Assembly (NCBI GenBank): GCA_965363685.1
Contig: CBDTUP010000002.1
Coordinates: 1-32,057 of the forward strand
Length of the DNA: 32,057 bases
Reading direction: 5' to 3'
Source of the DNA: an uncultured bacterium
Lineage (GTDB): Bacteria; Actinomycetota; Acidimicrobiia; Spongiisociales; JAHEDJ01
A program made the translations under genes and the position numbers. The notes below the pieces were generated by a model that was not told where the DNA came from, ran no database searches, and was given only the letters and a program-made list of their open reading frames with translations. Of the stretch, positions 1 to 32,057 are shown piece by piece (position 1 is the first letter of the stretch; the number at the start of each line of letters is the position of its first letter).

Positions 1-1
1 C

Positions 2-448
2 TTTCTGATGTATAGCGCTTCGCTTGCTCCACACTTCGCCGGCCTTTCGCTCCCCCGTAGAGCACTCGCCGCCTATTTACTGACGGACCAGGCATATGCA
101 TTCTCTATCACCCGGTACCGCGACCAAACGTGGGATGTTCGGCAGAAGCTTGTCTACTACTTGAGTGTCGGCGGGACGCTCTGGCTGGTCTGGCAATCTT
201 CAACGGCGCTTGGGGCTGCACTGGGTGCCGGGATGCCTGAGGAATGGTCGCTCGATTTCGCGGTACCGCTGGTATTCCTCGCGCTTCTCGTGCCCGCGAT
301 TCGCGACAAGGCAGACGGACTGGCCGCACTGGTCGCCGGTGCACTGGCTGTGCTGGCGGCTGGTCTGCCCTCCAACCTGGCATTACCGATAGCTGCGCTT
401 GCCGGAATCGGGGGAGGCGTTTTCATCGAGAGGAAGCGACCGGCATGA
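2..448 (+). CDS. azlC: AzlC-family branched-chain amino acid exporter subunit, C-terminal part (5' end lies outside the window)
   Basis: Track ORF 8..448 stays open to the window edge. It is polytopic and hydrophobic and carries an LLTDQAYAF motif typical of AzlC. Its stop overlaps the next start as ATGA (445-448), the usual azlC-azlD coupling. Confidence 0.65.
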   Translation, partial: FLMYSASLAPHFAGLSLPRRALAAYLLTDQAYAFSITRYRDQTWDVRQKLVYYLSVGGTLWLVWQSSTALGAALGAGMPEEWSLDFAVPLVFLALLVPAIRDKADGLAALVAGALAVLAAGLPSNLALPIAALAGIGGGVFIERKRPA

Positions 449-780
449 CCAGTTACACCTCCACCACCGTCTGGCTACTCATATGTGTAATCGGCATCGG
501 GACCTTTGGCCTCCGCTTTGCTCTCATCGCCCTAGCCGATAGAGGCGACCGAATCCCGGACTCAATCCAGAGAGGCCTTCGCTTCATCCCGCCCGCGGTA
601 CTGGCAGCAATCGCCGCACCCGCTTTTCTACTGGTCGATGACGCCATCGACGTCACCACCGACAATCTACGCCTATTCGCCGGGTTGCTGGCATATCTGG
701 TTGCCTGGCGCACCAAGAGCGTCCTCTGGACGATCATCTCGGGCATGGTTGCTCTCTGGATTCTCCAGGCAGTCACATAA
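445..780 (+). CDS. azlD: AzlD branched-chain amino acid transport protein (111 aa)
   Basis: There is an in-frame ATG at 445 inside track ORF 244..780. The upstream 67 codons are an Arg/Gly-rich out-of-frame shadow of azlC. The protein is small and hydrophobic and starts MTSYTSTTVWLLICVIGIGTFGLRF. Confidence 0.7.
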   Translation: MTSYTSTTVWLLICVIGIGTFGLRFALIALADRGDRIPDSIQRGLRFIPPAVLAAIAAPAFLLVDDAIDVTTDNLRLFAGLLAYLVAWRTKSVLWTIISGMVALWILQAVT

Positions 781-788
781 CTGAATTC

Positions 789-819
789 GGGGACCTCCCG
801 AAGGAGGTCCCCGACTTTT
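789..819 (+). terminator. Rho-independent terminator after azlD
   Basis: The stem is GGGGACCTCC (789-798) paired with GGAGGTCCCC (803-812), with loop CGAA. It is followed by GACTTTTC. Confidence 0.75.
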
Positions 820-1190
820 CTAACCGGGTCCGTTGCGGGCAGGAGCCCTGGGCGGACGGTTCTTGGGTCGCTGTGGCGGACGCTGGTTCACCGGTCGCTT
901 TTTGTTGCGATGATGTCGCTCTTGTCCGATAGCGCGCACAGCGCGGACGTCATAGTGATACATGGCTTGCCTTTCGATTCGGTGGTGTTTGCACGAACGC
1001 GGTTCTACCGCGGCGTGTTGATCGAGAGACTCCGGGACGGCCGTCCCGGTTAGCGAGCGAAGAGAACGCTCACCGGGGTGGCAACAGCCAGAGTGCCGGA
1101 GATCTTCGAGATTGTCATCATTGCGGCACCTCCTTCCGAGAGCGGTCTAAGACAACATATCGCATCCGTCGACTGGATGCGGGGGAATAA

Positions 1191-1232
1191 ACCGAGCGGT
1201 CAGCTATCAGCATCCAGCCACCAGCAAGAAGC
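1191..1232. repeat. Heptad tandem array (6 units)
   Basis: Plus strand in phase reads ACCGAGC GGTCAGC TATCAGC ATCCAGC CACCAGC AAGAAGC. The minus strand reads GCTTCTT GCTGGTG GCTGGAT GCTGATA GCTGACC GCTCGGT. Confidence 0.7.
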
Positions 1233-1251
1233 CCGGCGTCTGCCTACTGGG

Positions 1252-1257
1252 TACCAT
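1252..1257 (+). promoter_or_regulatory. Candidate -10 box (TACCAT) for a leaderless plsC
   Basis: The hexamer fits TANNNT, is followed by 6 nt (CAGGTC) and then ATG 1264. There is no SD sequence. Confidence 0.35.
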
Positions 1258-1263
1258 CAGGTC

Positions 1264-2034
1264 ATGGAGCGACCAAGGCCCATATGGCTCAAGATCATCG
1301 ATTGGGTCACGACGATCCCCATGCTCATTGCCTTCGGAACGACGCTGGTACTTGGTGATATTGCCGCCCGCCTGGCCCGCTTGTTCGGCTTCCGGCCGAT
1401 GGAGGTGGCCATCGGCGCAGCTCAAAGGGTTCTGATATGGACTTTTCGGATTTCTGGAGTCCGGCTGACCGTGGACCGCCACCCGGACGTCCTGCCGGGC
1501 AAGGGTTACATCTTTCTGTCGAACCATCAGAGCCTGTTCGACGTTCCGATCTTCGGCGGGACTCTCTTCTCGAACTACCCGAAATACGTCGCCAAGAAGG
1601 AACTCACAAATTGGATCCCCCTGATCTCGTTCAACCTCAAACACGGCGGCAACGTACTGATCGACCGGGGCAATCGCATTGAAGCCGTCAGAGCCATAAA
1701 GGAGTTCGGAGCGACCTGCGAAGAACGAAATGTTTCGGCGGTCATCTTCCCGGAAGGCACTCGGTCTCGGGACGGGAATCTCAGAGAGTTTCGGACTGCC
1801 GGAGCAGCAATGTTGCTCGACGCGGCCCCTTCGCTGCAGATCGTCCACACCACAATCGACGGTTCCTGGAAGCTGCTTCGCAACAAGATGTTCCCGATTC
1901 CGTTCGGTACGAGGGTTCGAATCAAGTTCGACGCACCAATCGATCGCGCTCCCGACGTCGACTCATCGTCACTGGTCGCCGCGGCTCGGGAACAGATTCA
2001 AGCGAACTTGGACATCTGGCGTCTGCCGGCCTAG
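1264..2034 (+). CDS. plsC: 1-acyl-sn-glycerol-3-phosphate acyltransferase (PlsC family)
   Basis: It has the NHQSLFD (HX4D) and FPEGTRS acyltransferase motifs and an N-terminal TM helix. I prefer ATG 1264 over the track start 1078 because 1191-1232 is a 7-nt tandem repeat, which is unlikely to be coding. Confidence 0.8.
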   Translation: MERPRPIWLKIIDWVTTIPMLIAFGTTLVLGDIAARLARLFGFRPMEVAIGAAQRVLIWTFRISGVRLTVDRHPDVLPGKGYIFLSNHQSLFDVPIFGGTLFSNYPKYVAKKELTNWIPLISFNLKHGGNVLIDRGNRIEAVRAIKEFGATCEERNVSAVIFPEGTRSRDGNLREFRTAGAAMLLDAAPSLQIVHTTIDGSWKLLRNKMFPIPFGTRVRIKFDAPIDRAPDVDSSSLVAAAREQIQANLDIWRLPA

Positions 2035-2082
2035 GAATACAGCAACAGTCCAAGATCAGCGCGGAGAACCTCGAAGGCGAGA

Positions 2083-2358
2083 TCAAACGATAAGCTCGCC
2101 GTTACCCCACGAGTCACCTGGAATGTCCCCCCGAGCTCCCTCCGAACGAATTTCCTCGATCACGTGCTCGACCTCTGGTTCGAGGATCGAAGCGATCTCC
2201 ATAGCTGCCAGCGCTCCCGCACCGATGGACCCGGGACTGTTGCCGTAGTAGATCCAGCCCCGGTTTCCCATCCACATCAACAACCGCCGGAGTCCGTACG
2301 CGACGACGCCCGCGACGATTACGACGAGGCTTGCTAGAACGACAGGGTGAATGAACAC
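2083..2358 (-). CDS. Hypothetical small membrane protein (91 aa, one N-terminal TM helix, acidic C-terminus; possibly DUF6191-like)
   Basis: Third-position GC looks coding-like. The N-terminus is hydrophobic (MFIHPVVLASLVVIVAGVVAYGL). No recognisable catalytic motif. Confidence 0.5.
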   Translation of the reverse strand: MFIHPVVLASLVVIVAGVVAYGLRRLLMWMGNRGWIYYGNSPGSIGAGALAAMEIASILEPEVEHVIEEIRSEGARGDIPGDSWGNGELIV

Positions 2359-2371
2359 ATTGTGTCACAGA

Positions 2372-2399
2372 AGAGCCCCGGCGATCTAGCCGGGACTCT
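2372..2399 (-). terminator. Terminator hairpin downstream of ssrA
   Basis: On the minus strand AGAGTCCCGGC-TAGATC-GCCGGGGCTCT forms an 11-bp stem with one mismatch. It is followed by TCTGTG and begins 6 nt after the tmRNA 3' end. Confidence 0.6.
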
Positions 2400-2404
2400 T
2401 ATAG

Positions 2405-2759
2405 TGGAGGTGCGGGGAGTTGAACCCCGGTCCGTCGAATCATCAGCGCTGGCATCTCCGAGCGCAGCCTTCAGCAAGCATTCGGAACAATGGGACTCTG
2501 ATGGCTAGTTTCCCGCTGCCCTATCCGGAGTTGGTCTTTCCCCCTTGGTCCCGGAATCCCTCGGGGGGCATCCTGCATTGCGACGCCTGGATCCGGCGGG
2601 GCAGGAACCCTCCGGGCAGACGAGCTGCGTTTAGTTACGCAGCCAGGGCGAAGTTATCTTCGGCACCTATTGGTGTTTGCCGGCTCTTTAACGAGGACTC
2701 CGGCGACCTCGGCTCGCTTCCAGCGCCTCAACATTCAACGTCGAAACCGTTTCACCCCC
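2405..2759 (-). ncRNA. ssrA: tmRNA (SsrA), about 355 nt, CCA not encoded
   Basis: The 5' end GGGGGTGAAACGGTTTCGACG pairs with the 3' end GGTTCAACTCCCCGCACCTCCA. This gives an acceptor stem with a G3:U pair and a T-arm. The tag frame follows a UAG-GU context: GCC GAA GAT AAC TTC GCC CTG GCT GCG TAA = AEDNFALAA* (2635-2664). Confidence 0.93.
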
Positions 2760-2810
2760 ATGGGTTGTGTTCTATGCAACGTTACAGGGAGCGGTGTATT
2801 CCGCACAAGG

Positions 2811-2859
2811 AGGTATTGGGTACCAGGTAGTAGGTAGTAGGTAGTGGCCAATCGCGTAT
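2811..2859. repeat. Heptad tandem array (7 units, 3 perfect AGGTAGT)
   Basis: In phase: AGGTATT GGGTACC AGGTAGT AGGTAGT AGGTAGT GGCCAAT CGCGTAT. Confidence 0.8.
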
Positions 2860-2877
2860 CGTCTGGGCGCCTCCAGC

Positions 2878-2883
2878 TACGGT
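2878..2883 (+). promoter_or_regulatory. Candidate -10 box (TACGGT) for a leaderless GGCT-like gene
   Basis: The hexamer fits TANNNT, is followed by 6 nt (TCACTG) and then GTG 2890. There is no SD sequence. Confidence 0.3.
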
Positions 2884-2889
2884 TCACTG

Positions 2890-3324
2890 GTGCTCTACTT
2901 TGCCTATGGGTCCAACATGGCCTCAGATGTGATGCTCGAGCGGTGCCCCGGAGCCACGGCACAGGGCTCCGCCCGTCTCGACAATCACCGTCTCGCCTTT
3001 CGTCTGCCGTCGCAGCGCTGGGGAGGGCACGCAGCCGATATCGCCGATGAAGCCGGATCGTTCACCTGGGGCGTGCTGTGGGCCATCACACCGGAACACC
3101 TCACCACCCTCGACCAACACGAAGCCAGATACGACCGTCGTTGGGTGCAACCGCACAACGAACGCGGTGTTGAAGCCGTCACCTACCGGGTCAAGCCGGA
3201 TTCGATCGGACCCGACGGCTCACCCCACCCCACATACCTCGATCACCTCATCCAAGGTGCAATCGAACACGGGCTCCCCAAGAGCTACGTTGCCGAACTC
3301 AGGTCTTATCTGGCCAAGGGCTAA
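2890..3324 (+). CDS. Gamma-glutamylcyclotransferase / AIG2-like family protein
   Basis: The N-terminal YFAYGSNM motif is characteristic of the GGCT fold. The start is GTG and the protein is 144 aa. Confidence 0.7.
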   Translation: MLYFAYGSNMASDVMLERCPGATAQGSARLDNHRLAFRLPSQRWGGHAADIADEAGSFTWGVLWAITPEHLTTLDQHEARYDRRWVQPHNERGVEAVTYRVKPDSIGPDGSPHPTYLDHLIQGAIEHGLPKSYVAELRSYLAKG

Positions 3325-3360
3325 TGGCCAATAGCTAGGGGCGGCCGGCCGAAGGCCGGC
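3312..3360. repeat. Heptad tandem array (7 units) running into a GC hairpin
   Basis: In phase: GGCCAAG GGCTAAT GGCCAAT AGCTAGG GGCGGCC GGCCGAA GGCCGGC. The array begins in the last codons of the GGCT-like gene, and its TAA stop lies in unit 2. Confidence 0.7.
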
Positions 3361-3361
3361 C
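3343..3361. terminator. Bidirectional GC-rich hairpin between the convergent GGCT-like gene and smpB
   Basis: GGCCGGCC-GAA-GGCCGGCC forms an 8-bp perfect stem. There is no U tract on either strand, as is common for actinobacterial terminators. Confidence 0.5.
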
Positions 3362-3813
3362 TACTGCCGGCCCCTCCGTCTGAGCGCCCTGTCCATTTCG
3401 CGCTTCTGTTCCTTGGCCCTCAACGACTGTCTCTTGTCATACGACCGTTTGCCCCGACCGAGACCGAGTTCGATCTTCGCCTTTCCATCGGTGAAGTAGA
3501 TTCTGAGGGGTACGAGAGTCAACCCCTTCTCGGCCAGTTTCGAGGCTACGCGATCAATCTCGCGCCGGTGCAGGAGCAGCTTGCGCTCCCGCTCCGGATC
3601 ATGGCCGCCGAGCCGGGAGAAGGCGTAGGGAGCAATATGGCACCCAACCAGCCATAGTTCGCCGTCTCGAACAGTGGCATAGGAGTCCTTCAGGTTCGCC
3701 TGGCCATCTCGAAGGCTCTTGACCTCAGATCCCACGAGGACCATGCCCGCTTCGAAGGTCTCTAGGATCTCATGATCGTGGCGGGCGCGCCGGTTGGTGG
3801 TGACGACTTTCAT
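3361..3813 (-). CDS. smpB: SsrA-binding protein SmpB
   Basis: The sequence reads MKVVTTNRRARHDHEILETFEAGMVLVGSEVKSLR... and has a basic C-terminal tail. ATG 3813 overlaps the upstream stop as TGATG, so I prefer it to the track start 3855. Confidence 0.9.
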   Translation of the reverse strand: MKVVTTNRRARHDHEILETFEAGMVLVGSEVKSLRDGQANLKDSYATVRDGELWLVGCHIAPYAFSRLGGHDPERERKLLLHRREIDRVASKLAEKGLTLVPLRIYFTDGKAKIELGLGRGKRSYDKRQSLRAKEQKREMDRALRRRGRQ

Positions 3814-5003
3814 CAACCGCTGAGGTAGTTCATCGGATTCACCGGCGTTCCCCATTCGCGAGTCTCAAAATGAAGATGAGGCCCGGTCGAATAACCGGTG
3901 GTTCCGACATATCCAACTGTATCGCCCACGACCAGCGACTGGCCGATGCTCACAGCGATGGAGCTCTGATGAGCGTATAGAGTCGAGAGTCCGCCGCCGT
4001 GATCGATCACAACCGCGTTGCCGTAGCCGCCGTACCAGCTGGCCAAAATCACGGTACCGCTTCCGGCGGCGCGGATCGTGGTGCCACTGGCGGCATTGAG
4101 GTCAAGGCCGGTATGGAGTTTTCGCACTCCCGAGATGGGATGAATCCGATATCCGAATGGAGACGAGATCGAGGCGTCTACCGGCCAGCTCAGTATCCCA
4201 GGATTCTCCCCACCCGACGATTGAGCTGCTCTGATTGCCGCCTCAACTGCTGCGGCATCCTTCTCGAGCGCGGTGATCTCACCTTCGATTTCGGCGATAT
4301 CGGCCTGCACCGCGGCAAGCAGGTCGCGCACAGACTCGAGCTCGACCTGGACCTCCTGCTCCTTCTCTTCGAGGAGCAATCGATCGGAGACGAGCTCTCT
4401 GCGCTCGATTTCGAGCGTGACGAGGATGGCTTCGGTTCTCTGCTTGTTCTCCTCAATCTGCTCCTGTTGCAGTTCCTCCTGATGCTTGAGCACCTCGAGA
4501 CGCCGCAGGAGCGCCTCGGAATCCTCAATCACCTGTCCGGCATACTCAAGTCCGACCGTCACGTCTGCCATCTCATCGACGGCCAGCAAGACGCCGCCGA
4601 CATTCAGGGATCGCGACATGTAGAGATCGACTGCCCGCTCCTGGACGGTTTCCACCGTTTGGCGGATCTCGAGTTGGGTACCTGCGATCTGCGCTTCGAG
4701 ATTGGAGATAGAGACTTCGAGATCGGAGAGTTCTGCCTCATTGGCGGCGATGTCCGCCTCCTTGGCGTCGACCCGACCCTGGACCTCACTGATCTGGGCC
4801 TGCAGGGTCTCGAGGCGTGCGGCCACCGCGGCGACCTCGGCAGCCCGTTGATCCTTGATCTCCTTCTGCGCCCTTATCTGGCTGTTGAGATCGTCGATCT
4901 CCTGCTCGATTTCGCTCAGCTTCTGTTCGTTCGACTGAGCCCCAACCGGAAGCGATAGCGCCAGCGCCAGGAGCATTGCAATAGGGATCATCCCGCGTTT
5001 CAT
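3813..5003 (-). CDS. Secreted coiled-coil M23 (LytM-domain) peptidoglycan metalloendopeptidase, EnvC-like
   Basis: It has a signal peptide (MKRGMIPIAMLLALALSLPVGAQS) and a Glu/Leu/Gln-rich coiled coil of about 250 aa. The C-terminal M23 domain has HTGLD (HxxxD) and GPHLHFE (HxH). It lies directly downstream of ftsEX. Confidence 0.85.
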   Translation of the reverse strand: MKRGMIPIAMLLALALSLPVGAQSNEQKLSEIEQEIDDLNSQIRAQKEIKDQRAAEVAAVAARLETLQAQISEVQGRVDAKEADIAANEAELSDLEVSISNLEAQIAGTQLEIRQTVETVQERAVDLYMSRSLNVGGVLLAVDEMADVTVGLEYAGQVIEDSEALLRRLEVLKHQEELQQEQIEENKQRTEAILVTLEIERRELVSDRLLLEEKEQEVQVELESVRDLLAAVQADIAEIEGEITALEKDAAAVEAAIRAAQSSGGENPGILSWPVDASISSPFGYRIHPISGVRKLHTGLDLNAASGTTIRAAGSGTVILASWYGGYGNAVVIDHGGGLSTLYAHQSSIAVSIGQSLVVGDTVGYVGTTGYSTGPHLHFETREWGTPVNPMNYLSG

Positions 5004-5007
5004 GACT

Positions 5008-5895
5008 TCACTCCCTCAGGTACCTGCGGACACCGAGCGCCGAGCCAAGGAACCCGGCCACTGCTCCGAACAGGAGGAACAAGATCGTCCAACGCCAGAA
5101 GAACGAATCGGCCACCTGGAAGTCGAAGAGTCCGATCGTGTCATCGATTCCTTCGAGCCGTGATCGCATGAAGAACACCATTACCACGGAAAACAATGCG
5201 CCGATGAACCCCTGCAGCATTCCCTCCAGCAGGAACGGGACCCGTATGAACCAGTTAGAAGCGCCGACGAGCTTCATGATCCCGATTTCCTCCCGACGGG
5301 CGTAGATAGCCATGCGGATGGTATTGGAGATCAAGACGACGGCCGAACCACCTTGGACTATCGCCAGCACCACGCCAATCATGTTGAGCACACTGCTGAG
5401 ATCGGCCAGTTGTTCAATGCTCTCGCCGGGTGAGGTGACTTCTTTGACCACCGGCTGATCAATCAATCGGAGTTGAATTGCCCTGTATTCCTCGATATTG
5501 AGGAGCTTGATTCGGATCGAAGCGGGCAGGATGGCCGGGTTCACATTCTCGAGCATCGCCGGGTTGCTGGCGAACATCTCCTGGAACTCTTGATATGCCT
5601 CGGCCTTGCCGACAAACGCGGCGTCGTCGACTTCTTCCCAATCGTTGACTTGATCGAGCAGGCCCATCTGGGCTTCAAACGTCACCCCGTCACGCACTTC
5701 ATCTTTCAGCCAGACGATGACATGGACACCGTCCTGCCACTGCAACGTATTGGCCTTCACCAGTTCGTTGAGAATGAGAGCGCTGAATGCGAGGGTCAGC
5801 GAGACAAAGACGGCGAGAACCGCGCCCACGACCACGAGTGCGTGGCGGCCCATATTGATGAAGGCTTCGCGGAGGAGGTATGAGATCCGGCTCAT
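5008..5895 (-). CDS. ftsX: Cell-division ABC transporter permease FtsX
   Basis: It has one N-terminal TM segment, an extracytoplasmic domain and three C-terminal TM segments. Its start overlaps the ftsE stop as ATGA (5892-5895). Confidence 0.88.
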
Positions 5896-6689
5896 GCTTC
5901 CGGCTCCGCCTCGACTTCAGCCGGGTCGTCCGCTATCTCGACAGTCTGTGCATCGACCGGGTCCTCTTTCGCCGCATCCCCGGAATCCAGAATGGTCGTC
6001 GTCTCCTGGAAGTGCTCATAGCGACCACCCGATTGGTCTCGCACGATTCGGCCCGACTCCAGTTGCACCACGCGGCGCCGCATCGCATCGACGATCGCGT
6101 GATCGTGCGTCGCCATCACAATGGTTGTCCCGGTTCGATTGATTCGGTCCAGCAGTTTCATGATCCCGACCGATGTAGCGGGATCGAGGTTCCCGGTCGG
6201 TTCATCCGCGAGCATGATTGGCGGCCGGTTGACGAATGCACGAGCGATCGAAACGCGCTGTTGTTCGCCGCCGGATAGCTGCTTGGGTTTCCTGTCGGCT
6301 TTTCCATCGAGACCGACGAGATCGAGAACCTGACCCACCTGACGCTTTATCACCGAACGGGGGCGCCCAAGCACCTCGAGAGCGAAGGCAACGTTCTCTC
6401 CCACGGTCTTGTTCGGCAGTAGCTTGAAATCCTGGAACACCGTGCCGATGGAACGACGCAAGAAGGGAACCTTCCATGAAGGCATCTTCGTCACGTCCTT
6501 GCCTGCCACCCAGATCGAACCCCTGGTGACGTCGTCCTGCCGCAGCATCAGCCGGATGAGGGTGGACTTGCCGGAGCCGGATGGACCGACGAGAAAGACG
6601 AACTCACCCTTGGGCACCTCGAGGTTGGCGTCGCGGACGGCGACGGTGCCACCTTCATAAACTTTGGTGACTTCTTGAAGTCGGATCAT
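5892..6689 (-). CDS. ftsE: Cell-division ATP-binding protein FtsE with an acidic C-terminal extension of about 40 aa
   Basis: It has Walker [10 protein letters not shown], signature LSGGEQQR and Walker [14 protein letters not shown] take ATG 6689 ([14 protein letters not shown]) as the start. The tail is ...[23 protein letters not shown]. Confidence 0.9.
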
Positions 6690-6791
6690 TAGAAAAACTC
6701 CGGGCTGCCGCGCCGAGCGCGACAAGACCCACTAGATGCTTTGACCCCTACTCCATCCCGCCAGCGGCAGATTACCAAGGGACGCGGTGAT

Positions 6792-6810
6792 TGCGAATCA
6801 ATGCGAATCA
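6792..6810. repeat. Direct 9-mer duplication spanning the prfB stop codon
   Basis: TGCGAATCA occurs at 6792-6800 and 6802-6810. On the mRNA strand this reads TGATTCGCA-T-TGATTCGCA, and the first TGA is the prfB stop. Confidence 0.6.
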
Positions 6811-7927
6811 GCCGGACGCCTCCTGTCGAGCTCTCCGCCAGTGCAGGTATGCCTCCACCAGTCCACGGAGATCACCGTCGAGCACCCCCTGGACATTACC
6901 GATCTCGAGCTCAGTCCGGTGATCCTTGACCATCTGATACGGCTGCATCACATACGAGCGGAGCTGCCGACCCCAGCCGGCTTCTGTCTGCTCTCCCCTG
7001 ATCTCGTCGATCTGTTCTCGTTGTTGCTGACGTGCTAGCTCCGCCAGTCGGGCCTTCAGGAGTGCCATCGCCCTGGCCCGATTCTGTATCTGCGACCTCT
7101 CCGCCTGACAAGCCACGACCACATTCGTTGGCAAGTGTGTGATACGCACGGCGGAATCAGTGGTGTTCACATGCTGGCCACCTGCACCCTGCGATCTGAA
7201 AGTATCAATCCTCAAGTCGTCGAGATTGATCTCAATTTCCTCGGCATCGCCGACCTCGGGGATCACGTCGATTCCGGCGAATGAGGTATGGCGACGCGCG
7301 TTCGCATCGAAGGGGCTGATCCGAACAAGGCGATGCACTCCCCTTTCACCTTCCATTGTTCCATAGGCGTACTCACCCTTCACCGTGAAGGTTGCCGACT
7401 TGATGCCGGCCTCGTCGCCCGGAGTTATCTCGTCCACCTCGACATCGAACCCCCCGTTTTCGAGGAACCTCAAGTACATGCGAAGCAGAATCTCTGCCCA
7501 ATCCTGGGCATCAACCCCTCCCGCTCCAGCATGCACCGAGACGATGGCAGCAGAGTCGTCGTGCTCGCCGAAGTAGAGCGACTCCACCTCGAGTTCCGCT
7601 AGTTCGACATCCACGGCGTCGAGATCGGAAGTCACCTCCGCCAGAGCGTCGGTATCCGATTCGTCCTGGGCCAACTCCAGCATCAACTCGCCGTCGTCGA
7701 TAACACTATGCAGCCGCTCGAATTGCCCCAGGAGCCGCTCGAATCTGGCGAGCTTACGCGTAACCTCCGTGGCCGCCTCCGGGTCATTCCAGAGATCCGG
7801 GGCGGCAGCCCGTTGCCTCAATTCATCCAGTTCACGTTCCTTCGACTCGACGTCAAAGGAACCTCCTCGCATCGTCGAGGCGGGATCTCAAATCTAGGAG
7901 CGCGGCTCGCGGATCGGTGGTGTTCAT
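6808..7927 (-). CDS. prfB: Peptide chain release factor 2, expressed through a +1 programmed ribosomal frameshift (372 aa joined product)
   Basis: It has the SPF motif (SPFDANARRHTSFA) and GGQ (SQGAGGQHVNTTDSAVRITH). ORF0 runs from ATG 7927 (MNTTDPRAALLDLRSRLDDARRFL) to an in-frame TGA at 7853-7855. The main frame resumes at GAC 7854-7852. Confidence 0.92.
7853..7867 (-). promoter_or_regulatory. prfB +1 frameshift site
   Basis: The minus strand reads AGG AGG TTC CTT TGA C. An internal SD-like AGGAGG sits 3 nt before the canonical CUU UGA C slippery/stop context. Confidence 0.9.
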
Positions 7928-7964
7928 AGGCAAGGAGATAGTAGTGCGTGGGGCTCTTTGTCCG

Positions 7965-8013
7965 GCTGATAGCTGAAAGCTGATGACTGATAGCGGCAGC
8001 CGCTACGCGGCTG
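7965..8013. repeat. Heptad tandem array (7 units) overlapping the secA stop and 3' hairpin
   Basis: In phase: GCTGATA GCTGAAA GCTGATG ACTGATA GCGGCAG CCGCTAC GCGGCTG. The last three units form hairpin GGCAGCCGC-TAC-GCGGCTGCC (7995-8015). Confidence 0.75.
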
Positions 8014-10633
8014 CCCCATGACACTTCTTGTACTTCTTCCCAGAACCACACGGGCAGGGATCATTACGGCCAACCTTGTCGGAGTGAGCCGGACCTCTAG
8101 AGGATGAAGAGGGCTGTCCACCGCCCGCAGCAACCTGAAGCTTCGGTTTCTCTTCGCGTTTCGCAAGTTGGGCGTGAAAGAGGTAGCGGACCGCGTCTCG
8201 CTTCGCGGAGTCAACGAGGTCGGCAAACATGTCAAAACCCTCGCGCTGATACTCGACGAGCGGATCTCTCTGGCCCATCGCCCGCAGTCCGATACCTGCC
8301 CGCAGATAGTCCATCTCAGCAAGGTGCTCGCGCCACTTGTTGTCGATGATCGAGAGAATGACATTCTGTTCGATTTGTCTGAGGACATCCGAACCGAACT
8401 CGGCCTCGCGGCGTTCATAAACGGCATGGGCCTCCTCGAGAGCAGCATCGACGACGTCTACGACCGCTAGCCCACCCGGTTGATCGACCTTCTCTCTCGT
8501 CAACTCAGTGGGGTACAGCACGGATAGCTCCTGGATCAGCTCATCCCAATCCCACTCCGAAGGAGAAACCTGGTCGGTGATGGCGATCTGGACCGTCTCC
8601 TCAACAACCTCGTCAATCCACTCGCTGGCCAGCTCCTTGCTGGAATCACCTTCGAGGATTCCAGATCGCCATTCGTAGATGACCTGTCGCTGTTTGTTCA
8701 TTACCTCATCGTATTTGAGTACGTTCTTCCGGATCTCGAAGTTTTGCGACTCGACCTGACCTTGTGCCCGCTCGATCGACTTGCTGACCATCTTGGCCTC
8801 GATCGGCATGTCTTCCGGCATCCGCAGTCGCTCCATGATGGAGGAAACCCGCTCGCCCTGGAATCTTCGCATGAGATCGTCTTCGAGTGATAGGTAGAAC
8901 CTCGACTCACCGGGATCACCCTGCCGACCCGATCTTCCTCGGAGCTGATTGTCGATACGGCGGGATTCGTGGCGCTCGGTGCCGACCACGTACAACCCAC
9001 CGGCAGCGACAACTTTGCGATAGCCCTCCTCGAGCTCCGTGCTGTAGCGGGCAAACGCAGCTTCGTAGCCTTCCTTGTACTCAGGAGATTCGGGCACGAG
9101 GCCCTGGCGCTTCATCTCTCCCTTGGCCAGTTCGTCGGGGTTACCACCGAGGCGGATGTCGACGCCCCGCCCGGCCATGTTGGTCGCCACGGTCACCGCG
9201 CCCAAGCGACCCGCCTGGGCGATGATGTCGGCTTCACGCGCATGGTGCTTGGCGTTCAGCACCTCGTGTTTGACGCCGCGCTTGCGAAGCATCGTCGAGA
9301 GACGCTCGCTCTTCTCGATTGAGACAGTACCGACCAGAGACGGTTGCCCCTTCTTGCTTCGTTCGGTGAGGTCATCGATAAGGGCGTTGAACTTGGCGTC
9401 CTCAGTCTTGTAGACGAGATCGGGTTCATCGATCCGAGCAATCGGTTGGTTGGTCGGAATCTCCACGACCTCAAGTCCGTAGATCTCCGCAAATTCCGCC
9501 GCCTCCGTCTTGGCAGTACCCGTCATCCCGGCGAGCTTCTCGTACATGCGGAAGTAGTTCTGCAAGGTGATGGTCGCCAGCGTCTGGTTCTCTTCCTTGA
9601 TCTTGACGCCCTCTTTGGCCTCAATCGCTTGGTGCAACCCCTCCGAATAGCGACGTCCGTCCAGTACCCGTCCGGTGAACTCGTCGACGATCTTCACCTC
9701 GCCGTTGTCGATCAGATAGTCGACATCCTTCTTGTACAGCACCTTGGCCTTCAACGCCACATCGAGATGGTGGACGAGATCGACGGCGGCGAAGTCGTAC
9801 ATGTTCTCGACACCGAGGATCTCTTCGACGCGGGTAACACCGTCCTCGGTTGTGACAACCTGACGCTTTGCCTCGTCGATTTCATAATGTTGATCGACTC
9901 GGAGCCGATCAACGATCCGCGAGAAGTCACGGTAATACTTGGCAGTGTCGGCCACCCGACCGGAGATGATCAGCGGCGTTCTCGCCTCGTCAACGAGGAT
10001 GGAGTCGACCTCGTCGACAATGGCATAAGCGTGCCCTCGCTTGACCATATGGTCGACCCGCATCGCCATGTTGTCGCGCAAATAATCGAACCCGAACTCG
10101 TTGTTGGTCCCATAGGTGATGTCGGCACCGTAGGCCGGGCGTCGTTCCTCAGGAGTCATCGCCGACTGAATGAGCCCGACTTCGAGACCGAGGAAACGGT
10201 GAACCCCGCCCATCCACTCCGCATCGCGTGAAGCCAGGTAGTCGTTCACTGTGACAACATGCACGCCACCGCCGGAGAGGCCGTTGAGGTAGCACGGAAG
10301 GGTAGCGACGAGCGTTTTCCCCTCACCGGTCTTCATCTCAGCGATCATGCCGCGATGGAGAGCGCCCCCACCGATCACTTGCACATCGAAGGGGCGCATA
10401 CCGAGAACCCGCCGTGAAGCCTCACGAACGACCGCGAAAGCTTCCACTTCCAGATCATCGACGGATGCCCCGTTGTGCAATCGCTGCCTGAAGTCGTCGG
10501 TCTTCGCCCTCAGTTCGACATCGGTCAGCTTTTCGATTGTTGGCTCGAGGTCGTTCACTGCCGCCGTCAGAACCTCGAGATCGGAAAACGCTTTGCCTTC
10601 GCCGACGCGAAGTATTTTGCTGAGAATGGACAT
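8003..10633 (-). CDS. secA: Preprotein translocase ATPase SecA
   Basis: The N-terminus is [15 protein letters not shown]. It has the [19 protein letters not shown] motor motif and the C-terminal zinc finger [14 protein letters not shown]. Length is 876 aa. Confidence 0.97.
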
Positions 10634-10686
10634 GAGTTACCAATCATATCGGTGGTAGGCGCTACTGAGGTCGTCGTGCCTCCGGG

Positions 10687-12027
10687 TCAGGAATTCTGAT
10701 ACCCGGCGACCTCGAGAAGCGCCGCCGGATCGAGTCCGGCTCCAGCCGGTGTGAGTTGATCCACAACCGTCCTCCCGATCATCGAGAATGGCTCGGGAAT
10801 CTCGAGCGAGGCGCCACCGGCGGAACGAACCAACACCACATCCGGATGGTCGGCGGCCTCGTTGTTGTTTCTGGTCACCATGACAAGTTCGCCGCCTGCC
10901 AGCTGCAATAGTGAACCGGTCGGGTACACCCCGACCATCTTTATGAACGCGTGCACCATGTTCGGGTCGTAGAAGGTCCCTGCACCCTGTAGCAGTACTT
11001 GAAGAGCCCGATTGGGCGTCTCCGCCCGACGGTAGGAACGACGGGTCGTGAGTGCGTCGTAGGTGTCGGCAGTGGCTACCAGTCGGCTGAAGAAGTGCCG
11101 TTCGCGGTCATAGACGAGCGACGGGTAACCCTGACCGTCGAAGCGGGCATGATGCTCAAAAGCTACGACGGCAGCGATTTCCTGGCCGGGAGCGGCAGCC
11201 GCCAGGATTGCGGCGGCACCTTCTTGAGGATGGAGCTTGATTTCTGCCCATTGTTCAGGATTCAAACGACCCGGATACTGCAGAGTCGATGCCTGGACCC
11301 TCACTTTGCCGATGTCGTGTAGAAGCGCGCCGACTGCCAATAGCTTGAGTTCGTCCTCGGGCAATCCAGCGAGCCTGGCGAGCGCAATCGACAGGATGCA
11401 GACGTTCACCGAGTGATAAAAGGTGTACTCATCGTGGCTCTTCATCGTCGAGAGGAGCAACGAAGCGCTTGGTTGAGCAAGCGTGTGTTCGACCAGCTGC
11501 TCGACTGCCCACGTCGCACCAGTGAGATCGAAGCCTTCATCGACCTCCAGAGCCATCGTGACTCCTCGGAGAACATCCAACGAGCGAGCGTACGACCTGC
11601 GGAGACCGGAGATCGCCTCATCGGACTCGAGTTCCGCCCTCGTGAACGGCCCTTCGTTCAGCCGGATGGTGCCACCGGCCGGAATATCACCCGACAGGCC
11701 GGCTGCAAAACCAGCGAGGTCGTAGACGTCACCTTCAGATACCGGGTACTCGAAGGAAATGGATTCGATCCCACGACTCTGCAGGTCCCGGAGAAGCTTG
11801 TTGTACTCCAGCGAGGCATGGGCCAGGAGGCTCCGATTCTCGTAGAGCGAATCACCGAGAATCGACAGCACCACCTCACCAACGGTGTCCTTGCACAGGC
11901 GGTTTGCATTCTCCCGGAGCTTTCCCAGAACTTCCGCGGTCGCCGGATGGTCGAGTGGGTACAGAGCCAGTTGGGTGGTAGCGGCCCGCAGCTGACCGAG
12001 AACATCCCGCGATATCCGTTCGCTCAT
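10687..12027 (-). CDS. HD-GYP domain protein (putative cyclic-di-GMP phosphodiesterase) with an N-terminal sensor/partner domain of about 190 aa
   Basis: It has the HD motif LLHDIGK and the motif EHHARFDGQGYP (variant of HHExxDGxGYP). Its start overlaps the upstream stop as ATGA (12024-12027). Confidence 0.8.
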   Translation of the reverse strand: MSERISRDVLGQLRAATTQLALYPLDHPATAEVLGKLRENANRLCKDTVGEVVLSILGDSLYENRSLLAHASLEYNKLLRDLQSRGIESISFEYPVSEGDVYDLAGFAAGLSGDIPAGGTIRLNEGPFTRAELESDEAISGLRRSYARSLDVLRGVTMALEVDEGFDLTGATWAVEQLVEHTLAQPSASLLLSTMKSHDEYTFYHSVNVCILSIALARLAGLPEDELKLLAVGALLHDIGKVRVQASTLQYPGRLNPEQWAEIKLHPQEGAAAILAAAAPGQEIAAVVAFEHHARFDGQGYPSLVYDRERHFFSRLVATADTYDALTTRRSYRRAETPNRALQVLLQGAGTFYDPNMVHAFIKMVGVYPTGSLLQLAGGELVMVTRNNNEAADHPDVVLVRSAGGASLEIPEPFSMIGRTVVDQLTPAGAGLDPAALLEVAGYQNS

Positions 12028-13919
12028 CCCTGGCTTCCCTTCAATGCATCCCTGGCCGAGCGTCTGAGAGTACGCGTCGACGCCGAGAAGCTGAATCGCT
12101 TGGCGGCTAGTTGCTCGAGTGCCGCACGAGTCTTGGGACTCGATCTCTCAGAGAGGAGGTCCACGACCCGCTGCTTCTCGGCCAGATCCAGGCTACGACG
12201 GTCCAGGGCAGCCACCAACACCCGCTCGGCAGCATCGCTCTGCTGGGTCCCGAGCAGCGCAATCGCGGTTTGCCGAATGCTTGGATGGTCATCGCCGAGT
12301 GCAGTCTCGAAGAACGGTACGGCTTCATCGCCAAGCATCGCCAGACCACGCAACGCCTCGAGGCGCACACGATGATCAGCGTATGAGAGAACCGGGCGCA
12401 TCGCCCGGATCGCATCGCGGTCACCTGTGTGTCGAAGAACGATCACGATATTGCGGACGAGATACCAGCGCGGATCGCTTAGACGGGCGGTTAACGGGTC
12501 GGGATCATCTGTTGCGACTTCGGACAGCATGTCGACGAGCATCCGTCTGCGTGCTGCATCCTGTTCCTCGGCGAGAATGTCCACCAGCACATTTACCGCG
12601 CTCGTACCGAGCGCCTTGAGGAGTCGCACCGCCGGGCCCGCCTCTCCACCTTCGGTGGCCGTCTGCACTACCGCACTCATGATCTCGGATGAGGAGATTT
12701 GGGCAAGGGCCTCCTCGACTTCCGGCCGCCGGTGATCGGCAAACGTGCTCGCATCCATGACAGCTCTAAGCCACAACTCCGCTCGCCGATACTGACCGCG
12801 GCGAACTGCCGTACCTACCTTGCCGATCCAGATTCGCATCAACCGGCGAAAGCGGTCATCGCGGTCTTCGGCGAACAACAACCCGCGGAAGACCTCCAGC
12901 GCGTGATAGAAGAAGTGTTGGGGATTTGGGAACTCCGACTGCAGTGCTTCAACAAACGAAGACTCGTCGACCCCTGAACCAGCCAGATCGCGCAACCGTT
13001 CGTGGACACTGACGGCAGCTACTTCTCTGGCAGCCTGAACAGCGTCGGTGGTCTGGATCAGTTCCAACAGTTCCTCCGGACGGCCGTCAACACGATCCGT
13101 CGAAACTCGCGCATAGTCGAGCAGCAAAGCAAGGCCTGATGGATCAAGACTCGGAGCAAGCCGCGCCAACTCGTTCCCTGCGAACTGATCCAGGAACGCT
13201 CGTTCAGAGTCGGATTCCTGTCGATTCAGAAACCTGGTGAATACCGCCATGCTGGCCGGCGTTGGCAGATGGAAGAAGGTCTCAACGAACGCTTTCACTA
13301 CCTCTTCCCGGCCCTGGTAATCGTCGTCATCCACGAGTACGAGGGTCGCCTGGTACTCCTCGAAAAACAGATCAGCCAGTTTTTCCGGGTCACCACCCGC
13401 CTCTTCCACCAGGGCGGCAGCAAACTCCTTCGGGTCGGAGCCTCGATCGATGATCGACTGAACGCGATCGTCTCGATCGACCACCTCCTCCTCGACGAGC
13501 GTGCGTAGCTGCGAACGTTGGATGACCGAGATGCTGGCAACACCGTCTCGCCTCAGAGCAGCCGCCACGCCGCCGGAGGCTCGGACCGATTCCTCTTCCT
13601 TGGCCAGCGAACCAAACAACTTGGCGATGTCCAAAGCACCCGGTGAATCCTCGAACCGAATCGACTCGATGTGATGGACGTAGCAACGTCGGGCAAGACG
13701 TTCTGCTCCTTCACGCTCCGTTTCCACCTCATCACCCTCTGAGAGGAAATGCGGACCCTCGACCTCGATGGTCATATCCGGCTCAACCACCTCGCGGAGC
13801 GTTTCGACAGCGCGCCGAAACGCAGGTTGCGTTTCAGGATCGGGATAGAGGCTATGAACCGTCCACGCCGTACCCAGCGCCTCAACGGCGACCACCTGCG
13901 GACGACGCTCTACTTGCAT
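12024..13919 (-). CDS. HEAT-repeat protein, function unknown (631 aa)
   Basis: The C-terminal part has HEAT/PBS-lyase-like repeats (DPRWYLVRNIVIVLRHTGDRDAI..., DHRVRLEALRGLAMLGDEAV..., DDHPSIRQTAIALLG). The N-terminal ~100 aa resemble the HD-GYP N-terminus. No catalytic motif seen. Confidence 0.6.
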   Translation of the reverse strand: MQVERRPQVVAVEALGTAWTVHSLYPDPETQPAFRRAVETLREVVEPDMTIEVEGPHFLSEGDEVETEREGAERLARRCYVHHIESIRFEDSPGALDIAKLFGSLAKEEESVRASGGVAAALRRDGVASISVIQRSQLRTLVEEEVVDRDDRVQSIIDRGSDPKEFAAALVEEAGGDPEKLADLFFEEYQATLVLVDDDDYQGREEVVKAFVETFFHLPTPASMAVFTRFLNRQESDSERAFLDQFAGNELARLAPSLDPSGLALLLDYARVSTDRVDGRPEELLELIQTTDAVQAAREVAAVSVHERLRDLAGSGVDESSFVEALQSEFPNPQHFFYHALEVFRGLLFAEDRDDRFRRLMRIWIGKVGTAVRRGQYRRAELWLRAVMDASTFADHRRPEVEEALAQISSSEIMSAVVQTATEGGEAGPAVRLLKALGTSAVNVLVDILAEEQDAARRRMLVDMLSEVATDDPDPLTARLSDPRWYLVRNIVIVLRHTGDRDAIRAMRPVLSYADHRVRLEALRGLAMLGDEAVPFFETALGDDHPSIRQTAIALLGTQQSDAAERVLVAALDRRSLDLAEKQRVVDLLSERSSPKTRAALEQLAAKRFSFSASTRTLRRSARDALKGSQG

Positions 13920-14569
13920 CAGTCGATTTGAATTAGGTCTTCACGCAAGGCGTACATCACAGCTTCGCCGCGCGAATGCAATCCGAGTTTGTCCAGGATA
14001 TTGCGAACGTGGTTCTTGACGGTGTTTTCTGAGATATAGAGCATCTCCCCGATCTCTCGACTCGTCCGGCCCTGAGCCACAGCCTGAAGAACCTCGATCT
14101 CTCGACCGGTGAGCGCCGGCTTTCGGCCGACAACCACATCCCGATGCCTGAGCATCTGCGCGACGGTCTCGAAGAGCTTCATTCCCATCGCCGGCGAAAT
14201 GACCGCTCCCCCAGTCATCACGTCCTTCATCGCCGAGACGAGGTGAGGAAGCGGCGTCGTCTTCGTGATGTAGCCAACGCTGCCCGCCTTGATCGCCTTC
14301 AGCAGGTCTTCCTCCGATTCGCTGGCAGTAAGCAGAACCACCTTGGTTTCGGGAGCAGCGGCAATGAGTTTGTCTACGACTTCCAGACCGGAAATCCCCG
14401 GCATCAAGACATCCAGGACGATCAAATCAGGCTGTTGCTCCTTGGCGACCTGGACGCCGGCCAGGGCGCCTTCGGCTGTGCCAACGACCTCAAAACCTGC
14501 ATTTTCCAGCGCGGCCGACATGCCGGCAGTGAAGAGCGGGGCATCGTCAATGATGATTACGCGCGTCAT
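13919..14569 (-). CDS. NarL/FixJ (LuxR-type HTH) response regulator, with no kinase gene in the window
   Basis: The receiver domain has IIIDD, DLIVLDVLMPG (phospho-acceptor Asp), LLTAS and a conserved Lys. The C-terminal part is LTGREIEVLQAVAQGRTSREIGEMLYISENTVKNHVRNILDKLG. Confidence 0.88.
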   Translation of the reverse strand: MTRVIIIDDAPLFTAGMSAALENAGFEVVGTAEGALAGVQVAKEQQPDLIVLDVLMPGISGLEVVDKLIAAAPETKVVLLTASESEEDLLKAIKAGSVGYITKTTPLPHLVSAMKDVMTGGAVISPAMGMKLFETVAQMLRHRDVVVGRKPALTGREIEVLQAVAQGRTSREIGEMLYISENTVKNHVRNILDKLGLHSRGEAVMYALREDLIQID

Positions 14570-15111
14570 GCCGGCTCTATCAATCCGAGGGCGCCATCGC
14601 GTCGGCGGTAGAGCACGCTGGGCATGTCGCTTTCTGCGTTCTGGAAGAAGAAGAAACTATGCCCGAGTAGGTCCATCTGCAGTGCGGCCTCCTCCGGCGT
14701 CATCGGCTTCATCACGAACTGCTTCACGCGCACAATCACAGGGCCATCATCCGGCTCGTCCTCGACGGACGCGAAGCCGAGGTCCTCACCCTTCCGACCC
14801 TTCCGCGAACGTTGTACAAGTCTTTCTTTCAATCGGCGAAGTCGCTTCTCCATCTTGTCGACGGCGATGTCGAGAGCCGCTTCGGCGGATTCGGCGGTCG
14901 ACTCGACGCGCATCATCTGGCCGGCTGCGCGACTCGTGACTTCAACCTTGAATCGTCCCTCTGCGACTCGACGATTCTGCGCTTCGGTGAACTCGACATC
15001 TGCATCGAGCACGCCATCGAAAAAGCGACCGGCGTGAGAAACCTTGCTCTCGGCCATCTCACGAAGTCGCTCGTCCACCTTGGTATTTCTACCGCGGACT
15101 CGAACTTCCAC
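14566..15111 (-). CDS. hpf: Ribosome hibernation promoting factor, long form (HPF)
   Basis: The N-terminal sigma-54-modulation/RaiA fold starts MEVRVRGRNTKVDERLRE. The C-terminal dimerisation domain reads VKQFVMKPMTPEEAALQMDLLGHSFFFFQN. The start is GTG with GGAGGT 6 nt upstream. Confidence 0.9.
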   Translation of the reverse strand: MEVRVRGRNTKVDERLREMAESKVSHAGRFFDGVLDADVEFTEAQNRRVAEGRFKVEVTSRAAGQMMRVESTAESAEAALDIAVDKMEKRLRRLKERLVQRSRKGRKGEDLGFASVEDEPDDGPVIVRVKQFVMKPMTPEEAALQMDLLGHSFFFFQNAESDMPSVLYRRRDGALGLIEPA

Positions 15112-15125
15112 GCTCTACCTCCGAT

Positions 15126-15725
15126 CTATGGACCCGGCCGTTGACCGGCTCCATCCTCACCTAGGAGACTAGTCACCTTTAGCGCGCGGGTGGCGGTAAC
15201 CGCACCAACGACCAGGTCACCCAATTCTCGTTCTGCTGCCTGCAATGTCGACCCGGTGGTAACCACGTCGTCGACAAGGATTATCGGTTCATTTGTGGGC
15301 CTGCTGAAGAACATTGGCGGATGTCTTCTGGCCGCATTCCTGCCGGTGTGAGTACGTGTCCAAAGAGGCGCCGACAGCACCCTTGCCACGATGCGACCGG
15401 TCAGTGTTGCCAACTCCTTCGCCAGGACCAGGGCCGGGTCCACCCCGTATCGCAGGCGCCTGACTCCGGAGCGAGGAACCGGGACCAGAATGCCTGGGCC
15501 ACCGTCAAGGAGCGGCATCATCGCTTCGGCCAACCACCTCCCAGCCGGTTGGAGCGATTCGAACTTGATCCTGTGCACTAGGCGACGTGCCGAGAACTCA
15601 TGGCGGAACGCCGACCTCACGAGTAAACCCGATTCGAGACGTTGAACTCCACCAGAACGAAAGTCGGCTAGACACGCCGGACAAACACTGCGTTCACTCC
15701 AGCTGCGGCAAGACAAACAGACCAT
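15126..15725 (-). CDS. comFC: ComF-family phosphoribosyltransferase-domain protein
   Basis: It has N-terminal CxxC...CxxC (CLSCRS...CPAC) and the PRPP loop ILVDDVVTTGSTL. I prefer ATG 15725. The track start (TTG 15806) would translate the heptad repeat array. Confidence 0.75.
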   Translation of the reverse strand: MVCLSCRSWSERSVCPACLADFRSGGVQRLESGLLVRSAFRHEFSARRLVHRIKFESLQPAGRWLAEAMMPLLDGGPGILVPVPRSGVRRLRYGVDPALVLAKELATLTGRIVARVLSAPLWTRTHTGRNAARRHPPMFFSRPTNEPIILVDDVVTTGSTLQAAERELGDLVVGAVTATRALKVTSLLGEDGAGQRPGP

Positions 15726-15728
15726 CAA

Positions 15729-15819
15729 TCGAAGATACCCCGTCGAAGTGACAAGAATCCGACATCCGAGAGCCTCTCGAGCCAACGGCCAAAGGCCAAT
15801 GGCCAATGGCCAATGGCCG
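15729..15819. repeat. Heptad tandem array filling the ahcY-comF spacer (13 units, 3 perfect)
   Basis: In phase: TCGAAGA TACCCCG TCGAAGT GACAAGA ATCCGAC ATCCGAG AGCCTCT CGAGCCA ACGGCCA AAGGCCA ATGGCCA ATGGCCA ATGGCCG. Confidence 0.85.
15732..15737 (-). promoter_or_regulatory. Candidate -10 box (TATCTT) for a leaderless comF
   Basis: On the minus strand TATCTT is followed by 6 nt (CGATTG) and then ATG 15725. There is no SD sequence. Confidence 0.35.
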
Positions 15820-15824
15820 CGAAG

Positions 15825-17072
15825 CTATGTCCCCTCTTGCCAGGAGGCCAGATAGGCCCTTTGCTCGTCGGTGAGTTCCTCTAGGCCCCCGCCCATAGTC
15901 GCGAGCTTGATGGAAGCCACCTCTTCGTCGAGTTCCTTAGGCAGGGTATAGATCTGCGGCGACAGGGTGCCGGCATTGCTGATGAGCCACTCGGCTGCCA
16001 TCGCCTGATTGGCGAACGACATGTCCATCACGTCTGCGGGATGGCCTTCCGCTGCTCCCAGGTTCACGAGACGACCTTCGGCTGCGACGAACAACGTGCG
16101 CCCGTCGGCAAGCTCGAACCCTTCGAGATTCTCACGGGCCGGACGCCTGGACACCGCCATACCGGCCAGTGCTTCGAGGTCGAGCTCAATGTCGAAGTGA
16201 CCCGCATTGGAGAGAATGACGCCGTCTTTCATCCGCTCGAAGTGGCGACCACGCAACACATGCTTGTTACCCGTCACCGTCACGAACACATCTCCAATCG
16301 ACGCAGCATCGTCGGCCGTGAGTACCTGATACCCGTCCATCGCAGCTTCGAGTGCGCGAATCGGATCGACCTCGACCACAACGACTTTGGCCCCAAATCC
16401 GTCGGACCTGTCGGCAACACCTCGCCCGCAGTCTCCGTAGCCAACGACGACGACCGTGGAGCCTGCCAGCAGGACATTGGAAGCTCGCAGAATTCCGTCA
16501 ATCGCGGACTGCCCCGTTCCATAGCGGTTGTCGAACAGGTGCTTGGTCGCGGAGTCATTTACAGCGACCACAGGCAACCGAAGCGTCCCATCTTCGGCCA
16601 TGGCCCGCAGCCGGATGACGCCCGTCGTTGTCTCTTCGGTGGATCCAACTGGATTCAGTTCAGTGCGGTCGGTGTGGAGGATCGTGGCCAGGTCTGCCCC
16701 ATCATCCATCGTCACATCGGGTTCTGCATCGAGCACCGCGTGGATATGGCTGTAGTAGCGGTCGGGATCCTCAGCCCTCACTGCGAACACCGGAATGCCG
16801 TCCTCGACGAGTGCCGCGGCAACGTCATCCTGTGTTGAGAGTGGATTGCTGGCACAAAGAAGAGGCTTCGCCCCGCCGTCGCGGAGGGCCAGCATCAGAT
16901 TGGCAGTCTCAGCCGTCACGTGGAGACAGGCAGCGACTGTCCTCCCCTCGAGGGGACGCTCAGCTCGGAAGCGCTCGCGCAAATTCTCCAGCACCGGCAT
17001 CCGCCGTCCTGCCCAGGCAATTCGCTGGGCTCCGATTTCGGCAAGTGCCGGATCGGCGATATCGAATTCCAT
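15825..17072 (-). CDS. ahcY: Adenosylhomocysteinase (short, about 415 aa type)
   Basis: It has SNPLSTQDDVAAAL and the NAD-binding GYGDCGRG motif. ATG 17072 is preceded by GAAGGAAAG. The alternative GTG 17087 overlaps the upstream stop as GTGA. Confidence 0.92.
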   Translation of the reverse strand: MEFDIADPALAEIGAQRIAWAGRRMPVLENLRERFRAERPLEGRTVAACLHVTAETANLMLALRDGGAKPLLCASNPLSTQDDVAAALVEDGIPVFAVRAEDPDRYYSHIHAVLDAEPDVTMDDGADLATILHTDRTELNPVGSTEETTTGVIRLRAMAEDGTLRLPVVAVNDSATKHLFDNRYGTGQSAIDGILRASNVLLAGSTVVVVGYGDCGRGVADRSDGFGAKVVVVEVDPIRALEAAMDGYQVLTADDAASIGDVFVTVTGNKHVLRGRHFERMKDGVILSNAGHFDIELDLEALAGMAVSRRPARENLEGFELADGRTLFVAAEGRLVNLGAAEGHPADVMDMSFANQAMAAEWLISNAGTLSPQIYTLPKELDEEVASIKLATMGGGLEELTDEQRAYLASWQEGT

Positions 17073-17083
17073 CGTTCTTTCCT

Positions 17084-18061
17084 TCACAATCGATTCTTCA
17101 GTTCAGTCAACACGTCGACAGGCCCAGGATCGATCCCGGCTGCCTCGGCAACGAGTACAGAGACGAGATCTCCAACCAGGCCCAAACTGGCGGCGCGGGC
17201 GAGCGGGGATGCGCCGGTCGACCACACCTCACCTCCGACGAACGATCCGTCTCCGAGAAGATCGGACGTTAGCGCGAAGCGATGAGAGATCTCAGGCCGT
17301 TCGCCCTTGTCCCGCAACATGACGATGCCCGAAGATTCTCCAACATCATGATGGGACGCAGCCCAGCCGACCAGTTCGTTGTGGTCGAGTTCGGGAATGG
17401 TCGACCAGTAGGCAGGTGTCTTTGCGTTCTCGTGCATTTGCTTTGCCCAACGCTGCGCGGCCACTTCCGCAGGTCCGCTCGAGCCCCAGATGACCGGCAG
17501 TCGTCCGGAGAGGTTGGCAGCGATCTCGCGCGCAAGGTTGCGCGTCTCCTCATCTGCCAGCATCTCTTCCATGAGGTCCGCCGCTTCCGCGAGCATCGTT
17601 TGCGTCTCAGAAAGCCCCGTGGAACGACCGACCAGCCGTAGCACCGCACCGACCAGATACCCGAGCGCTGCTCTCGGTTGCAGCCCCGACGGAACCACTA
17701 GTCGTGGAAGATCTCTGTTATCCGCGATTGCGATCGCCTCCCCGCCCGTCGAAATGACGGCAACTGGAAGCTCCAGGTCGATCGCCTCTCCTAGAGACGA
17801 GAGCGTCTCTGCCGTGTTCCCGGAGTAGGAAACTGCAATGACGAGTGGGCGCGCCGAGGCAGCCCATTTAGGCAGCCCATAGTCCTTGTGGATCCTCACA
17901 TCGACCTGCGTCTCGGCGACCGCAGCCTGGACGAAGTCGCCCGAGATTCCCGACCCACCCATCCCGCAAACAAGGATTGTGGAGGAAGGAGGTATCGCCG
18001 GGGTATCGAGGGTTGCAGCCCACCGGTACTGCAGTGGGAGGCTCTCGATCATCGACCACAT
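17084..18061 (-). CDS. SIS-domain bifunctional phosphoglucose/phosphomannose isomerase family protein
   Basis: It has the CGMGGSGISGD SIS motif and is 325 aa. It holds the conserved position between pmm and ahcY, and its start overlaps the pmm stop as TGATG. Confidence 0.75.
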   Translation of the reverse strand: MWSMIESLPLQYRWAATLDTPAIPPSSTILVCGMGGSGISGDFVQAAVAETQVDVRIHKDYGLPKWAASARPLVIAVSYSGNTAETLSSLGEAIDLELPVAVISTGGEAIAIADNRDLPRLVVPSGLQPRAALGYLVGAVLRLVGRSTGLSETQTMLAEAADLMEEMLADEETRNLAREIAANLSGRLPVIWGSSGPAEVAAQRWAKQMHENAKTPAYWSTIPELDHNELVGWAASHHDVGESSGIVMLRDKGERPEISHRFALTSDLLGDGSFVGGEVWSTGASPLARAASLGLVGDLVSVLVAEAAGIDPGPVDVLTELKNRL

Positions 18062-19575
18062 CAGCTCGATCTCTCAGCTTCTTCGATCAGCATCACAGGT
18101 ATGCCGTCTGTGACCGGGTAGCGAAGCCCACATTCGGTGCAATCGAGCTTCGAGTCGGCCGTATTCTCGGTCAACTCTCCATGACAACTCGGACAAACGA
18201 GGATGGCCATCAGTTCGGGAGCAACGAGGCCTACCGGAGCAGGGTCGCTGAGCGAACGGATCTCAGAAACGAGCGAGTCGACCGCGGCGCCATCCGGTCC
18301 TTCGGCGTTCAGCCGCAGCACCGGCTCTGTGTTGGAGGGGCGCAGATTGAGCCAGCGGTCCGGCCATTCGATGGTTAGCCCGTCGGTCTTGTCGATCGAT
18401 GCATCTGAATAGTGCTGCTCAACGGATTCCAGGACCGCCGCCTGATCGGAGACGCTGAGATTGATCTCGCCGGAAGCTGCGTACGGCTCAACCTCGTTGC
18501 GGAGTTCGGACAGCGAACGCCCCGATTCTGAGAGGATCTGCAGCAACACCAGCATGGCCAGCATGCCCGAGTCCGCCCTGTAGTTGTCGCGGAAGTAGTA
18601 GGGGCCGCTGTGTTCTCCCCCGAAGATCGCCCCCGTTTCCGCCATTATCTGTTTGATATATGAGTGTCCGACCCTGGTGCGGATCGGAGTACCTCCGGCC
18701 GCCGAAACCAGTTCAGGCACCGCGCGGCTGGTGATGAGGTTGTGCACGATCGTTGCCCCGGGTTCCCGAGCGAGAAACCACCTGGCAATCAGGGCGGTGG
18801 TTGTGCTCCCCGAGAGAGGTTTCCGCTGATCGTCGATAAAGAAGGCTCTGTCGGCGTCGCCGTCAAACGCTACTCCCAGATCCGCCTGCTGATCCTCCAT
18901 CAAGGCGATCAGGTCTACGAGATTCTCGGGGTTGAGGGGATCGGCGGGGTGGTTCGGGAAGGTTCCGTCTGGTTCGAGGTAGAGGGGGATGAGACTCGCC
19001 CGGATTCGAGAGAAGACCTCAGGCAGGACCACACCGGCCATTCCGTTGCCACCATCGACCGCAACTCGGAGTCCGGCGATGCCAGGACCGTCGACAATCG
19101 AGAACAAATGGTTGATGTAGTCGGCCGTCCCCTCGAACGCTGCGATGGAACCGACGGCCTCTGACGGTTGCAACCCGGCCTCGGCAATGGCACGGATGTC
19201 TTGAAGACCGGTATCGTGCCCGACCGGCGCCGCGCCCTCGCGGCAGAGCTTGATTCCGTTGTACTCGGGTGGATTATGCGAGGCAGTGATCATGGCACCC
19301 GGTACGTTCTCGCTGCCCGAGACGAAGTAGACGGTATCGGTGGCGACCTCTCCGAGATCGAGAACATCCACACCTTGTGCGGCGATCCCTTCCATGAACG
19401 CACCTGCTATCGACGGCGACGACTCTCGACAATCGCGCCCGACTGCAATCTTCCCGGCCCCGGCGAATTTGGCAAATGCTGCTCCGATGCGACCTGCTCC
19501 TTCAGCATCGAGTTCTCCTGTGTCGGTGCGGCCGCGAATGTCGTAGGCCTTGAAAATCTTCTCGTACTCGCTCAT
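18061..19575 (-). CDS. manB: Phosphomannomutase/phosphoglucomutase fused to a C-terminal Trm112-like zinc ribbon
   Basis: It has the TASHNP phosphoserine loop, FDGDADR Mg site and GGEHSG sugar loop. The last 52 aa read PELMAILVCPSCHGEL...LDCTECGLRYPVTDGIPVMLIEEA. ATG 19575 is preceded by GGAAAGGG. Confidence 0.88.
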   Translation of the reverse strand: MSEYEKIFKAYDIRGRTDTGELDAEGAGRIGAAFAKFAGAGKIAVGRDCRESSPSIAGAFMEGIAAQGVDVLDLGEVATDTVYFVSGSENVPGAMITASHNPPEYNGIKLCREGAAPVGHDTGLQDIRAIAEAGLQPSEAVGSIAAFEGTADYINHLFSIVDGPGIAGLRVAVDGGNGMAGVVLPEVFSRIRASLIPLYLEPDGTFPNHPADPLNPENLVDLIALMEDQQADLGVAFDGDADRAFFIDDQRKPLSGSTTTALIARWFLAREPGATIVHNLITSRAVPELVSAAGGTPIRTRVGHSYIKQIMAETGAIFGGEHSGPYYFRDNYRADSGMLAMLVLLQILSESGRSLSELRNEVEPYAASGEINLSVSDQAAVLESVEQHYSDASIDKTDGLTIEWPDRWLNLRPSNTEPVLRLNAEGPDGAAVDSLVSEIRSLSDPAPVGLVAPELMAILVCPSCHGELTENTADSKLDCTECGLRYPVTDGIPVMLIEEAERSS

Positions 19576-19600
19576 TGGACCCTTTCCGATCGCAATCCAG

Positions 19601-19606
19601 ATTGTA
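19601..19606 (-). promoter_or_regulatory. Candidate -10 box (TACAAT) of the pmm-SIS-ahcY operon
   Basis: On the minus strand TACAAT lies 25 nt upstream of ATG 19575, and the leader contains an SD sequence. It sits in the divergent 74-bp spacer. Confidence 0.35.
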
Positions 19607-19649
19607 AGGCGCATTTGCATGCCCCGGAACGCGTACACTTCGCTGGCTC

Positions 19650-20357
19650 ATGCGCCATATCTCGATCGTCATTCCCGTCCACAACGAGGCTTCGTTTCTC
19701 GAAGCTGCCTGTGATCAATTGCTCCCGGGTCTGGCGTCCATCGATGCTCAGGTTTCCGTTCTACTGGTAGAAAACGGATCCACCGACGAAACGCTGGCAA
19801 TCGCTAGACGCCTGCAACACCCGTCACTGTCGGTCATTTCACTGGCCGAGGCCGATTATGGAGCGGCAATGAGAGCCGGATTCACCGCGGCTGCAGACTC
19901 CGACTGGGTAGTCAACTTCGACATCGACTACTTCTCGGTTCCGTTCGTCGTCAACCTGTTGGATTCCGCCTCCGACGTGGTAATTGCCTCGAAACGGGCT
20001 CCGGGATCTGATGATCGACGATCCGTGTTGCGCCGGACCGGGACTCTTACGTTCAACATGCTCCTGCGTTTGCTGTTCGGCTCCCACGTCTCCGATACAC
20101 ATGGGATCAAGGGGTTCCGCGGTCAGGTTATCCGGGAGTTGGTTCCAAAGGTCATCAGGGACCAGGACCTCTTTGATACCGAGTTAGTGCTTCGGGCCGA
20201 GAAGGCCGGCTTCAGAATCACAGAGGTCCCGATCGTGGTCGAGGAACTTCGTGCCGCGCGCTCGTCATTCATCCGCAGGGTGCCGAGGACTGTCTCAGGA
20301 TTGATTCAGCTGCGCCGTTCCTTGTCAATGGAGCGCCGGAACACGAGGTCTCGATAG
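19650..20357 (+). CDS. Family-2 glycosyltransferase, polyprenyl-phosphate sugar synthase-like (GtrB/Ppm1-like)
   Basis: It has the ISIVIPVHNE start and the VENGSTDET motif. It is 235 aa, soluble and single-domain. Confidence 0.75.
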   Translation: MRHISIVIPVHNEASFLEAACDQLLPGLASIDAQVSVLLVENGSTDETLAIARRLQHPSLSVISLAEADYGAAMRAGFTAAADSDWVVNFDIDYFSVPFVVNLLDSASDVVIASKRAPGSDDRRSVLRRTGTLTFNMLLRLLFGSHVSDTHGIKGFRGQVIRELVPKVIRDQDLFDTELVLRAEKAGFRITEVPIVVEELRAARSSFIRRVPRTVSGLIQLRRSLSMERRNTRSR

Positions 20358-20764
20358 CCGGCGTACTTGGGAAAGAGAACGACGACGACCGCTGCGAACT
20401 TGGCGAGGTTGAGTTGCAGCACCGTCAACGGCCCCCAGAGCACCTGAGCGCCCTCGACGATGGCAAGCGTCGCCGCCAGCGCCAAGGTGTTCACCACATA
20501 GAAGGCCCCGGTTTCCCGCCCCGACCCCCAGGAGCCGTCGAGTTCGAACGTCCAACGCCGGTTCAGTATGTATGAGAAGGCAGTCGCGCCGATGTACGAG
20601 AGGCTGACCGCCACCGACGCCTCCCAACGCTCATCCGGAAGCACCAACAAGAGAATGTTGAAGATGCCGAAGTCGACGATCGTGTTGAAACCTCCGACCA
20701 ACCCCAACCGAATGAACTGCCTGAGCGACTCCTTCGTCATGAAAGTCTTCAGATACTGCTTCAT
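20306..20764 (-). CDS. GtrA-family membrane protein (putative polyprenyl-P-sugar flippase)
   Basis: It has FIRLGLVGGFNTIVDFGIFNILLL and 4 TM segments. ATG 20764 overlaps the upstream stop as ATGA. Its 3' end overlaps the convergent GT2 gene by 52 nt. Confidence 0.75.
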   Translation of the reverse strand: MKQYLKTFMTKESLRQFIRLGLVGGFNTIVDFGIFNILLLVLPDERWEASVAVSLSYIGATAFSYILNRRWTFELDGSWGSGRETGAFYVVNTLALAATLAIVEGAQVLWGPLTVLQLNLAKFAAVVVVLFPKYAGYRDLVFRRSIDKERRS

Positions 20765-23082
20765 GATCGTCGCAGCCGGCGCCAGGCAAACGGCAAGGTG
20801 ATCGCCAGTCCCAACAGAGTCAACACAATCCCGATCCACTCCGCCGGGAGACGACGAAAAGTCAAGTCCACTTGTTCCTGGGTTGGAACCACCACCATCA
20901 ATGATGGCGTAGCTCTGAAAGGACCTTCCGCTCCCTCAGCGATCCAGTTAGGGAAGTATGAGACCTTCACCAGGTGCGGCAACCCCACGGCGGAGGTCGT
21001 GAACGAGATAGTGTCGTTTGTGATCTCCACATTGGAAACTGGTTGGTGCTCGCCGAGCGGCACCAATGGCAAATCGTCGAGTCGCTCGATTCGCGGCCAA
21101 TCGGCCGGGCCATCCGTAGTCACCCACCTATCAAGCAACTCGATGTCCTCGTACCAGTCAAAGGCGAGATCACCAAAAGGCTCCCTGCGCTCTTCTCCCG
21201 TGACGATGGCGCGCGGAACTCCAAGGAATCTCGAAAAGAGGCTGCTGCCGCGACCGTCCTCGTACACGGCCGGTTGAAAAGCTGCTACCTCAACCAGATC
21301 GTATGCAGGCAGTTCAAAGACACGGAAAGGATCACTCGCCGCCACCTCCTTGAAGATCTCGGGTTTCGATGCAGTCTCGGCCAGGGCATCCTCACTGAAT
21401 GCGACGTAGTAGCGGACTCCATAAGTCTCCAGATGCTGAACGCCCCGATCGAAGTCGAAGGTGTGATACCGAAGTCCCGGGATCGGGTTGGACGGTTTCT
21501 TGCTCATCTCGGCCGCGTTCAAAAAATGGAACGGCGTTGTGAGCGAGGACTCGAAAAACAGTCCTTCCATCGATGGGTGTCCCTCGGACCAATATGGAAA
21601 CAGCATCAACGACATCGAGGTGCCGTATCGATCCAGATATTCGGAGTCGACCTCCCACTGAATCCGGCCGTCCGGAAGACCATCGATCGTCTCCATGAGC
21701 GATTGATACTCGGGCCAGGGTGCTTTGCCTTCGTATCCCGAGTAATTCCATCTCGCCCATCCGGAAAGGAAGGCGATGCCGAGTCCGCCGGCGGAAGCGA
21801 AACCAACCGATCCGGCAAGAACCAGGACTATCACCGTGCGCATCTCGAACGCGAAGACCATCGCTGTCAAGGCCGCCACCGCCAAGGCGCCGGCGACAAT
21901 CATCGCCGTTCCCGTATTGCCGGGTTTGCCGAGTGCTGCGACGCCCCCCATCAGCAACGCGACCACTACTAGACCGGTAATCGGTTTCCACACGGCAACC
22001 GATTTCGGAAGCCTCCTCGATGCCCCGACGGCCAGCATTCCCACTGCAATTCCGGCAAAGAAGGACAACCCGAAGAACCAGTACGGCAACAGCCTGCCGT
22101 TCCAGAGCTTCCAAGGATCGTCGGCGAAGGCGACCGGCAGCCAGTAGTAGATGAACGGCAGCAGGGTCAGCCCTACTACAGGGACTGCGCGAGCGGTCTT
22201 GCGCACAGCCATGACCATCCCGACGATCGCAAGTGCGAAGATCGGCCAGATCTCAATCGGGAACAACTCGTCCCATGTACTCAGAGGGGACCAGGCCATA
22301 TCGGCGGTCAGTCCGAAACGAGCGAGCAGGGGAAGTGCCCAGAAGCCCGCCACCGCGAACCCTGCCAACCATGTGAACACCACACGACCCGCTGCCCGCC
22401 GCCACACGAGCATGGTGAGGGTGGCAATCACGATCACAATCGTGGTGATGATGTGGCTGAGGGCGGTCAGACCGAGAACTAGTGCCGCCACCGGCAGGAG
22501 CGACGGATCGTCCCTCAATCCCCGGATGAGGAGTCCGAAGTAGACCAGCGACAGGGCGAATGACCACGAAAACGAGAACTCACCGGCGAGCGACGAGGCA
22601 ATGTTGGCGCCATAGATCGTGAAGCTCTCGATGAAAACGAAACTCCCACCGGCAGCGCCGGCTGTGGTCGCCACAGCTCTGCTCATGCCGATGGACCTGG
22701 CCAGGTAATAGGCAGCAGGTGGGGTTGCCAACAACCCCATCACGGTGACCATTTTGAAGGCCGCTCCATAGGGAATGAAGACGTCGAGTAGCACGATCAC
22801 GAGCGAAGGAAGAGGGAAGTAGAAATAGAAGATCGGGAAGCCGGCAAACCAACTGTTGCTCCATCCCAGGATGTTGCCCGAAGGCAACAGCTCGTCACGT
22901 AGGAAGGCCGGTCCCAGCACATGAGCGCCCATGTCACCCCCGGCGGGAGTGCTGGCGCTGAAGATGAGCTGAGGTTGCATCACGCCGAGGATCAGCAGGC
23001 TGACAATCCCCACTCCAACCAGAGGTACCCAACCGGGAATGGGATCAGACTGACGGCCGGGGGCGTGACTCGTTTGAGTCAT
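20761..23082 (-). CDS. Large polytopic membrane protein with a C-terminal extracytoplasmic domain, putative GT-C-type glycosyltransferase
   Basis: It is 773 aa with about 14 hydrophobic segments and then a soluble domain of about 300 aa. It has the early motifs GGDMGAH and GWSNSWFAGFP. The call rests partly on its context with GtrA and GT2. Confidence 0.5.
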   Translation of the reverse strand: MTQTSHAPGRQSDPIPGWVPLVGVGIVSLLILGVMQPQLIFSASTPAGGDMGAHVLGPAFLRDELLPSGNILGWSNSWFAGFPIFYFYFPLPSLVIVLLDVFIPYGAAFKMVTVMGLLATPPAAYYLARSIGMSRAVATTAGAAGGSFVFIESFTIYGANIASSLAGEFSFSWSFALSLVYFGLLIRGLRDDPSLLPVAALVLGLTALSHIITTIVIVIATLTMLVWRRAAGRVVFTWLAGFAVAGFWALPLLARFGLTADMAWSPLSTWDELFPIEIWPIFALAIVGMVMAVRKTARAVPVVGLTLLPFIYYWLPVAFADDPWKLWNGRLLPYWFFGLSFFAGIAVGMLAVGASRRLPKSVAVWKPITGLVVVALLMGGVAALGKPGNTGTAMIVAGALAVAALTAMVFAFEMRTVIVLVLAGSVGFASAGGLGIAFLSGWARWNYSGYEGKAPWPEYQSLMETIDGLPDGRIQWEVDSEYLDRYGTSMSLMLFPYWSEGHPSMEGLFFESSLTTPFHFLNAAEMSKKPSNPIPGLRYHTFDFDRGVQHLETYGVRYYVAFSEDALAETASKPEIFKEVAASDPFRVFELPAYDLVEVAAFQPAVYEDGRGSSLFSRFLGVPRAIVTGEERREPFGDLAFDWYEDIELLDRWVTTDGPADWPRIERLDDLPLVPLGEHQPVSNVEITNDTISFTTSAVGLPHLVKVSYFPNWIAEGAEGPFRATPSLMVVVPTQEQVDLTFRRLPAEWIGIVLTLLGLAITLPFAWRRLRRS

Positions 23083-23099
23083 CTAGAAGCCCAGTCCGC

Positions 23100-23276
23100 T
23101 CAGGTGGTGGGCTTGCGGGCGAGGTCCAAGACGTCGCGCAGATCGATCAACTCACCGTCACGGTCCCACCACTTCTCGTCACATTTGTGACATGAGAAGA
23201 AGTCAACTTCCGTACCATCGGGAAGCTTCTGATGAATCTCGATCACTTCGTCAACGGCACAGCGGGGACACTGCAT
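23100..23276 (-). CDS. Unlisted 58-aa zinc-ribbon protein
   Basis: My manual translation gives MQCPRCAVDEVIEIHQKLPDGTEVDFFSCHKCDEKWWDRDGELIDLRDVLDLARKPTT. It has two CxxC pairs, GAAGGAAGGA about 10 nt upstream of the ATG, and coding-like GC3. It falls below the 60-aa track cutoff. Confidence 0.6.
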   Translation of the reverse strand: MQCPRCAVDEVIEIHQKLPDGTEVDFFSCHKCDEKWWDRDGELIDLRDVLDLARKPTT

Positions 23277-23338
23277 GTCGGAGACGTCCTTCCTTCAACC
23301 CAAACGAAGCACAAGAATAGTCGCTGTCGCGAGAAAAC

Positions 23339-23608
23339 TCACCCCTCCTCGAGCAGCTTCCCCACATAGCGGCTCTTCCGCCGTCCACCTTCCGTCCAGT
23401 ACGCGTACCAATAGGGGCCATGTGGACAGCGTGTGCAGTTTCGTTTGCCGCATTTGACGGCCTGTTGACGCAACTTGACGTCGGCAGGGGCCTCGACGGA
23501 GAGGACTCCGGTACGTTCCAGATGTGCTGTCGCGAGAATCAACAGTCTTCTGAGTTCGTGCTCATCGAGGTCCCGAACAGCGTCGATGAGATCCCGATCT
23601 AGAGCCAC
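23339..23608 (-). CDS. Hypothetical 89-aa protein with a C-terminal Cys/His motif
   Basis: It has a helical N-terminus and then CGKRNCTRCPHGPYWYAYWTEGGRRKSRYVGK. The GTG start lies 6 nt after the DUF3499 stop. Confidence 0.55.
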   Translation of the reverse strand: MALDRDLIDAVRDLDEHELRRLLILATAHLERTGVLSVEAPADVKLRQQAVKCGKRNCTRCPHGPYWYAYWTEGGRRKSRYVGKLLEEG

Positions 23609-23614
23609 GACTGC

Positions 23615-23839
23615 TCAGGCGACCTCGAGCGGAGCGAAAAGGCGGGCGGCGGTCCGACGATCGGTGAGCGTCCAGCCGAGTGGAGGGGTCATCCGGTCGG
23701 AGTGCTGACCGCACATCATGTAGCCGGCACCGGGGGGCATTCCCTCCTGGATGTCATCCAGCCAGATAGCCCGCTCGCCGTAGTCGTAGGACATTATCGA
23801 CGCCGCAGGGGTTCCACATCGAGCACACGATCCAATCAT
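23615..23839 (-). CDS. DUF3499-family protein (Rv3258c-like)
   Basis: The pattern CARCG...Y...A...MCGQHSDRMTPPLGWTLTDRR matches the C-x2-C...C-x2-H...P-x-GW signature. I prefer ATG 23839, because the track extension to GTG 23893 is rich in rare low-GC3 codons. Confidence 0.65.
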   Translation of the reverse strand: MIGSCARCGTPAASIMSYDYGERAIWLDDIQEGMPPGAGYMMCGQHSDRMTPPLGWTLTDRRTAARLFAPLEVA

Positions 23840-23846
23840 GGCCGCC

Positions 23847-23852
23847 AAGTTA
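23847..23852 (-). promoter_or_regulatory. Candidate -10 box (TAACTT) for a leaderless DUF3499 gene
   Basis: On the minus strand TAACTT is followed by 7 nt (GGCGGCC) and then ATG 23839. There is no SD sequence. Confidence 0.3.
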
Positions 23853-23920
23853 GGCGGCCGAAGGTCAAGTACCAAGGATTTCGTCTTACCCACACGATCG
23901 CGCGTAAGACGATTTTGTTA

Positions 23921-23990
23921 TTCAAGCTTCCAGCGGTCGGCTTTCAGCCGTCAGCTTTGGGACGAGGCAATGGGCAAAGCTCAGAGCTCA
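23921..23990. repeat. Heptad tandem array (10 units) starting at the DUF5719 stop codon
   Basis: Minus strand in phase: TGAGCTC TGAGCTT TGCCCAT TGCCTCG TCCCAAA GCTGACG GCTGAAA GCCGACC GCTGGAA GCTTGAA. Confidence 0.75.
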
Positions 23991-25298
23991 CGGCAGGGGG
24001 ACCGGCGCCAGGTAGGCGACGGCTGAGTCGCGAGTCATGCTTGCGCCGATCGTGATCGGGGCCGTCGCCTGGATGAAGAAGCCTGAAGCGTCCACCGCGG
24101 GCAGCCTGATACTCCGCGAAGATCCGGCTGCCACTGCAACCTTCTCAGAGCGATCGGTGCCATTCTCATTGAGAGCCGCCCAGGTGACCGTGACTTGAGA
24201 AGCGGACGTGTTGAGGATCCACAGCTCGTTGCGCGCCTCCGGCACAGAGCCGAGACCGGGAACCAGCCAGGTTGAGGCAAGGGTATGGGCTCCGCCGGTG
24301 GCGGCCCGCCCAACCTCGCTTTCACCAACGATGACGGCTCCAACGAGGCCATCGGCCCGCACCTCGAAGCCGGACGGCTCATCGAACAAGTCTCCCAGCG
24401 GGATCCTCGCATGACGACCGGGCTCCAAAATCCCGCTCGCCACGTCGACTTCAGAGGTACGCACGCCGTACCTGTCCAGCGCGTAGCCGACATCGAGAGC
24501 TGTTGGATTGGAGAGCACGAGGAAAGGTTCAAGACCTCCGGCGGATACAAGCGGGAACTCCCAACGATCAGCTCTCTCCACGCCCGTCCACAATGCCTGA
24601 TCCTCTGTTCCGATCTGCAGAAACGCAGGTATGACTACGCCCTTCTCGACTTCGATCGTCGCCGCCAGCGAACCTCGCAGCGGAAGGAGAGAGGACATGT
24701 CGATGGTCCGCCAACTGCGGGCATTGACGCTCAATGCATCGAGGCTCTCCTCCGGCTCGAATCCGCCCTCGCTTGTCATGACGACATTGACTCGCGCATC
24801 TTCCGGGAACGGATTGAAGAGCTGTAGCTCGAGGAGATCACCGGCTTGCGTAGACCCCCCAGGTAGCACCCAGATCTTCGGGATTGAGGCGGCACATCCG
24901 GACCCCACAAGCATCGTTTCGCCAAACGCCACCACGCCGACAGAGGCATCAGATGTGAACTCGACTACCGAAGGCATTTGACCCTCAAATGGCATCGAAC
25001 CGAGTCCAAAGGTCACCCCGGCGAGACCCTCGAGACTCAGCTGTCGAGTATCGCGAATCTCGCCAGCCGAAGGGAATGTGAGTATCGCAGCGGTCGAGTC
25101 GGCAGCCAGAACGGCGAGATGAGCATCCAGCGAACCTTCGGTGGACGCCCACGGACAAAAGGCGAACGCCTGAATCGAGGGCGCCACAATCGTGTCTGGA
25201 GTTGTCGTTGCCACCGGCTCCAGAGAATCGGGCTCCGGCATCAGGAATGCGGCGACCATCAGCCCCCCGACAATCAGCAGCAAGAGAAGGCGTTTCAT
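23988..25298 (-). CDS. Membrane-anchored or secreted protein, probably DUF5719 family
   Basis: ATG 25298 (MKRLLLLLIVGGLMVAAFL anchor) overlaps the upstream stop as ATGA. The rest is a beta-rich soluble domain. It holds the conserved position downstream of the large GT2 membrane protein. Confidence 0.5.
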   Translation of the reverse strand: MKRLLLLLIVGGLMVAAFLMPEPDSLEPVATTTPDTIVAPSIQAFAFCPWASTEGSLDAHLAVLAADSTAAILTFPSAGEIRDTRQLSLEGLAGVTFGLGSMPFEGQMPSVVEFTSDASVGVVAFGETMLVGSGCAASIPKIWVLPGGSTQAGDLLELQLFNPFPEDARVNVVMTSEGGFEPEESLDALSVNARSWRTIDMSSLLPLRGSLAATIEVEKGVVIPAFLQIGTEDQALWTGVERADRWEFPLVSAGGLEPFLVLSNPTALDVGYALDRYGVRTSEVDVASGILEPGRHARIPLGDLFDEPSGFEVRADGLVGAVIVGESEVGRAATGGAHTLASTWLVPGLGSVPEARNELWILNTSASQVTVTWAALNENGTDRSEKVAVAAGSSRSIRLPAVDASGFFIQATAPITIGASMTRDSAVAYLAPVPLP

Positions 25299-28099
25299 CT
25301 TCGCTCCTTCCGTCCAGGGAGAGCCAGGATGATCAGCAGGACCAGCAACCCGCCGGCCGCCCATGCGTATGTGGCCTTCGCGCTATCTGGCCGGTATTCC
25401 GCTCGGCCGTCGGCCGCGGACACAGTGACGGCCCAGTCGGCAGCAGCGGGTTCTGGTTGCCAGCCCGAATCTGCGTTGACGGCGATCCGAACCCTCCCGC
25501 TCGCCGGCGGTCCAGTGAAACCGTCTCCGTCGGCGCTCCATGGTTCACCACCGACTTCGGTGGCCAGCGGGCTCAGAACCAGATTCTCATACACGCCGTC
25601 GAAGTCGACAAGAGGCAGCGGCTTCACGTCGAGTTTTGACGAGAGGGCTTCCTCGAGGGGCGACGGACCGACGAAGACCACCCAGCGAATCCCGAACGGC
25701 GCCAGCTGTTCCCCAGGCCTGAGTGACTGTCCTTGCGCTAGTTCGACGAGCGCGGCTCCCAGAGCCAGATCGCCCGCCAAGGCCGGGTGCAGATGGGTTT
25801 CGAGCGCGGTTGGTTCGGGTGCCTGGAACACTCGGTAGGAGATTTCTCCGACCGATCTGACATCACCGGGAAGGTTTTCGGGGGCACCAACTACGAGCAC
25901 TCTGTCGGGACCATGGTCTGCCTGTCGAGCCGTCGTGAACTCCAAAGGCTGATGGAAATCATCCTGACCCAGCCCAAGTGCTCCGTCGCTGAGCACAAAG
26001 ACGAGAGTCCCTGCGAGCGCCACGCCACCTACCAGACCCGGTGCCGCCAGAACCCGCCGCCACACCTGGTGGGAGGCGAGACGCCGCCCTGCATCGACCG
26101 CTGCTCCCGCCACTACCGCTAGTCCGATCGCGGCCACGACCAGACCGGCGACTGAGGGCTCAAACCCGCCACCGACGTCGGCGGTTCTGGCCGCGACTGC
26201 GCCGATTCCCACCAACAGACCGCCAACTCCGGCAACGGTTGCAGCAGTCCTCTCCCCCACCAGCAACGGAATGAGCAGCGAGATCCCAAACGCTACGACG
26301 GTCCAAAGCGGAGGATTCCAGTAATGCGAGCGACCAGACTCGAGCAGGAAATCGAAGTCGATGAATACGAGCCACGGGGCCAGAGCAGGCATTGCCAGCA
26401 TCGTGGCACCAGCCGCTCTAAGGGGAGTCGTCCATCGACGCTCGTCGCCGAAGGCCCACCAGAGGATCGTGAAAAGAAGCGGCACCGGCAATGCAAGAGG
26501 GGCGAAGGCCGCCAGGATGAAGATCGGAAGCGAATCCCGTGCCAACCTCCTGATCCGCTTCATCGACCCGTCCGGCCAAGGGAGCAGGAACGTCGCCAGA
26601 GCGAATGGTATCGCCGCCAGCGCTGGAATCCCCGGCCAGAAGCCCGCTTCAGTCAGAGCCAGAGTCGCAGGCCCTCCAACGGCAACGAGCCCCGAGATCA
26701 AGCGACCACCGGTGCCGATCCCCAATAGGCGCATCAACCTGGAAGTACCGATGAACGTCAGCGCCGCACCGCCAACGGTCAACACCATCTCCGTGAGAGC
26801 CGGTCTCCCGAGCAAGATCAGCTGAGCGAAGGCAGACAGGCCTACTGAAGGGTGGAGCGGGCGGGGATTGCCAAGCTCGGCCGGATTCCATCCCCCTGCG
26901 TAGGCCATCAAGGTATCCAGCGCCGACTCGGGAAGGTGCAGGGAATAACCCGTGGCCGGCAACCGACCGAACACGATCGCTCGAGCGGCGATCAGCACCA
27001 ACGCAACTCCGAGAACGCCCACGATGAAACCCGGCTGCTGCCAGATCTGGCGTCCACGCTGCATCATGTCTGCCATGGGAGCGGTCCGTCCTTCACCACC
27101 CTCTCCGCGAACCGCATCGGTGACGTCATCGCCGAGCAGCTTGAGCAACGAAGAGCCTCGCACCTGATAGCGAAACAACTCCGCATCTCCCAGCTGACGA
27201 GACCTATCGACAACCCGGCGGGCACTGAGCGTGGACGGCAACTTGATGAGATTCCACCACCAGGAACGGAGCACCTCAACGATCGACAACCGCGGCCCAA
27301 TGGCAAGGCGAACCACCGCATCGAGCACGTCCACAATGGCACCGACCGGGATCAACCAGATAAGGGTCAAGAGACTGTACGACTTCAGAGACGAACGGAT
27401 CCGCCCGGCCCGAGCGTGCCATCTTGGAGCGGAGTCACGGCATGAAGGCGCATGCAGGACTTCAGAAGATGGCACGACCACAACACGCCCGCCGGCGACC
27501 CGAGCTCGCTGAGAAAAATCAATCCCTGCCTCAAACGGGGGTAGGAGTCGGTCGGGACCTCCAAGGCCGCGCAACAGATCTCGACGAATGAGCACCGAAG
27601 CCCCAGGGGTGAAGGCGACATCGCGGACTACGTCGTATTGCTCCTGGTCGACTTCACCCTCGTCCAGGCCTGTGTACGGGATTCCAAAGACGTCGGTCGC
27701 CCCCCCTACCGATTCCAGCGTTTCTGGATGATCCATGTCGAGCAACTTCGATCCGGCCATCGATGCATCAACTCGAATCGATTCGGTGACGAGGGCTCCG
27801 AGGGCGTCCGGACGAGGTCTTGCGTCATCGTGAAGCAACCACACATGTGATACCTCCCGGTCGAGATCGTCCAGGAGATTGCGGAGATTGGGGTACCAAT
27901 CGATACCTCGCCCCTCGGCCGCCGACCGAGCAGCCGGCGCATCGCCGATCACAATGACTCGCGACGGCTCATAGACTTGCGCAGACACGGCATCTAGAAC
28001 CGCGCCGAGGTGGTCGCCGCTGTCGGCAGATACCGCCGCGACAACATTCGCTTGTACGGTGGAAGCGTCCGGCATGGGTGGACGCGTAGGAAGGGACAT
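25295..28099 (-). CDS. Large family-2 glycosyltransferase fused to a polytopic membrane domain (934 aa)
   Basis: The N-terminal ~230 aa form a GT2 domain (VVAAVSADSGDH..., WLLHDDARP DxD-like). About 450 aa of TM helices follow, and then a C-terminal soluble domain and a final TM. Confidence 0.7.
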   Translation of the reverse strand: MSLPTRPPMPDASTVQANVVAAVSADSGDHLGAVLDAVSAQVYEPSRVIVIGDAPAARSAAEGRGIDWYPNLRNLLDDLDREVSHVWLLHDDARPRPDALGALVTESIRVDASMAGSKLLDMDHPETLESVGGATDVFGIPYTGLDEGEVDQEQYDVVRDVAFTPGASVLIRRDLLRGLGGPDRLLPPFEAGIDFSQRARVAGGRVVVVPSSEVLHAPSCRDSAPRWHARAGRIRSSLKSYSLLTLIWLIPVGAIVDVLDAVVRLAIGPRLSIVEVLRSWWWNLIKLPSTLSARRVVDRSRQLGDAELFRYQVRGSSLLKLLGDDVTDAVRGEGGEGRTAPMADMMQRGRQIWQQPGFIVGVLGVALVLIAARAIVFGRLPATGYSLHLPESALDTLMAYAGGWNPAELGNPRPLHPSVGLSAFAQLILLGRPALTEMVLTVGGAALTFIGTSRLMRLLGIGTGGRLISGLVAVGGPATLALTEAGFWPGIPALAAIPFALATFLLPWPDGSMKRIRRLARDSLPIFILAAFAPLALPVPLLFTILWWAFGDERRWTTPLRAAGATMLAMPALAPWLVFIDFDFLLESGRSHYWNPPLWTVVAFGISLLIPLLVGERTAATVAGVGGLLVGIGAVAARTADVGGGFEPSVAGLVVAAIGLAVVAGAAVDAGRRLASHQVWRRVLAAPGLVGGVALAGTLVFVLSDGALGLGQDDFHQPLEFTTARQADHGPDRVLVVGAPENLPGDVRSVGEISYRVFQAPEPTALETHLHPALAGDLALGAALVELAQGQSLRPGEQLAPFGIRWVVFVGPSPLEEALSSKLDVKPLPLVDFDGVYENLVLSPLATEVGGEPWSADGDGFTGPPASGRVRIAVNADSGWQPEPAAADWAVTVSAADGRAEYRPDSAKATYAWAAGGLLVLLIILALPGRKERR

Positions 28100-28159
28100 C
28101 GGTCCATTCTGGATCGGTCGGGCGATTGTCGCAATGTCGGCACAGCGGAAGGGGAACAG

Positions 28160-29077
28160 ATGAGGCTGACAATGCTCTCCGGAGGGGTCGGCGGGGCGCG
28201 CCTTGCCAGAGGTTTGGCCGCGCTCGACGGCGTCGAGCTAACGGTGATCGTCAACGTGGGAGATGACGACGAACTCTATGGACTGTCGGTATCACCCGAC
28301 CTCGATACCGTCACCTACACGCTCGCCGGCATAGAGGGCATACCCGGATGGGGCCTGGCGGACGACTCACACATCGTCATGAATCACCTCGAGGACTTCG
28401 GCGTCGATACCCGGTTCAAGATCGGCGATGGCGACCTCGCCACCAACCTCTACCGTACGATTCGTCTCCGGGATGGCGCCAGTCTGAGCCAGGTCACTGC
28501 CGAGATTACGGCCGTCTTGGATTTGCCGGCCAAAGTCCTACCGGCCACCGACCAGTCGGTCCGAACCGAAGTACTTACCGCGTCGAGGAAATGGCGGTCA
28601 TTCCAGGACTATTTCGTGATCCGCCGCCACGAGGAGGAAGTCATCGATCTCCGCTTTGCCAAAGCCGCTGATTCCGAACCGGCCCCCGGCGTGATCGAGG
28701 CGATCGAGCAGGCAGATGCCGTCGTCATTGGTCCATCAAACCCTCCCCTTTCCATCTGGCCGATTCTGGCGGTTCCGCAGATCACCGATCGCGTTTCAGC
28801 AGCCCGGCGAGTCCTTGCCGTCAGTCCGCTCTTCGGCGGGAGAGCGTTGAAGGGCCCTGCCCATCTAGTCCTGGCTTCGCTCGGATTCCCGCCCGGGAAC
28901 GAAGGGGTGATCGCCGCATACGACGGTCTGCTCAGCGACCTGATCATCGACCAGTCCGATGCGGCCGAGCGGGGAAGGCTCACTTCTCACGGGGTGAGTG
29001 TCCATGTCAGGAATACCCGATTTCCGGGAGCCAAGGTTGCGCAGGAATTCGGCCGATGGCTCATTGAACTCCTATGA
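28160..29077 (+). CDS. cofD: 2-phospho-L-lactate (or equivalent) transferase CofD/FbiA, F420 biosynthesis
   Basis: The N-terminus is MRLTMLSGGVGGARLARGL and GGAAGGGG lies 5 nt upstream. The track start 28010 would overlap the divergent gene. Confidence 0.85.
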   Translation: MRLTMLSGGVGGARLARGLAALDGVELTVIVNVGDDDELYGLSVSPDLDTVTYTLAGIEGIPGWGLADDSHIVMNHLEDFGVDTRFKIGDGDLATNLYRTIRLRDGASLSQVTAEITAVLDLPAKVLPATDQSVRTEVLTASRKWRSFQDYFVIRRHEEEVIDLRFAKAADSEPAPGVIEAIEQADAVVIGPSNPPLSIWPILAVPQITDRVSAARRVLAVSPLFGGRALKGPAHLVLASLGFPPGNEGVIAAYDGLLSDLIIDQSDAAERGRLTSHGVSVHVRNTRFPGAKVAQEFGRWLIELL

Positions 29078-29775
29078 CGCTGCAGATTGTGCCGATCAAA
29101 GGGATCGGTGACGTGAATCCGGGAACCACGCTCGACACGGTCATCCTGTCGGCGATTGCAGGCTCAGGAGAGAACCTCGAAGGTGGAGACGTTCTGGTCG
29201 TCACGCACAAGATCGTCTCGAAGGCCGAAGGCGCGGTGCGAACGGGGGTCGACACTGATGCCGACTACCGGCGAGTGGTTGAAGATGAGGCAGCCAGAGT
29301 CATCCGGCGACGGGGCGATTTGGTTATCACCGAAACCCGCCACGGATTTGTTTGCGCAAACGCGGGTGTCGATCGATCCAACACCGCGGAAGGGACCGCA
29401 GTCCTGTTACCCGTGGATCCCGATAAGTCTGCCCACAAGCTTCGCATGCAACTGAACCGGGCAACCGGCGTGTCGATCGGTGTGATCATCAGCGACACGT
29501 TTGGGCGGGCATGGCGTCGTGGCGTCGTCGACTTCGCGATCGGGATCTCCGGAGTCCCCGCAATCGTCGACCACCGGGGTACGCCCGACATGTTCGGTCG
29601 GGTCATGGAGGCGACTGAGGTTGGAATCGCGGACGAGATAGCCGCCGCCGCCGACCTCGTGATGGGCAAGGCGAGCGGCATACCGGTTGCGATTGTCAGA
29701 GGGCTGACTACGGATGAACCGCCCGGGCGGGGATCAGACCTGGTGCGGAGACCCGACGAGGACCTGTTCCGATAG
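29074..29775 (+). CDS. cofE: Coenzyme F420-0:L-glutamate ligase CofE (single-domain form, 233 aa)
   Basis: It has the VVTHKIVSKAEG and CANAGVDRSN motifs and overlaps cofD as ATGA. Confidence 0.85.
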   Translation: MTLQIVPIKGIGDVNPGTTLDTVILSAIAGSGENLEGGDVLVVTHKIVSKAEGAVRTGVDTDADYRRVVEDEAARVIRRRGDLVITETRHGFVCANAGVDRSNTAEGTAVLLPVDPDKSAHKLRMQLNRATGVSIGVIISDTFGRAWRRGVVDFAIGISGVPAIVDHRGTPDMFGRVMEATEVGIADEIAAAADLVMGKASGIPVAIVRGLTTDEPPGRGSDLVRRPDEDLFR

Positions 29776-29807
29776 CGCCGTCGGATTGCGAGCGTTGAGA
29801 CGTCCGG

Positions 29808-30755
29808 CTAATGCCGACCCTTGACCCAGTCGAGCGTTTGACTCAATCCCTCTTCGAGGCTCGTCCAGGCGCTCCAGCCGAGATACCGTTCGGGCGCAGC
29901 TGGGTCCAGGACGGACCGTTCGACATCTCCCGGCCGCACGTCGGCGATACGAGGGCCCCTGCGAAACCCGCCGAGCCCGGCTATCAGATCGAAGAGATCC
30001 GCAACCGAGGTTTCCACCCCCGTACTGATGTTCAGGTTTTTCCCGGCTGCCCTGGCCGCGGCTCGAAGGAAGGCGTCGGCGACGTCATCTACGTAGACGA
30101 AGTCCCGAGTCGCCTTGCCATCGCCGAAGATCGTCGGCTGTCTGCCCTCAGTCACCATCGCCGCAAACTCAGCCACCACTCCCCCTTCGCCGGAGCTCCG
30201 CTGGCGCGGCCCGTAGACGTTGGAAGGGGTGAGAGTCACGATCTCGATTCCGTACCGGTCCGCATACATTCGGGCATAGTTCTCGGCCGCGAGTTTGGAT
30301 ACGCCGTAGGGAGATTCGGGACGCCGAGCATACGACTCGCGAATCGGTAGTTTCGCTCCACTTCCGTAGGTGGCGGCCGACCCGGTTAAGACCAGCCGGG
30401 AAGCTCCTGCTCGACGGGTCGCCTCGAGCACGTTGATGGCACCCAGCACATTGATCTCAGCATCCTGGAGAGGACGAAGCACCGAGGCTGCTACCGATAC
30501 CTGGGCGGCCAAATGGAACACTACATCCGGCTGGAACCGCTCAGCGACCGACACGAGGGCCTCATCCCGGATATCGACTGTGTGCAACTGGACCCGTCCT
30601 CGCCTGCGGGCTTGCTGCAGGTTGTCGGCGTGACCGGTGCTCAGGTCATCCACGACGAGTACCTCCCAAGACTCATCAACGAGCAGATCGACGAGAGCCG
30701 ATCCGATGAACCCTGCCCCACCGGTGACCAGAGCCCTGGCAGCCGTACGGTTCAC
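29808..30755 (-). CDS. NAD-dependent nucleotide-sugar epimerase/dehydratase (GalE-like SDR)
   Basis: It has the VTGGAGFIGS Rossmann motif and the YGVSK catalytic YxxxK. Its GTG start overlaps the upstream stop as GTGA. Confidence 0.8.
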   Translation of the reverse strand: MNRTAARALVTGGAGFIGSALVDLLVDESWEVLVVDDLSTGHADNLQQARRRGRVQLHTVDIRDEALVSVAERFQPDVVFHLAAQVSVAASVLRPLQDAEINVLGAINVLEATRRAGASRLVLTGSAATYGSGAKLPIRESYARRPESPYGVSKLAAENYARMYADRYGIEIVTLTPSNVYGPRQRSSGEGGVVAEFAAMVTEGRQPTIFGDGKATRDFVYVDDVADAFLRAAARAAGKNLNISTGVETSVADLFDLIAGLGGFRRGPRIADVRPGDVERSVLDPAAPERYLGWSAWTSLEEGLSQTLDWVKGRH

Positions 30756-32023
30756 CGACCGATCCCGATGTAGCGGAATCCGGCGGCACGGGCAGTGTCG
30801 GGCTCCAGCATGTTGCGACCATCGACGATCGCGTCACCCGACATCGTTGCGAGAAGGGCCGGCAAATCAAGACCAGAAAACTCGGGCCACTCTGTCGCGA
30901 TCAGAATGACGGCTGCACCCGTCGCCGCTTCCAGAACCGAGGCGGTCTGCTCAACTCCGTCCACCGGTGTTCGGACGGCCGGATCGTATGCACGAACCTT
31001 TGCCCCGGCATCGGTGAGCAATCTCGCTAGTTCAACAGCCGGTGAGCCTCGTAGATCTGCCGTACCCGCCTTGTAAGCCAATCCGAGCAAGGCGACTGTG
31101 GTCCCATTGAGGCCACCGACAGCGTTGTCTACCTTGTCGACCACTCTCCGGTGCTGGGCATCGTTGACCTCGATAACGCCTTCGAGCAGCGAGAACCGGT
31201 AGCCGGCCGACCTGGCTATGGCGGCGAGAGCTTTGGTGTCCTTGGGGAAGCAGGAACCGCCCAAACCGGGCCCGGGACGCATGAAGTGATGACCGATCCG
31301 GTCGTCGTACCCCATCCCCAGCAGCACGTCCTCGACATCTGCTCCCACCACCTCGCAGACATTGGCGATTGCGTTGGCGAACGTGACCCTTGTCGCCAGG
31401 TAGGCATTCGATGAATACTTGATCATTTCCGCGGAGACCGGATCCGTAACCACGACAGGGGCTCTGAGATCGCGATAGATGCTGGCCAGCACCTCACCTG
31501 CCGGCTCGGATCGCGTGCCGATGACGATTCGTCCGGGATGGAGAAAGTCATCCACGGCGGAGCTCTCAGCAAGAAACTCGGGGTTGGATGCAACTGCGAC
31601 ATCTTGCCTACCGATGGACAGCAAGCGGTCGCTCATGCCGTCCACGGTCCCGACCGGGACCGTGGACTTGAAAGCGAGGATCGCTCCCGGGTCCAGCCGC
31701 CCGGCGATCTCGTCTATGACATTCTCAACGATCGACAGGTCGGCGCTGCCGTCGGCGCTCTCCGGGGTCGGTACAGCAACGAAGACAACCCGTGCGCCCT
31801 CGACCGCTTCGATGTTGTCGGCAGAAAAGCTGAGCCGGTCGGCCTCGAGACCTTCCCGGACCAGATCCTCGAGTCCCGGCTCATCGAATGGCACAATCCC
31901 GTTGTTGAGTCCTCGTACACGATCAGTTGATTGCTCGCCGACGCTGACGGTGTGTCCAAGCGACGCCATTCCTGCCGCCTGCACCAGCCCCACGTAACCC
32001 GCACCGATGACACACAAACGCAC
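30752..32023 (-). CDS. ugd: UDP-glucose/GDP-mannose dehydrogenase family protein (probably UDP-glucose 6-dehydrogenase)
   Basis: It has the VIGAGYVGLV NAD motif and the GGSCFPKD catalytic Cys loop. An AGGAG lies upstream of the GTG start. I use the track coordinates, because my hand count near the window end is off by 1 nt. Confidence 0.85.
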   Translation of the reverse strand: MRLCVIGAGYVGLVQAAGMASLGHTVSVGEQSTDRVRGLNNGIVPFDEPGLEDLVREGLEADRLSFSADNIEAVEGARVVFVAVPTPESADGSADLSIVENVIDEIAGRLDPGAILAFKSTVPVGTVDGMSDRLLSIGRQDVAVASNPEFLAESSAVDDFLHPGRIVIGTRSEPAGEVLASIYRDLRAPVVVTDPVSAEMIKYSSNAYLATRVTFANAIANVCEVVGADVEDVLLGMGYDDRIGHHFMRPGPGLGGSCFPKDTKALAAIARSAGYRFSLLEGVIEVNDAQHRRVVDKVDNAVGGLNGTTVALLGLAYKAGTADLRGSPAVELARLLTDAGAKVRAYDPAVRTPVDGVEQTASVLEAATGAAVILIATEWPEFSGLDLPALLATMSGDAIVDGRNMLEPDTARAAGFRYIGIGR

Positions 32024-32057
32024 AGAACTACTCCTATTGGTCAGAACGGCAGGCTAG

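Follow-up and report, generated by a model that had tools for sequence, protein, structure and literature searches.

Gene order and junctions around hpf

Why three genes with signalling-type domains stand between hpf and secA, and whether this position ties them to ribosome hibernation, is the question raised by a 32,057-nucleotide stretch of Acidimicrobiia DNA, the whole of which is called the window below. From pmm to ftsE, all genes are on the minus strand and form a compact co-directional run, with ahcY, a pgi-like gene and pmm upstream of the cluster. A comF-family phosphoribosyltransferase-like gene (15126-15806; NCBIfam comF 7.2e-11, which does not reach the curated cut-off, and a weak Pfam Pribosyltran match) precedes hpf, a position that it keeps in related loci. 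It is followed by hpf (14566-15111), a NarL/LuxR-family response regulator (RR; 13919-14569, 216 aa), a HEAT-repeat protein (12024-13919, 631 aa) and a putative HD-GYP phosphodiesterase (10687-12027, 446 aa). A 53-nt spacer (10634-10686) closes the coupled unit on its downstream side, and beyond it lies the conserved downstream neighbour secA (8003-10633), which matches SecA_DEAD (6.7e-126) and other SecA domains of Pfam. Successive genes overlap at ATGA (hpf/RR, 14569-14566), TGATG (RR/HEAT, 13921-13917) and ATGA (HEAT/HD-GYP, 12027-12024). The first-pass annotation of this DNA had reported three genes wedged between hpf and secA, and the genes, their domains and all three overlapping junctions were found as claimed. 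Neither a sigma-70-like promoter nor a terminator-like site was found on the minus strand within the four-gene unit, nor a terminator-like hairpin on that strand of the spacer; secA may have its own start signals in these 53 nt.

In so compact and co-directional a run, close spacing by itself says little about a common function. Of 67 distinct related Acidimicrobiia loci, 45 have the order comF-hpf-RR-HEAT-HD-GYP-secA-prfB-ftsE, with HEAT protein identity falling to about 30%, and the HEAT protein was found in 28 of 41 relatives and 9 of 12 families. A 4-nt overlap joins hpf to the RR in 47 of 53 related loci; RR and HEAT genes overlap in 32 of 46 and are 0-20 nt apart in 12 more; HEAT and HD-GYP genes overlap in all except one of 52. 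The outer junctions are looser, with median gaps of 75 nt between comF and hpf and of 56 nt between HD-GYP and secA (no overlap in 42 loci). These counts delimit the translationally chained unit to the four genes from hpf, its first gene, to HD-GYP. The arrangement from hpf to secA is far beyond chance, and the survey of co-occurrence that the annotation had called for found the genes together as a tight unit in many families of a single Acidimicrobiia order.

The HEAT/HD-GYP genes do not always accompany hpf. Without them, the order in sister families is hpf-secA or hpf-RR-secA, eight relatives have hpf and no HEAT protein, and one relative has hpf-RR-secA at the locus and the HEAT/HD-GYP pair elsewhere in its genome. 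In a class-wide sample the pair occurs in 19 of 201 genomes, all of them in the window's own order, some families of which are without it.

Long-form HPF and an OrrA-type response regulator

The hpf gene starts at a GTG, 7 nt behind a GGAGG, and encodes a 181-aa protein of the long form, with an N-terminal S30AE domain and a C-terminal dimerisation domain that both exceed the Pfam cut-offs (Ribosomal_S30AE 3.1e-19; Ribosom_S30AE_C 1.9e-25). The product matches the NCBIfam yfiA/HPF model, and over its full length the ribosome-bound long HPFs 8uu4 and 5myj in the PDB (E 1e-27 to 1e-29).

The RR consists of a receiver domain (residues 4-114; Response_reg 2.8e-26) and a GerE helix-turn-helix (residues 152-207; 1.4e-19), and matches VraR, NarL and DevR in the PDB. 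Alignment to VraR places D8/D9, D53, T81 and K103 in an intact phospho-acceptor pocket. No kinase is encoded in the cluster, in agreement with the earlier reading of a phosphorylatable regulator lacking a nearby kinase; elsewhere in the genome there are one HisKA_3 kinase, on another contig, and many of the HisKA type. In a one-way best-hit search of five other genomes (three of them of 7.5-9.2 Mb; up to 132 candidates each), the best match of the window RR was in all five the hpf-adjacent regulator, which scored 164-185 bits where the runner-up scored 127-141. In the three genomes of 7.5-9.2 Mb, all actinomycetes and checked solely for the hpf-adjacent position of the regulator, this top match has 43% identity to the window RR. 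The order hpf-RR-secA is also present in several other Actinomycetota families, and within the window's own order.

A known locus of this kind is that of Streptomyces, where OrrA (SCO3008) adjoins HPF (SCO3009) (10.64898/2026.01.30.702861; PMC7157823). According to the literature, OrrA has OhkA as its partner kinase and activates wblA and a DUF5999 gene; hpf is not among its known targets. Both loci have a NarL-type orphan RR directly downstream of a long hpf and upstream of secA. The Streptomyces locus is near secA and mtrAB-lpqB, whereas in the window mtrAB-lpqB is not upstream and ahcY, the pgi-like gene and pmm take that place; the 4-nt hpf/RR overlap is a further feature of the window set against the Streptomyces locus. 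Judged by best hit and position, the window RR is the probable counterpart of a widespread hpf-adjacent orphan regulator of the OrrA type in Actinomycetota. The view that it arrived as part of a newly inserted three-gene module was therefore rejected: the RR was established between hpf and secA earlier, and what was inserted is a two-gene HEAT and HD-GYP cassette, separable from hpf. No such cassette was found between an hpf-adjacent RR and secA in the sampled Actinomycetota outside the window's order.

A two-gene cassette with a shared N-terminal domain

The HEAT protein begins with an alpha/beta domain, continues with an entirely helical stretch in which the motif FLDQF[AS]G is invariant, and ends in HEAT repeats (Pfam HEAT_2 6e-14; 52.5 bits against a cut-off of 27.7). 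No NCBIfam model matched it, and its homologues carry the public names 'HEAT repeat domain-containing protein' or 'hypothetical'. Its AlphaFold2 model (pLDDT 84) is all-alpha from residue 150, and Foldseek returned only ARM, HEAT and alphaRep solenoids. The HD-GYP protein is built of an N-terminal domain, a helical linker, the HD-GYP domain and a small C-terminal beta domain.

The N-terminal domains of the two proteins are related. Residues 1 to about 135 of the HEAT protein (13515-13919), in which 'LYPDP' separates two helices and a beta hairpin comes next, align by hhalign to residues 1 to about 125 of the HD-GYP protein (11653-12027), which carry a 'LYPLDHP' motif (probability 93%, E 2.8e-7, 123 columns), and both AlphaFold2 models have the same order of helix, helix, hairpin, helix and strand. 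The HD-GYP copy has no Pfam match and the HEAT copy none at E<=10 save a chance-level one to DUF6197 (E 0.062; 14 bits, with the cut-off at 24.6). A profile of the HD-GYP copy retrieved 3639 representative proteins at E<=1e-3. Among 59 diverse matches, 40 have HEAT_2 and 12 have HD, and the only other families are HEAT/ARM-type repeat models, ERAP1_C (two members) and HDOD (one member); as judged by these profile matches, the domain is seen almost only on HEAT-type or HD-type proteins. This shared domain of about 125 residues is previously undescribed and without a Pfam model, and the two-protein cassette itself is undescribed. A screen with anti-phage defence models (PADLOC) gave only weak generic HD, HEAT and HTH matches.

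Matches to the N-terminal domain in related genomes form adjacent same-strand pairs about 1.9 kb apart, and relatives also have paralogous HEAT/HD-GYP pairs unlinked to hpf. Overlapping pairs occur in Thermoanaerobaculia and Longimicrobiales, so that the cassette extends to Acidobacteriota and Gemmatimonadota. A common domain found on these two protein types, and genes that are adjacent in every pair seen and nearly always overlap, support the earlier suggestion of the HEAT protein as partner, probably a dedicated one, of the HD-GYP enzyme. A short HEAT variant without the N-terminal domain still lies ahead of the HD-GYP gene; pairing of the two N-terminal domains therefore cannot be the sole mode of association.

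A predicted binuclear HD-GYP phosphodiesterase

The catalytic domain of the HD-GYP protein (residues about 190-365; 10933-11460; Pfam HD_5 2.8e-19, HD 2.2e-13) was examined by alignment to PmGH and for residues invariant in 21 orthologues. Searches of the PDB with a profile of the HD-GYP protein (hmmsearch) matched PmGH (4mcw, 2e-37), V-cGAP3 (5z7c, 1.3e-32) and PA4781 (4r8z, 2.5e-29), and the top Foldseek matches of the AlphaFold2 model (pLDDT 81) were 4mcw, 3tm8 (Bd1817), 4r8z and 9rbz (DvhD), each with probability 1.00. It shares with these solved enzymes (4MCW, 4R8Z, 5Z7C, 3TM8 and 9RBZ) the helical fold of the HD superfamily with two extra C-terminal helices, as well as the HD, HH, GYP and Asp ligands, the Asp/Lys pair and the RxY[K/R] motif.

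Residue roles were taken from published work on HD-GYP domains (PMC4159591; 10.1101/2021.11.05.467447). The residues present are D199, H205, H237-D238, K241, H266, H292-H293, G300-Y301-P302, D321, D324 and R330-x-Y-R333. PmGH has eight metal ligands, seven of them shared (H189, H221, D222, H250, H276, H277 and D305), the eighth being E185 of an E/D-T-G motif, which marks the trinuclear subclass (PMC4159591). Equivalents of the seven (H205, H237, D238, H266, H292, H293 and D321) are invariant in the 21 orthologues, as are those of the catalytic pair D183/K225 of PmGH. The trinuclear ligand is absent: Tyr201, in a Y-T-F motif, aligns with E185, one residue behind an invariant E200. The protein thus falls by alignment into the Y/F subclass, predicted to be binuclear, like PA4781. 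R330-S-Y-R333 aligns with R314-P-Y-K317 of PmGH and keeps the RxY[K/R] motif of c-di-GMP specificity (10.1101/2021.11.05.467447). With all seven binuclear ligands, the Asp/Lys pair and RxYR retained, the enzyme looks catalytically competent and of the c-di-GMP type, as the annotation had supposed.

Several features set it apart from known HD-GYP proteins. Its N-terminal domain is none of the GAF, REC and DUF3391 domains found in these, and a second copy of that domain is borne by the HEAT-repeat protein, the product of the overlapping upstream gene. Compared with PmGH, it has Tyr for E185, HHA for HHE and an extra C-terminal domain (residues about 370-426; 10750-10920) without a Pfam match, modelled by AlphaFold2 with five beta strands (residues 373-376, 381-386, 396-401, 407-414 and 421-425). 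The Bd1817 family (DUF3391-HD-GYP) has a similar layout, in which some 120 N-terminal residues form an alpha/beta domain that long helices join to HD-GYP, and whole-chain Foldseek gave a TM score of 0.6 on the target. Membership in that family was rejected, as residues 1-135 have no DUF3391 (PF11871) match at E<=10; moreover, the window domain begins with two helices whereas that of Bd1817 begins with four strands (Galperin and Chou 2021), and no HEAT partner has been described for the Bd1817 family. RpfG-type REC-HD-GYP regulators also combine a receiver and HD-GYP in one signalling unit. In the window these are on separate polypeptides, the receiver has its own GerE DNA-binding output, and the N-terminal domain of the HD-GYP protein differs; any control of the enzyme by the regulator is conjectural.

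Proposed role of the unit and competing explanations

We infer a function for the four-gene unit, and with it the physical interaction, the substrate, the co-transcription and the physiological link to hibernation, from gene order and protein sequence; the stoichiometric co-expression with hpf and the tie to dormancy put forward by the annotation are likewise conjectural. The reading that we favour, at roughly 60%, is a conserved chained unit hpf-RR-HEAT-HD-GYP, built in two layers, by which a c-di-GMP phosphodiesterase would be made together with hpf. Both layers would have been added inside an ancient comF-hpf-secA neighbourhood. The first, old in Actinomycetota, would be the orphan NarL-type RR directly after hpf, the counterpart of OrrA, presumably phosphorylated by a kinase encoded elsewhere. 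The second, confined to one Acidimicrobiia order, would be a mobile HEAT and HD-GYP cassette inserted after the RR. Its products, a predicted non-catalytic HEAT/ARM solenoid and an HD-GYP phosphodiesterase with the same N-terminal domain, would pair in a one-to-one ratio, with this domain probably mediating or controlling the contact. As a member of the binuclear 'Tyr' subclass, the complex would hydrolyse c-di-GMP in a regulated way, with pGpG as the expected main product; the HEAT subunit would regulate, scaffold or target it. Translational chaining to hpf and the RR should lead to synthesis of the cassette proteins at every expression of hpf, and c-di-GMP would be lowered as ribosomes go into hibernation.

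An unlikely but substantial alternative is that the adjacency to hpf is historical rather than functional. The gap between hpf and secA in a compact housekeeping array would be a permissive slot in which the RR landed first and the cassette later, both being retained by operon hitch-hiking; the cassette would be a general c-di-GMP phosphodiesterase without a particular part in ribosome hibernation. All states of the slot exist within one order: hpf-secA, hpf-RR-secA, the complete unit, and a short-HEAT form that either has or lacks HD-GYP. The eight relatives with hpf and no HEAT protein fit this explanation, as do the OrrA targets and the cassettes located elsewhere, whether as unlinked copies, next to ispG in Thermoanaerobaculia or next to a histidine kinase at two loci (L154/L155). 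However, chaining by 4-nt or 1-nt overlaps is retained across families whose HEAT proteins are 30-50% identical, which argues for selection on co-expression, and two other Actinomycetota families independently have HD-GYP-type genes between hpf and secA. Considerably less probable is that c-di-GMP is not what the HD-GYP protein hydrolyses: it would act mainly on pGpG or 3'3'-cGAMP, or would bind a nucleotide without turning it over and signal by way of the HEAT protein, in the manner reported for RpfG-like or degenerate HD-GYP proteins. An altered substrate is suggested by the Tyr at the E185 position and by the sequence HHARFDGQGYP, which keeps HH, DG and GYP of the consensus HHExh(D/N)GxGYP (Galperin and Chou 2021) and replaces its Glu by Ala; this position is Ala, Thr or Ser in all 21 orthologues, and the activity or substrate of the HHA variant could be different. 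The protein also has YPG in place of the KPG motif, and for some HD-GYP proteins the mode of action is protein-protein interaction (Galperin and Chou 2021). Yet the Glu of HHE is outside the eight metal ligands of PmGH (PMC4159591), KPG touches the base through main-chain atoms, and the shift to cGAMP is tied to RxxQ or RxxN, absent here (10.1101/2021.11.05.467447), while the seven ligands, the Asp/Lys pair, GYP and RxY[K/R] are all invariant. The genome of the window has three GGDEF and three HD-GYP-type domains.

Organization and conservation of the hpf-secA locus

The genes pmm, SIS-type pgi, ahcY, comF, hpf, RR, HEAT, HD-GYP, secA, prfB, and ftsE form a compact, co-directional run on the minus strand. 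Within this run, hpf (14566-15111) encodes a long-form HPF with both domains present and is followed by genes for a response regulator with REC and GerE domains (RR, 13919-14569), a HEAT-repeat protein (12024-13919), and an HD-GYP protein (10687-12027). An ATGA is common to hpf and RR, a TGATG to RR and the HEAT gene, and a further ATGA to the HEAT and HD-GYP genes. These coordinates and overlaps, described in the first-pass annotation, were reproduced exactly when the window sequence was re-read. Spacers of 14 nt (comF to hpf) and 53 nt (HD-GYP to secA) flank the four genes. A search of the minus strand inside the unit for promoter-like or terminator-like consensus sequences found none, which is weak evidence, and from the sequence we infer that hpf, RR, HEAT, and HD-GYP are co-transcribed. 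In the spacer before secA (10634-10686), TATGAT is located 9 nt ahead of the ATG of secA, with no clear Shine-Dalgarno sequence; a separate promoter may drive secA from there, or the leader may be very short. Elsewhere in the run, the phosphomannomutase gene (18061-19638, minus strand) carries a C-terminal, in-frame Trm112p-like zinc-ribbon domain (Pfam match 2.8e-9, residues 474-512). In several related loci, the phosphomannomutase and Trm112p-like parts match as separate tblastn segments.

This gene arrangement is real and strongly conserved. The related loci come from uncultured Acidimicrobiia MAGs throughout, with 98% identity to one of them. The HEAT protein is present in 28 of 41 relatives, spanning nine of the 12 families sampled within the order of the window, and the order hpf-RR-HEAT-HD-GYP-secA is found in 45 of 67 distinct loci in the species-representative collection. 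The 4-nt overlap of hpf and RR occurs in 47/53 loci and the HEAT and HD-GYP genes overlap in 51/52, while RR and HEAT overlap in 32/46, with a gap within 20 nt in 12 more. HD-GYP and secA do not overlap in any locus (median gap 56 nt), and the gap between comF and hpf has a median of 75 nt. The limits of the chained unit, from hpf to HD-GYP, are defined by these junction statistics. The three signaling genes co-occur with hpf in the 45 loci that keep the full order, but co-inheritance of hpf and the HEAT/HD-GYP cassette was rejected, as eight relatives carry hpf without the HEAT protein.

A predicted OrrA-type regulator in the hpf-secA slot

All states of the slot between hpf and secA were found inside the window's own order. 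They include hpf-secA (genomes G012, G023, G035, G015, and G026), hpf-RR-secA (G018, G029, and G024, the last with a cassette elsewhere in the genome), a form with a short HEAT gene (G014 and G034), and a short HEAT gene without HD-GYP (loci L095 and L097). Among 60 other Actinomycetota sampled outside this order, the slot is hpf-secA, hpf-RR-secA (in several families), or occasionally holds other inserts. The best match of the window RR was the hpf-adjacent gene in five of five other genomes (164-185 bits, versus 127-141 for the next best), three of which are 7.5-9.2 Mb in size, each containing >100 NarL-type candidates. In Streptomyces, the regulator adjacent to hpf (SCO3009) is OrrA (SCO3008), a conserved orphan regulator that partners with the orphan kinase OhkA and activates wblA (10.64898/2026.01.30.702861; PMC7157823).

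The RR is thus a predicted OrrA-type regulator and a long-standing occupant of the slot, and the orrA-hpf pairing known from Streptomyces would be ancient, reaching Acidimicrobiia. Its phospho-acceptor site is intact, as noted previously: the acidic pocket is complete and both Thr and Lys are present. The missing kinase at the locus is expected for an orphan of this type. The first-pass annotation had treated the three genes between hpf and secA as one inserted module. Its interpretation is partly supported: the RR is older, since hpf-RR-secA occurs without the cassette in several families.

The HD-GYP enzyme

A profile search matched the HD-GYP domain to the reference structure PmGH (4MCW) at 2e-37, and Foldseek confirmed the fold. 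In the PmGH alignment, D199 and K241, the catalytic Asp/Lys pair, are present and invariant, as are the seven metal ligands shared with PmGH, the GYP motif, and D324; residue roles are taken from the PmGH study (PMC4159591). Tyr201 occupies the position of the eighth PmGH ligand, E185, and the enzyme therefore falls into the Y/F subclass and is predicted to be binuclear. In this subclass pGpG is usually the end product (10.1101/2021.11.05.467447; PMC4159591). The motif R330-x-Y-R333 is of the c-di-GMP type (RxY[K/R]) rather than the cGAMP type (RxxQ or RxxN) (10.1101/2021.11.05.467447). The consensus HHE is HHA here, with A, T, or S at the third position across the family. A role of this Glu as a metal ligand is not supported by the PmGH study, in which it is not among the ligands (PMC4159591), so HHA is regarded as a family signature with no assigned effect on function. 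At least three GGDEF domains and two more domains of the HD-GYP type are encoded in the genome itself (78% complete), and c-di-GMP signaling therefore exists in this organism.

A domain shared by the HEAT and HD-GYP proteins

Residues 150-631 of the HEAT protein are predicted to form an ARM/HEAT solenoid, with a conserved FLDQF[AS]G motif in the middle region. No catalytic fold was recognized. Over their first ~125 residues, the HEAT and HD-GYP proteins are homologous to each other (profile comparison: 93%, E 2.8e-7); in a direct BLASTP comparison the N-terminal match reached only E=5.7, and significance came with profiles. In AlphaFold2 single-chain models (pLDDT 84 for HEAT and 81 for HD-GYP), both N-termini have two helices, a hairpin, a helix, a strand, and a helix in the same order. 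Searches of Pfam and NCBIfam with this N-domain, the HEAT middle region, and the C-terminal beta domain of the HD-GYP protein returned nothing usable, even at E<=10. The Pfam search at that threshold also ruled out a DUF3391/Bd1817-family N-terminus, and PADLOC ruled out an anti-phage defense system. Public annotation of the HEAT protein is limited to "HEAT repeat domain-containing protein" or "hypothetical", and neither a HEAT partner nor the N-domain is mentioned in the HD-GYP architecture census published by Galperin and Chou in 2021. The cassette encodes a putative HD-GYP phosphodiesterase whose partner protein and N-terminal domain are both undescribed.

A joint N-domain profile matched 3639 representative proteins at E<=1e-3. 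Among 59 diverse matches, 40 are on HEAT-type and 12 on HD/HD_5-type proteins, with almost no others. In related genomes the matches are adjacent same-strand pairs, except in the short-HEAT lineage. HEAT/HD-GYP pairs are also present in two other Actinomycetota families, and overlapping pairs in one Thermoanaerobaculia and one Longimicrobiales genome, in unrelated contexts. A cassette present throughout Acidimicrobiia was rejected, as the N-domain was found in 19 of 201 genomes of the class sample, all from the window's order. In a tree of HD-GYP proteins, four of five copies unlinked to hpf form one clade nested among linked ones, with weak support (87/84); this is only suggestive of duplication from the linked locus, and the outgroups are on very long branches. 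One genome of the order (G235) has four N-domain matches on one strand within 8 kb (C22:3966-11833), which we read as two probable cassettes in tandem.

A proposed two-subunit phosphodiesterase and its linkage to hpf

HD-GYP proteins are the less well understood of the c-di-GMP phosphodiesterase classes. The near restriction of the N-domain to an HD-GYP enzyme and a HEAT protein encoded by an overlapping gene upstream points to a two-subunit phosphodiesterase. We infer an interaction, a substrate, and a physiological setting as follows: the HEAT and HD-GYP proteins would form a one-to-one complex, this complex would act as a regulated c-di-GMP phosphodiesterase, and translational chaining would lead to its joint production with HPF and the OrrA-type regulator. 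If confirmed, a two-subunit enzyme would add a regulatory principle that is new to the HD-GYP family, and the N-domain extends over several phyla and thousands of sequence clusters. The chained operon also provides a testable hypothesis, that in a large, uncultured lineage of actinobacteria, second-messenger turnover is tied to ribosome hibernation.

The chief alternative is that the linkage to hpf is historical, consistent with the separability of the hpf, RR, and cassette units and with sister families that keep hpf without the cassette. However, the 4-nt and 1-nt overlaps have been kept across deep divergence, and an independent arrangement seen in two further Actinomycetota families (L141:3147-6903 in G070 and L142:3359-7124 in G056) also argues against it. 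There, hpf is followed by the gene for a membrane protein of 563 aa that has an HD-GYP-type domain (HD_5, 1e-34 to 1e-41), the motif HHHEYYDGGGYV with GYV instead of GYP, and a weakly MASE9-like N-terminus. An overlapping gene encodes a second membrane protein (454-460 aa) whose HD domain is degenerate, and secA comes next. This interval contains no regulator, and HEAT/HD-GYP pairs with the N-domain are located elsewhere in both genomes.

Beyond the proposed complex, we consider it improbable that the HEAT protein acts as a targeting subunit and docks the HD-GYP protein onto HPF-bound hibernating ribosomes or the SecA translocation machinery, and that the cassette represents a new class of heteromeric, partner-dependent cyclic-dinucleotide phosphodiesterases. 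Such targeting would physically couple local c-di-GMP breakdown to translational shutdown; the cassette of the new-class reading is widespread (>3,600 representative clusters with the N-domain).

Variants of the cassette

A short HEAT variant of ~400 aa (L150:3244-5429, L151:4305-6358, and L092-L098) matches the window protein at residues ~310-610 only and lacks the N-domain, which in this lineage is kept by the HD-GYP protein only. Its gene is still positioned between RR and HD-GYP; in L095 and L097, HD-GYP is missing before secA. In a candidate division WOR-3 genome (G101, contig L102, CP070802.1), the N-domain is on three proteins (open frames of 512-738 aa). Since tblastn detected no HD-GYP gene beside the HEAT-type gene in this contig, HEAT-type proteins may also exist without a partner or with a divergent one. 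In two metagenomic contigs (L154:4316-9454 and L155:2075-5992), a HisKA/HATPase_c histidine kinase gene and a distant HEAT/HD-GYP pair are transcribed divergently, which hints at two-component input to the cassette in another lineage. The kinases are 65% identical, so the contigs come from related organisms and count as one case.

What the first reader, a model, noticed from the sequence alone, without database searches (positions are those of the whole stretch)
15729..15819. The ahcY-comF spacer is made entirely of 7-nt tandem units, the flagship of a window-wide heptad-repeat family
Read in one phase, the 91-nt spacer is 13 consecutive heptads. The last six share NNGGCCA and three are perfect ATGGCCA (the same repeat as GGCCAAT in another phase). 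Phased heptad arrays also occur at 1191-1232, 2811-2859, 3312-3360, 7965-8013 and 23921-23990. The unit sequences grade into each other: GGCCAAT, GGCTAAT, GCTGATA, GCTGAAA, GCTGACG. All six sites are operon boundaries, the few places where genes are not translationally coupled. Period 7 is incompatible with coding constraint. This resembles the heptameric STRR repeats of heterocystous cyanobacteria, and I am not aware of an equivalent described for Actinomycetota. Possible roles are promoter-upstream architecture, protein or RNA binding arrays, or copy-number-variable spacing elements.
Basis: seen in the sequence. Interest (0 to 1): 0.7.

Follow-up and report, generated by a model that had tools for sequence, protein, structure and literature searches.

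The report
Variable 7-base repeat between two genes
A short stretch of DNA between two housekeeping genes of an uncultured marine-sediment actinobacterium is a real 7-base tandem repeat whose copy number differs between wild strains, but it belongs to a class of bacterial repeats that has been known since 2007 and is ordinary.

Summary
The repeat is real but smaller than claimed. Only 15781-15818 is repetitive: 5.4 copies of GGCCATT on the coding (minus) strand. The other 52 nt of the spacer show no period 7. It is not an assembly artefact, because independent public assemblies of the same Acidimicrobiia species carry it. Those assemblies also differ by whole units. One allele has one unit fewer, one has at least 7 units plus an inverted copy, and one has 3 degenerate units.

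Lag 7 is the strongest autocorrelation in five separate spacers of the window and is absent from coding DNA, so the wider heptad signal is genuine. Three points limit its novelty:
- Period 7 is also the commonest multi-copy short tandem repeat in 1.3 Mb of unrelated bacterial loci.
- The literature already records heptanucleotide repeats as the most abundant long simple repeat in prokaryotes, including Actinobacteria.
- Heptad richness is patchy among relatives: strong in one, weak or absent in three.

My best reading is a slippage-driven heptanucleotide microsatellite in the only unconstrained DNA between the ahcY stop codon and a conserved, probably leaderless, comF promoter. A hairpin role in the ahcY transcript is possible but unproven. 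This is a new member of a known kind, of low to moderate interest.

The parts
15781..15818 (-). Heptanucleotide tandem repeat of 5.4 units, copy-number variable. It reads GGCCATT x3, GGCCTTT, GGCCGTT, GGC on the minus strand (GCCAATG on the plus strand).
   Evidence: TRF score 62. Lag-7 z = 8.2. A 7-nt whole-unit deletion appears in contigs of runs X1 and X9 and in L207. Longer and shorter alleles appear in L201, L203 and L206.
15825..17087 (-). ahcY (S-adenosyl-L-homocysteine hydrolase). Its stop codon TAG lies at 15827-15825, 6 nt before the repeat. Gene callers elsewhere start it at a 415-aa product.
   Evidence: Pfam AdoHcyase 3.8e-61 and AdoHcyase_NAD 3.7e-52. Gene calls.
15126..15725 (-). 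comF-like gene (phosphoribosyltransferase fold with an N-terminal CxxC...CxxC motif). The start is ATG 15725-15723, product 199 aa. The longer TTG ORF reaching 15806 is spurious.
   Evidence: Weak Pfam Pribosyltran hit. Called as 199 aa in L201, L202, L205 and L206. The N-terminus M-[VIT]-C-L-[SA]-C is conserved in relatives.
15732..15737 (-). Inferred -10 hexamer TATCTT (TAnnnT), 6 nt before the comF ATG. This implies a leaderless comF transcript.
   Evidence: TAnnnT followed by 6-8 nt and ATG is kept in all five lineages despite sequence change: TATCTT, TACGTT, TACGGT, TACGTT, TACTTT. The stringent sigma-70 scan found nothing, so this is inference.
15750..15757 (-). Conserved block TTCTTGTC (TTCTGTC in relatives) upstream of the -10. 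It is a probable promoter element, and the arrays in every lineage lie upstream of it.
   Evidence: Comparison of spacers.
15767..15779 (.). Short palindrome CGAGAG-G-CTCTCG between the repeat and the promoter block. It is specific to allele A.
   Evidence: Read from the sequence. It is absent from alleles B and C.
2811..2852 (-). Heptad array ACTACCT x3, GGTACCC, AATACCT (minus strand), preceded by one ATTGGCC. It ends 2 nt upstream of the inferred tmRNA -35.
   Evidence: TRF 2825-2845, 3.0 perfect copies. Spacer lag-7 z = 4.5. Coordinates.
2779..2808 (-). Inferred tmRNA promoter TTGTGC-18 nt-TAACGT.
   Evidence: Both hexamers are conserved in strain L212 and in L231 while the spacer between them varies. 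This is inference, and the consensus scan found no match.
7965..7992 (-). Heptad array TATCAGT CATCAGC TTTCAGC TATCAGC (minus strand) between the secA terminal hairpin and the prfB promoter region. It is invariant among strains.
   Evidence: TRF period 7. Spacer lag-7 z = 4.8. The array is identical in L201, L203, L204 and L205.
7995..8015 (-). Perfect 9-bp hairpin GGCAGCCGC-GTA-GCGGCTGCC that carries the secA stop codon in and next to its loop. It is not part of the heptad array.
   Evidence: Fold -21.5 kcal/mol, z = -3.75. An equivalent hairpin is present in L234.
23921..23955 (-). Degenerate heptad array GCTGACG GCTGAAA GCCGACC GCTGGAA GCTTGAA (minus strand) between DUF5719 and DUF3499.
   Evidence: TRF period 14 at 23925-23958. 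Spacer lag-7 z = 4.8. Identical in L201 and L202.
1198..1225 (+). Degenerate heptad array GGTCAGC TATCAGC ATCCAGC CACCAGC upstream of, or at the 5' edge of, the acyltransferase gene.
   Evidence: Lag-7 segment 1194-1236. Some gene callers extend the ORF across it, so its non-coding status is not settled.
3312..3339 (+). Weak heptad-like stretch GGCCAAG GGCTAAT GGCCAAT AGCTAGG at the convergent GGACT/smpB junction. Its first 13 nt overlap the GGACT coding end. A terminator-like hairpin follows at 3343-3361.
   Evidence: TRF period 14, 1.9 copies. Lag-7 z = 2.7. Hairpin coordinates.

Best explanation
The feature is a heptanucleotide microsatellite: a long simple sequence repeat with a 7-nt unit. 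It sits in the 97 nt between the ahcY stop codon and the comF start of an uncultured Acidimicrobiia bacterium from marine and estuarine sediments.

**Origin (inferred).** It arose from a short seed, [AG]GCCNTT x2-3, which strains at about 95% identity still show. It grows and shrinks by whole units through slipped-strand mispairing during replication or repair, and point mutations degrade older units.

**Position (inferred).** It occupies the only stretch of the spacer that is free of constraint. That stretch lies downstream of the ahcY stop and upstream of a conserved comF promoter block, TTCTGTC...TAnnnT-N6-ATG, which implies a leaderless mRNA.

**Relation to the other arrays.** The other heptad arrays of the window are older, degenerate products of the same genome-wide tendency. 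Period 7 is the preferred slippage unit in many prokaryotes, and the reason is not established. Mrazek et al. 2007 proposed that 7 nt matches the stretch of DNA held by the polymerase.

**Shown:** the repeat itself, its whole-unit polymorphism, its restriction to spacers, and the generality of period 7.

**Inferred:** the slippage mechanism, neutrality, and the promoter assignment.
For: **Whole-unit polymorphism in natural populations.**
- A 7-nt deletion at 15794 appears in contigs of runs X1 and X9 and in JGI contig L207.
- Allele B (L201) has at least 7 units.
- Allele C (L203, L206) has 3 degenerate units.

**The spacer is the indel hotspot of the region.**
- All 18 gap openings between the window and L201 lie in 15725-15818. 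That comparison spans 20.6 kb at 99.57% identity.
- 14 of 16 gap openings against L203 lie in the same stretch.
- Perfect units vary in number, whereas the degenerate arrays at 7965 and 23921 are invariant. This is what slippage predicts.

**Period 7 is generic.**
- Among TRF arrays with at least 4 copies in 1.32 Mb of 80 loci from many phyla, 28 have period 7. Periods 5, 6, 8 and 9 have 7-8 each.
- The window has 1 such array, against 0.68 expected per 32 kb.
- GGCCAAT x3 occurs in at least 120 metagenome contigs of 31-74% GC, usually flanked by degenerate NNCCAAT units.
- The literature agrees.

**Relatives.**
- They carry unrelated units at the same spacers: AGTCGCG in L230, and CAGTACT plus CGGAAGA in L234.
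- Heptad richness is patchy. Pooled lag-7 z is 4.1 (window), 1.8, 0.5, -0.7 and 4.55.
- This fits a genome-level mutational propensity rather than a conserved site.
Against: - Neutrality is assumed, not shown.
- Arrays recur immediately after stop codons and immediately upstream of promoter blocks in several lineages.
- In the three lineages where an array abuts the ahcY stop, the unit has a self-complementary core: GGCC, TCGCGA, AGTACT.
- The degenerate arrays at 7965 and 23921 have persisted unchanged between strains at 95-99.8% identity. Too few substitutions exist there to test for constraint.
- Within-sample heterogeneity could not be measured, because only assembled contigs were available, not raw reads.
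- Only about 32 kb of this genome was available, so 'genome-wide' rests on a small sample.
Confidence: 0.7

Rival explanations
1. The array is kept because the ahcY transcript needs a hairpin right after its stop codon. Such a hairpin could be a terminator without a U-tract or a stabiliser of the mRNA 3' end. Tandem units with a palindromic GGCC core are an easy, self-renewing way to build one. Copy number then tunes stem length.
For: - The minus-strand RNA of the spacer folds into a long imperfect hairpin made of the repeat: -51.8 kcal/mol, z = -4.8. The allele with one unit fewer still folds (z = -3.7). Allele B adds an inverted copy that gives a 10-bp perfect stem (z = -6.5).
- Other gene ends in the window have GC-rich hairpins without U-tracts at the stop codon: secA at 7995-8015 and smpB/GGACT at 3343-3361.
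- L231 has two plain hairpins at the same place (z = -2.5).
- Units that abut the ahcY stop in L230 and L234 also have palindromic cores.
Against: - There is no U-tract, and the terminator scan finds nothing.
- Allele C folds weakly (z = -1.6). The arrays of L230 and L234 fold no better than shuffles (z about -1.0 and -1.15).
- Any GGCC-containing tandem repeat is self-complementary by construction, so the strong z-score needs no selection.
- No transcript data are available. The runs labelled RNA behave like DNA.
Confidence: 0.25
2. The array is a copy-number-tunable module upstream of the comF promoter. It would be a row of 7-bp-spaced binding sites for a DNA-binding protein, or a spacer whose length sets promoter activity. 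Known examples are the TTTTGAT heptads of the Vibrio cholerae ctxAB promoter, the 7-bp repeats of the Haemophilus influenzae hmw promoters, and the heptad operators of the plasmid omega repressor.
For: - The array lies at about -56 to -93 from the inferred comF start.
- In all five lineages some heptad array lies upstream of the conserved TTCTGTC promoter block, by 2-26 nt where measured.
- The same holds for the tmRNA promoter in three of four lineages, with three unrelated units.
- Unit number differs between strains.
- Functional heptad promoter repeats exist in other bacteria.
Against: - Unit sequences differ completely between lineages and even between spacers of one genome, which argues against a sequence-specific binder.
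- The array lies outside the core promoter, so unit changes do not alter the spacing between -35 and -10.
- GCTGAWA arrays occur in both orientations relative to the downstream gene.
- In heptad-rich genomes about half of all spacers carry arrays, so coincidence at orthologous spacers is expected by chance.
- comF is not an obvious contingency gene.
Confidence: 0.1
3. The arrays form a lineage-specific dispersed family comparable to cyanobacterial STRR: a few defined heptamer words propagated to many intergenic sites, with a dedicated but unknown role.
For: - GGCCAAT occurs in three separate spacers and GCTGAWA in three, each more than 20-fold enriched over coding DNA.
- Further contigs in the same metagenomes carry GGCCAAT arrays with other flanks.
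- The unit family RGGTANT is shared by the window (2811-2845) and the distant relative L234 (12665-12694) at non-orthologous sites.
Against: - The sample is tiny, at about 1.5 kb of spacer.
- With about 54 array pairs compared, one 6-of-7 unit match is expected by chance (my estimate).
- GGCCAAT arrays occur in contigs of 31-74% GC from many environments, so the word is not lineage-specific.
- Close relatives L231 and L233 lack the signal.
- No mobile-element features were seen.
Confidence: 0.15
4. The array is a chance similarity or an assembly artefact.
For: None beyond the general risk that short repeats collapse or expand in short-read assemblies. Several Logan contigs break at the array.
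Against: - 29 of 32 lag-7 matches gives z = 8.2.
- The same array appears in JGI and ENA assemblies and in Logan contigs of public runs from several samples and studies.
Confidence: 0.01

Closest known systems
Long simple sequence repeats with 7-nt units in prokaryotes (Mrazek, Guo and Shah 2007, as summarised in PMC4679880 and PMC4692102)
   Same: Head-to-tail heptamers that are intergenic and vary by whole units between strains. They are patchily distributed among genomes, Actinobacteria included, and no function is established.
   Different: Nothing essential differs. This is an Acidimicrobiia example with only 5.4 units. Most arrays in the window are degenerate and would fall below the 'long' threshold used in that survey.
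STRR heptamer repeats of heterocystous cyanobacteria (own knowledge: STRR1 CCCCAGT, STRR2 TTGGTCA, STRR3 CAACAGT)
   Same: A 7-nt period, intergenic location, several unit types in one genome, and unknown role.
   Different: The unit sequences and the phylum differ. STRR arrays are numerous, on the order of a hundred per genome, which could not be tested here.
GGGAATC and GGGGAYT repeats of Xanthomonas and Nostoc (PMC4692102)
   Same: Intergenic heptamers with extensive length and sequence variation between close relatives at the same gene pairs, sometimes with inverted copies that form hairpins.
   Different: Those units have G-runs able to form G-quadruplexes. GGCCAAT has none, and its structural potential is a GGCC-based hairpin.
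TAACTGA direct repeats of marine Beggiatoaceae, cyanobacteria and some Bacteroidetes (PMC4679880)
   Same: Two to six heptamer copies in intergenic DNA near start codons. The CTGA core is shared with the window's GCTGAWA arrays.
   Different: One dominant unit occurs in a fixed 'forward' orientation upstream of start codons. Here there are several units in both orientations.
Functional heptad promoter repeats: Vibrio cholerae ctxAB TTTTGAT and Haemophilus influenzae hmw 7-bp repeats (titles and abstracts), plus heptad operators of the plasmid omega repressor (own knowledge)
   Same: Seven-bp tandem units upstream of a gene, with unit number varying between strains.
   Different: In those cases a defined protein binds the units, or unit number is shown to set expression. 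No binder or expression effect is known here, and the units are not conserved between lineages.

Membership tests
Heptanucleotide simple sequence repeat (microsatellite / VNTR) | Head-to-tail copies of a 7-nt unit, beyond chance | tested here: met
   TRF gives 5.4 copies, 93% matches and score 62. Lag-7 matches are 29/32, z = 8.2.
Heptanucleotide simple sequence repeat (microsatellite / VNTR) | Alleles that differ by whole units between strains | tested here: met
   A 7-nt indel appears in X1, X9 and L207. Alleles with at least 7 units and with 3 units appear in L201, L203 and L206.
Heptanucleotide simple sequence repeat (microsatellite / VNTR) | Non-coding location, since a period that is not a multiple of 3 is not tolerated in genes | tested here: met
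   The array lies between the ahcY stop (15825) and the comF ATG (15725). Coding DNA has no lag-7 excess.
Cyanobacterial STRR family | Unit is one of the described STRR heptamers | tested here: not met
   The units are GGCCAAT, GCTGAWA and AGGTAGT. The STRR sequences are quoted from my own knowledge.
Cyanobacterial STRR family | Many arrays of the same few units dispersed over the genome | tested here: inconclusive
   Three spacers each carry GGCCAAT and GCTGAWA within 32 kb. The rest of the genome could not be fetched.
Cyanobacterial STRR family | Host is a heterocystous cyanobacterium | tested here: not met
   The closest relatives are Acidimicrobiia MAGs.
Intrinsic (Rho-independent) terminator | GC-rich hairpin | tested here: met
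   The repeat folds on itself, -51.8 kcal/mol, z = -4.8.
Intrinsic (Rho-independent) terminator | U-tract directly after the stem | tested here: not met
   The terminator scan found 0 sites. The stem is followed by UCGAGAGG.
Phase-variable or expression-tuning promoter repeat (hmw / ctxAB type) | Repeat lies within or next to the promoter of the regulated gene | tested here: inconclusive
   The array lies at about -56 to -93 from the inferred leaderless comF start. The promoter itself is only inferred from conservation.
Phase-variable or expression-tuning promoter repeat (hmw / ctxAB type) | Unit number changes expression | not testable with these tools
   No usable transcript data exist. The runs labelled RNA show flat, DNA-like depth.
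G-quadruplex-forming heptamers (Xanthomonas / Nostoc type) | Runs of at least 3 G (or C) in each unit | tested here: not met
   GGCCAAT has only GG and CC.
Known structured RNA family | Match to an Rfam model at gathering score | tested here: not met
   Only tmRNA at 2402-2759 is found in the window.

The most novel reading that the evidence does not exclude
In a subset of Acidimicrobiia, and perhaps of bacteria generally, heptad arrays may be a selected, position-specific module and not slippage debris. A 7-nt periodic platform would be kept directly after stop codons and directly upstream of promoter blocks, with selection acting on period and self-complementarity and not on sequence.

It could be read by a factor with a 7-nt footprint, for example a cold-shock-type single-strand binder or part of the transcription machinery. 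It could also act as an RNA 3' hairpin.

Three observations would then be signatures of that function:
- arrays with unrelated units recur at the same spacers (ahcY-comF in five lineages, tmRNA promoter in three of four);
- units abutting the ahcY stop have palindromic cores;
- heptad units show a cross-phylum excess of CTGA.
Probability: 0.1. Interest if true: 0.65.

Novelty: new member of a known kind. Interest (0 to 1): 0.3.

Why it matters
If the ordinary reading holds, three modest uses remain:
- **Strain marker.** It is a clean natural example of a copy-number-variable heptanucleotide repeat in an uncultured Acidimicrobiia lineage. At least four alleles are already visible across public sediment metagenomes.
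- **Annotation warning.** The repeat contains TTG, and this generates a spurious 226-aa comF ORF.
- **Open question.** Why 7 nt is the favoured slippage unit in prokaryotes remains unanswered. Related genomes here differ sharply in heptad richness, with the window species and L234 rich and L231 and L233 poor. That contrast gives a comparative handle on the replication or repair features responsible.

Only if the arrays proved to be selected modules would this become a finding of wider interest.

Tried and rejected
- **Transcript evidence.** Four runs labelled RNA (X24-X27) hold the locus. They show flat depth of 4-6 over 20 kb on all genes, so they are DNA-like and unusable for 5' or 3' ends.
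- **Extending the genome sample beyond the window.** Five further look-ups (UDP-glucose dehydrogenase, CofE, the GGACT-family gene, epimerase, M23 peptidase) gave no new flanking DNA. The exact AhcY ORF was not on record either.
- **Original survey.** Mrazek et al. 2007 is not held in the library. I cite it only through two papers that summarise it.
- **Consensus promoter and terminator scans.** They found nothing at any array. The promoter assignments therefore rest on conservation only.
- **Are GGCCAAT arrays in metagenome contigs intergenic?** I measured the longest open frame spanning each array. 60% lay in open frames of at least 450 nt, against 81% for random segments. The test is too noisy to use, because the unit has no stop codon in any frame and the contigs are GC-rich.
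- **Loose-end flanks of other GGCCAAT loci.** They matched none of the fetched loci.
- **A 119-nt 'skip' across the secA-prfB spacer in X3 and X4.** It is a relative's contig with a divergent 101-nt spacer, not a deletion.
- **Closest reference-genome relative.** L001 in the genome collection has a different gene after ahcY, so it offers no orthologous spacer.
- **Rejected readings.** Chance, assembly artefact, coding repeat, G-quadruplex and known RNA family were all rejected.
Full report
**What is there.** The window is 60% GC. Its genes run mostly on the minus strand in an actinobacterial order:
- PMM-Trm112, a PGI-like gene, ahcY, comF-like, hpf, a LuxR-type response regulator, a HEAT-repeat protein, an HD protein, secA, prfB, ftsE, ftsX, an M23 peptidase and smpB;
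- then a GGACT-family gene on the plus strand, and tmRNA.

The best protein relatives are Acidimicrobiia MAGs.

The finding lies between the ahcY stop codon (TAG, 15827-15825) and the comF start (ATG, 15725-15723). On the coding strand the spacer reads:

GCTTCGC | GGCCATT GGCCATT GGCCATT GGCCTTT GGCCGTT GGC | TCGAGAGGCTCTCGGATGTCGGATTCTTGTCACTTCGACGGGGTATCTTCGATTG | ATG.

**Checking the observation.** Tandem Repeats Finder reports one array here: 15781-15818, period 7, 5.4 copies, 93% matches, score 62.
- Lag-7 autocorrelation is 29/32 (z = 8.2) for 15781-15819.
- It is only 16/45 (z = 1.6, p = 0.08, not the best lag) for 15729-15780.

The statement that the whole 91-nt spacer is 13 heptads is therefore wrong. 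Thirty-eight nucleotides are repeat and the rest is ordinary sequence cut into sevens.

The five other sites hold up to different degrees.
- 2811-2845 has three perfect AGGTAGT units plus two degenerate ones.
- 7965-7992 has four GCTGAWA-type units. The claimed continuation to 8013 is a 9-bp hairpin that contains the secA stop codon.
- 23921-23955 and 1198-1225 are degenerate NNNCAGC arrays.
- 3312-3339 is marginal, and a GGCCGGCC-GAA-GGCCGGCC hairpin follows it.

Taken together the period-7 signal is real.
- Lag 7 is the best of 20 lags in five separate spacers (z = 4.5, 2.7, 4.8, 5.4, 4.8).
- The pooled intergenic z is 4.1, or 3.15 without the flagship.
- Coding DNA shows none.
- The words GGCCAAT and GCTGAWA each occur in three different spacers and are more than 20-fold enriched over coding DNA.

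**Not an artefact, and variable.** Near-identical sequence is held by many sediment and estuary metagenome runs from at least a dozen studies. I laid contigs of eight such runs on 15-20 kb of the window. The only multi-base indel in the species' own contigs was a 7-nt deletion at 15794, seen in X1 and X9, which come from different studies.

Contigs that encode the identical response-regulator protein give four alleles of the spacer:
- **A** (window, L202, L205): the form described above.
- **A'** (L207): one GGCCATT fewer.
- **B** (L201): TGCCTTT, GGCCTTT x3, GGCCATT, AGCCATT, GGCCGTT, followed by an inverted copy that makes a 10-bp perfect stem.
- **C** (L203 and L206, about 95% identical to the window): only AGCCCTT AGCCGTT AGCCACT.

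All 18 gap openings between the window and L201 lie inside 15725-15818, in a comparison of 20.6 kb at 99.57% identity. So do 14 of the 16 gap openings against L203. The degenerate arrays at 7965 and 23921 are unchanged in the same strains. Perfect units change in number while degenerate ones do not, which is the behaviour expected of replication slippage.

**How general is it?** I used the 80 loci fetched through AhcY as an unplanned control. They total 1.32 Mb and come from Acidobacteriota, Chloroflexota, Proteobacteria, Patescibacteria and other phyla.
- Among tandem arrays with at least four copies, period 7 is by far the commonest: 28 arrays in 15 loci, against 7-8 for periods 5, 6, 8 and 9.
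- The window has one such array where 0.68 would be expected per 32 kb, so on that count it is unremarkable.
These range from 31% to 74% GC, and most have degenerate NNCCAAT or GNCNAAT units on either side.

The literature says the same. Two papers summarise the 2007 survey by Mrazek, Guo and Shah.
- The ten genomes richest in repeats of 5-11 nt units included three Actinobacteria.
- The authors speculated that 7 nt matches the stretch of DNA held by the polymerase (PMC4679880, PMC4692102).

**Relatives.** A SecA search and four look-ups gave syntenic loci from two relatives with 86-88% SecA identity (L230, L231) and two with 73% (L233, L234). Pooled intergenic lag-7 z-scores are 1.8, 0.5, -0.7 and 4.55, against 4.1 for the window.

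L234 is richer than the window, with eight period-7 arrays in 22.6 kb, all outside genes:
- CAGTACT x4 and CGGAAGA x5.9 directly after its ahcY stop;
- TCTTCCG and GTCCGCC directly upstream of its comF promoter;
- AAGTACC x4 just before the secA ATG;
- GTAGTGG x4.3 just after the secA terminal hairpin.

L230 has AGTCGCG x4.6 after its ahcY stop and four TCAGAAC-type units upstream of its tmRNA promoter. Strain L212 of the window species has a different spacer upstream of tmRNA, with AGCCAAT CGCCAAT CGCCACG where the window has ACTACCT x3.

Arrays thus recur at the same spacers with unrelated units, and heptad richness is a property of some genomes and not of the lineage. In the rich genomes about half of all spacers carry an array. 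Coincidence at orthologous spacers is therefore expected without selection.

**Anatomy and likely mechanism.** Comparison of the five lineages shows a conserved block in front of comF: TTCTGTC (TTCTTGTC in the window), 12-14 nt, TAnnnT, 6-8 nt, ATG. The -10-like hexamer changes sequence (TATCTT, TACGTT, TACGGT, TACGTT, TACTTT) but keeps its form and distance. I infer a promoter that gives a leaderless comF mRNA. The strict sigma-70 scan does not find it, as is usual for Actinobacteria.

The repeat lies upstream of this block and downstream of the ahcY stop, in the only part of the spacer that varies freely. My best explanation (confidence 0.7) is a slippage-driven heptanucleotide microsatellite that grew from a short [AG]GCCNTT seed. 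The other arrays of the window would be older, decayed products of the same tendency.

**Rivals.**
1. **Hairpin-forming 3' element (about 0.25).**
   - For: GGCC is self-complementary, so the repeat RNA folds into a long imperfect hairpin right after the ahcY stop (z = -4.8; alleles A' and B, z = -3.7 and -6.5). Other gene ends here have GC-rich hairpins without U-tracts. The units abutting the ahcY stop in L230 and L234 also have palindromic cores.
   - Against: allele C and the arrays of L230 and L234 fold no better than shuffles. There is no U-tract. Any GGCC repeat folds by construction.
2. **Promoter-upstream, copy-number-tuned or protein-binding module (about 0.1).** The position fits. 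However, units are unrelated between lineages, orientation is not fixed, and the core promoter spacing is untouched.
3. **STRR-like dispersed family with its own role (about 0.15).** Some words recur, but the sample is small and the words are not lineage-specific.
4. **Chance or artefact** is excluded.

**Verdict.** This is a new member of a known kind, the heptanucleotide simple repeats of prokaryotes. Its real features are copy-number polymorphism in nature and a possible, untested, hairpin role. Interest is low to moderate (0.3).

The most novel reading not excluded is that such arrays are selected, period-defined modules at gene boundaries. I put it at about 0.1.

Noticed in passing
control loci L001-L080; window 1198-1225, 7965-7992, 23921-23955: Heptad units from unrelated phyla are enriched for the tetranucleotide CTGA/TCAG. 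It occurs in 9 of 30 period-7 arrays with at least 3.5 copies, against 1.55 expected from shuffled units (0 of 500 shuffles reach 9). This is the core of the TAACTGA repeats of Beggiatoaceae and of three arrays in this window.
   Followed up: partly
window 2779-2852; L212; L230 about 17330-17380: Three lineages carry unrelated heptad arrays ending 2-5 nt upstream of the same conserved tmRNA -35-like TTGTG: ACTACCT x3 (window), NGCCAAT x3 (L212) and TCAGAAC-type x4 (L230). L231 has a plain hairpin there instead.
   Followed up: partly
window 15723-15757 and the orthologous sites in L201, L203, L230, L231, L234: A conserved block TTCTGTC-N12-14-TAnnnT-N6-8-ATG lies in front of comF in five lineages. 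It suggests a leaderless comF transcript. prfB may be similar, with TACTAT at 7938-7943, 10 nt before ATG 7927, changed to TAATAT in L203.
   Followed up: partly
window 7995-8015; L234 12642-12664: The secA stop codon sits in and next to the loop of a perfect 9-10-bp GC-rich hairpin. This arrangement is conserved in a relative with only 73% SecA identity, although the stem sequence differs.
   Followed up: partly
window 7853-7873 (minus strand): prfB carries the classical programmed +1 frameshift site AGGAGG-TTC-CTT-TGA-C. The real prfB start is ATG 7927, not the ATG at 7872 of the long ORF.
   Followed up: no
window 2402-2759 (minus strand): This is a tmRNA gene (Rfam RF00023, 167.9 bits). 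The plus-strand ORF 2420-2830 that overlaps it is spurious. Many Logan contigs of the species break inside it.
   Followed up: yes
window 15126-15806 (minus strand): The TTG inside the repeat unit (caTTGgcc) opens a spurious N-terminal extension of comF, giving a 226-aa ORF. Gene callers and conservation support the 199-aa product from ATG 15725.
   Followed up: yes
window 18061-19638; L233 1-699; L234 4265-5800: Phosphomannomutase is fused to a Trm112-like zinc-ribbon domain in the window species and in L230 and L231. The two are separate adjacent genes in the more distant relatives L233 and L234.
   Followed up: no
L234 8270-8621: The long ahcY-comF spacer of L234 is bounded by inverted heptad arrays, CGGAAGA x5.9 on the left and TCTTCCG x2.4 on the right. 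It contains several C5-6...G5-6 hairpins (for example CTCCCCCCGACGGGGGAC) and looks like a small repeated or inserted element.
   Followed up: no
window 1219-1226 (minus strand): The minus strand of the degenerate array contains GCTGGTGG, the E. coli Chi octamer. This is probably a coincidence.
   Followed up: no
runs X24-X27 laid on window 4101-24100: Four public libraries labelled TRANSCRIPTOMIC / Oligo-dT give flat depth of about 4-6 over all genes and spacers, so they behave like metagenomic DNA.
   Followed up: yes
window 15779-15817 (loose ends in runs X1, X2, X4, X5, X7, X10, X27): Other contigs in the same metagenomes carry GGCCAAT arrays with unrelated flanks. The same unit therefore exists at further loci, in this genome or in co-occurring ones.
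   Followed up: partly
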